A stretch of 64,000 nucleotides of DNA from an uncultured Verrucomicrobiota bacterium (GTDB lineage: Bacteria > Verrucomicrobiota > Verrucomicrobiia > Limisphaerales > SIBE01), in NCBI GenBank assembly GCA_964578605.1, contig CAZODO010000014.1:6102-70101 (forward strand), read 5' to 3'. The notes beneath the pieces are model-generated. The model did not search any database. It had not been told where the DNA came from and saw nothing but the letters and a program-made list of their open reading frames with translations. The position numbers and the translations under genes are program-made. Positions 1 to 64,000 of this stretch are shown here, one piece after another. Within the stretch, counting starts at the first letter, position 1. Every line of letters begins with the position of its first letter.

Positions 1-187
1 GGCTTCCAAAATAGCGTTCGATCTCGATCGTGCCGGCGTCGACCTCGGGGCTGGCGGTTGTGAGAACGTGCACGGCGGCGAAGCCCTCCGGGCCGGGTGG
101 CAGAAGGTGAAAAGCCTCCGGGACAACGGCCCAGGAGGTGCCCAGGGAGCACAGGAGGATAGGACGGTTGGGGGCGGAGGAGCCCAT
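1..187 (-). CDS. CARF-domain protein, N-terminal fragment running off the left edge (Cas_NE0113/Csx-like)
   Basis: My own minus-strand translation from the ATG at 185-187 gives [44 protein letters not shown]... The 'ILLxxLGTSxAVVPE' stretch resembles the first strand-loop of CARF/Rossmann-like CRISPR ancillary proteins. The ATG overlaps the TAA stop of the upstream Card1-like gene (TAATG). It is absent from the ORF track because it is truncated. Confidence 0.4.
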
Positions 188-1392
188 TATGGATTTGTGG
201 CTGAGGGCTGGGGGCGCGGCGTGAAGCGCGCCTGGAGGTCCGCGAGGTCGCTTAAGTTGGCCGGTTCGGTTGGAAAGAGGAGGGCCTGAAAGCCCGCGAC
301 AAGCTCGCGTTTTACGACAACAGCGATCCCGTTGAGGCGCGCGAACTGCAGGACTTCCCCGGGCAATTCGGCAGCGCGGGCGCAGACGACGCTTCCCAGG
401 AGACCTCCGGCCTCGCGGACGGCGAGAAGGTCTTCTTTCAGTGCTTTGATCTGCCCAATGGCGAGTTGGCTCTGGATCATGCCCAGGAGCTTGTCCGCCT
501 GCGGATGAAGGGGCGGTTTAAGCAGGCGGCGGAGGCTCGAAGCGAGGTCTTCGACCGGGCGCCGGTCTTTGCAGTCCACGAGCCAGAGCCGTCCGTCCCA
601 AACGAAGAGGAGGTCGATCTCGGCGTGAGGCGACCGTGTGCTCACCTGGTGGGACGACTTGACCTTCAGCCGCAGGCTGCGCTGCACCTGCTTGACGCCC
701 AAGGCAAGCAGCACCGCGGCAACGGTGAATTCAAGGCGGTCACCCTCTTTGTCCTCGCGGTCCGCTTCACCCGAGATCAGAAGCCAGGCACGCGGGTCCG
801 CGCCGTCCGTGAACGCCTCAAAACGACGCTGGCCAGCAGCGGTCCGGCCTGGATCGTTCAACGTCAGCTTCTGCCCGGGGCGCTCGACGACCGAGGCGTC
901 GAGTTGGCACCGCAGGAGTTCGACGGGATCGAGATCATCCGTGAGATGGCCGTCGACGCGTTCGAGCCGGGTCGTCATCTCGCCTTCGCGCGGTTCGAAC
1001 CAAGTGACCTGGTTGCGCCGCTCGAGATAGAACGTCCGGACACCGCGTTTGGCAGCCCATCGGAACGCGGCCATTGCCATCAGCTTGTTGCCGCCGGTGA
1101 AATTGAGGACGCACTCGGCGAGGGGGAGTTGGTGGGAGACCTGGATCTCGTCCAACCGGCGTTCGATGGCGGCGAAATCCGTGTCGGACACGGGTTCCAT
1201 GCGGGCGGTGCCGGGAGGGACAAGTCCGGAGGCGTCAAAGAAGCGCTTCACCCGCTGCGCGGGCCCCTTGGATTCCGCGGCGTCGTCACTGTGGAGCAGA
1301 AGGATCCGGCTGGGCTTGGGATTGAGGTGCGCCACCGCCAAGACCTGCGGCCAGATCTGGCGGGAGGCGAGGGAGAGAAGGGTTAGAGGCAT
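187..1392 (-). CDS. CARF + PD-(D/E)xK nuclease, Card1/Can2-like cyclic-oligoadenylate-activated effector
   Basis: 401-aa ORF. The N-terminus looks like a Rossmann-like CARF domain ([16 protein letters not shown]...ILLLHSDD). The C-terminus has a restriction-endonuclease-like motif ([21 protein letters not shown], i.e. D...DxK). It lies directly downstream of the cmr operon. Confidence 0.7.
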
Positions 1393-1606
1393 AGGCTGAG
1401 CGACGCGTCAAGGGCAATAGTTCCAGTATCGAGACCAGTCGAGCGAGACGAAGCTTTCGGGGTCGCATTTGGTGGGGCGCCTCCCCCGCAACCTGGCGAG
1501 GCTTGACTTCCGCCCAGCTACGCTGCCGCGGCGCCGCTCAGGGGAGGTTCGCGACCGACGGCTTGGCATGGACGGGGAACGAGGCATACGCATTAAGAAC
1601 ACGCGG

Positions 1607-2422
1607 TCAGAGCGCCTCCCAAGTCTCGGGCTTGCTTCGGTGCCCGCGGAGGAACCGACGCGCTTCTTCCAGAACGCGAGGATCCGATGCAAAGGCCAGC
1701 AAGCGCAGTTGCTTCTCGAGGCGCACCACCTTGAACTTCAGCGCCGAGGCCAGGCGGTCGCGGCCCCGGGCGTAACCAAACACCCAATCGGGACTCTTCA
1801 CCGTGTCGGTCGCCGCGGCACGCAACTTATCCAGTGTCGAACCCACTTCATTCCCCACGAGCATGACGGGCCAGCGGCAGCCGACTTCATCCAGTCGCGC
1901 TCTTAAGGCTTTGGCGGTCTGAGGCGCGGCCCCATTTGCCGGCCAGATGTTGCCTCCGCTCCGGTTGGCACGAAGACCGAGGGCTCCCAGCAGCAGCCAG
2001 GTTTCCAGAGCGTTCACGACTTTGCTTTCCAGTTCGGGCGGCAAAGAGCCGAAACGTGTGAGAATCTCGAGACGGAAACGAGCTCCAGGGGGAAAGGCCG
2101 CTTGGGGGCTTGCCGGGCCACCGTGCTTATGCGGGAGGGTGGGGATATTTGACGGACGCTGTGCTTGGAATCCCCTGATCCTGAAGACAAGCGGAGAAGC
2201 GGTGGCGACTCCTTGAACGCCCCCAAACGCATGTTTCTCCCAAACCCGAATGTTACGTAGGGCTTGCTCGTTCGCGCCGCCCGGCAGCTTCTGGTATTCC
2301 AAGGCCCGGAACCACCATCGAACCACTCCGCGAATGGAGGGTACGCGAAGCTCCGGAGTGTCTTGGTATGCGCCGCGATTGAAGAGCGGGGTGAGAATCT
2401 CGATGTCGCGTTCCCATTGCAT
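1607..2422 (-). CDS. cmr1: Type III-B RAMP protein Cmr1
   Basis: 271 aa. RAMP signature SIRGVVRWWFRAL near the N-terminus and a G-rich loop GALGLRANRSGG. Its start lies 3 nt after the cmr6 stop, and it is the last gene of the cmr2-3-4-5-6-1 string. Confidence 0.7.
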   Translation of the reverse strand: MQWERDIEILTPLFNRGAYQDTPELRVPSIRGVVRWWFRALEYQKLPGGANEQALRNIRVWEKHAFGGVQGVATASPLVFRIRGFQAQRPSNIPTLPHKHGGPASPQAAFPPGARFRLEILTRFGSLPPELESKVVNALETWLLLGALGLRANRSGGNIWPANGAAPQTAKALRARLDEVGCRWPVMLVGNEVGSTLDKLRAAATDTVKSPDWVFGYARGRDRLASALKFKVVRLEKQLRLLAFASDPRVLEEARRFLRGHRSKPETWEAL

Positions 2423-2425
2423 AGT

Positions 2426-3760
2426 TCAGGAGAGCTTAAGGCCGAGGCGGGCCAGAATTTGCTGGCCGGACGTTCCGGCGCGGCCGGATGTGAACGCCTG
2501 CCAGTACGGGCTGTTCTTCCGGAGTCGTTTCCGCTCGTTGGCTGGAACAAGCGATTCAAATGCCTGCCGGAGATTGGCATCGTCCAGCGCGGCCAAGCGG
2601 GGCAGTGCCCCGGGGAAGTTGTCTTTGTTGGCGAGGCTCTTGAACAAAGTGACAACTTCGGTCGCCGGGGTGGCGGCTGTCGTGCGAACGGCTTCCTTCC
2701 GAACCTCCGCTGTAGGCGACCCCACGGCCGTTCTCGATGGAACACGTCCGAGTTCGAACCATCCGTACCCGGCGGCCGTTTTTGCCCCGACGCCCCGACG
2801 AGTCACCGCATCTTCCAGCCAAAGGCGGGCTTGGCCAAGGAGTCCTTCTGAGGTGACATTTGGAACGTGGGGCGCCCTGTTGAGCAAGACGGCAAAACCA
2901 AAAGTTGAACCTGCTTCCACGGCAGGAAAATAGTTCGGCAGGGGACTCTCGGAATCCTCCGCGCGAGCCGCCCTCCCGCTGTAGTACTGTGGATAGTGGG
3001 GGTTAACCATATCTGCAGCAAGGGTTGGAAGCGTGGTGGGATAGGCCGGGAGGAAGCAGGCGCAGCCCTTGAATTCCTCGGCGCCAATTTCTCGGGCCGA
3101 ATTCCGGGCAGACGAAAGGCCGGCTGCCCACGCAAAGTCGCCGGTCACATCGTTCGCACCGTATCCAAACAAGAGCATGGCCGCCAGCAGTTGGCAGTCC
3201 TTCTCCGCTGCCGACGCTTCCTTGATTTCCCACAGGGCGTGCGCCCGAGTGATTCCCTTGACAGCGCTGCCGGGAATCAATGGCAGGCCAAAGCAGCGGT
3301 CGAGAGAAATACCAGCATTCTCAATGACGCCGCCCGCCAGGTTAATCATCACACGACCGCCCAACGTTGCCTCGAAAGTGGCGATCGAACCACCATAGGA
3401 GTGATTCAACTGCTGCAAAAACGATTGGGCGTTCTGGATGCATGCCGCCGAAAGCCGCGACTCCGGTGGAGCGGTGTTCGCCATCTTGTCGGCAATCTCC
3501 GCCTGGCGCAACTGCTTGTCGGCCTTCTCAGGGTTCGCGCTTCTTCTGGCGGAATCGCGCAGGCGCTGGGCATCCCGCCGCAGCAAGTCGGCACCGCGTG
3601 TGACAATCCGCAGAACGCTCCATCGGGCCGCGTCGTCCACTTTAGAGGGCTCACCCCATACTTTTGGCAGGCCAAACTTCTCGTGGAGGAGGGAGCGATT
3701 CTCCACGCCTTCCGCCCAGTTGCCGATCAACTCGGCAACATCCTTAGACATTGGAATCAT
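2426..3760 (-). CDS. cmr6: Type III-B RAMP protein Cmr6 with an unusual C-terminal extension
   Basis: N-terminal NRSLLHEKF block, then FGLPLIPGSAVKGITR and the G-rich loop GVGAKTAAGYGWFE. I chose the ATG at 3760 because it is preceded by GGAGGTGGAA. The longest ORF starts at ATG 3799, and ATG 3751 is another option. Confidence 0.8.
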   Translation of the reverse strand: MIPMSKDVAELIGNWAEGVENRSLLHEKFGLPKVWGEPSKVDDAARWSVLRIVTRGADLLRRDAQRLRDSARRSANPEKADKQLRQAEIADKMANTAPPESRLSAACIQNAQSFLQQLNHSYGGSIATFEATLGGRVMINLAGGVIENAGISLDRCFGLPLIPGSAVKGITRAHALWEIKEASAAEKDCQLLAAMLLFGYGANDVTGDFAWAAGLSSARNSAREIGAEEFKGCACFLPAYPTTLPTLAADMVNPHYPQYYSGRAARAEDSESPLPNYFPAVEAGSTFGFAVLLNRAPHVPNVTSEGLLGQARLWLEDAVTRRGVGAKTAAGYGWFELGRVPSRTAVGSPTAEVRKEAVRTTAATPATEVVTLFKSLANKDNFPGALPRLAALDDANLRQAFESLVPANERKRLRKNSPYWQAFTSGRAGTSGQQILARLGLKLS

Positions 3761-4139
3761 TTCCACCTCCCTCGGGAAGCTGTACGAAACGTCGGGCATA
3801 GCTCAGCCATGCGAGCGCCTCGCTCGTGGCGAGTTTGAGGACTTGGCTGTCGGCCTCCCTGGAGAGGAAGTCCAGCAGCTTGTCCAAGTCATCGGCCTTC
3901 TCGGGTGCGATCCCAATTTCCGGGTGAGCCAGGTGTCGCGCGATACTGTTGAAACAGGACCGCCAGCCGCTGTCTTGCTTTTGGGCGTAGGCGAATGCAC
4001 CCGCTGCCAGGAGCCCATTGCTCATGACGAGCGCCGGAAGCTTGCTCAGGACGTTGCCGCCTTGCTTGCCTCGCGTGTTCTCTCCCGCTCTGGCATAGGC
4101 GAGAGCGTTGGCCGCTCGGATCTGTTCAAGATTCTTCAT
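3744..4139 (-). CDS. cmr5: Type III-B small subunit Cmr5
   Basis: About 131-aa ORF between cmr4 and cmr6 (MKNLEQIRAANALAYA...LPALVMSNGLLAAGAFAYA). Size and position fit Cmr5. The ATG at 4139 lies 7 nt after the cmr4 stop. Confidence 0.7.
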   Translation of the reverse strand: MKNLEQIRAANALAYARAGENTRGKQGGNVLSKLPALVMSNGLLAAGAFAYAQKQDSGWRSCFNSIARHLAHPEIGIAPEKADDLDKLLDFLSREADSQVLKLATSEALAWLSYARRFVQLPEGGGNDSNV

Positions 4140-4146
4140 GTGCTTG

Positions 4147-5007
4147 TCATGCAAGTTTGACGGTGCAAAAACCAAGTCCGGTTGTTCCGTCCCCGCCGAA
4201 CTGCAGGAGCGGCCTTCTTAGGAAGAGATCGATGAGGAGGTCCAATTCGCCGTTCTCGCGGGCCAGAGTTGTCAGTGGGGCGAAGAACAGTGCTTCGGCG
4301 GGAACGGCTTCGAGGTTGAACAGAGCACTCGGCTTGACGGTTCCTTTCTGTGGATCAATCCCGACGTGTTGGCTGACTTCACAGGCCTGCTGGACGAAAT
4401 GGGCAAAATCACCGTTGCTCAGCAAAACAAATCGCCCTTTCGCGGCTTGCCAGACCTGGTCATCCAGAAGCTTCAGCAATTCCGTTTCCCAATTCCCTGG
4501 AAAGCGGCCCGTTTCGTCTGCGGTTCGGGAAAACTTATACTCTTCGAGCACCACCCCGGTCTTGCCGTTACGGGTAGTGGTCACAAGGTCACCGGCCAGG
4601 CAAGACATGTCACGCGGTTCATCGGGAACCTCGACATCCGCCAATCCACCATGATCCCGTTTCAATCGATCCAAAGCCAGAGGACATGTTGCCATCGCAA
4701 AGCTGCCTTTGGCCGAGCGGACGGGAAACGTCAGCAGCTTGCCTTCGCCGAACGACACTCTACCGGCGCTGAACTCCTTCGAGCCGCTACCGTAGCCTTC
4801 GCCAAAAATGTCATTGACGCGCGTCGTGGTCTTTGGGTCCCGAGTGGCTGCATCGCGTAGAACGCCTTTCAAGCTTGTTCCCGGAATCACCGGGAACCCG
4901 GTATGGCGCTCTCGGACGATGGGTTGGTCGATGGCGCCGACGCTGGCGCCGGCGCCCACGTGCAGGGGCGTTCGTGTGAACAGATAGAGGATTCTGGTTT
5001 GGTTCAT
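4147..5007 (-). CDS. cmr4: Type III-B backbone RAMP Cmr4
   Basis: 286 aa. LFTRTPLHVGAG...GAIDQPIVRE...FPVIPGTSLKGVLRD, with a C-terminal G-rich loop FGGDGTTGLGF. Confidence 0.85.
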   Translation of the reverse strand: MNQTRILYLFTRTPLHVGAGASVGAIDQPIVRERHTGFPVIPGTSLKGVLRDAATRDPKTTTRVNDIFGEGYGSGSKEFSAGRVSFGEGKLLTFPVRSAKGSFAMATCPLALDRLKRDHGGLADVEVPDEPRDMSCLAGDLVTTTRNGKTGVVLEEYKFSRTADETGRFPGNWETELLKLLDDQVWQAAKGRFVLLSNGDFAHFVQQACEVSQHVGIDPQKGTVKPSALFNLEAVPAEALFFAPLTTLARENGELDLLIDLFLRRPLLQFGGDGTTGLGFCTVKLA

Positions 5008-5030
5008 AGCTGGATTCTACTTGGGACGGG

Positions 5031-6518
5031 TTACAATCGCGGTTCGGCGGACGTCCTGTGACGTGCGGTGCCGGTTGGGTCGGAAGGTTCGATCAGGGGT
5101 TCGGACTGGCGGCAGAACTCCCATGTCCCGCAGACCCCCAGTCCAAAGCCTTTCTCCCCCATGAGGGTGCTGCGCCGGTTCTTGATCTCCGAACCCTCGC
5201 CTTCGCCGTGCCAGTTGAGGGCGTTCGCGAGGGCGTCTGCGGATGCCTCGCTCTCCGCTTCGAAATAGTAAACGGCACCGGCTGGCACAGCCAGGTGCGT
5301 GGATTTGGCGCCGCCTTGGGACCGATCGGTGTCATTGGGGAGCGCCCAACCGGTGACCACGAGGGGCTTCGGCACTAGCGCGGCCACCAACCGGGCGCCG
5401 ATGGCGGTCGTCCCTTCCTCGCTGTTGTAGCCCTTGCCGGAATAGTTCAGCGAGCGCCGCTCTTTTCTGACCGCCTCGGGGACGGTGCGCAACAAGACCG
5501 CGCCGGTTTCCGGGGAAATCCAGTTGGGCAGCCAGCCGCCAGGATGGCCGCGGACGGTGGTGCCGCGTGGCGAAACTCCGGGGCGAATCTCGGGCCACAG
5601 TGCGGGCGATAACAGGACCCATTTCACGAGCCAGCGGCGTCGCCCTTCAGAATCGGAAGTCGTGAATCCGCCGGTCAATCCTCGCGGGAGGGGCAAACCA
5701 TCGGTGGGCGCGTCTTCGCGAGTCGCGGTACACACGCGTTGCTGACCGCCCACGACAATTCGGGCCGGACGGCCGTCCAAGAGGTCGAGGATCAGGTCGT
5801 GCTTCGCGTGTTCCGGTGAAAGGCGTTTATCCTCCGCGCGGGCGACGAGGCCAAGTCGGAATCCCTCGCGCAACCGAAGGTAGTGGGCGGAGTAAATCTG
5901 GCCCTCGGCGCTTCCCCGGCCGGTGGTTTGGGTTTCGGGATCGATGGCGATGCCGATCTGGGCTTCGCGATCGGCGATCTGTTCGTCTTCCAGAAAATCC
6001 GTGACCCTGTCGAACGTATCCCCCCGAAGGTAGGCTTCATAGGCGTGGCGGCTGATCCAAGGCTCGCCCCCCGCGTTCTTGTCCGGCGCCTGCGTGTTGG
6101 CGACCGCGTAGAGAAGGGGAAGGGGAAGGGAACTGTCCTTTCTCCAGTTCCCGGTCGCGGGCTGGAGTGTTACGCATACCGATCCAAGAGTCTGCGCGTC
6201 TTTTGGGCGGGGGAAGAACCATTTGTTTTCAGGACTGAGAGATCCGTTCGACGACAAGACCCGCACAGGGAACGGGCCGACGGTGGCAAGCGCACCGAAC
6301 TTGCGGTCTCGGTGATCGTCCTGATAATGGCCGCTGCGTCCTCGCCGGTGAGAATGGGCTTCTGCGGCAAAACCCGCGCGCCAAAGCGCTGCGTGCAAGG
6401 CGTGGCTGGTGACGTCCGGGAGAGGCCAGGCGGCACTGTGCCCGGCGAGCGAGCCGGACATGGGGCGCCCGTCGCGGAAGAAGAGCACGTCAGTGGGTTG
6501 CAGATAGATCAAGTGCAT
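5031..6518 (-). CDS. cmr3: Type III-B Cmr3
   Basis: 495 aa. N-terminal LQPTDVLFFRDGRPM and C-terminal GEKGFGLGVCG. Its start lies 2 nt after the cas10 stop. Confidence 0.75.
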   Translation of the reverse strand: MHLIYLQPTDVLFFRDGRPMSGSLAGHSAAWPLPDVTSHALHAALWRAGFAAEAHSHRRGRSGHYQDDHRDRKFGALATVGPFPVRVLSSNGSLSPENKWFFPRPKDAQTLGSVCVTLQPATGNWRKDSSLPLPLLYAVANTQAPDKNAGGEPWISRHAYEAYLRGDTFDRVTDFLEDEQIADREAQIGIAIDPETQTTGRGSAEGQIYSAHYLRLREGFRLGLVARAEDKRLSPEHAKHDLILDLLDGRPARIVVGGQQRVCTATREDAPTDGLPLPRGLTGGFTTSDSEGRRRWLVKWVLLSPALWPEIRPGVSPRGTTVRGHPGGWLPNWISPETGAVLLRTVPEAVRKERRSLNYSGKGYNSEEGTTAIGARLVAALVPKPLVVTGWALPNDTDRSQGGAKSTHLAVPAGAVYYFEAESEASADALANALNWHGEGEGSEIKNRRSTLMGEKGFGLGVCGTWEFCRQSEPLIEPSDPTGTARHRTSAEPRL

Positions 6519-6520
6519 GG

Positions 6521-9500
6521 CTAGGCCGGTGAGGTTGGTTTGGCGAAAGGCTCGGATGGGATCGGTGTGGAAGGCGGTACTTCGCCAGGCTGGGAGCGGT
6601 TTCTGTCAACAAAGGCCGCCGTTTGGCAAAGCCCGATCAGCGCCCGGAGCGGTGCATCGACGGGCAGTCGTTCCAACCGCCGTTGGGCGTGAGGGGCAAG
6701 GCGAGCCCAGCCGCCTCGCTCGGCTTTCGCTTGATCCAGGGCGCCTTGGGCACCTCGACGGACGGTCTCCAGATAGCCCACGAGCGGCGATGTGTCCCCC
6801 GTGGGAGGTTCCGTCATGGACGCCAATCCCGTCCCGGCATTCCCGGGGTGTCCTTGCCCTTGCCGCTCCAGGGCATGGCGGATTTCACGGAGGGCAATGT
6901 CAACGACTGGGAATCCGTCAACCGCGGCGAGACTCTCGCCAGAGAGCGCGCTGGTCTCGGTCAGGTAAGGTTGAAGCAACTCGATGACCCGGTGGGGAAA
7001 TCTGCCGCTGACCTCGCCCGATCCCATGGCCTGCATGATCGCGTCGTAGACTTCCAGACCTCCAGAATCCCATTGGCACCCCCATTCGATGATTTCGCCG
7101 GAGCGTTTCATCAAGGTGACCGCCACGGCGCGCCGCCCCAATTGGTTCTTGGCCCGTTTCTCGGCCGATTGGGCCGCCCGCACCACGTCCTGCAGCGGCG
7201 ATTTGAAATGGGCGATCGCGATCCCCACAGAGCAATCGGCGGCCGGGCCGGGGACGAGGAAGGGAATTGGACGCCCGCGCTGGTCCTTCCCCTCGGGCGA
7301 GACCAGGAAGCCCGGTCCTTGGTTTTGGAAAAGAGTTTCACCGCCAGGGCCTGCCACGGGGCGGCCCTGGAAGGCGGTGCGCAGAGCGCTCGCGCATTTC
7401 AGGGCCGCTTCCGCGGGAACGAAGGCGAGGACGTCGTCGCCCCCCGCGTAAACCAGGCGGCCCTGGAAAGCTTCGATGATCGGCCGGGCGCAGCGCAGGG
7501 CGAAATTGCTGAGCGCCTCGCTAAACTGCAGGTGGTAGCTCGGTGAGACAAGGCGGCGCGTGCCCAACAAGCCCTTGAAGCGGGCTTGAAGCATGCCGTG
7601 CCCATCCGGATCGCTCGCCCGGCGAAAATACTCCAGGGCCCCTTGAGGCTGCGACTCTGTGCTGTCCAGGTAGGCGGCAAACTGGGTTTCGTAAAAGGGC
7701 GTCCTGTCTCCGGAGATCCATCGGCCGATCTGATCACCGTCAAGCGCCATGACGGCAAAGTACTTACCGCCAGGTGTGTCATCGTCCGTGGTTTCCAGGC
7801 TATCCTCTGAATCGTTTGCGAAGGGCTGACTCGCGGCAATGGCGCGGGTGTTGGGCATAGGGAATTGGCTCCGATTCGCTTTGAGGCGCCATTTCTCGTG
7901 GAGCCAAGACCAATGCCAAACACGTTTGACCAGGGTGATGGCTCCCACTTCATCGTCGTGCTTGAAAAGCCTCCCCCATTCGGAATCCAGCTTTGAAACT
8001 CTTTCGACGAAGCCTGAGCCGCCAAAGAGCATCTCCTCGCGGCCGGTCAGCGCGTCTTTGTTTTGCGCCACACCTGGCTCGTGCTGGTCCCCGTGGTCCC
8101 AGGCGGGAAACTTGCGAGTTTGGCGCACACTGTCCAGTTCCCACGACGCAAGCGCAGCGGCCAGTGCCCAGGCCAGGCCGCGATTGTTGAGCTGATCCCT
8201 CGGGCCCCCCTCGCCGTCGACGTAGTAGCGGGGATCTCGATGGTCGATGGGCATCGCCCCAGTTGCCGCGGCTTTGACCATGTCGAATCGTTGCAGCAGG
8301 TCTGGTTCAGTCTTGGAGTCGCCCGCGGCAGCCTGGGGTTCTGACCCACTCCGGTCAGGCTCAAGCCGAGGAAGTTGTTTTGCCAGCGTGCGCGCCTGTT
8401 CCAGCGTTTCTGGCCACGCGAAACTGTGCCAGGACATATCGAGGAGCCGGCGGGTGTGTGCGTGGAATCGGTCCTCGGCCGCTTTGCGATTCAGTGCGGG
8501 CGGGAGGAACTCAAGCAGGCCTCCATCTGCGACCTTATCCCAGACGGACCGGCAGATGGCGCGCCATTCCGCTTGGATGGCGTCGGAGACGATGGCGCCG
8601 AGTTCGGCCGCGCGTGGCGCGGGCACGACAGCGAAGAAGACGTTCGGTAAACTCGGCGTGAGCAGATCCATGTCGGAATTCCCGCCCCCTTGGCTCCGGC
8701 GGGTTGACCAGGCGTTTCCATGGATGAATTCCCACACCGGTTGGCTGCCAATTCGCACTTTGCTCCAAAGTTCGTCCCGCCAGAGCAGATCGAAGAGGGG
8801 TTGCCCACGGAGGTTGGGAAAAATCACGGTGTCCGGCCCAACCTCCTCCGCCAGGCGCTTGATGCCGGCGGCCATGAGCCACGACAGGAGATAGCTGCCG
8901 CTCCAGAGGTCCCGAGTGCTGCGGGCCTGGGCAATGAATTCCTGAACTGGGCCGAGCTGGAATTTGAGAAAAGCCGGTCGCAGAGGGGCTTGGCGCAATG
9001 CACGGCTCAACGCCTCAGGAGAATCGAAGTCGGCCGCGCCCTCCACGAGGGCGGTCCCGGCGAGGGCAGATACGACGGCGTTGTGATTCCAGATTGTATG
9101 ATCCGGAAGGCGCGTATCGGCGGGGAGGAACGCGAAACGCGCGTCGTACTCCTCCGCAAAACCGGGCCAGAGCCGCCAATGGGCAAAGAAGCGCGCTCTC
9201 CAGAGTTGGGCTTCGTCCCAATCTTCGGGCCACTGACGCAAGACAGGCTGAACACAGGCGTCAGTCCCTTCCAGAGCGTCATAGCCCGTAACTTCGTCCC
9301 CTGGCCCAAACCTCAGGACAGCGTCTTTCGTTTCGGTCCTGTCGGGGCCCATGGGGTGATGGAACCCGGCTCGGACCCCGTCAAACGCGCAGGTCAATCC
9401 CGCGCTCCGCGACGCTGGAAACGGGAACCGGTCCGCGCTGGAGGCGGTGATGTCCGCCTGCTTGCTGAACGCCCGGAGTTCCTCGTCCGTAAAGCCGGCT

Positions 9501-9613
9501 GCTCGCATCGCTGATTCGGAGCGCAGTTCGTGGGTTCGAATATCCGCGCACTTGCTCGGTGGATCATGGAGATAGGCCAGAAGTTTTCTTTTCCAGAAGG
9601 TGGCGTTGTTCAT
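6521..9613 (-). CDS. cas10: Cas10/Cmr2 large subunit (HD-like N-terminus plus cyclase palm)
   Basis: 1030 aa. N-terminal KLLAYLHDPPSK (HD dipeptide where Cmr2 proteins carry it). Palm motifs MALDGDQIG and YAGGDDVLAFVP (GGDD). Confidence 0.85.
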   Translation of the reverse strand: MNNATFWKRKLLAYLHDPPSKCADIRTHELRSESAMRAAGFTDEELRAFSKQADITASSADRFPFPASRSAGLTCAFDGVRAGFHHPMGPDRTETKDAVLRFGPGDEVTGYDALEGTDACVQPVLRQWPEDWDEAQLWRARFFAHWRLWPGFAEEYDARFAFLPADTRLPDHTIWNHNAVVSALAGTALVEGAADFDSPEALSRALRQAPLRPAFLKFQLGPVQEFIAQARSTRDLWSGSYLLSWLMAAGIKRLAEEVGPDTVIFPNLRGQPLFDLLWRDELWSKVRIGSQPVWEFIHGNAWSTRRSQGGGNSDMDLLTPSLPNVFFAVVPAPRAAELGAIVSDAIQAEWRAICRSVWDKVADGGLLEFLPPALNRKAAEDRFHAHTRRLLDMSWHSFAWPETLEQARTLAKQLPRLEPDRSGSEPQAAAGDSKTEPDLLQRFDMVKAAATGAMPIDHRDPRYYVDGEGGPRDQLNNRGLAWALAAALASWELDSVRQTRKFPAWDHGDQHEPGVAQNKDALTGREEMLFGGSGFVERVSKLDSEWGRLFKHDDEVGAITLVKRVWHWSWLHEKWRLKANRSQFPMPNTRAIAASQPFANDSEDSLETTDDDTPGGKYFAVMALDGDQIGRWISGDRTPFYETQFAAYLDSTESQPQGALEYFRRASDPDGHGMLQARFKGLLGTRRLVSPSYHLQFSEALSNFALRCARPIIEAFQGRLVYAGGDDVLAFVPAEAALKCASALRTAFQGRPVAGPGGETLFQNQGPGFLVSPEGKDQRGRPIPFLVPGPAADCSVGIAIAHFKSPLQDVVRAAQSAEKRAKNQLGRRAVAVTLMKRSGEIIEWGCQWDSGGLEVYDAIMQAMGSGEVSGRFPHRVIELLQPYLTETSALSGESLAAVDGFPVVDIALREIRHALERQGQGHPGNAGTGLASMTEPPTGDTSPLVGYLETVRRGAQGALDQAKAERGGWARLAPHAQRRLERLPVDAPLRALIGLCQTAAFVDRNRSQPGEVPPSTPIPSEPFAKPTSPA

Positions 9614-10187
9614 CGAATGCTCGGCTTTGGCACGGTTTCGGCCTTTATCAATGTGGCGCCGAAGGCGTGCAACACGGTCACATTGCCCTCGCTTGACCCG
9701 TCGCGGGAGTCTGGGGACGTCCGCGGACGGACGGAGCTTCAGGGCTCACTTTACATGGACCACACGGTGTCGAATTCTGGGGAAGAAGCTCTGGCGGCAG
9801 GCTCTGTCTGGATCTCTCCCCCAGCCCGAAAGCTTACAACCACGATTACGCCAAACTGACGCCAGCCTGTAAAGGAACAAAGTTGCGTTTGCGTGGAAAA
9901 AGAAGGCGAGCGCGGCTGCGCAGAGATCCATTTGCTCTCCGGGCCTGAACCGTTAAGCAGCCATTGCTCGCCTTATGGATCCTGCAGAAACCGGCGGAGC
10001 AGCAAGCTGTACAGGTTTCCCGGGCAGCCATGACCGCCCGGAATCTTCGTCCGGAGGCGGTTTCCCGGGCGGAATTACGGGGTGGAAATCTCGGTTGATG
10101 GTATTAAGTGACTATAAACCAAGCCCTTACATCAACGATGACTATTATTCATCACGGACCGCCTACCGATTTGCTGGCGCTCCGGGA

Positions 10188-13100
10188 TTAACTGCATCCC
10201 AGCGATTCGCCGCAGTTCAGGCATTTGAAGCAGGCGCCATTGCGGACGGCGACATGGCCGCAGTTTGGGCAGGTGGGCGCGTCTTGCTGGAAATGGGCGA
10301 TGGCGTCGTTCAGGGTCTTGATTTCGCGGTGGCCATTGCCGCTGCCGCCATTGCGGCCGTTGGAGGACGCCAGGGGCAGGCGGCGCGCTTCGAGTTTCAC
10401 GCCATTTCCGGGGTTCTCTTCGGCAATCGGCAGTTCAGGCACCGGCCGATTCACGTTTTTTTTTACCTCGTCCTCCAGGCCGGGGATGGCGAGTTCGGGC
10501 TGCTTCGGTTCCGGGGAATTGGCTTCGCGGTAACCCTTGATGAACTGGACGGCCATCCAGCGGAACACGTAATCAATAATGGACGAGGCGTTGCGGATAT
10601 CGGGATTCTTGGTGAACCCGGACGGTTCAAAGCGTTGATGGGCGAACTTCTTCGTGAGTGCTTCGAGAGGCACGCCATATTGCAGCGCCAAACTGGTCAA
10701 AGTGCCGATGCTGTCCATCAAGCCACCAATGGTGGAACCTTCCTTCGCCATGGTAATGAAGAGTTCCCCGGGCTGGCCGTCGTCGAAAAGGCCGACCGTC
10801 AGGTAACCTTCATGGCCGGCGATGTCGAACTTGTGGGTCACGGCCTGCCGGGTTTCCGGCAAGCGCCGCCGCAGGGGTTGGCCGGCTTCGAGCCGCAGTT
10901 TGGCCACTTCCTCCTCGAGTTCGCGAATTCGGGCGCCTTCGGCGGAGGGTGCGGCGCCGTCTTCGGTGGTCTTCCTGGTATTGAGCGGCTGGGAGCGCTT
11001 CGAGCCATCGCGGTAAATCGCGACGCATTTGAGACCCATTTTCCACGCCTGGATATAGGCATCCTCAATATCGGCCACGGTGCATTCGTTGGGCAGGTTA
11101 ACGGTTTTGGAAATGGCGCCGCTAATGAACGGTTGCGCGGCGCCCATCATCTTGAGATGGGCAAGGTAATGAATGCTGCGCTTGCCGCGGAAGGCTTTGA
11201 ATGCGCAGTCAAAAACCTCAAGGTGCTCCGGTTTCAACCCGCTCTTGAGCCCCTCGCCCTTTTCTTCCACGTCTTCGATCGTGTCGAACTTCTCGATGTG
11301 GGCTACGATGCCTTTGATCTGGTCGGGGCTATAGCCGAGGCGTTCCAAAGCGTCCGGCACGGTGCGATTGACAATCTTGAGCATGCCGCCCCCCGCCAGG
11401 AGTTTGTATTTGACCAAGGCGATATCGGGCTCGACGCCGGTGGTATCGCAATCCATCAGGAAGGCAATCGTTCCGGTCGGGGCGAGCACGGTGACCTGGG
11501 CATTGCGATAGCCATGCTGGCGTCCTTGGGCGAGGGCGCGATCCCAGGAACGGCGCGCTTCTTCTTTCAGGTAATGAAACTCCTGGTTTGGCTGAATGGC
11601 TTCGACTGCCTGCCGATGAAGCTGGATGACGCCGAGCATCGATTCCACGTTATCGGGCGCCAGGGGTTTGCGGACATGGGCGCAACGGGCATCGTGATAA
11701 CCTTCGAACGGCCCGGTCACACGCGAGATCTCCGCCGATTGCTCGTAAGCCTGGCCCGTGAGGATGGCTGTGATTGCGCCGGCCAGCGCGCGCCCGGCGT
11801 CCGAGTCGTAGGGCAGGCCGTAGCTCATGATGAGCGACCCGAGATTGGCGTAGCCGAGCCCGAGGGTCCGGAAGATATGCGAGTTCTCCGCGATTTCCTT
11901 GGTGGGGTAGCTGGCATTGTCCACCAGGATTTCCTGGGCGGTAATGAAAATGCGGACGGCTGCCTTGAATCGGTCCACGTCAAAAATCCCGTCCGGCCGC
12001 TTGAACTTCATCAGGTTCAAGGACGCCAGGTTGCAGGCGGTGTTGTTGAGGAACACATATTCGGAGCAGGGATTGGTGGAATGGATCGGCTCGGTGCCTT
12101 TGCAGGTGTGCCACTTTTGAATGGCGCCATCGTACTGCACCCCGGGATCACCGCAGATCCAGGTGCCTTCGGCAATCTTGGTCAGCAGGGTCTTGGCGTC
12201 CTTTTTGTCGAGCGGTTCCCCGGTCGTGACGGAGCGTGTCCACCATTCGCGTCCGTCCAGGGCGGCCTGCATAAACTCGTCGCTAATGCGGACGGAGAGG
12301 TTTTCATTTTGGTACATGACGCTTCCGTAAGCGTCGCCATTATAGGAGCCGCTATAGCCCTGCTCGATGAGAGCCCACGCTTTGCGCTCCTCCTTTTGCT
12401 TGGCGTCGATAAACTCTTCGATATCGCCATGCCAATCCCGCAGCGTGTTCATCTTCGCCGCGCGCCGCGTTTTGCCCCCTGATTTGACCACATTGGCCAC
12501 CTGGTCATAGACCTTGAGGAACGACATCGGGCCGCTCGGGCGGCCGCCGCCGCTTAGCTTTTCCTTGCTGGAACGAATCGGGGTCAGGTCGGTGCCGGTT
12601 CCGGAACCGTACTTAAAGAGCATTGCCTCGCTGTGGGCCAGGTTCATGATGCTTTCCATGTTGTCGTCCACCGACTGGATGAAACACGCGCTGCCCTGGG
12701 GATGTTCGTACTGGGTGGCCGCTCGCTCCGCGGCGCCGCTCTCGCGGGTGTAATGCCAGCCGCCCCGGGCCGAATTATGCCCGACATGGTACTGGTGGTA
12801 GAGGCCGACATTGAACCAAACGGGGGAGTTGAAAGCCCCATACTGGTTCAGGCCTAGCCAGCTCAGTTCGTTGTAGAAAACCTCGCCGTCCTGCGCGCTG
12901 AAATAGCCGTCTCGAATGCCCCAATCCGCGATCGTCCGGCAAACCCGATGAATCAGTTGGCGGACGGAAGTCTCTCGCTCCGGCGTGTTCTGTTCGCCAT
13001 AGAAATACTTCGAAACCACCACCTTGGTGGCCAGCAGAGACCATGATTTTGGCACCTCCACCCCTTCCTGCTTGAAGATGACCTTGCCGTTGTCGTCGTT

Positions 13101-13295
13101 GATCTCCGCCGTTCGCTTTTCCCATTCCACTTCGTCGAACGGGCTGCGCTGGGCGCTGCTAAACACGCGTTGGATCGAAATTGCGTTGTGGGCGCCTCCC
13201 GCGCGTGAACGGCTTCCGCGGCGTCCTGATTTCAACGAGGGCCGGGCGGTTTGGGTCGGGTTGGCGATGCTGGTGGTGTCACGCGCGTCGATCAT
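10188..13295 (-). CDS. nrdJ: Class II (adenosylcobalamin-dependent) ribonucleotide reductase
   Basis: 1035 aa. Motifs PVWFNVG, CFIQSV, NPCSEYVF and ACNLASLN, plus a C-terminal CPNCG...CLNCG zinc-ribbon tail. Confidence 0.9.
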   Translation of the reverse strand: MIDARDTTSIANPTQTARPSLKSGRRGSRSRAGGAHNAISIQRVFSSAQRSPFDEVEWEKRTAEINDDNGKVIFKQEGVEVPKSWSLLATKVVVSKYFYGEQNTPERETSVRQLIHRVCRTIADWGIRDGYFSAQDGEVFYNELSWLGLNQYGAFNSPVWFNVGLYHQYHVGHNSARGGWHYTRESGAAERAATQYEHPQGSACFIQSVDDNMESIMNLAHSEAMLFKYGSGTGTDLTPIRSSKEKLSGGGRPSGPMSFLKVYDQVANVVKSGGKTRRAAKMNTLRDWHGDIEEFIDAKQKEERKAWALIEQGYSGSYNGDAYGSVMYQNENLSVRISDEFMQAALDGREWWTRSVTTGEPLDKKDAKTLLTKIAEGTWICGDPGVQYDGAIQKWHTCKGTEPIHSTNPCSEYVFLNNTACNLASLNLMKFKRPDGIFDVDRFKAAVRIFITAQEILVDNASYPTKEIAENSHIFRTLGLGYANLGSLIMSYGLPYDSDAGRALAGAITAILTGQAYEQSAEISRVTGPFEGYHDARCAHVRKPLAPDNVESMLGVIQLHRQAVEAIQPNQEFHYLKEEARRSWDRALAQGRQHGYRNAQVTVLAPTGTIAFLMDCDTTGVEPDIALVKYKLLAGGGMLKIVNRTVPDALERLGYSPDQIKGIVAHIEKFDTIEDVEEKGEGLKSGLKPEHLEVFDCAFKAFRGKRSIHYLAHLKMMGAAQPFISGAISKTVNLPNECTVADIEDAYIQAWKMGLKCVAIYRDGSKRSQPLNTRKTTEDGAAPSAEGARIRELEEEVAKLRLEAGQPLRRRLPETRQAVTHKFDIAGHEGYLTVGLFDDGQPGELFITMAKEGSTIGGLMDSIGTLTSLALQYGVPLEALTKKFAHQRFEPSGFTKNPDIRNASSIIDYVFRWMAVQFIKGYREANSPEPKQPELAIPGLEDEVKKNVNRPVPELPIAEENPGNGVKLEARRLPLASSNGRNGGSGNGHREIKTLNDAIAHFQQDAPTCPNCGHVAVRNGACFKCLNCGESLGCS

Positions 13296-13445
13296 AGGAT
13301 GGCAGGTTTTGGGGAAAAAGTTGGGCTTAAGGGCGTCAATTCTGGGCTTCTTTCCGGCGGCTAAAATGAACGATTTACGGTGAAAATTCGGATCTGCGGC
13401 GTTGTGTCTTAATCACCATTAGTTGAGTCACTTCAATGACAACAG

Positions 13446-13459
13446 CACTATATGTTGTG
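13446..13459. promoter_or_regulatory. Candidate NrdR box upstream of nrdJ
   Basis: CACTATATGTTGTG resembles the palindromic NrdR operator core (aCACwAtATaTwGTGt). It lies about 150 bp upstream of the nrdJ ATG in an AT-rich leader. I could recognise only one box. Confidence 0.45.
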
Positions 13460-13641
13460 CCCGCTGCAGTGCTTAACCATAGGACTCCAGGCGCAATGAG
13501 CAAGCACTTTTTTTGTAAAATGCTCCTTCTCAGGAAATGCCTGAGCCTCAACGACGGACAGAGCCGCTTTCCGGCATCATGGACCGGCAATCTGTCGGGG
13601 TGAACGATCGGGCTGAGGCAAAGGCAAGCGACGAACGGGAG

Positions 13642-15171
13642 CTACCGGCGCCGTTCGCGCGGCTTGGAGTGGTCCCTCTTTCTCGACTTGGATTCGATGG
13701 TCTTGGGACGCGCTTTGGGCACCAGCACCAGCGGACAGCCCTCAAAGCCGAACGCCGTCCGGAGCCGATGCGTCAGGTAAGTCGTGTACTGATCTGACAT
13801 CAGGTCTTCACGATTCACAAACAGGAGAAAGGTCGGAGGCGCGTTCTTCACCTGGGTGGCATAGAAGAACTTGAGCCGATGCCCGGACGCACTGGGTGGT
13901 TGCCGCTCTTCCACAGCATCGTGCAGGGCGCGATTCAGCAGCGCAGTCGGAATCTTTTGCTGCAATTGCGCAGCGATAAACCGGATGGCCTCGAGCAATC
14001 GCGGCAGGTGGAACCCGGACTTTGCCGAAGCGAAGATCACCGGCGCGTAATCGAGGAAGAAGAGCTGTTCCTGAACCCACGCAGCGAAATCCGACAGTGT
14101 CGTCATCCGCCGTTGAAACCTCTCGTGCGGCCGCATTTTGTTGGCGTGCCGCTCAATTTCCTGTTCGCGCGCGGCGAGCACGCTTTCGGCCACCAGATCC
14201 CACTTGTTGACCACAATGACGCACGCTTTGCGCTCTTCGACGATCTTCCCGGCCACCTTCTTGTCTTGCGCGGTTACGCCCGCTTCGGCATCGAGCACCA
14301 GGACGGCAATATCACATCGCGCAATCGAATCCTCCGTGCGCTTGACGCTAAAGAACTCGATGCTGTTATCGATCCTTCGCTCCTGCCGCACGCCCGCCGT
14401 GTCGACCAGGACGTAATGCTCGCGGACTCCATCCGTTTCCACGTCGAAAGGCACGTCAATGGCATCGCGTGTCGTTCCGGGAATCGGCGTCACAATGACC
14501 CGGTCCGATTGGGTCAAGGAATTGATCAGGGACGATTTCCCGACGTTTGGGCGACCGATAAACGCCAGCTTGAGCGGTTCCTTCGCTAGGGCGGGGCCGG
14601 GCGGGGCGGCTTCGGCCTCCGTTTCACCCGGTTCAAGCGGCGCAGGTTCCAGTGCGCCTCCGCCCACCGGCAGCCAAGCCAGGGCGGCGTCCATCAGAGC
14701 CTCGATTCCAAGCCCGTGAATCGCGCTGACCGGCAGGATTTTGTCGAATCCCAGGGCGGCAAACTCGGCTGCGCCAGGCTCCATGTCCTCAGTGTCGGCT
14801 TTGTTCGCGGCCACAAGCACGCGCTTGGCCGATCGGCGCAGACGCTCCGCCACTTCCTGGTCAAGAGGGGAGATGCCTTCGCGGATATCCACCACGAAAA
14901 GAATGACGTCCGCGGCGTCGATCGCCAGTTCAACCTGTTGAATGGCGGCCTGCAGAATGGTGTCGGCCGACTTTTGACCTCGGAGCAGACCGATCCCTCC
15001 CGTGTCCACCAGGGTGAAGGGGTGCCCGCGCCACTCCGCCTCAAAACTCAGACGGTCCCGGGTGACGCCGGGTTGATCGTGGACAATGGCCACGCGCTTG
15101 CCAACGATCCGGTTGAACAGGGCGGATTTCCCAACATTGGGCCGGCCCACAATCGCAATTATCCCGGGCAT
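13642..15171 (-). CDS. der: Ribosome-associated GTPase Der/EngA
   Basis: Two G domains (GRPNVGKSALFNR and GRPNVGKSSLINS) plus a KH-like C-terminus. I chose ATG 15171 (MPGIIAIVG...). The longer ORF to 15270 overlaps the upstream antitoxin-like gene. Confidence 0.9.
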   Translation of the reverse strand: MPGIIAIVGRPNVGKSALFNRIVGKRVAIVHDQPGVTRDRLSFEAEWRGHPFTLVDTGGIGLLRGQKSADTILQAAIQQVELAIDAADVILFVVDIREGISPLDQEVAERLRRSAKRVLVAANKADTEDMEPGAAEFAALGFDKILPVSAIHGLGIEALMDAALAWLPVGGGALEPAPLEPGETEAEAAPPGPALAKEPLKLAFIGRPNVGKSSLINSLTQSDRVIVTPIPGTTRDAIDVPFDVETDGVREHYVLVDTAGVRQERRIDNSIEFFSVKRTEDSIARCDIAVLVLDAEAGVTAQDKKVAGKIVEERKACVIVVNKWDLVAESVLAAREQEIERHANKMRPHERFQRRMTTLSDFAAWVQEQLFFLDYAPVIFASAKSGFHLPRLLEAIRFIAAQLQQKIPTALLNRALHDAVEERQPPSASGHRLKFFYATQVKNAPPTFLLFVNREDLMSDQYTTYLTHRLRTAFGFEGCPLVLVPKARPKTIESKSRKRDHSKPRERRR

Positions 15172-15235
15172 GGCGGTAACAGGGTGGAGTTCCGGCCTGG
15201 CCGAAAATGAACGAAGCTGGAGGTGTCGATCAGGA

Positions 15236-15466
15236 TCATGCTTCGTCGGCGGATTTGGCCGGCATCTCACGTCCGCGCAGCTTCATCAATTCGTCAAATT
15301 CCATAAAGGTGCTAGAACCTCCCAGGCGGCTGGCGAGGTTGCGCAGCTTGGCGCGGCGGTTTAAATCCTCCAGTGCCCGAATGACTGCTTCCCGCTTCGT
15401 CCTCGCGCCGGAGACGCGCATGGCTCCGGCGAGCAAGGGTTCAGGAATATCGAGCGTCATTTTCAT
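15236..15466 (-). CDS. VapB-type (DUF2191-like, ribbon-helix-helix) antitoxin-like protein with no adjacent toxin
   Basis: 76 aa. MKMTLDIPEPLLAGAMRVSGARTKREAVIRALEDL matches the typical 'TLDIdddLl.eAm...g..tKreaV..AL' N-terminus of this antitoxin family. Confidence 0.6.
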   Translation of the reverse strand: MKMTLDIPEPLLAGAMRVSGARTKREAVIRALEDLNRRAKLRNLASRLGGSSTFMEFDELMKLRGREMPAKSADEA

Positions 15467-15563
15467 CCATCCATTCTCGAAGAATTAGACATCAACCGCA
15501 ATCAAACTCGCTGCATATTCGACGGCCAACGTATGCAAGCGAAAACCGACCTCCTTTCGATGT

Positions 15564-15651
15564 AAACACAATCGATACACAATCGATACACAATAACGAT
15601 TGTGTTTCCATAGTGTTAGCAATGCGTATCTGATGCGTTTAAATCGAATGG
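15564..15651. repeat. Phased 11-bp tandem array A (about 7-8 units, forward then inverted)
   Basis: In strict 11-bp register: aaacacaatcg / atacacaatcg / atacacaataa / cgattgtgttt / ccatagtgtta / gcaatgcgtat / ctgatgcgttt. Dyad at acacaat-aacg-attgtgt. Confidence 0.8.
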
Positions 15652-15836
15652 AGCGCCTGACCGCTGCGGAACAACCACGCCTAAACATTTGCGGGTTGAT
15701 TGATTCGGAACTCGGAGTTCTTTCGGCGCCTTAGGTCTTCGGTCTTCGGGCTTTCCCGCGCCTCTCTTCCCTCACGGGATCGCCGGCTGTTCACCGTGGT
15801 TGGAACCAACGGTGAGAGAAGACCTTTATGCAGAGG

Positions 15837-18419
15837 CTATTCCGTCCGCTGGTATCGGAACACAACGGAGCCCGGACGATCGGTTAAGGCGACCGGTATC
15901 CCTTTGCTTAGGAGATCGTTGCCGGAATGCACGCTTTGGTGCCCCGTGTCCTGGTGGGTGACTGTGTACCGGGCGTTCTTGTCCAAAGCTTGCAATGGGA
16001 TTCGGGCCGATTCGTACGGGCTATCCGGACGGCGCAGAACCACAATCATGCCGTCGCCCGATTCAGGACGGTTAAATTGCCAGGCCATCCAAACGTCGCG
16101 CGCCTGGGAATAGCCGGTGAGGGGATAATAATCGCCATAGTAGAACGGCCGGATGTCCAGGTATTTGTCCAGAATCTGCTTGGCCCAGGCGAATGGGAAA
16201 TCAGGCCGGATCCGTTCCGCGGAAAGATCCCCTGATACCCACCAGTTCAGACAAAGGCCGCTGCACATGCTGCTTCGGAACTCGTAATCGTCCAGCGCAC
16301 GGTCCTGGCTGGTGGCACTTAACGGGACCCAGGCAAGCAGGCCATAGGAATGGCATTGGTGGGCGATGGCGTCGCGCGGGCCGTCCGTCCGCCAGAAAGG
16401 CGTGGCGCGCCCGGTGGTTTCGAGATCGATCCGCCGTCCGCCGCTGGCGCAGTTATCAAGGATGAGATCCGGATGGCGTTCGAGCAAGCCGTCCCAGAAG
16501 GCGTAAAGGCCCTCAATATACCTGATCTCGGCAACGCCCTGGCGGTCGGGGGAATCGGCTGCGCGCCAGAACGGGAGCGGATCGATATTGAAATCCTGGC
16601 GGTAACAGCCCAGGCCGAATTCGCGCACTTTGTCCGAGATGAAATCGGTGAGGAACTGCCGTGCGGCCTGGTTGCCCAGGTTGAACAGCAGGCTGCTGCC
16701 GCCGGTGTCCATCATCCATTCGGGGTGTTCTTTGTGCCAGGCGGAATCCCGGTAAACCCGTTCGGGCTCGAACCAGAGCATCAGCTCGCGCCCGGTCTTG
16801 CGCAGCGCATCGCTCAGGGGTTTGAAGCCCTGGGGGTAAAGGTCCTTTTTGACATTCCAATTGCCGACGCTGACCGGCCAGCCCGCGAACCCGAACCATT
16901 CGGCATCGATCCAGTAGTATTCCACCGGCAATTCGTGCTGGATGATCTTCTGGATGTTGTCCAGGTGCACTTCCGCCCGGGTCCCGCCCCAATTGCCGCA
17001 GGTGATTGGCGCAACGAGCGGTTCGCCCCCGCGCTTCGGACGGTGATGAGCCAGGATGAAGCGGCGCAGGAGGTTCTGGCCTTGCCAGCGGTCGCCTTCG
17101 TAGAAGAGAAGGAGCATGCGCGGCGTCCGAATGCTTTCGCCGGGATGCAGGACCAGGTGGGTGCGATCCAAGCCGGCCTTAAGGGCCACTTGGCCGGCGG
17201 CGTCGCAAGCGAACTCCGCTGCCCATTCGCCGCTCCATCCAATCGCGGCGATCAGGCCGGTGCCGGCGCCTTCGACATTGAAAAAGGGCAGCACCTGGCT
17301 TGAAGACCGACCGCCCCTGGGTTGGAGTCGGAGCTTCGACCCGGACTTGAGGGGGGTGGTTTGCGGCGCGAAATCGTCGAATGACGCCACGCCGCCTTTG
17401 GCCCAATGCAGGGTGGCATTCCCGGACGTGGCGAGCGGCAGCACGGTGTCGATGGCCTGGATCTGCTCCAAAATCGGCGTGTTGGTTGCGCTGGTGTTGC
17501 GAAGATGCACGACCCATTCGACCGCGGGGAAGTCCTTGAAACGAATGGCTTCGGTCCGGATCTCCAGGCCGGTGGCGGGGTCCTGGGTGACCAGCTCGCG
17601 GCGGACGCGCTGGGCATCGATTTGCTGTTCGCGGAGCGTCCGTGTCCAGGGTCGCACTAGGTCGGGACTGTCTTTTCCGCCATATCGGAAGGACCACACT
17701 TCCGGGTTGGAATCCTTGCCGCCCGCGAGCGGAAGGTCCTGGAGGCGCACCTGGGTGCCGTCTTCGAGAGCCACGATCGCCTCGGCCCAGAGCGCTTGGT
17801 CCCAGCCACGTCCATCGCCGCCGTCCCGCACGCGGATCTCGAACTCGCGCGCCCCGTTGAGCGGCAAATCGATGGTTCTGGCGCCATCCTTGCGCCGAAG
17901 GACGGGTGACGCGAATACCTCTTCGCCCGCAACGAGCACGTGGAAGGTCACCGAGCCTTGCCCGAGTTGTTCGCCGCGTTGGGTGTCGTCGTTGTTCTCC
18001 AAGCCGATGTCGGCGGTGAAACGGGCCGCGGGTTTGGGAAGTTGAACCTTCAGATGTTTCGTGGAGTTGAAGGCGATCCCGTGACGATAGGTTTTGTCAC
18101 CCAACTGGAACGGCGTGCTCCGCCACGAACGTCCCCGTGAGAGGCCGTCCGAAACGTCGGTGTAGATGACTTCAAGGGCCGGGCTGCGTCCGGCCGGCGG
18201 TTGCGGACTGAACACATTCTCCCACCAGGCAAGGGAAGCGCTGAATTCAGCCGGTTGAGGCGCGACAGCCCGCGCTTCTGGCATCGACGTCACGACGAGA
18301 AACAAAGCGGACAACATCCAGCCAAAGGCCCGGGCCCAGGAAACACACCCACCATTCGAAAGGCTCGTGACTAGACCTCTGACCTCCGATCTCCGGCCTC
18401 TGGCCTCTTGGATTTGCAT
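15837..18419 (-). CDS. Secreted GH36-like alpha-galactosidase with an N-terminal NPCBM-like carbohydrate-binding domain
   Basis: NPCBM-like block (GDKTYRHGIAFNS...GSVTFHVLVAGEEVF...GWDQALWAEA). Catalytic region CYRQDFNIDP and LILDNCASGGRRIDLE. Start set to ATG 18419, because the track start 18452 is TTG. Confidence 0.65.
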   Translation of the reverse strand: MQIQEARGRRSEVRGLVTSLSNGGCVSWARAFGWMLSALFLVVTSMPEARAVAPQPAEFSASLAWWENVFSPQPPAGRSPALEVIYTDVSDGLSRGRSWRSTPFQLGDKTYRHGIAFNSTKHLKVQLPKPAARFTADIGLENNDDTQRGEQLGQGSVTFHVLVAGEEVFASPVLRRKDGARTIDLPLNGAREFEIRVRDGGDGRGWDQALWAEAIVALEDGTQVRLQDLPLAGGKDSNPEVWSFRYGGKDSPDLVRPWTRTLREQQIDAQRVRRELVTQDPATGLEIRTEAIRFKDFPAVEWVVHLRNTSATNTPILEQIQAIDTVLPLATSGNATLHWAKGGVASFDDFAPQTTPLKSGSKLRLQPRGGRSSSQVLPFFNVEGAGTGLIAAIGWSGEWAAEFACDAAGQVALKAGLDRTHLVLHPGESIRTPRMLLLFYEGDRWQGQNLLRRFILAHHRPKRGGEPLVAPITCGNWGGTRAEVHLDNIQKIIQHELPVEYYWIDAEWFGFAGWPVSVGNWNVKKDLYPQGFKPLSDALRKTGRELMLWFEPERVYRDSAWHKEHPEWMMDTGGSSLLFNLGNQAARQFLTDFISDKVREFGLGCYRQDFNIDPLPFWRAADSPDRQGVAEIRYIEGLYAFWDGLLERHPDLILDNCASGGRRIDLETTGRATPFWRTDGPRDAIAHQCHSYGLLAWVPLSATSQDRALDDYEFRSSMCSGLCLNWWVSGDLSAERIRPDFPFAWAKQILDKYLDIRPFYYGDYYPLTGYSQARDVWMAWQFNRPESGDGMIVVLRRPDSPYESARIPLQALDKNARYTVTHQDTGHQSVHSGNDLLSKGIPVALTDRPGSVVFRYQRTE

Positions 18420-18491
18420 GGTGCCGCCAGGATAGGCCGCTTCCACCGGCAAGCAAGGGCGTAACAGATGGATCGGCGGGCTCAGCCGGCG

Positions 18492-19370
18492 CTAAGGCTT
18501 CCACAACCGATAGAACCGCGCCACGCCGGAGACATTATTCGTCTGCCGGACGGTGTCGCCGCTCAACGCGATCGGGGCCTCAACTACGGTCCAGGAGGAT
18601 TCAGAGCCGGGGAGTGTCGCGCTGGATTGAACGATGACGCTGCGCCAGTTCGCCGGCCAAGCCAGGACAAATCGCCTGGCTGCCAAACGTTCCAGTTCGA
18701 GGGCGGGCGGCGTTGGGTCCTCAGGCTCACCCGCGAGCGCAGAGCAGATCACAGCGGCCATGGCCGACATGCCTTTGGAGTTGGGGTGCACCGTGTCGGG
18801 GAACCATTCCGGATGGCCATCGAGACGGGTATGCAAATCCACAAGATCGAGGTTCAACCGATCCGCAAGGTCGCGCACGGCTGGGGCAATATTGGTGGCC
18901 ACGATCCCAGGGTTGATGCTGTAAGCGCCGCTGCGATACACGGGACACGGGGTGCACGCCATGATGCGGGGCGCATTGGTCAGGATGGCGTAGCTGCGCA
19001 CCATCTCCTCGTAATCGCTGACGAAGTTGGTCCCGGACCGCCAGTTTTGCGGTTTGGAATCGTTCGTGCCCAATTGGATAATGACCACGTCGGGCGCCCA
19101 TTCGTGGCTCTGGGTGAACGCCGGCTCTTTCCAGTAGGGATAATCCCCTTTCTCCAAGAGCGTCCGGCCGCTAATCCCGAAATTGCGCACGCTGTAATTC
19201 GTGCCTAAGAGCCGCTGGAGCTTCGCCGGGTAACTCTCGACCGACGGATTGGACAATCCCGAGCCGAACGTGATGCTGTCTCCGATGCAGGCGATCCTCA
19301 GTTGGGCTCCATGAAGGGCGATCTGCGAGATCAGGAACACGAGAGCAGCCGACAGGGCAGGGTAGACCAT
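18492..19370 (-). CDS. Secreted SGNH/GDSL hydrolase (carbohydrate esterase-like)
   Basis: SGNH blocks IACIGDSITFGSG, IIQLGTNDSK and DTVHPNSKG. N-terminal signal-like segment. Lies 40 bp upstream of the GH36 gene. Confidence 0.75.
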   Translation of the reverse strand: MVYPALSAALVFLISQIALHGAQLRIACIGDSITFGSGLSNPSVESYPAKLQRLLGTNYSVRNFGISGRTLLEKGDYPYWKEPAFTQSHEWAPDVVIIQLGTNDSKPQNWRSGTNFVSDYEEMVRSYAILTNAPRIMACTPCPVYRSGAYSINPGIVATNIAPAVRDLADRLNLDLVDLHTRLDGHPEWFPDTVHPNSKGMSAMAAVICSALAGEPEDPTPPALELERLAARRFVLAWPANWRSVIVQSSATLPGSESSWTVVEAPIALSGDTVRQTNNVSGVARFYRLWKP

Positions 19371-19550
19371 AGGAAGGAGAGTATTCCCGGCCAGTTTGCT
19401 GCGTCAAGGCCACCCAAAACGGTCGCGCCCCGCCCAAAAATGGGGAGAATTGCGGCAAAAGGGTTTGCATGGGGTGCTGAGCGTGATACGCTCACCAGCG
19501 ATTGATGCACACACCGAGAACGCCAGCGGGCCGAGCCGAACTGGAGTTGC

Positions 19551-20069
19551 ATGAACGCTATTCGGCAACGCCTGACAGTACTGCTGGCTGAGGACGACGA
19601 AAACGATTCGCTTCTGATCCGGCGGGCGTTCGACCGCTTGCGCAGCCTCGTTCGTCTGATTGTCATTCCTGATGGCGATACCGCTACTGCGTATCTCCGG
19701 GGTGAGGGGAAATTCTCAGATCGCGAGCGCTGGCCTTTGCCGGACGTTGTCCTGCTGGACCAATGGCTGCCGGGGACCACGGGGCTTGACGTGCTGGCCT
19801 GGATGCGAACCGAAGCGGGCTTGGTCTCCCTTCCCGTCGCCTTGATCAGCGGAGGGATGTCGCCCGTGCATGCGCAGGAAGCGAGCCGATTGCGGGCGGC
19901 CTCATGCGCCAAAGGGGCGGACGCGACCGAGATGATGGAGGCGATCGATTGGGCGATGGAATCCGCCCAAGGCCTGGCATGTGAAGCCTGGTTTGCTTCC
20001 AGGAATGCGTATGCCCCTGCCTGCGCGCAGAGCCCCTATCAGCGAGAGGCTATTCGCGTCTGGACGTGA
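19551..20069 (+). CDS. Stand-alone response-regulator receiver protein
   Basis: LTVLLAEDDENDSLLI...DVVLLDQWLPGTTGLDVLAWMR (CheY-like acidic pocket and phospho-acceptor Asp). No recognisable output domain. Confidence 0.8.
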   Translation: MNAIRQRLTVLLAEDDENDSLLIRRAFDRLRSLVRLIVIPDGDTATAYLRGEGKFSDRERWPLPDVVLLDQWLPGTTGLDVLAWMRTEAGLVSLPVALISGGMSPVHAQEASRLRAASCAKGADATEMMEAIDWAMESAQGLACEAWFASRNAYAPACAQSPYQREAIRVWT

Positions 20070-20095
20070 CGCGTGTATCCGGGCGATTCGTCGGC

Positions 20096-20527
20096 TTATC
20101 CCCAAGGCTTGCGGCCCACGATCAGGCGCGTGAGCTTGGAAAGCGCCCCGCGGTTCCTGGCGATCCTTCGGTAGGCCCATTCGGCCAATCCGGCTGCACC
20201 CGGGACCTTCTGGTAAATCCAGAGCGCCCATCGCTTCGCGGGATTCACCGCCAGAGAGCGCAGGACCGCTTCGGCGCCGCGGAACACTCGGCCGCCCGGT
20301 TCAATCAAGTGGACAGCGGATTCGAATTCGGCCCGCGGCAGGTCGGGGAACCGGTTCGTGACGGAGGGGTCCTGGAACGGCGCGTAATCGATTTGATCTT
20401 CTGTCACCCGTCGCCAGCGCTCGACCCAATAGCGGCAGAACTTGCACTCGCCATCGAAGACGAGGAGGGGCTTTTCCAAGTTCACACGCGGCTCGGCATG
20501 GCGCGTCACGGATAGCGCCCGCTCCAC
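20096..20527 (-). CDS. DCC-family (DUF393) thiol-disulfide oxidoreductase
   Basis: LLVFDGECKFCRYWVERW contains the family CxxC motif. The start is GTG. Confidence 0.7.
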   Translation of the reverse strand: MERALSVTRHAEPRVNLEKPLLVFDGECKFCRYWVERWRRVTEDQIDYAPFQDPSVTNRFPDLPRAEFESAVHLIEPGGRVFRGAEAVLRSLAVNPAKRWALWIYQKVPGAAGLAEWAYRRIARNRGALSKLTRLIVGRKPWG

Positions 20528-20880
20528 GAGTTAAGCCGTTTGTCCGGGCCGAATGTCAGCCGAAGCTGTCTTCCGGAGGGGACGGTGCCCACAGATTGGC
20601 CAATTGAAAAGGCGCTGTTATGGCCGTAGAACCCGGTGCCCAAACCTGCACTGAGCGCCGGACCGGACGCGGCCCTCGAGATCCAGTCGGCGACCACGGA
20701 TCCATCGCTGAGTTCGGCGGCCTTGTCCGGTGGGCCGAGCTCAAGAACGGCCTGGTCATAGGTGTAGTTTCCGATCCGGCTGGCCCAATCAACCTTCGGC
20801 GTGGAGGCGCATCCGGTCCCAAGAAGCGCGACGAGAGCCAGTCCCCAGAGGAATTTTCCTTTCTGCCGGAGTGTTTTCAT
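20506..20880 (-). CDS. Small lipoprotein, function unknown
   Basis: Signal peptide with a lipobox (LVALLGTGCAS). Overlaps the DCC gene start by 22 nt. Confidence 0.55.
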   Translation of the reverse strand: MKTLRQKGKFLWGLALVALLGTGCASTPKVDWASRIGNYTYDQAVLELGPPDKAAELSDGSVVADWISRAASGPALSAGLGTGFYGHNSAFSIGQSVGTVPSGRQLRLTFGPDKRLNSWSGRYP

Positions 20881-20952
20881 GGAGGAACTTACCGGATGCC
20901 GGGCTTCACGGCAACGGAACGGTGGCTTCCCGGCAGGATGGGGGACTCGTGA

Positions 20953-21810
20953 CTAAACGTAAAGCGCCATGCGCAGATCGTGCACGAGCAGGCTCGTGAT
21001 GGGGTAGCGCTTGTCGGCTTCGCGTTCGAGGCACTTCAAAATCGCTTTCTCCAACGCAAACGGGATATCCGCGTTGAGTTCGCGCGGTGGGAGGAAATCC
21101 GAACGGTCAAGCTGTTTGCGGAGGATCTCGTCCGGCGTCTCACCGGGGAAAGGCTTGCGGCCCGCCAGCATCTCGTAGGCGGTCACGCCATAGGCAAAGA
21201 TGTCCACGCGGTGATCAATCGGCTGGCGCAGGAGCTGTTCCGGGGCCATGTAGGCCGGTGTTCCCGGGTTTTCGGACATCTTGTGCGGTTTCTCGGGTTT
21301 CTTTCGCGCCAGGTCGAAATCGACGAGCCGCACGTTCGCATTGCGCGAGACCAGGACGTTTTCCGGCTTGAAATCCAGGTGCATAAACCCGCTGTCATGG
21401 ACGTGCTCGAGGGCGACCGCCATGTCGATAAGGACGTTCCCCACATTCTCCACCAGGACCGGGTCGTTCCGCGAAAAGAGCAGCTTCAAGTTCGAGCCTT
21501 CCACGTACTCCATCACGAGATAAGGCGAGCCGCCCAGTTTGCCGTGCTCCACATAGCCAATGACATTCTCGTGGTTATGGATCTGGGACAGGATCTCGCA
21601 TCCGCGGAAGAACCTCTTCTTTGCCGTGAAGCTGAAAAACGAGGTGTCGCGAAGGCGCCGGAGCGCGAAGGGTTCGTTCTTCTGGTTGGTCACGTACCAG
21701 ATGTCCGCCATCCCGCCGCTGTTGATAAGCTCCTGGAGGTAGTAGGACCCGAATGACCTGTTCCCTTCCGGTGGACTTGAATTCAAACCGTCCGATTCGA
21801 GCGCAAACAT
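20953..21810 (-). CDS. Ser/Thr protein kinase (kinase domain only)
   Basis: HLDFKPENVL, VDFDLA and GTPAYMAPE Hanks-type motifs. About 285 aa with no sensor or transmembrane region. Confidence 0.85.
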   Translation of the reverse strand: MFALESDGLNSSPPEGNRSFGSYYLQELINSGGMADIWYVTNQKNEPFALRRLRDTSFFSFTAKKRFFRGCEILSQIHNHENVIGYVEHGKLGGSPYLVMEYVEGSNLKLLFSRNDPVLVENVGNVLIDMAVALEHVHDSGFMHLDFKPENVLVSRNANVRLVDFDLARKKPEKPHKMSENPGTPAYMAPEQLLRQPIDHRVDIFAYGVTAYEMLAGRKPFPGETPDEILRKQLDRSDFLPPRELNADIPFALEKAILKCLEREADKRYPITSLLVHDLRMALYV

Positions 21811-22003
21811 CACGTGTTTCCTGGTTTAGTTACCGCAATCCGCGGGCCTTTGCAATCCAGACGGGGTGTTCGTTCGTACGCACATCCAATGCGACCCACA
21901 AGGCAATTCAGGGAGGCAACGGCGGCAAAACGCTCAGGGCGAGGGTTGCTCAGCGGCCGCATGGCGCCATTGACATTGAACCATCATCAATCATAATTCG
22001 GCC

Positions 22004-22552
22004 ATGAGATTCATTGCGCTACTGATGGGCAGCCTTTGCTTGATGCAAATGGCGATGGCAAGCGCTTCCTCGCTGTACGAGATCCCCCTGAAAGATATCG
22101 ATGGCAAAGCAACGTCGTTGAAAGCGCATGAAGGCCAAGTGCTACTGCTGGTGAACGTGGCTTCCAAATGTGGTTACACGCCGCAGTACAAAGGCCTGGA
22201 GAGTCTGCACCTGCAGTTCAAAGACCGAGGCTTTACGGTGCTCGGTTTTCCGTGCAACGATTTCGGAGCGCAGGAACCGGGCAGTAACGACGAAATCAAA
22301 AGCTTCTGCTCGGCCAATTATGGCGTGACCTTCCCGCTTTTTGACAAGGTGCATGTGAAGGGACCAGATCAGCACCCGCTTTTCGCCGCGTTAACAGGGG
22401 ACGAATCGCCGCTCCCGGGAGAAATCAAATGGAATTTCTCGAAATTCCTGATCGGGCGAGACGGCAAGCTCGTTCGTCGATTTGAGTCGAAGGTGGCTCC
22501 GGATTCTCCCGAACTCGTCCAGGCGATCAAAGCGGCCTTGGAAAAGAAGTAA
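22004..22552 (+). CDS. gpx: Glutathione peroxidase (Cys-type), secreted
   Basis: VNVASKCGYTPQY, GFPCNDFGAQEPG and KWNFSKFL. N-terminal signal-like segment. Confidence 0.9.
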   Translation: MRFIALLMGSLCLMQMAMASASSLYEIPLKDIDGKATSLKAHEGQVLLLVNVASKCGYTPQYKGLESLHLQFKDRGFTVLGFPCNDFGAQEPGSNDEIKSFCSANYGVTFPLFDKVHVKGPDQHPLFAALTGDESPLPGEIKWNFSKFLIGRDGKLVRRFESKVAPDSPELVQAIKAALEKK

Positions 22553-22630
22553 AGCGGTCCGGATTCGGTGATCTGGCGCAGAACCAGGGGGCAGCTGTCG
22601 GGATGGCTCGGAGTTCGCCAACCAATTACT

Positions 22631-22933
22631 ATGCAAAAAGTCAAACACATCACGCTCTTGAAGTTCAAGGAGGGGACTCCCGAGGATCAGGTGCAGAGCA
22701 TTTTCGACACGATCCTGGACATCACCGAAAGTGTTCCGGGAATCGAGGATTATGTGTCGGGACCGAACTCCAGTCCGGAAGGGTTCAGCCAGGGGTATAC
22801 GCACGCGCTGATCATGACGTTTTCGGATTCTGCGGCGCGCGATGCTTACCTGAACAACCCCAGCCACGAGCAGGTGAAGGGTTTGACGGACCCTGTGCTG
22901 GACGCGCGTCTGGTGATTGATTTCGAGGTGTAA
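22631..22933 (+). CDS. Dabb (stress-responsive A/B barrel) domain protein
   Basis: MQKVKHITLLKFKEGT...HALIMTFSDSAARDAYLNNPSHEQV, typical of the Dabb family. Internal ATG 22631 chosen. Confidence 0.8.
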   Translation: MQKVKHITLLKFKEGTPEDQVQSIFDTILDITESVPGIEDYVSGPNSSPEGFSQGYTHALIMTFSDSAARDAYLNNPSHEQVKGLTDPVLDARLVIDFEV

Positions 22934-23005
22934 CTGCCTTCCAACTCCGTTGCGTGCCCTTTGGTTTAACTGGATTTTATGGCTCGTCGACAGCATCCTT
23001 CGGAA

Positions 23006-23380
23006 ATGAAACTCATTCTATCGGCCCACAATGTGACGCTCACCAAGGCGATTGAAGCCCATGTTGTCATTCGCTTGGAAAAGATTGCTCATTTGGATCG
23101 ATTCGCGATCGATGCCCGGGTGACCCTGGATCACGATCATACCAAAGTTCCCGAACGCGCTTTCAGTTGCTCCATCCGTCTGAGTGTGCCTGGCCCGGAC
23201 CTGTTTGCCGAAGATTCGCAGAGCGACCTGTATGCCGCCATCGATGTGGTCAGCAAGAAGATCGAACAACAGATCCGCAAGCGGCATAACAAGTTTAAGG
23301 CCCGCAAACATACCGACGCGGCAACCACCAAGCGCAAGCGCCAGGAAGCCCTCCTCCAGCCCGACACAGACCTTTCCTAA
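23006..23380 (+). CDS. hpf: Ribosome hibernation promoting factor (short HPF/RaiA family)
   Basis: MKLILSAHNVTLTKAIEAHV...DLYAAIDVVSKKIEQQIRKRHNK. Confidence 0.8.
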   Translation: MKLILSAHNVTLTKAIEAHVVIRLEKIAHLDRFAIDARVTLDHDHTKVPERAFSCSIRLSVPGPDLFAEDSQSDLYAAIDVVSKKIEQQIRKRHNKFKARKHTDAATTKRKRQEALLQPDTDLS

Positions 23381-23406
23381 GCCGGCTTTTCTCGCGCTCT
23401 GTCGCT

Positions 23407-24708
23407 GTGTTCTCCGCCCCTGGCCAAAATCCCGATGGCCTAGCAGCGCGTTTTCTTCTCCGGGCGCGCATCGTTCTGCCGGTCGCCAAGCCGCCCCTTG
23501 AGAACGGCGGCGTCCTGATCACTGGCGATCGGATTGCGGCCGTCGGTCCGGCGGCTTCCTTTCGGGCTGAGCCTCGATCCGCCACGGTCGACTTGGGCGA
23601 GGTGATCCTGCTTCCCGGCCTGGTCAACGCACATTGCCATCTCGATTACACCGACATGGCGGGGCAAATCCCCCCACCGGCCGGTTTTCCTGAATGGATT
23701 AAGGCCATGCTGGCGTTGAAACAGGACCGCATGTTTTCGGACTACGCAGCCGCCTGGCTCAAGGGCGCCCGGATGCTCCTGCGCCACGGGACCACCACCG
23801 TCGTGGATGCCGAGGCTGTCCCCTTGCTGTTGTCCGAGGTGCTCTCGGCGACCCCTTTGCGCGTCTGTTCGCTGCTGGAGTTGACGGGGCTTCGCAGCCG
23901 GCGCGCACCGGAGCAACTCTTGCGCGACGCCACCCAAACGATTGAATCGCTTGCAGTCGCCTCTGGTTGGGCCGGCCTTTCGCCCCACGCGCCTTACTCA
24001 ACTCCACCCGCCGTGCTCCGTCTTGCGGCCGAGGCCGCGCAGGAAAGGCACTGGCCGCTGGCGACGCACGTGGCAGAATCAGCCGAAGAGCTGGAGATGT
24101 TCGTGGCCCGGCGCGGCCCGATGTTCGATTGGCTCAAGGAATTCCGGGATATGTCGGACTGCGGTGGTTGTTCACCCGTGCGGCACCTCCAACGGCACGG
24201 CCTGCTTTCGGAGCGCTTGATGGCCGTGCATGCGAATTACCTGGCGGCGGGAGACGCGGAGACCCTGGCTCGGGCGGACGTCAGCGTGGTTCATTGTCCG
24301 CGGAGCCATGCCTACTTTGGCCATCAGCCGTTTCCCTGGGGAGAGTTGGTGGCGGCCGGGGTGAACCTCTGCCTTGGAACCGACAGCCTTGCGACTGTGC
24401 GGACGCGCCCCGGGGCCGAGTGTGAGCTCGATCTGTTCCAGGAGATGCGGGCGTTCGCCAAGGGCCAGCCCGCGGTGGCGCCGCGGACCGTTGTCCGGCT
24501 TGCGACGATGAATGGGGCACGGGCTTTGGGCCAGGCTGGGGAGCTTGGGGAGTTGTCACCCCGAGCGCGTGCGGACGTGATCACAGTGCCTTTCTCGGGC
24601 GGGGTTCGTGGCGTCTGGGAGGCGGCGATTCATCATCAAGAGCCTGTGCCCGGCGTGATGATTGGCGGGCAATGGGTGGTCCGGCCGCCCGGCGCTTGGA
24701 GCCCTTGA
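23407..24708 (+). CDS. Amidohydrolase-family metallo-enzyme (nucleoside/chloro-hydrolase-like deaminase)
   Basis: ILLPGLVNAHCHLDYT (HxH metal site). About 430 aa. GTG start, with the true start uncertain. The bioF start follows 3 nt after its stop. Confidence 0.65.
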   Translation: MFSAPGQNPDGLAARFLLRARIVLPVAKPPLENGGVLITGDRIAAVGPAASFRAEPRSATVDLGEVILLPGLVNAHCHLDYTDMAGQIPPPAGFPEWIKAMLALKQDRMFSDYAAAWLKGARMLLRHGTTTVVDAEAVPLLLSEVLSATPLRVCSLLELTGLRSRRAPEQLLRDATQTIESLAVASGWAGLSPHAPYSTPPAVLRLAAEAAQERHWPLATHVAESAEELEMFVARRGPMFDWLKEFRDMSDCGGCSPVRHLQRHGLLSERLMAVHANYLAAGDAETLARADVSVVHCPRSHAYFGHQPFPWGELVAAGVNLCLGTDSLATVRTRPGAECELDLFQEMRAFAKGQPAVAPRTVVRLATMNGARALGQAGELGELSPRARADVITVPFSGGVRGVWEAAIHHQEPVPGVMIGGQWVVRPPGAWSP

Positions 24709-24711
24709 AAG

Positions 24712-25926
24712 ATGCTTGAGTTCGAGGAAACGCTGAAACGGGAGCTTGCCCTGATTGAGGAGCAGGGCTTGAGGCGCGAGTTGCGCCAGGTCGATTCGCC
24801 GCAGGCGGCTCGGATCATTTGGGATGGCCGTGAGTTGGTGAACTTCGCTTCGAACGATTACCTCGGCTTGGCAAACCATCCGTCCGTCAAGCAGGCGGCG
24901 GTGGAGGCGGTCGAAAGGTTCGGTGCCGGCTCGGGTGCGTCGCGCCTGATCTGCGGTTCGCTCGCGCCGCACCATCGACTGGAGGAAGCGCTCGCGGCGT
25001 TCAAAGGCTTAGAAGCGGCCGTGAGTTTTGGGAGCGGGTATGCCGCGGCGCTGGGGACGATCGGCGCCCTTCTGGGCAAGGACGACTGTGTGGTCGTCGA
25101 TCGCCTGGTGCATGCCTGTTTTATCGATGCTGCCCGCTTGAGCGGTGCCAAACTCCGTGTCTTTCGGCATAACGACCTCGGTGATCTGGAGCGCGTCCTG
25201 CGGTCGGTGATTGCCCGGTGCGGCCCGGCTTCCGGCCGGGAATCAACCCCGCGGATCCTCGTGGTGACCGAGAGTGTTTTCTCCATGGACGGCGACCTCG
25301 CGCCCTTGAAGGGCATCGTCGAGCTGAAAGAGCGTTACGGGGCGTGGCTGATGCTGGACGAGGCGCATGCTACCGGTCTTTTTGGTGAAAGGCGAAACGG
25401 CTTGGCAAGCGCCTCTGGAGTGGGCGGACGCATCGAGATCCAGATGGGCACGCTCGGCAAAGCGCTGGGGGCTTCCGGCGGCTTCATTTGCGGCTCGCGA
25501 CGGCTGATCGATCTTTTGGTAAACCGTGCGCGCAGCTTCATCTTTTCAACGGCCCCGGCGCCTGCGGCCTCGGCGGCCGCCCTGGCCGCCATTAATCTGG
25601 TGCAGAGCGACACGGGCGCCGGGCGATGTCGGGCGTTGTGGGAAAGAGTCGCGCAGATCGCGAAGCTCGCGCGCAGCGGATGGACCGAGTCGTTGGCCGC
25701 GCCAGGCAGCCCTATTCTCCCAGTGCCGGTCGGCGAGGAACGGGATGCCGTGGCCTTGGCGGATCGCCTGCGTGAGCACGGGTTTGGCATTCCCGCGGTC
25801 CGTTACCCCGCGGTGCCGCGCGGCAAAGCCCGGCTCCGGATGACCCTGACGGCCGGGCATTCGGCGGAGGATATCACGCGCGCGACGGCTTTACTGGAGG
25901 CATTTGGGGCGCTGCGCAAGTCGTAA
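24712..25926 (+). CDS. bioF: 8-amino-7-oxononanoate synthase
   Basis: VNFASNDYLGLANHP, ESVFSMDGD and GTLGKALG (PLP lysine region). Confidence 0.85.
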   Translation: MLEFEETLKRELALIEEQGLRRELRQVDSPQAARIIWDGRELVNFASNDYLGLANHPSVKQAAVEAVERFGAGSGASRLICGSLAPHHRLEEALAAFKGLEAAVSFGSGYAAALGTIGALLGKDDCVVVDRLVHACFIDAARLSGAKLRVFRHNDLGDLERVLRSVIARCGPASGRESTPRILVVTESVFSMDGDLAPLKGIVELKERYGAWLMLDEAHATGLFGERRNGLASASGVGGRIEIQMGTLGKALGASGGFICGSRRLIDLLVNRARSFIFSTAPAPAASAAALAAINLVQSDTGAGRCRALWERVAQIAKLARSGWTESLAAPGSPILPVPVGEERDAVALADRLREHGFGIPAVRYPAVPRGKARLRMTLTAGHSAEDITRATALLEAFGALRKS

Positions 25927-25932
25927 GGAAGT

Positions 25933-27345
25933 ATGCATCCACTGGCCAAGCTCGATCATCAGTTTGTCTGGCATCCCTTTACCCAGATGCGGGACTGGCT
26001 TCGGCGTGAACCGATCGTGATCGTCGAAGGGAAGGGCGCCGTGCTGCGCGATGCGGACGGCAAGGAATACCTGGATGCGAACTCTTCGATTTGGACCAAT
26101 CTGCACGGGCACCGCCATTCGAAGATCCATGCGGCCATCCGCCGGCAGCTTTCGAAGATCGCGCATTCGTCCGCCCTGGGGTTTGCGAATGAGCCGGCGT
26201 CATTGCTGGCAGCGGAACTGATTTCCCTCGCCAACCGGGCCCAGGCGCTCACGCCGCATTTGGCAAAGGTATTCTTCTCGGACGACGGATCGACGGCGCT
26301 CGAGGTGGCCTTAAAGCTCGCCTACGAGTTTGCACGACGTTCCGGCCGGAGCAGCAACCCCAAGTTCCTCTCGCTGGATCGGGCGTACCATGGCGATACC
26401 GTCGGTGCGGTCAGCTTGGGCCATATCGACCTGTTCCATAAGGCGTATTCGGGCTTGCTCTTCACGTCCGAGACTGTCCAGGCGCCTTACTGTTACCGTT
26501 GCCCGTTCAACCGCGCGGCGCCGGAGCGTGCTGACGGGCGCGAATACCGAAAGTGCCAATGGGAATGCGTTCAGGAGGTCGAACGGGCTTTTGCCCGGCA
26601 ACGCGCGGCGGGAAACCCTTTTGCCGCGTTCGTGGTGGAGCCCCGGATGCAAGGTGCGGCCGGGATGATACCGCAGCCGGCCGGCTGGCTGCGCAAAGTA
26701 GCCGAGATCGCGCGCGCGGACGGTGCGCAACTGATTGCCGACGAAGTCATGACGGGCTTTGGGCGGACTGGATCGGTGTTCGCAAGCCATGCCGAGGGGG
26801 TGCAACCGGATTATCTTGCCGTCGCAAAAGGCCTCACGGGCGGTTACTTGCCGATGGCGGCCACGCTGGTGACCCAGCCGGTCTTTGACGCGTTCCTTGG
26901 CGAATATTCCGAGTTCAAGACGTTTTTCCACGGACACAGCTTCACGGGGAACCAATTGGGCGCCGCAGCGGCGCTGTCGAGCCTTGGGCTGTTGAACGCG
27001 CCTCGGGCGGAGGCTGCCCGGGCGCGGCTCGCGGGGGCATTGCAACGGCAATTGCAGGCGCTCTGGGCGCTCCCGAACGTTGGAGACATCCGCCAGGTCG
27101 GGTTGGTGGTGGGCGTTGAATTGGTCCGCGACTGGCGCACCCGGGAACCGTTCCGTCCGGACGAACGGGTTGGCATTCGCGTTTGCGAAGGGATGGCCCG
27201 GAGAGGCGTGCTCACGCGGCCGGTGGGTGATGTGATCGTTCTGATGCCGCCTTACTGCGCCACGCCGACCCAGGTGGCCCGGATGATCGCCGCGCTCGCG
27301 GACAGCCTTGCGGAGATGCGCCCGCCCGGCGCTCCGAATGCGTGA
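25933..27345 (+). CDS. bioA: Adenosylmethionine-8-amino-7-oxononanoate aminotransferase
   Basis: HPFTQM, IADEVMTGFGRTG and AVAKGLTGGYLP. An AAGGAAG Shine-Dalgarno sequence precedes the ATG. Confidence 0.9.
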   Translation: MHPLAKLDHQFVWHPFTQMRDWLRREPIVIVEGKGAVLRDADGKEYLDANSSIWTNLHGHRHSKIHAAIRRQLSKIAHSSALGFANEPASLLAAELISLANRAQALTPHLAKVFFSDDGSTALEVALKLAYEFARRSGRSSNPKFLSLDRAYHGDTVGAVSLGHIDLFHKAYSGLLFTSETVQAPYCYRCPFNRAAPERADGREYRKCQWECVQEVERAFARQRAAGNPFAAFVVEPRMQGAAGMIPQPAGWLRKVAEIARADGAQLIADEVMTGFGRTGSVFASHAEGVQPDYLAVAKGLTGGYLPMAATLVTQPVFDAFLGEYSEFKTFFHGHSFTGNQLGAAAALSSLGLLNAPRAEAARARLAGALQRQLQALWALPNVGDIRQVGLVVGVELVRDWRTREPFRPDERVGIRVCEGMARRGVLTRPVGDVIVLMPPYCATPTQVARMIAALADSLAEMRPPGAPNA

Positions 27346-27465
27346 CAGCTTTGGCGATTCCTGCCACACTCTGATCGGATGAGACCCGCGAGCCAGCCCC
27401 CAAGAGAACCTGATCCGGCCCGGTCCTCGAGTCCTGCTTGCGGATGTGCCGCGAAGGCTTGTGGC

Positions 27466-30400
27466 ATGGGCCGGCGGGAGTTTTTGAAGGTCTCTGGTTG
27501 GGCGGCGCTGACGGCGGGTGTGGCGCCCTGGCGGGCCATGGCCGGGCCCTTCGCGGCGGCGGACTTCGAGAACCTGGTTCCGGCGGACAAGCGCCTCAGC
27601 CCTGAATGGGTCAAGTCGTTAACGGAGCGCGGGGAGCCCGAGGTCTGGCGCGGTTCCGAGTTGGCGCATATTGGGATGCCGGCCGGCGGGATTGGCTGCG
27701 GGCAGCTCTATATCAGCGGAGACGGCCGTCTTTGGCATTGGGATATCTTTCGCCCCACCTATTCCACCGATTATTCCGAGGTCACGACCGGTCCGCATTA
27801 CGCCGAACCGCTCTCCCAGGACTCTCCCATCGAGCAAGGGTTCGCGCTTCGCATCAATGCGGGCGGGCAGCGCGAGGTCTGGGAACTGGATTCGCGGGCG
27901 TTCCGTGACGTGGCATTTCGCGGCGAGTACCCGATGGCGAAGGCGCGTTTTGAAGACGCGGCGTGTCCGGTCCGGGTGGATCTGGTGGCCTTTTCGCCCT
28001 TCATCCCGCTGAATCCCGACGCTTCCTCTTTGCCGGCGACCGTCCTGCAGTACGAGATCAGGAACACGAGCAAGTCCAAGATCGATGTGGAGATCGCGGG
28101 CTGGTTGCAGAACGCGGTATGCCTGTCGGACGACCTGCCGTCACTTGGCATCCGGCGCAACCGGGTTTCGCGCCGGGACCGAGTCCTGATGTTGGAATGT
28201 TCGGCAGAACCGCCGCCGGCGCGGAACCGGGCCGAGCGCCGGGCGGACATCCTTTTTGACGGATTCGAACGCGGAACGTACCAGGGCTGGACGGCGACCG
28301 GCACCGCCTTTGGTTCCGGGCCGGTGGAGCGAAGCGGGATGCCTTCCTACCAGCAGGATCCCGGAGCCCAAGGCCGCGGCCTGGTCAACAGCCACAATGC
28401 CCGCCAGGGCGAGGATATCCCCAAAGCCGATGCGCACACGGGGACGCTGACGAGCCGGTCGTTCGTGATTGAGCGCGATTTCATTTCGTTCCTCATTGGC
28501 GGCGGGCAGCACCCCGGCAAGACGTGCCTGAATCTGCTGGTGGACGGCTTGGTGGTCGCCAGTGCCACCGGTCACAACGATCACCGCATGCGCCAGGAAT
28601 GCTTTGACGTGAGTGCCTGGCCGGGGAAAACCGCCCAGCTCCAGATCATCGACCAGGTCGAGGGGGCCTGGGGGAATATCGGCGTGGACGAGATCGTGTT
28701 CACGGACGAAATCCCGAGCAACAAGCAATTGGACCAGTTGCCCGGGTATGGCACCATGAGCCTGGCCGTGTTGGACTCCAAGCGATCCGATCCTGGGGTC
28801 GCCGTGGTGGCCAGGCCGGTCACGGCCACCTCCGTCTTCAGTGCGCTCCGGGAGAGAAAGCCGGTGCCCTCAGTCACGACGCGCTTTGGGCAACTGTTGG
28901 CCGGCGCCGTGGGGCGCAAACTCAGTCTCCGGGCGGGCGACAGTGCCAAGGTCACCTTTGTCCTCGGCTGGCATTTCCCGGCTTACCTGAACCCTTCCGG
29001 TGAAATGGCAGCCATCCGGGACATTGGCCAACTGCGCCGCCGCTACGCCCGGAGGTTCGATTCGGCCAGCGATACGGTTTCCTACGTGGCGCGGCATCTC
29101 GACTCGCTCGCGGGGGAGACGGCGCTTTGGAACGAAACCTGGTACCGTTCCACACTCCCGTTCTGGTTCCTGGACCGCACCTTCCTCACGCTTGACACCC
29201 TCGCGACGACCACCTGCCACTGGTTTGATAACGACCGCTTTTACGCCTGGGAAGGGGTCGACTGCTGCCCGGGCACGTGCCAGCACGTCTGGCAGTACGC
29301 CCAAGGCGTGGCCCGCGTCTTCCCCCAGATCGAACGCGACGTGCGCGAGCGCGTCGATTTCGGCCTTGCCTGGCATGATAACGGCGCCATGGATTACCGC
29401 GGCGAAAGCGGCCGCAACGTGGCCCATGACGGCTTTGCCGGAACTCTTTTGCGTGTCTACCGCGAACATCAGACCTCTTCGGACAGCGCGTTCCTGCGGC
29501 GACTCTGGCCGCGTGTCCGCAAATCGCTGGAGTACCTGATGCGCGAAGACGCCGACGGCGACGGCCTGCTCGAGGGCGAGCAGTTCAACACCCTTGATGC
29601 GTCATGGTTCGGTCCCATGGCCTGGGTCAGTTCGCTGTACCTTGCCGCGCTGGCGGCCGGCCGTGAGATGGCCCTGGAGATGGAGGACGAAGCGTTCGCA
29701 AGGCGCTGCCAGCGCTTGATGATCGTCGGCCGCCGCAACCTGGTCGATCGACTCTTCAACGGCGAGTACTTCATTCACAAACCGGACCCGGCCCGGCCGG
29801 AGGCCACGAACACCAACGACGGCTGCCATATCGACCAGGTCTTCGGCCAGAGTTACGCCTGGCAACTGGGGCTCGGCCGCGTGGTTCCCGAAGCCGAGTG
29901 CGCTTCGGCATTGCGGTCGATCTGGCGGTACAATTTCACCCCGGACGTGGGCCCTTACCGGCAGAACTTCAAGGCGATCACAGCCGGGCGCTGGTATGCC
30001 TTGCCGGGCGAAGGCGGCGTGATCATGTGCACCTGGCCGAAGGGCGGCGCGGAAAGAGCCTCCGGCAAGGGCAACCCCACGTTTGTGGGGTACTTCAACG
30101 AATGCATGACCGGGTTCGAGTACCAGGTCGCGGCCCACATGCTCTGGGAAGGCATGGTCACCGAAGGGATGGCCATCGTTCGGACCATCCACGACCGGTA
30201 TCACGCCTCCAAGCGTAATCCCTACAACGAAGTCGAGTGCTCCGACCATTACTCCCGCGCCATGATGAGCTACGGCGTCTTCCTCGCAGCCTGCGGCTAT
30301 GAGTACCATGGTCCCAAGGGCCACCTCGGCTTCGCCCCGCGGATCACTCCGGAGCATTTCCGCGCCGCCTTCACTGCCGCCGAAGGGTGGGGGACCTTCT

Positions 30401-30642
30401 CCCAAGACCGCGAGGCGCGATCCCAAAGCCACACCCTGGACCTCAAGTGGGGCAAGCTCCGGGTTCGCACCCTCGCTTTCACGCTCGCGGATGGGGTCAG
30501 ACCGGCCCGCGCCAGGGTGCGCGCAGCGGGGAAGTGGATTGATGCCACGGTGCGGCCCGTGGGGAGCCGCGCCGAGATCACGCTCGGCTCGGAAGTCACA
30601 TTGAGGGCGGGAGAATCGATGGAGGTGACGGTCTTTCCGTAA
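27466..30642 (+). CDS. Tat-exported GH116-like beta-glucosidase/glucosylceramidase with an inserted beta-sandwich module
   Basis: Tat motif [9 protein letters not shown]. GH116 N-terminal domain signature [27 protein letters not shown]. C-terminal (alpha/alpha)6-type region ([29 protein letters not shown]). Start set to ATG 27466. Confidence 0.7.
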   Translation: [1058 protein letters not shown]

Positions 30643-30657
30643 ACCTCCCGCCTTGTC

Positions 30658-30957
30658 ATGTCCCTAGAACTCCCGATCGACGGCGTCCTTGATCTGCACA
30701 CCTTCCGCCCGCAAGACCTCAAGGAGTTGGTGCCCGATTACCTGGAGGCTTGCCGGGAACGAGGGATTCTTCGCGTCCGCATCATCCATGGCAAAGGGAT
30801 CGGCAATCTGCGCCGCACGGTTCATTCCATCCTCTCCAAGCATCCCGGGATCGAATCGTTTGCTTTGGCGAGCACCGGTTTCGGCGGTTGGGGCGCCACG
30901 ATCGTGCATCTGACACCGCCGTCCGCCACGCCCAACGCTCCTGGGGCCAAGGAGTGA
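30658..30957 (+). CDS. Stand-alone Smr (MutS2 C-terminal-like) domain protein
   Basis: LDLHTFRPQDL...LRVRIIHGKGIGNLRRTVHSILSKHP. Confidence 0.75.
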   Translation: MSLELPIDGVLDLHTFRPQDLKELVPDYLEACRERGILRVRIIHGKGIGNLRRTVHSILSKHPGIESFALASTGFGGWGATIVHLTPPSATPNAPGAKE

Positions 30958-30967
30958 TCCGGCGCGG

Positions 30968-31504
30968 TCAGCCGCCGAACAGGGCCCGGGCGACCGCCAG
31001 GAGGAACTGAGCCACAAAGAAAAAGGCCGTCCCTGCCGCAAACACCAGCGCAAGAAACGCCGCGGCAAGCCAGAAAACGATCTGGCGCGCAGGGCGTTCG
31101 GGTGTCGCCGGATTGTAATGCTGATCCAGAAGGCGCAAGTTCCTGATGTTCGCCTTCCAGACCGCGTCAAAGATATCGCCCAAGACGGGAAAAGTCCCCA
31201 CGAGCGCTTCCACGGCGAGATTGCCCATCATTTTGGCGAGTACCTTCTTTTGCAGGCCAAGGCGAGCCGATTCGTACACGAGGTAAAATGAGATGACCAT
31301 CCCGACTACGTCGCCCAACCCAGGCAGAACTCCGAGAAGCGGGTCCAAACCGATCCGGTACCCGCTCGGCAGCACGATCGACTGGTCCATCAGGACGCTC
31401 CATGACCGGATGCGCCGGTAACGGGGATTTTCGGGATAGACGATCCGCTGGGCGCGTTTCCCATCCGCATGTGCGCTGGATTGTGTCGTGAGTTGTTCGT
31501 TCAT
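30968..31504 (-). CDS. DUF4112-family membrane protein
   Basis: LPGLGDVVGMVISFYLVYESARLG...VGTFPVLGDIFDAVWKANIRNL. Start set to ATG 31504 (MNEQL...). The longer ORF reads through repeat array B. Confidence 0.65.
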   Translation of the reverse strand: MNEQLTTQSSAHADGKRAQRIVYPENPRYRRIRSWSVLMDQSIVLPSGYRIGLDPLLGVLPGLGDVVGMVISFYLVYESARLGLQKKVLAKMMGNLAVEALVGTFPVLGDIFDAVWKANIRNLRLLDQHYNPATPERPARQIVFWLAAAFLALVFAAGTAFFFVAQFLLAVARALFGG

Positions 31505-31583
31505 CCTGGCTCTTTGCTTTGAGCAGGGTAACACCAAACCGCTGGTCAAGCCACGAGGCTGCCAGTTGACGCCGCATAGACTA

Positions 31584-31704
31584 TAAACGCACGCTAAACG
31601 CACGCTAAACGCACGATAAACGCACGATAAACGCACGATAAACGCACGATAAACGCATGTATACATGAGTTTACCATGTGTTTAACATGAGTATGACATG
31701 TGTA
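31584..31704. repeat. Phased 11-bp tandem array B (11 units, 121 bp)
   Basis: taaacgcacgc x2, taaacgcacga x4, taaacgcatgt, atacatgagtt, taccatgtgtt, taacatgagta, tgacatgtgta, all in 11-bp register. Lies 80 bp upstream of the DUF4112 ATG. Confidence 0.95.
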
Positions 31705-31909
31705 ATTATTGGATGGCTGGCGGATGCGGTTCAGCAAAACCTCGGATCGGCCTTAAGCCCTTTCCCAACCGGCCGCCCTCGCGCGCAACTATCCAGGCGG
31801 CAAAACCGGGCATGGGATGGGTTCGCCAACGGATCGCCAATTATCCCCGGCCGTTGAACACGGTGAAAACCTACGGGGCGGATGGCGGCTGGTTCTCTGC
31901 GGTCGCGGC

Positions 31910-33649
31910 TCAAGAGTTGCCGCATTCCAGGACCGACATGCCCACCAGCTCGATGTGGTTGTCGCTCGAGAGCCGCAAGACGCGAAACCGGAGACAATCG
32001 AACTCGACGACGGCGTCCAGGGTCGTCCCTTCGGGCCCAAGTTCGCGGCGCATCACGTCGTGGAGCGTCGTCTCGGGAGGCGCGTCGATGTGAATGGAAT
32101 AGAACGCCTCCAGCTCGCCGACGGTTGTCGTGCCTCGGAACGGGAACTCGACATCGGTCGGCACTGTTGAAGATTCGTCAGGGTTCTTGCCAAACACCTG
32201 GTCCACGAGCGATTCCGTTCCTGGCCGAAGCACAAGCATGATGTGATCGCCCGCGTGAATGCGGGTGCTTCCTTGCGGAGGGATGACCTTTCCGTCGCGG
32301 GCGATGAGGGCGATGACGACCCCGCCCGGGAGAGCCAACTCTCTGACAAGGCGCCCGGCCGCCCGAGAGTCTTCGCTAAGGGCGTAATCGACCACTTTCC
32401 CGTCTACTTTGCGAAGGGAACTGATCTCGAGAGTGACGGGCGGTTCAGGATCTCGCGGGCGCTCCAGGCCGAGCAGCCTGGCCGCGGGAGTTAGGCTGGC
32501 CCCCTGGAGCATGGCGGAGACGACCACGATGAAGAACACCACGTCGAAAAGCAGCGACGCCTGCAATGAAATCTCCGGCGTCGCGAGCATCAGGGGGAAG
32601 GTCGCCAGCGTGATCGGCACCGCTCCTTTCAACCCGACCCACGAAAGGAACGTGAGCTCCCGCCAGCTGAACTTGAACGGGAGCGCCGAAATCCAAACGG
32701 CAACGGGTCGCGCCACCAGCATCAAGACCACGCTGACCAGGAGGGCTTTGCCGCTGACCTCCAACAGCCGGCTCGGAAAGCACAGCAGGCCCAGGGTGAC
32801 GAACATGATGATCTGGGCCAGCCAGGCAATCGCGTCATGGAACCGGCGGATTCCTTGCTGGAAAGATAACGGCCGGTTCCCGATCACCACCCCCGCCAGG
32901 TAGACCGCCAGGAAGCCACTCCCGTTCAGGTGAGCCGCGAGCCCGTAGATCACAAGGCAACAGGCGCTCACGAGGACCGGATACATCCCGGTGGCGCCGA
33001 GTTCGATGCGGTTGACGACCCAAGCGGATGCAACCCCTCCGATCAGGCCGAGAACCGCTCCGATCAGCATTTGTGAGGCGAACAAGCCCAGCAGACCGGG
33101 TCCGAGCGATACGTTGCCGAGCAGGAGTTCAATGCAGCCCACGGTCAGGAAGATCGCCATCGGGTCGTTGGAGGCGCTTTCCACTTCCAGCACGGCCGAG
33201 ATCCGCTTCGGCAGCCCAACCCCACCCCAACGCAGGATCGAGAACACGGCGGAAGCGTCGGTAGACCCAACGATGCTCCCCAGCAGAAACCCTTCCAGCA
33301 GGGAGATGCCAAGGATCCAGGAAGCCGCCACGCCCGTGATAGCGGCGGTCACCAGGACCCCCAGCGTAGCCAACAGAACGGACGGCTGCCAGGCCACCCG
33401 AATTGCACTCAGCGACGTGCCAAGCCCGCCGTCGAAGAGGATTGCCGCCAGCGCGATCGTTCCCACGGCATGCGCAAGCCGGTAATTCTCAAATTCAATG
33501 CCCCCAATGCCTTCCGATCCCGCCACAATGCCGACGACAAGGAACAGGACCAGTACAGGCACGCCGAGGCGAGTCGATAACTTGCTGGAAGCAATGCCCA
33601 GCAAGAGCAACACGCCCGTCACGAGAATCAGAGTGTCAACTGCGAACAT
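31910..33649 (-). CDS. K+/H+ antiporter (CPA1, NhaP2/CvrA-like) with a C-terminal TrkA-C domain
   Basis: Multi-transmembrane N-terminus (MFAVDTLILVTGVLLLLGIASSKLSTRLGVPVLV...) and a soluble C-terminal regulatory domain (...IHAGDHIMLV). Start set to ATG 33649. Confidence 0.8.
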   Translation of the reverse strand: MFAVDTLILVTGVLLLLGIASSKLSTRLGVPVLVLFLVVGIVAGSEGIGGIEFENYRLAHAVGTIALAAILFDGGLGTSLSAIRVAWQPSVLLATLGVLVTAAITGVAASWILGISLLEGFLLGSIVGSTDASAVFSILRWGGVGLPKRISAVLEVESASNDPMAIFLTVGCIELLLGNVSLGPGLLGLFASQMLIGAVLGLIGGVASAWVVNRIELGATGMYPVLVSACCLVIYGLAAHLNGSGFLAVYLAGVVIGNRPLSFQQGIRRFHDAIAWLAQIIMFVTLGLLCFPSRLLEVSGKALLVSVVLMLVARPVAVWISALPFKFSWRELTFLSWVGLKGAVPITLATFPLMLATPEISLQASLLFDVVFFIVVVSAMLQGASLTPAARLLGLERPRDPEPPVTLEISSLRKVDGKVVDYALSEDSRAAGRLVRELALPGGVVIALIARDGKVIPPQGSTRIHAGDHIMLVLRPGTESLVDQVFGKNPDESSTVPTDVEFPFRGTTTVGELEAFYSIHIDAPPETTLHDVMRRELGPEGTTLDAVVEFDCLRFRVLRLSSDNHIELVGMSVLECGNS

Positions 33650-33963
33650 CCGCCGGCGAATCCGCCCCTGAGACACACCTCCGACAGGAGTCACGGAAAC
33701 CGCAATAGCCTAGGAGGTTCGACACCGTTTGGGAAGCCCTGTTGATCGGGATGGGACACTTTTCGCTAGAGCGGGCGCAAATCCGGCCTTCGGCCGCCCC
33801 GCGGACCGCTATCGCAAGCGCATTTTCGTCGAAGTTCCCGGCGGCTTTGACGAGACCCAGCCCGCGTGTTAGGGTCAGCCATTCACGGGGGGCGCCAATG
33901 AGCAATGATCAGTAAAGCCCCACGGCCACCGAGGCGGCTTGGCCTCGCGCATTGAAAGCATTC

Positions 33964-35064
33964 ATGAAAATCAGCACTTCCATAGGATTAGCCGGGTTGT
34001 TTCTCGCCGGGACCATCGGGTCTGCCCAAGGTGCCGCCACCTTAAAGGTGGGCGATCCCGCGCCAAAATTGCAGGTCGGCAAGTGGGTTCAAGGCGAACC
34101 TGTCAAGGAGCTCGAGAAGGGCAAAGTTTACATTGTCGAGTTCTGGGCGACCTGGTGCGGACCCTGCCGGGTCTCGATTCCCCATCTCAACGAGATCCAT
34201 AACCAGTTCAAAGACAAAGGATTGATCGTCATTGGCCAGGACGTCTGGGAGCGGGACGAGAGCAAGGTGGAGCCGTTCGTGAAGTCCATGGGCGAGAAAA
34301 TGACCTACCGCGTCGCGTTGGACGACAAAGAGGGAAGCGAGAAAGGCAAGATGGCCGAGACCTGGATGGAAGCCGCCGGGCAGAATGGAATCCCTGCGGC
34401 GTTTCTCATCAACAAGGACGCCATCATCGCTTGGATCGGCCATCCGATGACGCTCACCCCAGAACTGGTCCAGTCCGTCCTGGACGGCAAGTTCGATATT
34501 CAAAAGGCCCAAGCCGAATTCCTGGAGGAACAACGGAACAACGAACTACGGCGCGCTGCCCAGGTGCCGATCAGCAAACTCTCGGCCGCCCTCCAAAAAA
34601 AGGATTACGCGGAAGTCGACGCTCAATTGGCCGAGGCCGGGAAGCTCATGCCTAAGGAAGACTTCGCGAGGCTGAAGGGCTTTGTGCTCGTGGCCAAGCG
34701 CGATTATCCCGCCGTGAAGAAGCACCTTCAGGAAACCTATGACATCAAGGCCGGGCAAAAGCCGCCCACCGAGTCCGCCAATCCGTTGAACGAGATCGCA
34801 TGGCGCATGGCCCTGGACCCGGAAATCTCTGCGGCAGACCTCGCCCATGCCGAAACGATCGCTCGCTGGGCCGATGACGCCAGCGATAATAAATCCTGGA
34901 TGATCATGGACACCGTCGCCCGCGTGCTCTTCCGGCGCGACAAGCAGCAGGAAGCGATCAAGCTGCAGCAGAAAGCACTTGAACTCGCGGACGAGCAGGC
35001 GAAGCCCCAATTGGAACAGACACTCGAGAGCTACAAGAAAGGCGAACTCCCGCCCGACGAATAG
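33964..35064 (+). CDS. Secreted TlpA/thioredoxin-like oxidoreductase with a helical C-terminal domain
   Basis: Signal peptide (MKISTSIGLAGLFLAGTIGSAQG). YIVEFWATWCGPCRVSIPHL (CxxC). Start set to ATG 33964. Confidence 0.75.
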   Translation: MKISTSIGLAGLFLAGTIGSAQGAATLKVGDPAPKLQVGKWVQGEPVKELEKGKVYIVEFWATWCGPCRVSIPHLNEIHNQFKDKGLIVIGQDVWERDESKVEPFVKSMGEKMTYRVALDDKEGSEKGKMAETWMEAAGQNGIPAAFLINKDAIIAWIGHPMTLTPELVQSVLDGKFDIQKAQAEFLEEQRNNELRRAAQVPISKLSAALQKKDYAEVDAQLAEAGKLMPKEDFARLKGFVLVAKRDYPAVKKHLQETYDIKAGQKPPTESANPLNEIAWRMALDPEISAADLAHAETIARWADDASDNKSWMIMDTVARVLFRRDKQQEAIKLQQKALELADEQAKPQLEQTLESYKKGELPPDE

Positions 35065-35093
35065 TGGCCCTGCGATTGTTCCGATTCAGAGAT

Positions 35094-35125
35094 GCGGGGG
35101 GACGGAATCCATTTCGTCCCCCCGC
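35094..35125 (+). terminator. GC-rich hairpin after the thioredoxin-like gene
   Basis: gcggggggacg-gaatccattt-cgtccccccgc, an 11-bp perfect stem 30 bp after the stop. No U-tract follows. Confidence 0.45.
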
Positions 35126-35206
35126 ACGGCCGCGATGCCCCTTGCACGTCAAAGAGGGGGCGGATGCTCATTCGATTCGTCGTTCATCTATTGACCGAAT
35201 TCGATA

Positions 35207-35225
35207 ATCCGATAACTTGTCGGAT
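35207..35225. promoter_or_regulatory. Inverted repeat abutting the antitoxin start codon (possible autoregulatory operator)
   Basis: atccga-taacttg-tcggat lies immediately before ATG 35226. Confidence 0.3.
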
Positions 35226-35462
35226 ATGAAGAAGACAGCGTCGGTCGCGGAGTTCACCAAGCAGTTCGGGCCCATTACGAACGCTCTTGCTCCCGGCGAA
35301 TCGGTGCAAGTGACCAGCTACGGCAAGGTGCACGGACGCTACATTCGCGAGGGAACGCCTCAACGACGCAAGAAGTGCAATCTGGGACGGCGTCTGGCCC
35401 AGGAGGACTACAGCGTGGCACAAGGACAGCAACTCATTGACGCGATCGTGTCGGAGGCATGA
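35226..35462 (+). CDS. Phd/YefM-like antitoxin
   Basis: MKKTASVAEFTKQFGPITNALAPGESVQVTSYGKVHGRYI fits the Phd/YefM N-terminal pattern. Its stop overlaps the next gene's start (ATGA). Confidence 0.5.
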   Translation: MKKTASVAEFTKQFGPITNALAPGESVQVTSYGKVHGRYIREGTPQRRKKCNLGRRLAQEDYSVAQGQQLIDAIVSEA

Positions 35463-35902
35463 CGCATTATCTCGACCTTGGATTTCTGCTCTGCCTGGTC
35501 ACCAAGTCTTCAGGCAGTCGCGCTGCCTGGGATGCGGTCCGCCCCCTTCCTCAGCCCCTCTTGATCACGGCTTACCAGGCGCTGCAAGTGGAAAACGGCT
35601 TGCGCAAGCGCCTGCTCGGAAAGGACGCGAAACTCCAGGCTGTCGCCGCTCGGGCGTGGGGGTTGTGGCAATTCTACTTGCGCGAAATGGTCTTCGCGCT
35701 CGCTCCCGCGCCATGGGACGCCGCGTTGGCACTGGCCCGATCCTGGAACGAGCGTATTGCGATGGAACCGCCCACCAGCAGCTTTCTCCTGCATCCAGCC
35801 GTCGCAGCGTCCTGTGGTTGCACCCACTTCTTCAGTTTTCAACCCGAGTGTCGGACCCTCGCAGCCGCGGCGGGCATGAACCTCGTGCCAGCGCGGCTGT
35901 GA
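35459..35902 (+). CDS. PIN-like domain protein with a degenerate active site
   Basis: MTHYLDLGFLLCL..., QVENG, ...FLLHPAVAA..., ...FFSFQPECRTLAAAAGMNLV follows the PIN/VapC block order, but the last two acidic positions appear to be substituted. Confidence 0.4.
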   Translation: MTHYLDLGFLLCLVTKSSGSRAAWDAVRPLPQPLLITAYQALQVENGLRKRLLGKDAKLQAVAARAWGLWQFYLREMVFALAPAPWDAALALARSWNERIAMEPPTSSFLLHPAVAASCGCTHFFSFQPECRTLAAAAGMNLVPARL

Positions 35903-35972
35903 TTCGCATTCGCGACGGCGCAAGCGCCAGTCAGTCAGTCATTGGGTGCTCGTAAAGAACCACTTATAAAAC

Positions 35973-36012
35973 GTCGCACACTCTGTCCACATCTGTGGAC
36001 AAAATGTGCGAC
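35973..36012. terminator. Bidirectional terminator-like compound hairpin between convergent genes
   Basis: gtcgcaca-ctc-tgtccaca-tc-tgtggaca-aaa-tgtgcgac (two 8-bp stems). Flanked by ttataaaac on the left (U-rich on the minus strand) and atttc on the right. Confidence 0.6.
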
Positions 36013-36058
36013 ATTTCAAAGACGCGGAGTTCTGAACCCGTCAACTCCGGGTGCGAGC

Positions 36059-37492
36059 TCAGCCTTCCTCGACCAACTTCATGCCCAGCAGGCGGACGAG
36101 GTGGCGGGCCGTATCCATATGGTTATCGTAAAAGACCACACGGTGCAGCAGGGTCATGGCGTCTTCACTGTCAATGGCGCTGCTCCAGTTGGCAGCCATG
36201 GTCGCCGCATCACGCACTTCGGTGACAATCTGGGTCCGGCAGGCACGAACTGATCTGGCCGGGACTTCGATAATTTTGCCGGTGGACGCGAGGAGGGTTT
36301 CCAGGTTAACCAGCTTGGTGCGGGTGACGGTTTGACCCACACGGTACTGGACTTCGGGGACGCAGCCGCTGCCGCTGACCTCAGAATGCCCGCGCAACAG
36401 GTAAGGCGCCGGTTTGCTCGCGATCCCCTCCATCTTCAAGGGCGCCGTGCAATGCGCCGTCCACAGGACGTTCCGAGACGTGTCAAAGGTGGCGTTCCCT
36501 TGGAAACCGGCGCGGTCAATCGCGTACTGGAACAGCATCATGGTCAGCAGCGAATCCATGTCGCCTTCGCAAGCGGCTGGAATCCCGCTGTCCCGGAGCC
36601 GGGCGAAGCCCAGGCAGGGGAATCCTTTGGGCAGCCAGCCCATGCACGTGCCGATCGCTAATCCCTGGGCTTGCTCCCGTTCGATAAGGCGGTGCAGAGC
36701 CACGCTGACGCGGGCCGCTTTGTTAATGTCTTCCGTCGAGGGTTCGACGATCTCTTTTGCTTCATCGGTCCAACGCTTGGCTTCCGCCCGAACCGCATCG
36801 GCATCGGCCCCGTCGATCAGCTCTCCGAAAGCCTTCTCCTCGATCGCAATCACATCCGCCCCCAAACGTTTCTTGACTTCCTCCGGTGACCGCGCGGCTG
36901 CGGTTCCTTGAGCGGGCGGGAACAACAGGATTCGGCTTTGCTGCATCAAAGAAGGGACCCTTAGCAGCCGCAGAGCTCTTTCGAGCTCGTTATAATCGCT
37001 CGTGGCGAACAGGGTGACCGGCTTTCCCTGCCGCTGCCAGCGGTGCGCGTACATCCAATCGTGACCGCTCGCCGGAAGCGAGAACACGATCATCGGATGG
37101 TTGCCATCGAGAATGGGCTGCACCACCGGAAGCAGAGCAAAGATCTGCAAATTCACCGCTAGCACCGGTGTCTTGGGCCCGAACTTCTCCAGAAGCGCCG
37201 CGGTTTGCGCCGCGGTTGTGGCCTGCCCCATGATCAACTCGACATTGCCCAGGTCCTTTTCCGCCTTAACCAGCCGGGCCTTCATGGCTTCGAACTGGGT
37301 GGCATCGGCTCCCCAATTGCGGTCGGCAGGCCCTGGGTTGCCTGTGAAGATCACGCCAATTCGCGCCTTGCGAGGCAGTCGAGGCGCAGGCATTTCTCCA
37401 GCCCGTGCGTAGACAAGGCCGGCGGTTGAAATGGCCAGTCCGGCAGCCATGCCGGTCTGCAGAAACCCACGTCGCGTGCATTGGTAACACAT
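36059..37492 (-). CDS. L-fucose/L-arabinose isomerase-like fold protein carrying a twin-arginine signal
   Basis: MCYQCTRRGFLQTGMAAGLA (Tat-like). ...IPAACEGDMDSLLTMMLF... and a C-terminal HRVVFYDNHMDTARHLVRLLGMKL resemble the FucI/AraA-like family. Confidence 0.45.
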   Translation of the reverse strand: MCYQCTRRGFLQTGMAAGLAISTAGLVYARAGEMPAPRLPRKARIGVIFTGNPGPADRNWGADATQFEAMKARLVKAEKDLGNVELIMGQATTAAQTAALLEKFGPKTPVLAVNLQIFALLPVVQPILDGNHPMIVFSLPASGHDWMYAHRWQRQGKPVTLFATSDYNELERALRLLRVPSLMQQSRILLFPPAQGTAAARSPEEVKKRLGADVIAIEEKAFGELIDGADADAVRAEAKRWTDEAKEIVEPSTEDINKAARVSVALHRLIEREQAQGLAIGTCMGWLPKGFPCLGFARLRDSGIPAACEGDMDSLLTMMLFQYAIDRAGFQGNATFDTSRNVLWTAHCTAPLKMEGIASKPAPYLLRGHSEVSGSGCVPEVQYRVGQTVTRTKLVNLETLLASTGKIIEVPARSVRACRTQIVTEVRDAATMAANWSSAIDSEDAMTLLHRVVFYDNHMDTARHLVRLLGMKLVEEG

Positions 37493-37698
37493 AATAGGCA
37501 AGGATATTCGCGTTGCAGAACGCAGTTTTTTGGCTGATGGTGCGACCCTACTGGCAAGAACCCCCGCTGTGCAAGCCCGGAAATGATCACCTCTCGCTGG
37601 GAACCTGCTTGCGAATAGCCGCTTGTTTTGGCGACAGGAGATAGCATCAAGAAGCCGCTGGGTTTCCCGCTGTGAATCACCCTGCACGCATCCTGCCT

Positions 37699-38865
37699 TT
37701 ACCGGCGGAGCGGATGCGCGGCGGCAAAATCCATGAACCTGGCCCAGTCATACGCGGTCAGGTTATGCTCGCCGCGGCGCAAGTGGTATCCGATGGCCCC
37801 GGCGTGGAGGGGGTGTTCGGGGTCAGGCATGCGATCCGTCTCCAGGCCCTGGGTACCCAGGAGGGCGAAAACGGGCGTGGCGTGAACGGCGGTTAGGAAT
37901 TCGCTCTTCGGATCCGCCCAAGCGTCTTCGGTCGCGCTGCTGATGTAAAGGAGCCGCGGGGCGATCAGCGCCGCAAGCATGTGCTGGTCCACCGGCAGTT
38001 CGTTTTCGCGGTCGTTGTACCGCTTGTAGTTGGCGCAAAACCAGTGCGGAAAGGCGCGGTTGATATCGCGAACACGCTCGCCTGTCTTGCCCCGGGCCAG
38101 GGCTGCGCCGGTCGAGCCGGAATCGTTGCTCACTACCATGGCGAAACGCTCATCCTCGGCTCCCGCCCACAAGGCTGTCTTGCCGCCTCGGGAATGGCCG
38201 ACGACGGCGACGCGCCGCTTGTCGATGCGCGCGTCTTGTTCCAGGTAATCCATTGCCCGGCTTGCGCCCCAGGCCCACGCGGCAACGGCACCCCAGCGAC
38301 TCCCCTCATCCGCCACCTGGGAGGGGAACAACCCAATGACCCCGTTGGTCCAGCTGTCGGCGTTGTCAGGCGCGAGATCGGCATAGTGAAAGGCCGCCGC
38401 CGCGAAGCCTTTGGCGACGATCTCTTCCGCCGGCCAGAAGGGGCTCTTGACCTTCCGTGTCGGGTCGATGTTTTCCCAGCCGCGATTGCAGATGAGAAGG
38501 AAGCACGGCGCGGGCGCAACCGTATTTGGGATGAAGAGCACGAGCCGCATGAAACCCTCGCCGCCCGGCCCGCCATAGCGGATGCGGACTTGTTTGCGCG
38601 TGGCCTTTCCTTCCATGGCATCAGCCGCTTCGTCGAAGACTTCGAACTGGAGGTCTTGCGGCCGCCCGATGGGCGCCCGTCCATAAACGTGTTGCCGAAA
38701 CAACTCCAGGATCTCGGGCCTTCGTTGCCGGCGCCATTGGTCGGCTGACACCACCCTCTCTCCGGCGGAGGTGACGAGCGGATCGGGCAGATTCGCCGCG
38801 GCACCGTGCGCCAAGACGGCGGCAAGCAGGAAGCATCCGGCGGGAAGAAGAAGGCGTGGTTTCAC
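37699..38865 (-). CDS. Secreted alpha/beta hydrolase, CE15-like glucuronoyl esterase
   Basis: VVGHSRGGKTALWAGAEDERFAMVVSNDSG (nucleophile elbow). GTG 38865 gives a signal peptide (V)KPRLLLPAGCFLLAAVLAHGAAA. The longest ORF starts at GTG 38928. Confidence 0.55.
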   Translation of the reverse strand: MKPRLLLPAGCFLLAAVLAHGAAANLPDPLVTSAGERVVSADQWRRQRRPEILELFRQHVYGRAPIGRPQDLQFEVFDEAADAMEGKATRKQVRIRYGGPGGEGFMRLVLFIPNTVAPAPCFLLICNRGWENIDPTRKVKSPFWPAEEIVAKGFAAAAFHYADLAPDNADSWTNGVIGLFPSQVADEGSRWGAVAAWAWGASRAMDYLEQDARIDKRRVAVVGHSRGGKTALWAGAEDERFAMVVSNDSGSTGAALARGKTGERVRDINRAFPHWFCANYKRYNDRENELPVDQHMLAALIAPRLLYISSATEDAWADPKSEFLTAVHATPVFALLGTQGLETDRMPDPEHPLHAGAIGYHLRRGEHNLTAYDWARFMDFAAAHPLRR

Positions 38866-38940
38866 GGACGAGAGCGTAGACCGGCATGGCCCTGATGACA
38901 AACATCTGTCACGCGATGCCCCGCACACCAGGCACTGCCG

Positions 38941-39028
38941 ATATTCAAGTATTGTTCCACTATGGTCTTACTATTATAAGTTAGTAAAACCATGCTAGAA
39001 TATTAGTTAAATGTTGGTTAAAACCCGT
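38941..39028. repeat. Degenerate AT-rich tract with 11-bp phasing (array E)
   Basis: ttgttccacta / tggtcttacta 11 bp apart. ttagtaaaa (38981), ttagttaaa (39003) and ttggttaaa (39014) are separated by 22 and 11 bp. Confidence 0.45.
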
Positions 39029-39134
39029 TCCGGTCCGTGCCCAAGGCGGTTTCTGTGCGAAACCATTCCCGGGTCACCCCGGACCTCTCACGCGAACCCG
39101 CGAGCACGTGATGGTTGGCGTTTCCCCCGAACTC

Positions 39135-41288
39135 TTACCGGCCGGAAAGCCGGAGCGGATACATCTTGGCGGCTACCTGGCGGCAGGCATCGACGATTTC
39201 GCGGTAAGGCGTATCCGCGACGTCCACAAACCCGATCTGGTAATTCTCCTCGTCGAGGACCCGGCCGGTGGCTGGCTCGTCCTGGTACTGGAACCAGTGG
39301 CATCCCACGAACGACGGATGGCGCAGGGCGCCTTCCACGTAGTCCCGGTAAGCTTGCGCCCGCGCAGCCTGATCCCGCACCGGAACGAGCCCGGTGTGAA
39401 ATAGGCCGCGGTCCAGCGCCCCGAAATGGAACTCGCCAATGATCAAGGGGACATCGGCGCCACCGTTGAATTGGAAATCCGCCACGCTGCGGTAGTACAA
39501 ATTGTAACTGACGATGTCGCAATATTTCGCCGCGGCCGCCGCCGCGAGCGGGTTGACCCAGGCGAAGCGGCAGCCAAGGTAAAGCTGGTTTGGTGCGCGT
39601 TCTTTGATGACTTCGCGCACGGTGCGGAAGTAAGTCTCCGCGGTCCGGGTGTAGAAGTGGACAAGGTCAGGGCGCGCCTTGGCGGGGTCCGGGGTGCTGG
39701 TGCTGTCGAGCATGGCTTCCCATGAGGCGTGCGCGGTTCCCCAGGAGTCGTTAAGCTTGTCGATGGTCCCGTGCTTTTCCTTGAGGCCATCGATCAGGGC
39801 GCTTTTGGCCACCTGGTTTGCCGGGGATTTTAAGGCAGCGAGGGCGAGCGATGTCTCGTCGCCCCAGGACATCTCGTTATCGGCGAAGTACCCGATGCAC
39901 CAGCGATCGTTCGCACTCCGGTTCACCTTGGCGGCCATGCCCTCGCGAAGGCGGGCTTTGAAAGCGGGATCCCAAACGTCCGGGAACTTGCCCCAATAAC
40001 CTTCGCTCCCTTCGATCATGCGCACTCCGTGGGATCCGATGGAATCGACGTAGGGTGTGCGGCGCATGAGGAAGGTGCTTTGATCGGACCACATCCCGAT
40101 GGTGTTCAGTCCCCAGCTGCGGAGACGGCGGTGAATGACCTCCAGGTAGCCCTTCCCGGCGTCGGTCCCATACTTCCGCATCAAGTTGGCACCGGCGAAG
40201 TTGAAGCAGCGGGGTGAACGTCCGGCGTAATGGCCTTTGAGGGTGTTGGCGCGTTCTGCGATGAACGGCTGGAATTCGGGCTGCAGTCCGGGGAACTCCT
40301 CGAACCACGCTTCCCGTTCCTCGATGGGGGTGACGTCCCGCATCCGGACGCAATCGATGCCTTGGGAGAAGAAAAGGCGCCCGTCCGGATCGATCAGCCA
40401 CCATTTGCCCTGGACCTTCTCGGTGCGGAAGAAGCCGGATGCCTTGAGTTGGGGGCCGGCCGCCCAACCGCCGTACTGGTTCCAGTCCGCCGGACCGGAG
40501 TGAGAGTCTAATTCCTTCGCTTCGGACGCGCGGCGCGCCTGGAGATCGGCCACGGAACGGACCTTCCCGGGCCAGTCCTTGTGCTTGTACTGGCCGAAGG
40601 TGTCGATGAACGGGAAGAAAGGGTCGGCATCGCTGATCCAGGCTGTGGGAGGCACATACGAGCCGCGGGCGCGCACCTTATGCAGGTCAAAGGCATAATC
40701 CACCTTGGGATCGCTGACGAAGACGAGCAACTGGGTGATCTTGGCCGGATCAATCGTTCCCGGCCCGCCCTTGGCGACGGGATAGCCGCGCATGCCAAAG
40801 AGTTTTCCGTCCAGCGTGCTATCTGCCGCCCGCCTGAGACGCACCGCGAGTGTGCCCGAACGGCCGGGCTCGACGGTGAGCGACCCGGTCACGCAGTGGT
40901 CCGTTCCGTTTGCCCCCGTGTTGTCGACGCGGCAGGAAACGGTCACGGGGCGGGCGCCGGGGTTGGAAAGGTCCAGGGCCAATTCGTCGAAGGCGCTCAA
41001 GTTCCACATTTCCGCCGGCGCTTTGAGAGTGACGCCCGGCCAGCGCTGGGAATGGCCGGTGTTGACCCGGAGAACCTGGCCCGCCGCGGAGGAAGCCAGG
41101 GACGCTTTGGCGTCAGAAACCGTCATCCGGCTGGTGTCGAAGTCAGCGTCGAAATGGAGCAGATTGAGGGCCGGTTCCGGATCGGCCGGCCAAAGGGAAA
41201 GAGGGCCTTGGAGAGCGATCGCCAGCAGGATCATTGGCGCACGGAGGCCCGGATGGCTCAGCGCGAAACGAGGGAGGGTCAGGTTCAT
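39135..41288 (-). CDS. Secreted TIM-barrel glycoside hydrolase (GH50/GH42-like) with an N-terminal binding-module-like region
   Basis: Signal-like MNLTLPRFALS...LLAIALQ. WGLNTIGMWSD, CIGYFADNEMSWG, LIIGEFHFGALDRG and WFQYQDEPATGR. Start set to ATG 41288, because the longer ORF overlaps the GH32 gene. Confidence 0.55.
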   Translation of the reverse strand: MNLTLPRFALSHPGLRAPMILLAIALQGPLSLWPADPEPALNLLHFDADFDTSRMTVSDAKASLASSAAGQVLRVNTGHSQRWPGVTLKAPAEMWNLSAFDELALDLSNPGARPVTVSCRVDNTGANGTDHCVTGSLTVEPGRSGTLAVRLRRAADSTLDGKLFGMRGYPVAKGGPGTIDPAKITQLLVFVSDPKVDYAFDLHKVRARGSYVPPTAWISDADPFFPFIDTFGQYKHKDWPGKVRSVADLQARRASEAKELDSHSGPADWNQYGGWAAGPQLKASGFFRTEKVQGKWWLIDPDGRLFFSQGIDCVRMRDVTPIEEREAWFEEFPGLQPEFQPFIAERANTLKGHYAGRSPRCFNFAGANLMRKYGTDAGKGYLEVIHRRLRSWGLNTIGMWSDQSTFLMRRTPYVDSIGSHGVRMIEGSEGYWGKFPDVWDPAFKARLREGMAAKVNRSANDRWCIGYFADNEMSWGDETSLALAALKSPANQVAKSALIDGLKEKHGTIDKLNDSWGTAHASWEAMLDSTSTPDPAKARPDLVHFYTRTAETYFRTVREVIKERAPNQLYLGCRFAWVNPLAAAAAAKYCDIVSYNLYYRSVADFQFNGGADVPLIIGEFHFGALDRGLFHTGLVPVRDQAARAQAYRDYVEGALRHPSFVGCHWFQYQDEPATGRVLDEENYQIGFVDVADTPYREIVDACRQVAAKMYPLRLSGR

Positions 41289-41338
41289 GGGCAGATAGGT
41301 CTGTGGTGAGGAGCGAGCGGCATGAGAATGCTTTGCGA

Positions 41339-43498
41339 CTAGCGCCAAATGGATTTCAGCGGGTAAACCAGCACCGAAGCGCGGCGCAGTTCGCCCCAGC
41401 GCGCGAATAAGGCCAGCGGGGGCTTTGCCGGGTCGAGCACGGCGCCCATCGGCATGTAAAGGCTGCCGCCATTCCCGAAGATCTCGATGGAAGTGCGGTC
41501 CACGAGCAATCGCAGGCGAATCTTGCCTTCCACCGGAACCAACGTGGCCTTCGTTCCCAGGCATGACAGTTCCTGGCCGGGCACATTGTAGGTGATGGGG
41601 AGGCCGCGCAGGGCCAGGCCGAACTCGGGAGCCGAACCCGGTTCGAACTCCGCGGTGATATCGAGAAGGTCCGAGGCGACCTCCGGCAAGGGGCGATCCC
41701 CTTCGAACGAAATGGCACTTTGGCGGAACTCGGGGCCGCGCAGGGATTCGATCTCTCTGGCGGGGTTGACGAAGAGCCTTAGGCCTTGGCCAGTTTCGCG
41801 CAGCGTGAGTTCCACCGGGAACGTCATCATCTGGTTGAAGGGCATTCCAGGCAGGTTGATCTGTCCCCAGGCGATCAGGATGCGGCGCCCGTCTTCGGCC
41901 GGGATGCCGTTGTAGGTCTGCGAAGCGTAAAAGCAATTGCCGTTATGGAGCGTGTGCGGGCCGGATTCCGGTGTGAAGGTCTTCCCGTCAAAGCGGCCAA
42001 CCAGGTAGCGGCCGTTGCCCCCGTAGAACACCCAGCGCGTTTCGCCTGGCTTTTCGGCCACGGGCATTTCGAAGAACTCGGGGCACTCGCTGGTCCCGGG
42101 CAGCGTCACGTTGCTCATCCGCTCCCAGCGCCTCAGATCGGGCGAGGAGAAGAGGGCGAAATCGCTTTTGTCCAGGTAAAGGGCCATGATCCATTTCCGC
42201 TCCGGCGCGTGCCAAAAAACTTTGGGATCGCGGTTTTCCGCAACGATATGACCGAGGACCGGGTTGCCATCGAACTTGGTCCAGGTGCGGCCGCGGTCCG
42301 TGCTGAACGCCAGGCACTGGGTGAAGGGTTGCCCTTTGGACTGGTGGCTGGTGCCCCCTGCCGCGGTATAGATGCAGACCAGGGCAGTTTCGCCAGCCTT
42401 GGCGAACCCGGCCGTGTTTGCGGCATCCACGACGGCCGAACCGGAGAACATGGTCCCGAGCTTGTCCGGGTAGAGCGCTTCACCCAACTCCTCCCAGTGC
42501 ACGAGATCGCGGCTGACGGCATGGCCCCAGTGCATGTTTCCCCAGTTCCAGCCATAGGGATTGTGCTGGTAGAAAAGGTGATATTCGCCGTCGTGATAAG
42601 CGAGGCCGTTCGGGTCGTTATTCCAGCCGCGTTTGGACGAGAAATGGAATTGAGGTCGCAACGGCTCCTGGTAGAGGGTTTCCGCGCCCTTGATGGCGTC
42701 GGACGGCTCGATCAGCGCCAGGGCTTTCGAATCCTCGCGGAGCTTGTCCACGATCAGAATGGCGGACTTGCCATGGAAAGGCGCGAGGTCGAGAAAGACC
42801 CAGAAGTCCGGTTCCGCATCCGCAAGTTCGATCTCGAACTCGCGCACGGGCTGGTTCTCGATCGTGAGCGTCACGCGCTTCTTGGGCGCGCCATTCTTGA
42901 CCGGCAGATTCAGCCAGCGTTTTTCGATCTGGATCTCGCGCTTGGCGTCCGCCAGGAAGGCGGGCAGCGGCCGATCCGTCTGCAGGATGTGATCGATATT
43001 GATATGGCCCCACCCGCCAGTCGCGTCGTCGACGATTTGCAACTGGGCCGCCTGTCCGGCCAACGCAGTGACGTCCCACTCCTGCCAATCGAGGTGTTCC
43101 GATCCGCCCGGTTGCGCATTCGGGCCCGTGGCGGTCCGGACAATCTGCCCGCCGACGAGCAGATTCATGCACGTTTTGTCCGGGTGCTTGCCGCCGCCAA
43201 CGAGGAACCGGATGCGCGTGCGTTCGATCTTGAACTGCGGCGAGGTGAGTTTGCCTGTCGAACCGTCGCCGCCATGAAACGAATTCACCAAATGCTTGCC
43301 TTCAAAGCCATCGACAACCATTTGCCCTGGGAGCGTGCCTGCGGCCGGTCCGGGACCGAACGCCGCCCCTTCGGTCTTCCAACCGCCGTAATCTGTGCCT
43401 TCGAAATCCGCGATCAGAAGGTCTTGTGCCGGCCAGGCCCGGCCGGCGAAACACAGAGGAAAAAGAGAAAAAAGAGCGGCAATGGAGGCAGCACGCAT
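41339..43498 (-). CDS. Secreted GH32 fructan/sucrose hydrolase (levanase/inulinase-like) with an N-terminal beta-sandwich module
   Basis: WNNDPNGLAYHDGEYHLFYQHNP, RDPKVFWH and the ECPEFFE motif triad. Signal peptide MRAASIAALFSLFPLCFAG. Confidence 0.9.
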   Translation of the reverse strand: MRAASIAALFSLFPLCFAGRAWPAQDLLIADFEGTDYGGWKTEGAAFGPGPAAGTLPGQMVVDGFEGKHLVNSFHGGDGSTGKLTSPQFKIERTRIRFLVGGGKHPDKTCMNLLVGGQIVRTATGPNAQPGGSEHLDWQEWDVTALAGQAAQLQIVDDATGGWGHINIDHILQTDRPLPAFLADAKREIQIEKRWLNLPVKNGAPKKRVTLTIENQPVREFEIELADAEPDFWVFLDLAPFHGKSAILIVDKLREDSKALALIEPSDAIKGAETLYQEPLRPQFHFSSKRGWNNDPNGLAYHDGEYHLFYQHNPYGWNWGNMHWGHAVSRDLVHWEELGEALYPDKLGTMFSGSAVVDAANTAGFAKAGETALVCIYTAAGGTSHQSKGQPFTQCLAFSTDRGRTWTKFDGNPVLGHIVAENRDPKVFWHAPERKWIMALYLDKSDFALFSSPDLRRWERMSNVTLPGTSECPEFFEMPVAEKPGETRWVFYGGNGRYLVGRFDGKTFTPESGPHTLHNGNCFYASQTYNGIPAEDGRRILIAWGQINLPGMPFNQMMTFPVELTLRETGQGLRLFVNPAREIESLRGPEFRQSAISFEGDRPLPEVASDLLDITAEFEPGSAPEFGLALRGLPITYNVPGQELSCLGTKATLVPVEGKIRLRLLVDRTSIEIFGNGGSLYMPMGAVLDPAKPPLALFARWGELRRASVLVYPLKSIWR

Positions 43499-43681
43499 GA
43501 CCGGATCATGCCGCCCGGCATTAGATCAGTCAATTCCAGCCAGCCGCCAGCCGGCCATTCTATCTGCTGGAAAGCCCGGAACGACTGCTCCAACGATCAG
43601 GATCACCGACCCGGCGCCAATTGCATCCTGTTTGGAATGAGAGCGTTCTCGCCGAGTTCGGTGCATCCGCTGGTTGGGCGT

Positions 43682-44314
<633 letters not shown>

Positions 44315-44755
44315 TCATTTCATTTGCTCCAGAATCTCGACGATAGTCTGAACGCATTGCCGGCAGACTTTGTTGAGTACGTCGTCCGCTTTGGCGCGTC
44401 GTAGTCCTTCTTCGGTGCCGAGGTCGTAGCCCTCGAGGAGTTGACGGCAGAGACAGCTTCCATGTCTGGCCGCAAACCGGTCCATCAGTTCTCTGGTCCT
44501 CACGTATGTTTGTTCCGTGGCGGAGTGACCGCCGGTGCTGCCGCGGCCGTGCCGCAGCCCCAGAACGAGGATTCCCCCGGTGACTGCGCCGCACACTTCC
44601 TGTTTCCTGCCCATGCCAGCGCCCAGGCCGGTGGCGATCTTCAGCGCCAGGTCCTCGCCCAGGCCAACTTCATCGCGGAAGGCATCGAGCACGGCCTGCG
44701 CGCAGTTATACCCGCTCAGGAATCTCGTCGTGGCAACCTCTGTTCTGCTGGTCAT
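44315..44755 (-). CDS. C_GCAxxG_C_C family protein
   Basis: GYNCAQAVL...CGAVTGGILVLG...CRQLL...CRQCV. Confidence 0.75.
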   Translation of the reverse strand: MTSRTEVATTRFLSGYNCAQAVLDAFRDEVGLGEDLALKIATGLGAGMGRKQEVCGAVTGGILVLGLRHGRGSTGGHSATEQTYVRTRELMDRFAARHGSCLCRQLLEGYDLGTEEGLRRAKADDVLNKVCRQCVQTIVEILEQMK

Positions 44756-44791
44756 GGTGTCCTCACTTCCTCCGTCATGGTGTGTGCCTCC

Positions 44792-44821
44792 GGGGTCAGC
44801 CCTGATTTAAGGGCTGACCCC
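44792..44821 (-). terminator. Hairpin downstream of the ydjC-like gene
   Basis: ggggtcagccc-tgatttaa-gggctgacccc, an 11-bp perfect stem 16 bp after the stop at 44837. No clear U-tract. Confidence 0.5.
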
Positions 44822-44836
44822 GAGCGCGTGCGATGT

Positions 44837-45817
44837 TCACCTCCCTGCCATCCGGCGCGCTTTTAGCTCCTTCCAGGTTGTCAGGATGATGCCTTTTTCC
44901 TCGATGGCGCGTTTCACCCTCGGATCGGTCAGGGCTTTAAGATCTTCGCCCCTGGCCGCACTCGAGCCCGTGACGAGGGGGAATTCATCCGTCGGCTTCG
45001 AAGCATGGAAGATAATCTCGGTTACGCCTGGCTTGAGTTCGTCGAACAAGGCGATTAAGCGTTCGACTTTGTCGCCGCGATGCCCGGTGAATTCGGTATA
45101 AAGATCGTCCAGGACTGGCAGGCCGGCGTTCCAGACCCGCTCCGCCCATGCCTCGAGCAGCGCGGCCAGTTGGCGTTCCTCGATCGAAAGGTGCGCGGCT
45201 TTGGGGCTCACGATCAGGATGGGTAGGTTCTTCTCCATTCCGAGCTTCGCGTAACGCTCGAAGAAGTCCGGGCGGGCGAACAAAGTCCCCATGTGCGAGT
45301 CGAGGTGGGTGATGGGGATGTTCAAACGCTCGGCGCGTTCAACTTGGGCGCGCATCTCACGCTCGATCTCGTCGGCGGAAGCCGACCGCGCGACTTGTTG
45401 GACGGACGGCCACAGGCAACCTTCGGCATCCACGAGGCCGGGCACTTGCGATTTGCCTGCCAGGGGTGCCCAGCGGTAGCGCTTCCACTCGGACGTCAGC
45501 GTCAGGTGCACCCCGGCGTCCAATTCCGAATGCGCCTGGAGATGATGCGCCATTTCGGGCACCCACGGACAGGGCATCATGAGGCTAAACGACGTCCCCA
45601 CGCCGTTCGCGGTCGCTTCAATGGCACCCAAATTGGACGAATGCGACATCCCGGCATCGTCAATGTGAAGGATGACCACCACGTCGGCCGGTTTCCATCC
45701 CAGTCGTTCGGCGTAGGTCTGGCTCATGACGTTTTGCGCTCCCAGGCTCGCCACCAGGAGCGCCAGGAGAAGTCCAGATTTGAGACACGCGCCGCGCCAA
45801 ATGGCTATCGATTGCAT
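44837..45817 (-). CDS. YdjC/ChbG-family carbohydrate deacetylase, secreted
   Basis: VVILHIDDAGMSHSSN and THLDSHMG. Start set to ATG 45817, which gives a signal peptide (MQSIAIWRGACLKSGLLLALLVASLGAQ). Confidence 0.7.
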   Translation of the reverse strand: MQSIAIWRGACLKSGLLLALLVASLGAQNVMSQTYAERLGWKPADVVVILHIDDAGMSHSSNLGAIEATANGVGTSFSLMMPCPWVPEMAHHLQAHSELDAGVHLTLTSEWKRYRWAPLAGKSQVPGLVDAEGCLWPSVQQVARSASADEIEREMRAQVERAERLNIPITHLDSHMGTLFARPDFFERYAKLGMEKNLPILIVSPKAAHLSIEERQLAALLEAWAERVWNAGLPVLDDLYTEFTGHRGDKVERLIALFDELKPGVTEIIFHASKPTDEFPLVTGSSAARGEDLKALTDPRVKRAIEEKGIILTTWKELKARRMAGR

Positions 45818-45908
45818 ATGGCCGATTAGACCAGGAAAGACCGGCGTCCGGAAGCAGATTCCCGTGAATCGACGCGCTCTCCCACTCTTCTGCTCCGCCG
45901 CTCCTCCC

Positions 45909-46029
45909 GGTCTTAACACGGTCTTGACACGGTCGTCACCCGGTGATCACCCGGTGATCACCCGATCACGAACGGGTGATCTACGGGTGAACTACGGGTG
46001 AACTACGGGTGAACTACGGGTGAACCCCG
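45909..46029. repeat. Phased 11-bp tandem array C (11 units, 121 bp)
   Basis: ggtcttaacac / ggtcttgacac / ggtcgtcaccc / ggtgatcaccc x2 / gatcacgaacg / ggtgatctacg / ggtgaactacg x3 / ggtgaaccccg. The unit ggtgatcacc is itself a 10-bp palindrome. Confidence 0.95.
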
Positions 46030-46130
46030 TGAGGACCTGGAAAGGAGATCGGCAGCGGCGGTGTGCCAATCGATAACCGGGTGGGGGTCGCGTATCGCCC
46101 GCGTATTGGGGAGGACCACTGCAAGAATCG

Positions 46131-46463
46131 TTAAGGTTTAAGAAGGCAGCAACCCGTTCCGGGATTTCGCGCTGTTTCCGTCGAATTTGCCCAGGCAAAG
46201 GCAGCCTTAAAGCATTCGCGGCCTTGAATATAGCCTGAAACACTATCCACTAACTCGGAGAGGGGCTGTTCCAGAGCGGCGCCCAGGCAGGTCAGGCATC
46301 TTGGCGCGCCGCCCGCTCCCAAGGCGATGCTGGCCAGGACCTGGTGGGCACAGAGGGGTGTCCGGCATGAATGGCATACGGCGGCTTTGGCAGCTTCCAA
46401 GCGCCGGATGAGCGCCAGCGTGTCAGCGGACATGGATTCGGCGCCTGGATCTGACGGTTTCAT
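46131..46463 (-). CDS. Small Cys-rich protein of unknown function, translationally coupled to the LysR gene
   Basis: 110 aa. CHSCRTPLCAH...PRCLTCLG...RECF...GCC. Its ATG overlaps the LysR TGA (ATGA). Confidence 0.5.
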   Translation of the reverse strand: MKPSDPGAESMSADTLALIRRLEAAKAAVCHSCRTPLCAHQVLASIALGAGGAPRCLTCLGAALEQPLSELVDSVSGYIQGRECFKAAFAWANSTETARNPGTGCCLLKP

Positions 46464-47386
46464 CCGGCAAGAATGCTCTTGGCCTGCGACGTGATTGCGA
46501 GCACGGCCGGATGCGCCAGCTTCCGTTCGGCGCTGATGGCGTAAAACTGCTCCCGACAATCCTCTGTGCAGCCGATGACCTCGAATCCATACCGGTTCAC
46601 AGCTTCGGTGGCGACGAGGCTGGGCATGGCCACAACTCCCAGGCCATCCGTGGCGGCCATATTCGTGAAGGCGGCGTCTTCAAACTCAGCCACGACCCGA
46701 GGCCGGATCTTTTCGTTGCGAAACCAATTCTCCAGGGAGCGGCGCAGGGCGTTATTGGCGGTGGGAAGCAGAGATGGCGCGCCGTTTAGACACGCGGGAA
46801 AATCGCCCGCCAGTGTTTTAGCCAAGGACGGGGCAGCGCAGAACGAAAGACCGCACTCGCCGAGCAGGTGGTTAAACGCGTTGACCGAGCTGGGGGCTGG
46901 TTCGTCGGCCAGCACGAGGTCAAGCCGGAATGAAGTGAGCTGTGAAACCAAGTCTGGCGATTTCCCTTCGCGGCAGACAGGCAGGACCAAGTGAGGGGGA
47001 TGGAAAACAGGCTTCAAAACTCTGTAAGCCAATAACTTCGGAAATGAATCGGCGATGCCGATTTGCAGATGAACGGGCCGGCGGCTGGGATGCTGGCGCT
47101 CGCCATCCAGCAATTCCTGGCCGAGTGAGAAGATTTCCTCTGCATAGCTAAACGCGCGATGCCCGGCCTCCGTCAGGACCAGGCCGCGTCCGCTCCGATG
47201 AAAGAGCACCGCACCCAGAGCCTGTTCCAGGTTTTGAACCTGGGCGCTAATGGTGGATTGCGAGACATGCAGGGCCCGGGCCGCTTGCTGGATGCTTCCT
47301 TGGCGCGCGACTTCCCAGAAATAACGCAGATGATGATAATTGAGGAAAGTCACAACAGACACTATTCGGTTTAAGCGAATTGACAA
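46460..47386 (-). CDS. LysR-family transcriptional regulator (NhaR-like N-terminus)
   Basis: LNYHHLRYFWEVARQGSIQQAARALHVSQSTISAQV (wHTH). The start is uncertain (TTG 47386 or GTG 47353). Confidence 0.85.
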   Translation of the reverse strand: MSIRLNRIVSVVTFLNYHHLRYFWEVARQGSIQQAARALHVSQSTISAQVQNLEQALGAVLFHRSGRGLVLTEAGHRAFSYAEEIFSLGQELLDGERQHPSRRPVHLQIGIADSFPKLLAYRVLKPVFHPPHLVLPVCREGKSPDLVSQLTSFRLDLVLADEPAPSSVNAFNHLLGECGLSFCAAPSLAKTLAGDFPACLNGAPSLLPTANNALRRSLENWFRNEKIRPRVVAEFEDAAFTNMAATDGLGVVAMPSLVATEAVNRYGFEVIGCTEDCREQFYAISAERKLAHPAVLAITSQAKSILAG

Positions 47387-47499
47387 TGACGAAAATCGTA
47401 TTAGCCGAAGCTTCCCTTTTGTTGCATTCTAGCGCCGTCAACATCGAGTGGCTGTCGTGCAAACGCCCGCCCGGGGCAGGCGTCACGATCCGCTTCTGT

Positions 47500-48216
47500 A
47501 TGTCAACTGATGCCCGAACAACCTGCGTCCGGCTCCCGTCCCTGCGGAAAGGACGTTCCACGCGCGCGCTGCAGCGGTTTACCCCGCGCCCGTTGTCGGA
47601 AGAGATCGAGGGATTGATCGCTGCCTTCGGCGAGCACCCGGTCACGCTGCGCGAGGTGATGACGGTTTTGCGGGGGCGAGCCTACATTTTGTTGCTTCTC
47701 CTCCTGGCCTTGCCCTTCTGCACTCCCATCCCCCTCCCGGGGCTCTCGACGCCGTTCGGGATTGTGATCGCTTTTCTTGGCTTCCGGTTGGCGCTCAATC
47801 GGAAGCCGTGGCTTCCCAACCGGTTGCTCGACACGGCGTTGCCGGCCGGGTTTTTCTCGCGGATTCTGCGCGGGGCGCGCCGCCTCGTTCGGTGGATGGA
47901 GGCAATGCTGCGTCCCCAATGGCCGCATCTGGTGGACAACCCGGTTCTCCAGAAGACTTACGGCGCCTTGATCATGCTTTGCGGCCTGTTTTTGATGCTC
48001 CCTCTGCCGGTGCCCCTCAGCAATGGGTTTCCGGCGCTGACCGTCGTGCTTCTTGCCGGGGCTAGAATCGAGCGCGACGGACGCTTTGCGCTGGCGGGGT
48101 TGGTCGCCTTTGGCCTGACGGTGTGTTTTTATGGCGCGCTGGCCTGGGGTGGCGTGGAAGGCTTTGCTGCGTTGAGAGAGTGGACTGAAAGTCTGGGATT
48201 GCCTACCGACGAATGA
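47500..48216 (+). CDS. ExoD-family membrane protein
   Basis: VTLREVMTVLRGRAYILLLLLLALPFCTPIPLPGLSTPFGIVIAFLGFRLAL. ATG 47500 chosen, because the track start 47380 overlaps the LysR gene. Confidence 0.6.
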   Translation: MSTDARTTCVRLPSLRKGRSTRALQRFTPRPLSEEIEGLIAAFGEHPVTLREVMTVLRGRAYILLLLLLALPFCTPIPLPGLSTPFGIVIAFLGFRLALNRKPWLPNRLLDTALPAGFFSRILRGARRLVRWMEAMLRPQWPHLVDNPVLQKTYGALIMLCGLFLMLPLPVPLSNGFPALTVVLLAGARIERDGRFALAGLVAFGLTVCFYGALAWGGVEGFAALREWTESLGLPTDE

Positions 48217-49202
48217 CTGATCATTGGTTGCTTTGGGTTGGTTTCGGCATCTTTCTCGTCACCATGCTGGCGCTGGACCTCGGCGTCTTCCATCGGAAAG
48301 CGCACGTCGTCCGGTTTAAAGAAGCGCTCTCCTGGACCGCCGTCTGGGTTTCACTTTCCATGCTGTTCGGCGCCGGGGTGTGGCACTTTTTCGGCCCGCA
48401 GAAAGCCCTGGAATTCTACACGGGCTACCTGATCGAGCTTTCGCTCAGCGCGGACAACGTTTTCGTCTTCGTGATGATCTTCACCTATTTCGCCGTCCCG
48501 GTGCAGTATCAGCACAAGGTGCTTTTCTGGGGTGTGCTGGGGGCGTTGATCATGCGGGTGATCATGATCGCGGTGGGCGTGGCGTTGATCGAGCGGTTCG
48601 TCTGGATCCTTTACATCTTTGGCGCGTTCCTGGTGTTGACCGGTTGGAAGATGGTGTTCAGCCAAGGGGAGGCGGTGCAACCGGATAAGAACCCCGTGGT
48701 GCGATGGTTCACGCGAACGGTGCCTCTCACCTCCCATTATCGCGAGGGCCGGTTCATGGTCCGGGAAAACGGGCGTCTGATGGCGACGCCTCTGTTGGTG
48801 GTGCTGATCTGCGTGGAGGTCAGCGATCTGGTGTTCGCGGTGGACTCGATCCCCGCCATCTTCGCCGTGACGCTCGATCCGTTCATTATCTACACCTCCA
48901 ATGCTTTTGCGGTCATGGGTTTGCGCTCCCTTTACTTTGTCCTGGCAGGCGTGATGAACCGGTTCTGTTACTTGCGTCCGGGGCTCGGGGTTGTGCTTGG
49001 GTTTGTGGGGACTAAAATGCTCCTGGCGCATACGCCCTACAAGATCGATACCTTTGTTTCGCTGGCCGTCGTCGCGGGCGTGTTAACGATCGCCATCGTG
49101 GCGTCCCTGATCCGGACACGCGCCGGGAACCGGCGCGCTTCCTCGGTGGAGACGCCGCCGCACGCTGCCGCGGCCATCGAGCCGTTGCGCGAGAAGCATT
49201 GA
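48213..49202 (+). CDS. TerC/Alx-family integral membrane protein
   Basis: TGYLIELSLSADNVFVF... and ...FAVDSIPAIFAVT (duplicated TerC motifs). ATGA overlap with exoD. Confidence 0.8.
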   Translation: MTDHWLLWVGFGIFLVTMLALDLGVFHRKAHVVRFKEALSWTAVWVSLSMLFGAGVWHFFGPQKALEFYTGYLIELSLSADNVFVFVMIFTYFAVPVQYQHKVLFWGVLGALIMRVIMIAVGVALIERFVWILYIFGAFLVLTGWKMVFSQGEAVQPDKNPVVRWFTRTVPLTSHYREGRFMVRENGRLMATPLLVVLICVEVSDLVFAVDSIPAIFAVTLDPFIIYTSNAFAVMGLRSLYFVLAGVMNRFCYLRPGLGVVLGFVGTKMLLAHTPYKIDTFVSLAVVAGVLTIAIVASLIRTRAGNRRASSVETPPHAAAAIEPLREKH

Positions 49203-49321
49203 AGCGCCAACCCTTGGCCTGCTTCCCTCCGTGGCATCCGGGCCATCCGCGGTGAATTAAACCGAGTTGAAGGTGCGCGAGGAGCGTTGACTTCAGAGAG
49301 CTGTTTGTTTTGCTGGGCGCC

Positions 49322-52300
49322 ATGAATTGGCCCGTTTGGGCAGGCACTCTTGGGATGTTGTGTCTGGGCGTGAAGGACGCGCGGAGTGCCGCCAGCCCTG
49401 TTGGGTCGCAGCAATTGGGGTTTCGGCTGGCGTCGGTTCAGCCGCTGGGCACAGGCAAGCCCGGTTTCACACTCCTTTCGCCTCAGGAAACGGGTGTTTG
49501 GTTTACCAACCTCCTCCAAGGCGACGCGTTCCTGACGAACGCCGTGGCCCATAACGGGTCGGGTCTGACGCTCGGCGACGTCAATGGCGACGGGTGGACG
49601 GACGTTTACTTGTGCGGATTGCAGAGTTCCAACCGGCTATTCTATAACCTCGGGAACTGGCGTTTCGGGGAGGCCGAACTGGGCGAAGCGGCCTGTGCGG
49701 GCCAGTTCTCGACCGGAGCGGCACTTGTGGATGTGGACGGGGACGTCGATCTCGATCTGCTGGTCAACGGCATCGCTGCCGGGACAAGGCTCTTCCTGAA
49801 TGATGGGCAGGGGCGTTTTAAAGAGAGCCGTGACGCGGGCCTGTCACGCACGGCATCGGCGACTTCGTTGGCCTTGGCCGATATCGATGGCGATGGGGAT
49901 CTAGACCTCTACTGCCCGCACTATATCGACATCATGCACCTGGCCGACCCGACCACCCGCTTCTCGGTCATGATGCGCAACGGCCGCTGGGTGGTGCTCA
50001 AGGTGAATGACGAACCAGCAACCTTGCCCAAGTGGAAAGACCGGTTCGAAGTGCTGCCGGGCGGGCGAGTGCGCGAGTTGCCGGAGGTGCATGGTTTTTA
50101 CCGCAACGACGGGAAAGGCCGGTTTGCGGCCATCGAATACGAAAAGGGCCTTTACAGCGATTCGGACGGCAAGCCTTTGGCCCCTGCTCGCGACTGGGGG
50201 TTGGCCGCGATGTTCCGCGACCTGAACGGGGATGGCGCTCCAGACCTCTACGTCTGCAACGATAACGCTTCGCCCGACCGGATTTGGATCAACTCAGGCC
50301 GGGGGACCTTCCGGGCGATTGGCCCGCTGGCGCTTCGGCACACCAGCCGGTCGTCTATGGGAATCGACATGGCCGACGTGAACCGGGACGGACGCGACGA
50401 CATCTTCGTTCTCGACATGATTGCCCGCGAACACCCGCGCCGAATGAGGCAATTGGTGCGAGACCATTCGCCTCCGGAAGAGTTCGAGCAGATTGCCGCC
50501 CGGCCACGGTACAATCGCAATATGCTCTTCTTGCAGCGGGCGGATGGCTCGTTCGCGGAAGTGGCGCTGATGGCCGGAGTGCCCGCCACGGGATGGTCCT
50601 GGTGCCCCGTCTTTTTGGATGTGGACCTGGATGGCTACGAGGATTTGCTCGTCAGCAACGGGTTCAGCTTCGACGTGATGGATCAGGATAGCACCGACCA
50701 AATCCGAACGCTCCGCATGCCGCGCGATCAACTCCAGCGCTCCCGCCAGAAACATCCCTCGTGGTTCACGCCCAACGCCGCCTTTCGCAACCAGGGGGAT
50801 GGGAGATTCGAACCTGCGGCGCAGGAATGGAGATTTGACCTGGTCGGAGTCTCAAACGGCATGGCCCTGGGCGACCTGGATAACGACGGCGATCTGGACA
50901 TCGTACTGAACAATTTGAATGCCGTCGCGAGTCTGTTGCGCAATGATAGCAGCGCGCCTCGCGTCGCGGTGCGTCTCAAAGGCATCGGCGGCAACACGCA
51001 GGGCATCGGCGCCCGGCTGACTTTGGTCAGCGATCATTTGACGCAGTCCCAGGAAATGATCGCAGGCGGCCGTTACATGTCGAGCGACCAGGTGATGCGA
51101 GTCTTCGCTCTGCCGGACGCCTCCTCCCGTCCGGCAAGGCTCGAAGTGCGCTGGCGCAACGGGGACCAAAGCGTCATCACAAACGTGCAGCCGAACCACC
51201 TTTACGAGATTGATCAAAGGCAGGCGTCGAAGGCGGTTCCTGCCACGAATTCTCCCCGCGAGACGCCGTTCTTCGAGGACGCGTCCGCGCTGCTCGGGCA
51301 CACGCATAAAGAAGAACCGTTCGACGACTGGTCAAGGCAACCGCTCTTGCCCCACCGGCTCAGCCGGTTCGGTCCTGGCCTGGCCTGGTGCGACCTGAAT
51401 GGGGATGGCTGGGAAGACCTGGTCATAACGAGCGGGCAAGGAGGGCGGTTGACGGCGCTGATCAATAAAAAGGGAACCCGGTTCGAATCCTTGACGAATG
51501 CCCCGTCCATCCCCGCCGGTCAGGGCGCCGTGCCGGAATTCTGGCCGATCGGCGGTTTAAATCCGGGTCCGGTGGCGCTCGCGGATGTGGATCGGGATGG
51601 GGATCTGGACGTTTTCGTTGGCGGGCGGTTCACCGCCGGACAGTATCCGACACCGGTTCCATCGGCTCTGCTCATCAACAACGATGGCACCCTTGCACCG
51701 AGCCCTCACTGGGTCGGCGCCGCCCAGTCCATCGGACTCGTTTGCGGGGCCACCTTTGCAGATCTGGACGACGATGGCTGGCCTGATCTCGCGCTCGCCG
51801 TCGATTGGGGGCCGGTGCGCGTTCTTCGCAATGAACGAGGCCGGTTCACCGACGTCACGAAGGCATGGGGATTTGCCGAAATGACCGGGCGTTGGACGAG
51901 CGTTGTGGCGGGCGATTTCGACGGCAACGGCGCGCTCGATCTGGCGGCGGGTAACTGGGGCCGGAACACGGCCCATGAGTTCTACTCTCCCGGCCCTTGG
52001 CGCCTCTTTTACGGCGACTGGAATCGTGACGGTGTGGTGGACATCATCGAGGCGGCTCAGAGTGGGACGGATTGGCTGCCGATGCGGGACAGACGAGCCC
52101 TGGCGCTGGCCTTCCCGGATTTGCCAAGCCGGTTCGCCACTCACCAGGCCTTTGGCATGGCTACGGTGAAGCAGATCCTCGGCGAAGCGTTCAAACAGAC
52201 CGCCTGGGTCGAAGCCACACGACTGGAGTCGGCGATTTTCGTCAACCGCGGGTCACGGTTCGAATTCAAGCCTTTGCCTGGCGAAGCGCAGCGGACACCG

Positions 52301-52864
52301 GTCTTTGGGATCAACGTCGCCGACTTCGACGGTGACGGGATCGAGGACCTGTTCGTGGCGCAGAACTTTTTCGGAACGGCCTCGGAACATTCGCGCGAGG
52401 ATGCAGGGATTGGCCTCTGGATGCGGGGGGACGGAAAGGGCGGGATGAAGCCGCTCGAGGGGACTGTGGCCGGTGTGACTGTCTGGGGCGAACAACGAGG
52501 AACCGCCGTCGCGGACTTCAATCACGATGGCCGGGTGGATCTGGCTGTGTCGCAGAACAACAGTGCGACCAAGCTCTTCGTTAACCGGGGCGGAAAACAG
52601 GGCTTGCGGGTCACTTTGGCGGGCCCAGTTGGGAACCCGAATGCCGTCGGGGCGCATCTCAGGCTGGTCTATTCGGGCGAGCGAATGGGGCCGGTCAGAG
52701 CCATTCAAGCCGGTTCCGGGTACCGGTCGCAAGACGCGGCAGGGCAAGTGCTGGGTCTTGCGGAACCGCCCAAGGCGCTTTGGATACGCTGGCCTGGAGG
52801 GAAAGAAGAACGTATGCCTATTGCCGCGGAGACGACTGAACTTCACCTTGCTTTCGCCCCATGA
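49322..52864 (+). CDS. CRTAC1-family protein (FG-GAP/VCBS repeats plus an ASPIC/UnbV C-terminus)
   Basis: Repeated GDVNGDGWTD, DIDGDGDLD, DLDNDGDLD and DFDGDGIED motifs. C-terminal GAHLRLVY...QAGSGYRSQD. Start set to ATG 49322. Confidence 0.8.
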   Translation: MNWPVWAGTLGMLCLGVKDARSAASPVGSQQLGFRLASVQPLGTGKPGFTLLSPQETGVWFTNLLQGDAFLTNAVAHNGSGLTLGDVNGDGWTDVYLCGLQSSNRLFYNLGNWRFGEAELGEAACAGQFSTGAALVDVDGDVDLDLLVNGIAAGTRLFLNDGQGRFKESRDAGLSRTASATSLALADIDGDGDLDLYCPHYIDIMHLADPTTRFSVMMRNGRWVVLKVNDEPATLPKWKDRFEVLPGGRVRELPEVHGFYRNDGKGRFAAIEYEKGLYSDSDGKPLAPARDWGLAAMFRDLNGDGAPDLYVCNDNASPDRIWINSGRGTFRAIGPLALRHTSRSSMGIDMADVNRDGRDDIFVLDMIAREHPRRMRQLVRDHSPPEEFEQIAARPRYNRNMLFLQRADGSFAEVALMAGVPATGWSWCPVFLDVDLDGYEDLLVSNGFSFDVMDQDSTDQIRTLRMPRDQLQRSRQKHPSWFTPNAAFRNQGDGRFEPAAQEWRFDLVGVSNGMALGDLDNDGDLDIVLNNLNAVASLLRNDSSAPRVAVRLKGIGGNTQGIGARLTLVSDHLTQSQEMIAGGRYMSSDQVMRVFALPDASSRPARLEVRWRNGDQSVITNVQPNHLYEIDQRQASKAVPATNSPRETPFFEDASALLGHTHKEEPFDDWSRQPLLPHRLSRFGPGLAWCDLNGDGWEDLVITSGQGGRLTALINKKGTRFESLTNAPSIPAGQGAVPEFWPIGGLNPGPVALADVDRDGDLDVFVGGRFTAGQYPTPVPSALLINNDGTLAPSPHWVGAAQSIGLVCGATFADLDDDGWPDLALAVDWGPVRVLRNERGRFTDVTKAWGFAEMTGRWTSVVAGDFDGNGALDLAAGNWGRNTAHEFYSPGPWRLFYGDWNRDGVVDIIEAAQSGTDWLPMRDRRALALAFPDLPSRFATHQAFGMATVKQILGEAFKQTAWVEATRLESAIFVNRGSRFEFKPLPGEAQRTPVFGINVADFDGDGIEDLFVAQNFFGTASEHSREDAGIGLWMRGDGKGGMKPLEGTVAGVTVWGEQRGTAVADFNHDGRVDLAVSQNNSATKLFVNRGGKQGLRVTLAGPVGNPNAVGAHLRLVYSGERMGPVRAIQAGSGYRSQDAAGQVLGLAEPPKALWIRWPGGKEERMPIAAETTELHLAFAP

Positions 52865-53622
52865 ACTTCTTTGCCATGCTCGCGGGAAGCGCCCTGATAT
52901 CGCTGGCCCTGTTTGAGGCTGGCTGCAGTCGCCAACCACCCGCGGTGCAACTGACGCCTCTCACAAACATGGTGCCGATCAAAGCCGGGAGTTTCCGTCG
53001 GGGGAACCACACGGTGACTTTGACTCGGGACTTCTGGCTGGGCCGACACGAGGTCACCCAAGCGGAGTACCTGGCTGTCGCAGGCTCCAATCCGAGCCGG
53101 TTTACCAATGATCTCGCACGCCCGGTCGAAAGGGTGCGTTTCACGGAAGCCTCTGCATTCTGCGCGGCGCTCACCGAGCGCGAGCGCCAGGCAAGGCGAC
53201 TGCCGCCGAATTTCGAGTACCGCCTGCCCACGGAAGCAGAATGGGAATACGCCTGCCGAGCGGGCACGACGAATTGGTACAGCTTCGGCGACGACATTGC
53301 CGTCGCGGACCAGTACGCCTGGACCCTGGAAAACAGCGACGGGACAAGCCATCCCGCCGGTCAGAAACGCCCCAACCCGTGGGGCCTCCAGGACATGCAC
53401 GGGAACGTCTGGGAGTGGTGTTCGGACTGGTTCGTTCCGTTTCCTTCTGCGGATGCGAGCGACCCGGTCGGCCCTCCGAATGGGAAGTTCAAAGTCTTCC
53501 GCGGCGGCGGCTGGAATAATCCGATCGAAATGGCACGCGCGGCCAACCGTTTCATGATGGTCCCCACGAATGGAATTCACTTCGTCGGCTTCCGCCTCGC
53601 CTTGGGGCAAAGAGCGCCCTAG
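52861..53622 (+). CDS. Lipoprotein with a formylglycine-generating-enzyme (SUMF1/EgtB/PvdO) domain
   Basis: Lipobox LFEAGCS. HEVTQAEY, RLPTEAEWEYACRAG, NPWGLQDMHGNVWEWCSDWF and FRGGGW. ATGA overlap with the preceding gene. Confidence 0.85.
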   Translation: MNFFAMLAGSALISLALFEAGCSRQPPAVQLTPLTNMVPIKAGSFRRGNHTVTLTRDFWLGRHEVTQAEYLAVAGSNPSRFTNDLARPVERVRFTEASAFCAALTERERQARRLPPNFEYRLPTEAEWEYACRAGTTNWYSFGDDIAVADQYAWTLENSDGTSHPAGQKRPNPWGLQDMHGNVWEWCSDWFVPFPSADASDPVGPPNGKFKVFRGGGWNNPIEMARAANRFMMVPTNGIHFVGFRLALGQRAP

Positions 53623-53687
53623 GCGCCGCCGCCTCCATAAATATTGGATTGATCGTGGGAAGGGGTCGGGTTCATTTTCGAAGGGCT

Positions 53688-54554
53688 ATGCTTCTTGTCC
53701 GAACGGTCGGAGCCATGCGGGTACTATCGAAACGTTGGCGTCTGTTGGGCGCGCGCATCGGCTTCGTGCCAACCATGGGGGCGCTGCATGCGGGGCACGT
53801 CAGCTTGATCCGGCACGCAAGGCGCCTCGTCGGCAATAAGGGAAGGGTCGTAGTCAGTATCTACGTGAACCCGGTCCAGTTCGGGCCCAACGAAGATTTC
53901 AAGCGGTATCCGCGCGATCTCGAGGGGGATTCTCGCCAATGCCGGGCCGCGGGGGTGGACGCCATCTTTGCGCCGTCGGATGCGCAGATGTATCCCGCAA
54001 GGTCCGGAGGATCATTCAGCACCTGCGTCGTGGAGGAGAAGCTCTCAACGGTCATGGAAGGCGGCTCGCGCCCGACCCATTTTCGCGGCGTTACGACAGT
54101 CGTCGCGAAGCTTTTCAACATTGTCGAACCAGACGTGGCCGTGTTTGGGGCCAAGGATTATCAGCAGGCGGCTGTTGTGAAACGCATGGCTCACGACCTG
54201 AACTTCCGCGTGAAGATCGCGGTGGCGCCGACGCTCCGCGAACCTGACGGCTTGGCGATGAGTTCGAGGAACCGCTATTTGGCCCCGGAAGAACGTTCCC
54301 AGGCCCTTGCCCTATGGCAGGCCCTTCAGCTGGCTCGCCGACGTGTTCGTTCTTCGCGGACCGGTCTAAGAGCAGACGCCCTGCAAACCGAACTCGCGGC
54401 CTTTATCAGCGGCCACCCGTCGGCTCGGGTAGATTACATCATTGTATTTGACCCGCGGACGCTGGAACCTGTCCAGGTTGCCCAGCGCGGCACGCACCTC
54501 GCCCTTGCTGTGTGGATCGGAAAGACACGCCTGATAGACAATGCGAGGCTGTGA
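53688..54554 (+). CDS. panC: Pantoate--beta-alanine ligase
   Basis: GFVPTMGALHAGHVSLI, FVNPxQF-type block (YVNPVQFGPNEDF) and GAKDYQQ. Confidence 0.9.
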   Translation: MLLVRTVGAMRVLSKRWRLLGARIGFVPTMGALHAGHVSLIRHARRLVGNKGRVVVSIYVNPVQFGPNEDFKRYPRDLEGDSRQCRAAGVDAIFAPSDAQMYPARSGGSFSTCVVEEKLSTVMEGGSRPTHFRGVTTVVAKLFNIVEPDVAVFGAKDYQQAAVVKRMAHDLNFRVKIAVAPTLREPDGLAMSSRNRYLAPEERSQALALWQALQLARRRVRSSRTGLRADALQTELAAFISGHPSARVDYIIVFDPRTLEPVQVAQRGTHLALAVWIGKTRLIDNARL

Positions 54555-54581
54555 AGCCAGGGCTGCAAACTCGGAAGCTTT

Positions 54582-56195
54582 ATGTCCAGTAGCGCTAAAC
54601 AGTTCGATTTCATCGTGATCGGCAGCGGTGTGGCCGGTCTCACCTTTGCGCTCCAAACCGCTTCGCGTGGGCGCGTCGCCATTATCACCAAGAAAGACCG
54701 GGCCGAATCGAACACGAACTACGCCCAAGGTGGCATCGCATCGGTGACGTCGAAGGAAGACACCTTCCAGATGCACGTCCTGGACACGCTTACCGCCGGC
54801 GCCGGTCTGTGCAAGGAAGAGGTGGTGCGCACCATTGTGGAACAAGGGCCCGAGCGCATCGCCGAATTGATCGACCTGGGGATGAAGTTTACGGAGCGTG
54901 AAGTGCCAGCGCCGGCAGGAGGCCGCGAGTTGGATCTCGGCCGAGAAGGGGGGCACTCGAAACGTCGTATCCTCCACGCGCAAGACATTACCGGCCGGGA
55001 AGTGGAGCGGGCGCTATTGAACGCTATTGCGGAGCAGCCGAGCATCGAGGTGTTCGAGAACCACAACGCGATCGATCTGATCACGACCCAGAAACTCGGC
55101 CGTTCCGGGGTGAACCGCTGCGTGGGCGTGTACGTGCTCGACAAGCTCCGCCAGCAGGTTGAGACCTTTTCCGCGCCTTGTGTCATCCTTGCCACGGGCG
55201 GCTGTGGGAAGGTTTACCTCTATACGACAAACCCGGATATTGCGGCCGGGGACGGTGTTGCCATGGCCTATCGGGCCGGCGCCGCGGTTGCGAACATGGA
55301 ATTTATCCAGTTTCACCCCACGTGCTTGTATCATCCCCGCGCGAAATCCTTCCTGATCAGTGAAGCGGTCAGGGGCGAAGGCGCCATCCTCAAGACGGTC
55401 GAGGGCCACGAGTTCATGGATGCGTATCACCCGTTGAAATCACTGGCGCCTCGAGACGTGGTGGCGCGAGCGATCGACAGCGAAATGAAACGCAGCGGTG
55501 CGGATCATGTGGCCCTGGACATCACGCACAAGCCGGCCCGGTTCATCATTGATCGCTTTCCGAATATTTATGCCACCTGCCTGGGGTACGGCATCGACAT
55601 CACCAAGGAACCGATCCCCGTCGTCCCAGCCGCCCATTACCAATGCGGGGGCGTCCTTACCAGCGTGGACGGTCAGACCGAGATCGCCGGTCTCTATGCC
55701 GTGGGCGAGGTGGCCTGCACCGGTCTTCACGGAGCCAACCTCCTGGCCAGCAATTCGCTCCTGGAAGCCCTGGTTTGTTCGCATCTCGCCGCTCAACACG
55801 CCATTGCCACGAAAGCCGGGCCGCCAGAGAAGAACCTGCCGGAATGGCATTCAGGCGATGCTTCGAACCCGGACGAACTGGTGGTCGTGTCGCATAACTG
55901 GGACGAAATCCGGCGCCTCATGTGGGATTATGTGGGGATTGTGCGCACGAATCGGCGGCTGCAGCGCGCCCGGAAGCGCATCGCCAATCTCCAGGCCGAA
56001 ATCCACGAGTATTACTGGGATTTTGTGGTTACCAGCGATCTTCTTGAGCTCCGCAACATCGCCACCGTCGCCGAATTGATCGTGGAATGTGCCCTGATTC
56101 GACCGGAAAGCCGCGGGTTGCACTACAACCTCGATTACCCGGACCAAGACGAAGCCTGGGGCCGGCGCGACACCATCCTGCGGCGGGGTTCGTGA
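54582..56195 (+). CDS. nadB: L-aspartate oxidase
   Basis: FDFIVIGSGVAGL (FAD), NYAQGGIA, FIQFHPT and HGANLLASNSLLE. Confidence 0.9.
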   Translation: MSSSAKQFDFIVIGSGVAGLTFALQTASRGRVAIITKKDRAESNTNYAQGGIASVTSKEDTFQMHVLDTLTAGAGLCKEEVVRTIVEQGPERIAELIDLGMKFTEREVPAPAGGRELDLGREGGHSKRRILHAQDITGREVERALLNAIAEQPSIEVFENHNAIDLITTQKLGRSGVNRCVGVYVLDKLRQQVETFSAPCVILATGGCGKVYLYTTNPDIAAGDGVAMAYRAGAAVANMEFIQFHPTCLYHPRAKSFLISEAVRGEGAILKTVEGHEFMDAYHPLKSLAPRDVVARAIDSEMKRSGADHVALDITHKPARFIIDRFPNIYATCLGYGIDITKEPIPVVPAAHYQCGGVLTSVDGQTEIAGLYAVGEVACTGLHGANLLASNSLLEALVCSHLAAQHAIATKAGPPEKNLPEWHSGDASNPDELVVVSHNWDEIRRLMWDYVGIVRTNRRLQRARKRIANLQAEIHEYYWDFVVTSDLLELRNIATVAELIVECALIRPESRGLHYNLDYPDQDEAWGRRDTILRRGS

Positions 56196-56220
56196 GCCTG
56201 TCGCGCTTCGGCCAGGGCGC

Positions 56221-57399
56221 CTATCGGTCGACCTCGCCCAACACAATGTCGATGCTGCCGAGGATGATCACCACGTCGGCCACGGTGTGGCCCAGGCACA
56301 TGTCCTCCAGGACGGTCAGGTTGATCAAGCTGGGAGGGCGCACCCGGTAGCGATACGGATTAGGCGACCCGTCGCTGACGACGTAGAAACCTAGTTCGCC
56401 TTTCGGCGACTCAATCCGCCCGTAAGCTTCCCCAACCTTCGGCCGGAAGCCGCGGATCTTGGTCTTGGGATCGAGAACCGGGCCGGGGGGGATTCCGCGA
56501 AGGGCCTGGTCGAGAATTTTGACCGACTCGCGCATCTCAAGCAGGCGCACCATGTACCGGTCGTAGACATCGCCATGTTCGCCTAACGGCACACGGAACG
56601 GAAAGCGTTCGTAAATGCCGTATCGATCCACCTTCCGAATATCGTAATTGACGCCACTGGCGCGCAACATGGGGCCGGTAATGCCCGCATTCGTGGCTAA
56701 TTCGGCGGAAAGCTTGCCCACGTGCTGCGTGCGGGCCATCAGGATCTCGTTCTCCGCCAGCAACCGTTCAAACTCGTCCAGGAACACCGGAAATTCCGCC
56801 GCCAAACGCTGCGCCGCCTCAATCCAGCCGGGCGGGAGGTCGCATCGGCATCCCCCAAAACGCATGTAATTGCACATCATGCGCGCGCCGGTCAGTGCTT
56901 CAAAAAGGTCCAGGATCTTCTCCCGCTCGCGAAAGGCATACATGAGCGGGGTGCCGGAAGCGCCCATATCCTGCAGCAGAAACCCGATCAGGCAGGCGTG
57001 GTTGAGCAGGCGTGTCAGTTCGGCCGTGATCACGCGGAGGTACTCCGCTCGTTCCGGAACCTGAAACCCGGCCAGCTTTTCCACCGTCAACGCGTACGCC
57101 CAATTGTTCGTCAGCGAACAGAAGTAATCCAGGCGGTCCGTATAAGGCATGGACGCCAGGTAAGTGGTCTTTTCGGCGATCTTTTCGTGGTTGCGATGCA
57201 AGTAGCCGAAGACCGGTTTCAGCTTAACGACCCGCTCGCCGTCCAGGGCAACGTCCATCCGGAAAACGCCGTGGGTGGACGGATGCTGCGGCCCCATCGA
57301 AACTTCGAACAAGCCATCCTGGCCGTCTCCCGACGACAGGACAGCCGCCGCAGGCGCGCTGCCTGGTCTCTGAACGTCTTCCTCGACGGGACGAGTCAC
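56221..57399 (-). CDS. nuoD: NADH-quinone oxidoreductase subunit D
   Basis: [13 protein letters not shown]...; C-terminal [13 protein letters not shown] start overlapping the nuoC stop. Confidence 0.9.
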
Positions 57400-58031
57400 G
57401 GTTTCACCCCCTTCGGCCAGTGTTGCCTGGCGCGTTTCAGCACCTGGTCATGCGGGGTCGGTTCCCATTCGTAATCGTCCGGCTCGACATAATCCTTCCG
57501 CATCGGATGATCCTCGAACCCTTCCCACATCAAAAGGCGGCGCAGGTCGGGGTGTCCGTCGAAAACGATGCCGAACAGGTCGAAGATCTCGCGTTCCTGC
57601 AAGTCGGCGCTCCGCCAGACGGGGGTCAATGAGGGCAGATGCATGTCGCTGTCCCGGTCGGCGGTGCGCATGCGGATGACCAGGGGGCCATGTTTTTTCG
57701 CCATGGAATAAAGGTGGTAAACAGCTTCCAGGCAGGCAGGTCTCCGGCGCTCAACCGTTTGTTCCACCTCTTTCTCCACGCCGTCGACCCGCACCCGGAG
57801 GCGGACCTTTTCCTGGTAAACCAACTCCGGCCAATCGAGCCCCGTCACGTTGGACGCGTAATCGAAGCACAAATCCGGAGCGTCATGAAGGAACCGGGCC
57901 ACGGCCAGCGCGTGCTCTCGGCTGAGCAGGAGCGAGCGCTGGCCCGAGGGGGCGTCATTCGGCACCAAATCAACGCGCGCGGCTGGAAGAGCGGCTTCGA
58001 TCTGCGCTTTGATCTCCTCGAGCGTGCCCAT
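57396..58031 (-). CDS. nuoC: NADH-quinone oxidoreductase subunit C
   Basis: ...[30 protein letters not shown]... Confidence 0.85.
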
Positions 58032-58669
58032 TACGCAACCTCCTCGCGCACGAGCACCGGCGGTTTCCAGATGCCATCGTGCCTGGGCGGGTCCAGGTCA
58101 TGGGCTCCGAACTGGGGCACAGGAAATTCGCTGGGCGCCTCTGCCACAAAATGCCGCGCGCGGCCGGGGCCGAAGAGTTTCTGTTCGTCGATGCGCTTCT
58201 GGAGGGTCATGAACGCGTGGATGAGCGCTTCCGGCCGTGGTGGGCACCCGGGAATATGGACATCCACCGGGATAAAGCGATCGATGCCTTTCAGAACGTT
58301 ATAGCCCTGTTTGAATGGGCCGCCCGAAATCGCGCAAGCGCCCATGGCGATGACGTATTTGGGCTCGGGCATCTGGTTGTAAAGGCGCACCACTTGCGGC
58401 GCCATCTTCTTCGTGACGGTCCCCGCCACAATCATCAGGTCCGCCTGGCGCGGCGAGGGCCGAAAGACCTCGGCGCCAAACCGGGCGAGATCAAATCGGG
58501 CCATGGAAGCTGCGATCATCTCGATAGCGCAGCAGGCGAGGCCAAAGGACAGGGGCCAAACGGAGTTCTTGCGTCCCCAGTTGAACAACTCTTCCAGGGT
58601 TGTCGTGACAATCCCGTGCTTGCTGAGTTCGCTGCGGAGTTCTTCGTCCATAACTACCTGGGCGGCCAT
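58031..58669 (-). CDS. nuoB: NADH-quinone oxidoreductase subunit B
   Basis: [16 protein letters not shown], ...[10 protein letters not shown]... and GCPPRPE. The start is uncertain (ATG 58669 or 58651; the track start is GTG 58717). Confidence 0.9.
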
Positions 58670-58697
58670 GGCCCGCGCACAGGCCAAGCGCGCGCCG

Positions 58698-59093
58698 TCA
58701 TTTCCACGTGAGAACACCCTTGTTCCATGCCCATATCAACCCCTCCACGAGCAGGAGGAGGAAGACCATCATCGCGATAAAGGCGCCAGCGGAAAGGCTG
58801 GTGAACGCCACCGCAAAGGGCAGGAGGAAGATCGTCTCCACATCAAAGATCAGGAAGATGATCCCATACAGATAATACTCCGGCCTGAACAATCCCCAGC
58901 CTTCCCCCTTCGATTCCAGGCCGCACTCGTAGATCGCATTCTTTTCGAGGCCGGGCTTCTTGGGTGAGAAAAACCGCGCCCAGAGCCAAGCCAAAACCAG
59001 GGGACCCACCGCAAAGAGCGCCGCCGCTACGGCGAAAAGCGCGAGGAAAAGGTAAGGGCTGTAAGTCGCTGGCATTGGAACAGGCCGGCTCAT
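58698..59093 (-). CDS. nuoA: NADH-quinone oxidoreductase subunit A
   Basis: ...[10 protein letters not shown]...[15 protein letters not shown]... Confidence 0.85.
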
Positions 59094-59132
59094 TCCCGGC
59101 TTTCAGGTGCGGACGGGCTTGCACCGGCGCGA

Positions 59133-59408
59133 TCAGTTTCGCTGCGGCTCGGGCCGTTGCAAGCCGACAGAATGGGCGATATCCTCAAACTCTTCGCGGC
59201 TTACCTCTTCCAGCGCTTTGCGTTTGGCCGCGAGCTTCTCGTTGATCTTGATGACCTTTTCGGTCATGACCTCATGCGTTTCCTGGGTCCCGCCAACCAA
59301 AGCGAAATTCGGGCCAGTCGTGATTCGTTTGTGCCCGTCCGAATCAAGACCCACCCCCAGGAGAATCGCTTTTCGACGTTTGTTCTTCTGGCCAGAAGAG
59401 TTCGGCAT
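59133..59408 (-). CDS. Small conserved-looking hypothetical protein immediately upstream of nuoA
   Basis: 91 aa. Basic N-terminus, then GVGLDSDGHKRITTGPNFALVGGTQETHEVMTEKVIKINEKL. Same strand as nuoA and 39 bp upstream of it. Confidence 0.45.
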   Translation of the reverse strand: MPNSSGQKNKRRKAILLGVGLDSDGHKRITTGPNFALVGGTQETHEVMTEKVIKINEKLAAKRKALEEVSREEFEDIAHSVGLQRPEPQRN

Positions 59409-59624
59409 GCCAGCAACCTAAGGAATGAGTTCCCCATGGTCAAGCTTGGCAGGGGGCGCGGCTTCCCGGAGACGTTGTCACGCACTTTATCCAGCACTTT
59501 GTCCTGAAACGAAGTGGAAGACGCGGTGCGGGACGAAGGGCGTGTGAACGACCGGTCTCAAAGGGCCAGCCCTGCCTTTCCTGGCTCGCCATAGGGCGTG
59601 AAGGTCCTCATATTTCTGGAGCCG

Positions 59625-60992
59625 ATGAAACAGTGCCCCCTCCTTCTTCTTGCGCTAATGCCTCTTGCCCTCTGGGCTGCCGAACCGTGCCAGGTCAACG
59701 TTGTCGATGAAGAGAACGGCTGGCCGGTGCCCCTGATCGAGCTCCGAACCACCCATCAAATGCGCTCCATCACCGACAATGCCGGCATCATCGCTCTCGA
59801 CGCTCCCGAGTTGATGAATCGCGAAACCTGGTTCGACATCGTCGGGCACGGATACGGGGTGCGCCCGGACGGGTTTGGCATGCGCGGCGTCCGGATCACG
59901 CCCACCCCCGGGGGAACGGTGACGGTGAAGGTCAAGCGCGAGATCATCGCGAAACGCCTGGGACGCCTTACCGGCGCCGGGTTGTTCGCGGAAAGCCAAA
60001 AGCTCGGGAAAGACCTGGATTGGCCGGAGTCCGGCGTGTTCGGCTGCGACAGCGTTCAGAACGCGGTGCATCGAGGCAAACTCTTCTGGGCCTGGGGCGA
60101 TACGACCATGCCGCAGTACCCGCTGGGCATCTTTCACATGACCAGCGCCACCACGGCCATCCAGCCTCTCACCTCGTTCGAGCCTCCTGTCCGGTTGAAG
60201 TTCGAATACTACCGCGATGCCAAAGGGGCGCCGCGCGGCGTGGCCGTCATGCCCGGAAGCGGCCCAACCTGGGTCAGTGCGTATGTAAGTTTGCCGGACA
60301 AGACAGGTTCCCCACGCCTGGTTGGCACTTACGTCAAGATCAAGCCGCCTATGGAGGCTTACGAGACCGGCCTCTGCGTCTGGAACGACGCCACCTCAAG
60401 CTTCGAACAGCACCGAGTCCTTTGGACCAAGAGCGACCAGGCACCCAAACAACCCCCGGCTCCAGACGGCCATCCCGCCTTCTGGAAGGATGCGGATGGC
60501 AAGGAATGGGTGCTCTTTGGCAACCCCTTGCCGAACCTCCGCTGCCCGCCCACGTTCGAAGCTTGGTCCGATCCGGCCAAGTGGGAAATCCTCCGCCCAC
60601 AGGAAACCCTCGCGTCGGCGGAAAATGGCGCGCCGGTCAAGCCGCATACCGGTTCGATCGCCTGGAACCCGTTCCGCAAGCGCTGGGTCACCGTCTTCAT
60701 GGAAGTGTTCGGGAAGCCGTCCCCTTTCGGCGAGCTTTGGTATGCCGAGTCCGCGGTTCCCACCGGTCTGTGGGGGAAGGCGGTCAAAGTTGTCACGCAC
60801 CAGAATTACACGTTTTACAACCCGCGTTTGCATCCTGAATTCACCGAAGCGAACTCGCCCATCCTGATCTTCGAAGCCACCTACACGGCGACCTTTGCGG
60901 ATCGGCCGCATCCCACACCCCGATACGATTACAACCAGGTGCTATACCGGTTGGATCTGAACGACCCGGCGCTGGCCGGGGCGCAGAACTAA
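59625..60992 (+). CDS. Secreted hypothetical protein (N-terminal beta-sandwich-like region plus a large C-terminal domain)
   Basis: Signal peptide MKQCPLLLLALMPLALWAA. No family assigned from sequence alone. Confidence 0.5.
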   Translation: MKQCPLLLLALMPLALWAAEPCQVNVVDEENGWPVPLIELRTTHQMRSITDNAGIIALDAPELMNRETWFDIVGHGYGVRPDGFGMRGVRITPTPGGTVTVKVKREIIAKRLGRLTGAGLFAESQKLGKDLDWPESGVFGCDSVQNAVHRGKLFWAWGDTTMPQYPLGIFHMTSATTAIQPLTSFEPPVRLKFEYYRDAKGAPRGVAVMPGSGPTWVSAYVSLPDKTGSPRLVGTYVKIKPPMEAYETGLCVWNDATSSFEQHRVLWTKSDQAPKQPPAPDGHPAFWKDADGKEWVLFGNPLPNLRCPPTFEAWSDPAKWEILRPQETLASAENGAPVKPHTGSIAWNPFRKRWVTVFMEVFGKPSPFGELWYAESAVPTGLWGKAVKVVTHQNYTFYNPRLHPEFTEANSPILIFEATYTATFADRPHPTPRYDYNQVLYRLDLNDPALAGAQN

Positions 60993-61029
60993 ACCCGGGA
61001 ACAGAACAAACGCGGGCCAGGATTCAGTC

Positions 61030-61150
61030 TAAACGCACGCTAAACGCACGCTAAACACATGCTAAATACACGATATACACATGATAAACGCATGAAAACA
61101 TGAGTTTGTCATGTGTGTAACATGTGTTTATCGTGCGTTTCTATCGAATA
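61030..61150. repeat. Phased 11-bp tandem array D (11 units, 121 bp), same family as array B
   Basis: taaacgcacgc x2 / taaacacatgc / taaatacacga / tatacacatga / taaacgcatga / aaacatgagtt / tgtcatgtgtg / taacatgtgtt / tatcgtgcgtt / tctatcgaata. The first 27 nt are identical to the start of array B. Confidence 0.9.
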
Positions 61151-61236
61151 CGATGCCTTGCCGCCCCCTGTTCTCTTCCGGTCTTCCTTGCACCCGGCGC
61201 TTGATCACGCCTCGCCCCGAACGCATTTTCCATCTC

Positions 61237-62262
61237 ATGGACGCCCGTCTGCACCGTGAATTGGTCAACCTCGCCCACTCCTGGATGCAGCATGACTCCG
61301 ATACGCTCCGCGATTACCTCGTGTCCGGCGTCGAAGATCCACGGTTGAACGTGCAAAGCATTCTCCTCCGCCATTTTCTGCTGGTGATCTTGTTCAGGAC
61401 GCGCTTCGAAAACGTCATGGAAGCTGAGCTTCGGTTCGCCACTGTCATGAACTGGGCGCTCGCAACGCTGGAGCAAGTGGCCGGACCGGAAGATCTGCGC
61501 GCCATTCAACATGCGCTTGAGACGGGAGCGGATGACGCCGAGGGCCTTGCGGTGCCGAAGTTCGTGACGATGACGTTCCAAGGTCTCCCGGCGGCGCCGG
61601 ACGGAGTGCCGGTCCCGAATTATCTCGAGGAATGGCTCGATCGGGCAGGGCAGGGGAGCGAGGTTGGGGCATTGGACGATGCGGTCCTTTCCACGTTCGA
61701 ACGCGCCTGGGCAGCAGCGCTGGCCAAAGAGGGTCGCGCCGGTCTCTCGGTCCTGGAATTAGCCTGTGGCTCTGCCAACGATTACCGGTTCTTTGAGCGG
61801 TTCGGCCTCGCCCGCCTGATCGATTACACAGGGATGGACCTTTGCGAGAAGAATATCGCCAACGCCCGGGCGATGTTTCCCGCCGCCCGCTTTGAATCAG
61901 GCAATGCGCTGGAAATCGCTGCTCCGGACGCCGCCTGCGATTGTTGCATCGCGCAGGATCTGTTCGAGCATCTTTCGCTCGACGCGTTGGAAAGAGCCCT
62001 TGACGAGGTCTGCCGGGTGACGCGTCGGAGCGTCTGCCTCGGGTTCTTCAACCTGCACGAAGGCGCCGAGCATATCGAGCAACCGCTGGACCGTTACCAT
62101 TGGAACAGGCTGAGTGTCGCGCGGCTTCGCGAAGGCTTGCACCGGCGCGGTTTCCAGGTGCAGATCGTGCACGTGGAAACGTTTTTGAAATGGCGTTTGG
62201 GCTGTCCGCAGACGCACAACCCAAACGCCTACACTTTGTTCGGCGAGCGGATACCCGGCTGA
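61237..62262 (+). CDS. Class I SAM-dependent methyltransferase
   Basis: VLELACGSANDY (motif I) and ...CCIAQDLFEHL... The start is uncertain (ATG 61237 preferred; ATG 61153 and 61111 lie at or within the repeat array). Confidence 0.6.
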   Translation: MDARLHRELVNLAHSWMQHDSDTLRDYLVSGVEDPRLNVQSILLRHFLLVILFRTRFENVMEAELRFATVMNWALATLEQVAGPEDLRAIQHALETGADDAEGLAVPKFVTMTFQGLPAAPDGVPVPNYLEEWLDRAGQGSEVGALDDAVLSTFERAWAAALAKEGRAGLSVLELACGSANDYRFFERFGLARLIDYTGMDLCEKNIANARAMFPAARFESGNALEIAAPDAACDCCIAQDLFEHLSLDALERALDEVCRVTRRSVCLGFFNLHEGAEHIEQPLDRYHWNRLSVARLREGLHRRGFQVQIVHVETFLKWRLGCPQTHNPNAYTLFGERIPG

Positions 62263-62330
62263 AATCGCTCGGGGCGGTTCTTCCCTGTTTTCAGGGGAAG
62301 GACTCGCTCGGTTTAGGCCATGGGCCTCAA

Positions 62331-63596
62331 CTACTGGGGCACAAGCTCGAATCGATGTTCCACCGGTTGCGCGGCGGCGCGCTGGTTCTTGACGATCTCG
62401 GCTTCTTCTTCATCCAGCGCGGCGATCAGCTGCCGGGTGGCATCCTTGACGCGGCTGGAACCGTAGCCTGCCAGGGGAACCTGGACCTGGCGCCAGCGGG
62501 TGAAATGCACATTGTTATGTTGCAGAGTCAAGCGATGCACTTCTTTGGCCTGGTTCACCATCGGCGTGGGAAGCATGGCAAGGTTGATGCCGGCGGCCAG
62601 TTGTTCGGCGCTGAATTCACCGGCTTTGACGCCGTCAATCGACAGTTGATAGGTGCCGCTCTTCAATCCGGTCACCGTCAAGGGCTGCTGGTTCAGGGCG
62701 GACTCGATATCCGACGACCGCACCGCGAGGGCCATGACGGCGTCGCTCGTGTCGATGGGGAGGGGCAGCGCCTGGTCCCGCTGCGTCCAGGAAAGCCGGT
62801 CTGATTGCGCGAGGTTCGACACGGTGCTGCGCACCGTGCGCACGACTTTCGGCGTGGCGGCCTCGATCTCGATGGCGCACACCAGGCTGGGGGCGTTCCA
62901 GGCTTTCAACAGTTCCGCAGCCATAAGGAGATGCCCGGCGGCTCCCGGATGCACGCGGTCGGGAATGATCTTCTTGGCGAGATCGGCGTCGGTGGCCTTG
63001 GCCTTCTCCAGCGCGGCAACGACCGGCCGGTTGAGATCGGCGAGCACGAAATACTCGCGGTCGGCAAGCTCCTTCAAAAATTCGCCGTAGCGGACGAGGA
63101 CCTGGTTGTAACCGCCTTCGAAGGCGGGAGGCTGGTTCACGTCGTCGAAAGGCGACGGTTGGATAAGCGTCAACCGGAGCCCGGGCGCGTGCTTCATCAG
63201 GGAAGCGACAATGTGCTCGTAGCCGGTGCGGTACCGGTCGAAGATCTGTTGGTCGAAAGCGCGGTAGGACCCGTCATTCATCCCCAGCATAATGGTCATG
63301 ACGGTCGGTTTGTAAGCGAACACATCCCGCTCCAGCCGCAAATCGACATTGCCGCCGCCACCGCCGCCCACCCGGTCACCACCCCAGCCCGAATGCGTGA
63401 AGGTGACATCGAGCGCCGGAAACCGGGTCACCACGTAGGTTTCCGTAAACGTGGTGTAAAGGCGCTGATCCGTGATGCTGTCGCCGTAGAACACGACGCG
63501 GTCGCCGTCTTGGAGATGGAAAGCTTTCTCCTGCGCCGCCGCGACAGTGCTCAAAGCGGCAAGCAGCAAGATCGATAACGAAGGGTGAAGTTTCAT
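62331..63596 (-). CDS. Secreted SGNH/GDSL hydrolase with a C-terminal beta-rich domain
   Basis: Signal peptide. VVFYGDSITDQ, IMLGMNDG and DRVHPGAAGH. Confidence 0.7.
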   Translation of the reverse strand: MKLHPSLSILLLAALSTVAAAQEKAFHLQDGDRVVFYGDSITDQRLYTTFTETYVVTRFPALDVTFTHSGWGGDRVGGGGGGNVDLRLERDVFAYKPTVMTIMLGMNDGSYRAFDQQIFDRYRTGYEHIVASLMKHAPGLRLTLIQPSPFDDVNQPPAFEGGYNQVLVRYGEFLKELADREYFVLADLNRPVVAALEKAKATDADLAKKIIPDRVHPGAAGHLLMAAELLKAWNAPSLVCAIEIEAATPKVVRTVRSTVSNLAQSDRLSWTQRDQALPLPIDTSDAVMALAVRSSDIESALNQQPLTVTGLKSGTYQLSIDGVKAGEFSAEQLAAGINLAMLPTPMVNQAKEVHRLTLQHNNVHFTRWRQVQVPLAGYGSSRVKDATRQLIAALDEEEAEIVKNQRAAAQPVEHRFELVPQ

Positions 63597-63653
63597 GAAC
63601 GCCGAGAATCCGCGAAGGATCTGCCGTTGGCAATTTGATTCGTGCCGCGGACG

Positions 63654-64000
63654 TCAGCGCGCGGGTTCGCTGCCGCTCCCGGAAACGGGTCGCCAGCCGG
63701 TGGGGCGTTGGATCCCCATGCTCTCAGCCTGGTTGTTCTCGCTCCTTTCCTGAGGCAAGAACTCGATCAGGTCGGCCCGCGCGGTGACCTTCGGGATGGA
63801 GAACAAGATGACGTAAACCCCGGACTGCTCCACCATCAGATGCGCAAACGTCTGCGGGCGCCCGGACTGCACCTCAGCGGCGGCATACATCCGATCCATC
63901 GCTTTATCGAGCGTGGCCGGAACGATGGTGATAAAGCCGAGCAGCTTAAAGCCTTTGCTCCGGCCCACCACGTTGGTGCGGACGGTGACGTAATTGCCGG
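63654..64000 (-). CDS. Hypothetical protein, C-terminal part (the ORF continues past the right edge)
   Basis: The reading frame stays open to position 64000 (...GNYVTVRTNVVGRSKGFKLLGFITIVPATLDKAMDRMY...). No family recognised. Confidence 0.4.
   Translation of the reverse strand, partial: GNYVTVRTNVVGRSKGFKLLGFITIVPATLDKAMDRMYAAAEVQSGRPQTFAHLMVEQSGVYVILFSIPKVTARADLIEFLPQERSENNQAESMGIQRPTGWRPVSGSGSEPAR

What the first reader, a model, noticed from the sequence alone, without database searches (positions are those of the whole stretch)
61030..61150. Array D: a second copy of the array-B family 29 kb away, with internal dyad symmetry
Its first 27 nt (taaacgcacgctaaacgcacgctaaac) are identical to the start of array B. 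The core acatgagtttgtcatgtgt (61098-61116) differs from array B's acatgagtttaccatgtgt at two positions. The right arm (tgtcatgtgtg taacatgtgtt tatcgtgcgtt) is the reverse complement of left-arm unit types (taaacgcacga, taaacacatg...). It has 11 units over 121 bp and ends 87 bp before ATG 61237 of a methyltransferase gene. Two longer candidate starts fall inside or at the edge of the array and give the same artefactual CVYRAF peptide seen at array B.
Basis: seen in the sequence. Interest (0 to 1): 0.6.

Follow-up and report, generated by a model that had tools for sequence, protein, structure and literature searches.

The report
Spaced-out palindromic 11-bp repeat element
Array D is a real, non-coding copy of a ~60-member family of small DNA palindromes built from 11-base units. 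Some 270-350 such elements of several families dot this Verrucomicrobial genome and almost never lie closer than about 8 kb to one another, which points either to transposon-style target immunity or to a role in chromosome architecture.

Summary
Window 61030-61141 is six direct plus four inverted 11-bp units (TAAACGCACG type) around a 4-nt spacer, with a short palindromic flank on each side. It is not a two-copy duplication. It is one of about 60 copies of this family in the 5.95-Mb genome, within a lineage-specific superfamily of about 270-350 period-11 arrays in at least seven unit families. The canonical element has 4+4 units. The proposed ACATG-N9-CATGT core is only the junction of the two innermost units: the spacer is not conserved, and all four unit positions are equally conserved. 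A sister species holds array D at the same site with two units fewer, so the element is old and its unit number changes by multiples of 11 bp. The arms do not co-vary, placement ignores gene orientation, and no known RNA family matches. New here: arrays of all families obey a common minimum distance of about 7.7 kb (3 pairs closer against 48 expected). A hard-core exclusion model reproduces the whole spacing distribution. The scale matches phage Mu cis-immunity. My best reading is a MITE-like foldback element made of phased protein-binding sites, spread under target immunity. No partner protein was found.

The parts
61022..61029 (.). Left outer palindromic flank (ATTCAGTC). It is a degenerate copy of the family's flank consensus CTGAATaCGGTC.
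   Evidence: Inverted pair I1; family consensus
61030..61094 (.). Left arm: six direct 11-bp units (TAAACGCACG x2, TAAACACATG, TAAATACACG, TATACACATG, TAAACGCATG). That is two units more than the canonical four.
   Evidence: The sister-species orthologue lacks 22 bp here.
61095..61098 (.). 4-nt spacer (AAAA) on the dyad axis. Its length is fixed in the family and its sequence is not conserved.
   Evidence: Gap of exactly 4 nt in all 40 well-formed copies; information about 0 at the two middle positions
61099..61141 (.). Right arm: four inverted units (CATGAGTTTG, CATGTGTGTA, CATGTGTTTA, CGTGCGTTTC).
61142..61149 (.). Right outer palindromic flank (TATCGAAT).
61237..62262 (+). Class I SAM-dependent methyltransferase gene (Methyltransf_11/25), real start at ATG 61237. 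It is a neighbour of the element, not part of it.
   Evidence: Homologues are about 341 aa, and the nearest one (86% identical) starts at the equivalent ATG. The database call of 369 aa starts at 61153.
59598..60992 (+). Upstream neighbour gene (464 aa, no family assigned). Its stop lies 37 nt before the array.
31583..31700 (.). Array B, same family (7 strong left units plus a weak right arm).
45906..46025 (.). Array C, TCACCCGTAG family. It is also kept at the orthologous site in the sister species, with fewer units.
15566..15620 (.). Array A, ACACAATCGAT family. With B, C and D it gives spacings of 16.0, 14.3 and 15.1 kb.

Best explanation
Array D is one copy of a gene-less, roughly 115-130-bp palindromic ('foldback') dispersed repeat. 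It is not a gene-specific control site.

Shown:
- The element is two opposed blocks of 11-bp units, one helical turn each. The canonical form has four units per arm around a fixed 4-nt spacer, plus short inverted flanks.
- About 60 copies of this family, and about 270-350 copies of sister families with the same geometry, lie only in intergenic DNA of one narrow Limisphaerales lineage.
- Unit number changes in steps of 11 bp.
- Copies keep a minimum distance of about 7.7 kb from each other, whatever their family.

Inferred:
- The units are phased docking sites on double-stranded DNA for a sequence-reading protein. This is most likely a transposase-type protein that binds several sites in each end, as in Mu- or Tn7-type transposon ends.
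- The elements were spread as non-autonomous mini-ends (MITE-like). They were barred from landing near an existing copy by cis/target immunity.
- After the burst they stayed put. Replication slippage expanded or shrank the homogeneous arm. At locus D this gave 6+4 units against 4+4 in the sister species.
For: - Family and architecture.
- Dispersal of whole elements from master copies: the ACACGTAT family keeps the same order of unit variants in its copies, and a subfamily of the TAAACGCACG family shares a roughly 230-bp palindrome with ends GGTGTCTCCGAAAT.
- Lineage-specific burst: the unit probe occurs only in G000 and one same-genus genome among 41 relatives. There is no period-11 excess in five other genera.
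- Placement follows available intergenic DNA (chi-square p = 0.44). In tandem spacers it is shifted away from the downstream start (median relative position 0.39), and it is independent of gene orientation.
- Double-stranded reading rather than a hairpin: the arms do not co-vary. Complementarity within an element equals that between elements (30.9 vs 31.5 of 55), and native hairpins are no more stable than chimeras.
- Exclusion zone: 3 pairs at 0-7.5 kb against 48 expected for the three big families, and 6 against 77 for all named families. It also holds across families (2.5% against 43%; 0 of 1000 simulations). The onset is sharp at 7.7-8.2 kb.
- Random sequential placement with a 7.7-kb hard core reproduces the spacing distribution (CV 0.54 vs 0.525 +/- 0.04).
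- Mu cis-immunity in vivo has the same scale: a sharp rise near 5 kb and bulk level from about 7 kb. It depends on transposase bound to multiple end sites (PMC7350765).
- The three big families share unit geometry. Read by eye, they fit WWMAC-N-C-R-Y-R with the AC about 9 nt from the dyad. One protein, or close paralogues, could therefore read all three.
Against: - No partner was found. There is no rve-type transposase in the assembly.
- The resident Mu-like prophage has different end sites (TTTTCAAACTWT).
- No gene is bracketed by separated arms.
- No target-site duplication could be seen at the best-defined ends (by eye only).
- Both arrays that could be compared (C and D) sit at orthologous sites in a species whose neighbouring protein is 86% identical. 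There is therefore no direct sign of recent movement.
- Immunity across families needs a shared reader, which is unproven.
- The sister genome has only two arrays in 83 kb.
- The genome is a 178-contig MAG, and the gene calls behind the null models are my own simple ones.
Confidence: 0.45

Rival explanations
1. Host-maintained architectural sites. The arrays are docking platforms for a nucleoid-associated protein, and selection rather than insertion immunity keeps them at least about 8 kb apart. The protein would sit on four phased sites per arm across a two-fold axis and act as a loop anchor or supercoil-domain barrier.
For: - The minimum-distance rule is family-independent.
- Gaps of 30-50 kb are somewhat rarer than under pure exclusion (0.041 vs 0.087 +/- 0.022; 6 of 300 simulations).
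- Arrays C and D are retained at orthologous sites. Parts of them are conserved better than the flanks: the D left arm is 84% identical against 50% for the adjacent flank, and array C aligns at high identity by eye while one flank is unalignable.
- The period is one helical turn in every family.
Against: - Unit sequences differ between families, so several readers or a shape reader would be needed.
- The trait is absent from neighbouring genera, which is odd for a basic chromosome function.
- The sister genome has an array-free stretch of about 50 kb.
- Apart from the deficit of 30-50-kb gaps noted above, the spacing fits exclusion alone, with no periodic tiling.
Confidence: 0.25
2. REP/REPIN-like elements. 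The arrays would act as single-stranded DNA hairpins and be moved or maintained by a RAYT-type (IS200-like Y1) transposase.
For: - The elements are intergenic, palindromic and present in hundreds of copies, in lineage-specific families.
- G000 encodes seven Y1_Tnp genes.
- Two families carry GTAG in every unit (CCCGTAG, TCCGTAG), which recalls GTAG-tagged REPs (PMC3733652, seen).
- Array D folds strongly as a single strand.
Against: - No Y1 gene is flanked by period-11 arrays.
- The two classical RAYT-like genes are flanked by ordinary short GC-rich hairpins.
- The arms show no element-specific complementarity.
- The TAAACGCACG family lacks GTAG and CGTC.
- REPs are not built from tandem units.
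Confidence: 0.12
3. Operator arrays of a transcription regulator, for example an OmpR/PhoB-type winged-helix response regulator that reads 11-bp direct repeats. The arrays would define a large regulon that includes the methyltransferase gene.
For: - The 11-bp direct-repeat period, and the TGTTTA/CGTTTA hexamers 11 bp apart, resemble PhoP/PhoB-type boxes. This comparison is from my own knowledge, not tested here.
- Array D ends 86-95 nt upstream of the start codon.
- There is a weak promoter-like match inside the right arm.
Against: - About 10% of arrays lie between convergent genes, at the same density per kb as in tandem spacers.
- Placement follows intergenic length rather than promoters.
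- There is no orientation rule relative to genes.
- Neighbouring genes have no common function.
- An exclusion zone has no place in a regulon model.
Confidence: 0.06
4. A structured RNA element, such as a stabilising hairpin, terminator or small RNA, transcribed from the spacer.
For: There is a strong predicted RNA hairpin (-51.5 kcal/mol, z = -6.8), 37 nt after an upstream stop codon.
Against: - No Rfam family reaches threshold; the only matches are weak, generic hairpin (miRNA-type) hits on both strands.
- There is no T-run terminator.
- The arms do not co-vary.
- Elements occur in both orientations and in divergent spacers.
Confidence: 0.04

Closest known systems
REP / BIME / REPIN elements with RAYT transposases (Proteobacteria)
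   Same: Short, intergenic, palindromic and non-coding. Present in hundreds of copies per genome, in several lineage-specific families. Y1 transposase genes are present in the genome.
   Different: Here each arm is a tandem array of 11-bp units with a fixed 4+4 design. The arms do not co-vary. The Y1 genes are not flanked by these arrays. My literature searches found no report of a minimum-distance rule for REPs.
BrickBuilt MITE/minisatellite of Porphyromonas gingivalis (PMC4596501)
   Same: An intergenic, species-restricted MITE-like element whose body is a tandem array of short units with a variable unit number.
   Different: BrickBuilt has 23-nt units, all in one direction, between a leader and a tail, and 19 copies. 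The elements here have 11-bp units in two opposed arms, about 60 copies per family and several families.
Ends of Mu- and Tn7-type transposons, and their cis/target immunity (PMC7350765)
   Same: Several transposase sites lie in direct order in one end and inverted in the other. Copies exclude new insertions nearby. The in vivo scale for Mu (sharp rise near 5 kb, bulk level by about 7 kb) matches the 7.7-kb exclusion found here.
   Different: No transposase, no AAA+ target selector linked to the arrays and no target duplication were found. The sites here abut each other at 11 bp instead of being about 22-bp spaced sites. The resident Mu-like prophage uses other end sequences.
Foldback (FB) elements of Drosophila (from my own knowledge, not tested)
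   Same: The inverted terminal arms are themselves built from tandem short repeats, and many copies have no internal gene.
   Different: FB elements are eukaryotic, kilobase-sized, and have a different unit structure.
parC centromere of plasmid R1, and 11-nt direct-repeat operators of PhoP/PhoB-type regulators (from my own knowledge)
   Same: Runs of 11-bp repeats are read cooperatively on one face of the helix.
   Different: Those are single loci or promoter-bound operators. They are not hundreds of orientation-free intergenic palindromes.

Membership tests
REP/REPIN-RAYT system | A cognate RAYT (Y1 transposase) gene flanked by its own repeat family | tested here: not met
   Seven PF01797 genes were found. 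None has period-11 arrays on its flanks, and two are flanked by other short hairpins.
REP/REPIN-RAYT system | Hairpin whose two arms are kept complementary within each copy | tested here: not met
   Complementarity within an element equals that between elements. Native hairpins are not more stable than chimeras.
REP/REPIN-RAYT system | Conserved GTAG or CGTC tag at the foot of the hairpin | tested here: not met
   The TAAACGCACG family has neither tag. The TCACCCGTAG family has GTAG in each unit.
MITE (non-autonomous DNA transposon) | Many dispersed copies with shared terminal inverted repeats and no coding capacity | tested here: met
   About 60 copies share inverted ends (CTGAATaCGGTC|TAAAC...) and a subfamily is palindromic over about 230 bp.
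MITE (non-autonomous DNA transposon) | Target-site duplication at each copy | tested here: inconclusive
   No duplication is visible at the best-defined ends. However, the ends are fuzzy and the copies are old.
MITE (non-autonomous DNA transposon) | Autonomous relative with the same ends, or presence/absence polymorphism | tested here: not met
   No gene lies between separated arms, and there is no rve transposase. Both comparable sites are occupied in the sister species. A MAG may have lost IS copies.
Mu/Tn7-type ends with target immunity | Copies avoid each other's neighbourhood over kilobases | tested here: met
   3 pairs against 48 expected within 7.5 kb. A hard-core model fits the distribution.
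Mu/Tn7-type ends with target immunity | DDE transposase plus AAA+ target protein that recognise the end sites | tested here: not met
   No rve hit. The PF02914 and PF09299 searches were uninformative because their controls were silent. The prophage MuA ends differ from the array units.
OmpR/PhoB-type direct-repeat operator | Sites lie in promoter regions of a functionally coherent regulon, oriented relative to the gene | tested here: not met
   Placement is proportional to intergenic length and includes convergent spacers. There is no orientation rule, and the neighbouring genes are mixed.
Known RNA families (Rfam 15) | Match at the gathering threshold | tested here: not met
   Only sub-threshold generic hairpin hits were found.

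The most novel reading that the evidence does not exclude
The period-11 foldback arrays are not passengers but a chromosome-spacing system. Several sequence families are read by one protein or by close paralogues. They are kept as mutually exclusive anchor points at least about 8 kb apart and act as loop or supercoil-domain boundaries. This would be a sequence-encoded ruler for bacterial nucleoid organisation that arose in one Limisphaerales lineage. Analogous cases are hinted at in other phyla by earlier notes of this scan.
Probability: 0.2. Interest if true: 0.85.

Novelty: new variant of a known kind. Interest (0 to 1): 0.64.

Why it matters
For annotation:
- Array D should be marked as a repeat element.
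- The methyltransferase gene should start at 61237, not inside or at the edge of the array.

For biology:
- One bacterial lineage carries hundreds of palindromes built from one-helical-turn units, in at least seven sequence families that share one geometry.
- These elements obey a common minimum distance of about 7.7 kb.
- A cross-family exclusion rule is hard to explain by chance, by assembly artefact or by recombination between copies.
- It means either that a transposition system with Mu-like target immunity has tiled the chromosome, or that the cell uses these arrays as spaced architectural sites.
- Either answer would add a new case to the small set of bacterial dispersed repeats whose logic is understood.
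- The rule is directly testable in complete genomes and by DNA-pulldown.

Tried and rejected
1. Autonomous element. I looked for genes bracketed by same-family arrays and for solo arms with a distant partner. There were none, and every 'solo' arm has a degenerate partner next to it.
2. Neighbour-gene enrichment for a transposase or regulator. Only large secreted proteins, prepilin-like proteins, an ECF sigma family and an aldo-keto reductase family were enriched.
3. rve transposases: no hit. The Mu DDE_2 and Mu-transpos_C searches were uninformative because their controls were silent.
4. Resident Mu-like prophage as mobiliser. Its end next to tRNA-Val carries three TTTTCAAACTWT sites, not array units, and there is no array inside the prophage.
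5. RAYT link: the Y1 genes are not flanked by arrays.
6. There are seven genes. One (C8:26788-27120) lies between opposed arms of TCCGAA-type short repeats, but none is associated with the TAAACGCACG family.
7. The same 21-mer in other phyla. Two-unit direct repeats lie next to integrase and tRNA genes in termite Treponema MAGs, and right after an AlbA_2/HATPase_c_4 gene in Lachnospiraceae. No homologous protein exists in G000, so I treat this as coincidence.
8. Strain variants. The D-specific junction is absent from JGI metagenomes, and the family probe gave only three hits.
9. Phage carriage: only two unrelated two-unit matches.
10. Orthologues in same-genus species genomes: too diverged (about 68% nucleotide identity) and not syntenic.
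11. Periodic tiling rather than exclusion: not supported, because the hard-core model suffices.

Full report
**Observation.**
- TRF finds period-11 and period-22 arrays at 61029-61100.
- The repeat finder gives six in-register direct copies at 11-bp steps and inverted arms of 42-45 nt that are 76-81% complementary.
- A script confirmed four details. The 27-nt prefix is identical to array B. The 'cores' differ at two positions. ATG 61111 and 61153 are in frame with ATG 61237. The CVYRAF peptide comes from translating the repeat in both arrays.
- Read against the family, the structure is six left units (61030-61094), a 4-nt spacer (61095-61098) and four right units (61099-61141), plus short inverted flanks (61022-61029 and 61142-61149).
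- As a single strand the element folds far better than shuffles (RNA z = -6.8, DNA z = -7.7).

**Family and superfamily.** The window is C14:6102-70101 of a 5.95-Mb, 178-contig, 61% G+C assembly.
- Genome-wide, TRF returns 513 period-11 rows against 24 for period 10 and 126 for period 12.
- These merge into 383 arrays. Of them, 363 lie outside my own gene calls, and together they make up 0.37% of the genome.
- They fall into a few unit families:

| Family | Arrays |
|---|---|
| TCACCCGTAG | about 100 |
| TAAACGCACG | about 60 |
| ATAACACGTAT | about 55 |
| Several smaller families | 11-22 each |

- Array D belongs to the second family. Every copy has forward units, then reverse units.
- In 40 well-formed copies the gap between the innermost 10-mers is always 4 nt, and 37 copies have 8-10 units in total.
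- I aligned 34 copies on the dyad. The consensus is TAAACGCACG-(TAAACnCATG)x3-NNNN-(CATGnGTTTA)x3-CGTGCGTTTA.
  - Information is equal at all four unit positions (1.33-1.46 bits per position).
  - There is essentially none in the middle of the spacer.
  - A further inverted flank is present (CTGAATaCGGTC / GACCGnATTCAG).
- A subfamily of about eight copies is palindromic over about 230 bp, with ends GGTGTCTCCGAAAT.
- The other large families share the design of 4+4 units, a central 4-9-nt spacer and CCGG-containing ends.
- By eye, the three big families fit a common unit pattern, WWMAC-N-C-R-Y-R, with the AC about 9 nt from the dyad. This is read directly from the sequences.

**Distribution among genomes.**
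- A two-unit probe matches 84 times in G000 and 22 times in one same-genus genome. It matches nowhere in 39 other relatives.
- Across 185,579 species genomes, the Limisphaerales hits all come from that same-genus MAG.
- Samples of 200-400 kb from five other genera of the family and order show no period-11 excess.
- JGI metagenomes hold only three matches.
- This is a narrow, lineage-specific expansion.

**Age and dynamics.** The methyltransferase downstream of D has an 86%-identical homologue on a 9.9-Mb contig of a Verrucomicrobiia MAG.
- That locus is syntenic and carries the array at the same place with 4+4 units. It has 22 bp fewer in the left arm.
- Identity by segment:

| Segment | Identity |
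|---|---|
| Left arm | 84% |
| Right arm | 63% |
| Flank between the upstream stop codon and the array | 50% |
| Flank between the array and the ATG | 67% |

- Array C is also kept at its orthologous site. It has fewer units, and a different base has been homogenised at the variable position of its strong arm.
- The elements therefore predate the split of these species. Unit number changes in multiples of 11 bp, and units within an arm evolve in concert.

**What the elements are not.**
- The arms do not co-vary. Left-right complementarity within an element equals that between elements (30.9 vs 31.5 of 55).
- Native hairpins are not more stable than chimeras and are, if anything, less so. Many copies pair a homogeneous 'strong' arm with a diverged 'weak' arm.
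- Rfam gives only sub-threshold generic hairpin hits.
- There is no terminator-like T-run, and only one weak promoter-like match.
- Placement across divergent, tandem and convergent spacers follows the available intergenic length (chi-square p = 0.44).
- In tandem spacers the arrays sit nearer the upstream stop codon (median relative position 0.39).
- The orientation of the conserved arm is unrelated to neighbouring gene starts.
- Neighbouring genes have no common function.
- These results argue against a regulon operator, a terminator and a structured RNA.

**The spacing rule (new).** In the window, arrays A-D belong to three families yet lie 16.0, 14.3 and 15.1 kb apart.
- Genome-wide, for 214-215 arrays of the three big families, only 4 of 103 within-contig neighbour spacings are below 7.5 kb. 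About 40% are expected under each of three null models (0 of 1000 simulations).
- Counting all pairs, 3 fall at 0-7.5 kb against 48 expected. For all named families the figures are 6 against 77.
- The ratio returns to about 1 at 7.5-10 kb and peaks at about 1.5 at 10-12.5 kb.
- The onset is sharp at 7.7-8.2 kb.
- The rule holds across families. Only 2.5% of TAAACGCACG arrays have a TCACCCGTAG or ACACGTAT array within 7.5 kb, against 43% expected (0 of 1000 simulations).
- Random sequential placement on the real lattice of spacers with a 7.7-kb hard core reproduces the whole distribution (CV 0.54 vs 0.525 +/- 0.04). The genome sits at 55-70% of the packing limit.
- The pattern is therefore exclusion, not periodic tiling.
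- Assembly breaks cannot explain it. Only 32 of 383 arrays lie at contig ends, and homology-driven artefacts would not act across families.
- In 82.8 kb of the complete sister genome only the C and D orthologues occur, 15.4 kb apart. That is consistent with the rule but too little to test it.

**Mechanism.** Several features fit a dispersed, non-autonomous element:
- a compact palindrome made of contiguous, helically phased sites;
- copies that retain a master order of unit variants;
- a lineage-specific burst;
- gene-blind intergenic placement.

Mutual exclusion over kilobases is the hallmark of cis/target immunity in transposons whose ends carry several transposase sites. For phage Mu in vivo, insertions rise sharply near 5 kb and reach bulk level from about 7 kb outside the ends, and this depends on MuB (PMC7350765). 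That scale matches the one found here. I therefore favour MITE-like 'mini-ends' spread under target immunity, with later slippage giving D its two extra units. These steps are inferred.

What weakens this reading:
- No rve transposase was found.
- The resident Mu-like prophage has different end sites and no arrays inside it.
- No gene lies between separated arms.
- No visible target duplications were found.
- No insertion polymorphism was seen.
- Cross-family immunity needs a shared reader.

The main rival is that the host keeps the arrays as spaced architectural sites. It is favoured by retention at orthologous sites and by slightly fewer large gaps than exclusion alone predicts. It is disfavoured by the absence of the trait from neighbouring genera. 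A REP/RAYT-type mechanism is a weaker rival. Seven Y1 genes exist, but none is flanked by arrays and the arms do not co-vary.

**Comparison with known systems.** The closest described kinds are:
- REP/BIME/REPIN elements;
- the BrickBuilt MITE/minisatellite (PMC4596501);
- Mu/Tn7 ends with immunity;
- from my own knowledge, Drosophila foldback elements and 11-bp repeat operators or centromeres.

Two full-text searches found no description of bacterial foldback elements built from 11-bp units, and a third found none of a minimum-distance rule for such repeats. Earlier notes of this scan describe arrays B and C of this genome in the same terms. One note reports a similar avoidance of close neighbours for 11-bp foldbacks in rumen Bacteroidales. 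Those notes are leads, not evidence.

**Limits.**
- The genome is a MAG.
- The gene calls behind the null models are my own simple ones.
- Family assignment used motif counts.
- The sister genome could only be read in 20-kb pieces.

Noticed in passing
G000 contigs C25:57567-58013, C104:124-558, C36:29516-30265, C82:23247-24014, C164:7069-7434, C54:329-900, C24:62239-62631: There are seven IS200/RAYT-like Y1 transposase genes. The two short ones (C25, C104) are flanked on both sides by ordinary GC-rich REP-like hairpins (for example CCCGGCGTTGAAACGCCGGG). This is a separate classical REP system in the same genome.
   Followed up: partly
G000 C8:26788-27120 and flanks: A PF05635 (23S rRNA intervening-sequence / Avd-like four-helix-bundle) gene lies between opposed arms made of TCCGAA-type short repeats. 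Other copies (C7, C13, C19) share a TCTGAGATGCGCACC inverted repeat.
   Followed up: partly
Loci L018, L027, L037, L040 (termite-gut Treponema/Spirochaetaceae MAGs); L019-L043 (Lachnospiraceae): The same 10-mer occurs as two direct repeats 11 bp apart (TAAACGCACG-N-TAAACGCACG). In spirochaetes it sits between a tRNA gene and an integrase gene. In Lachnospiraceae it sits 1-2 nt after the stop of an AlbA_2/HATPase_c_4 winged-helix gene. These are probably unrelated binding sites, and no homologous protein exists in G000.
   Followed up: partly
window about 46130-46460, minus strand (spacer between the LysR gene and array C): About 330 nt are well conserved between the window and the sister genome (many identical columns in the alignment). 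They read as a small Cys-rich ORF (MSADTLALIRRLEA...) that my gene caller missed and that the sister record does not list.
   Followed up: no
window 61153-62262: The public gene call for the methyltransferase (369 aa) starts at ATG 61153, at the edge of the array. Homologues (about 341 aa) support ATG 61237.
   Followed up: yes
Locus L036 (2.7-kb contig of a MAG labelled Nitrosomonadales): It carries a complete TAAACGCACG-family element, with the subfamily flank seen in G000. The contig is probably a mis-binned Limisphaerales fragment.
   Followed up: no
G000, e.g. C18:375-476, C1:112996-113031, C91:4236-4270: The CTACGGAG family consists of direct repeats only (3-9 units) inside a longer conserved, non-palindromic context. 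It is a different architecture with the same 11-bp period.
   Followed up: no
G000 C17:~6400-22075: The Mu-like prophage (MuA at 12392-14287, MuB-like at 14301-15485) ends beside tRNA-Val. Three TTTTCAAACTWT sites lie in its last ~200 bp. No period-11 array lies inside it.
   Followed up: partly
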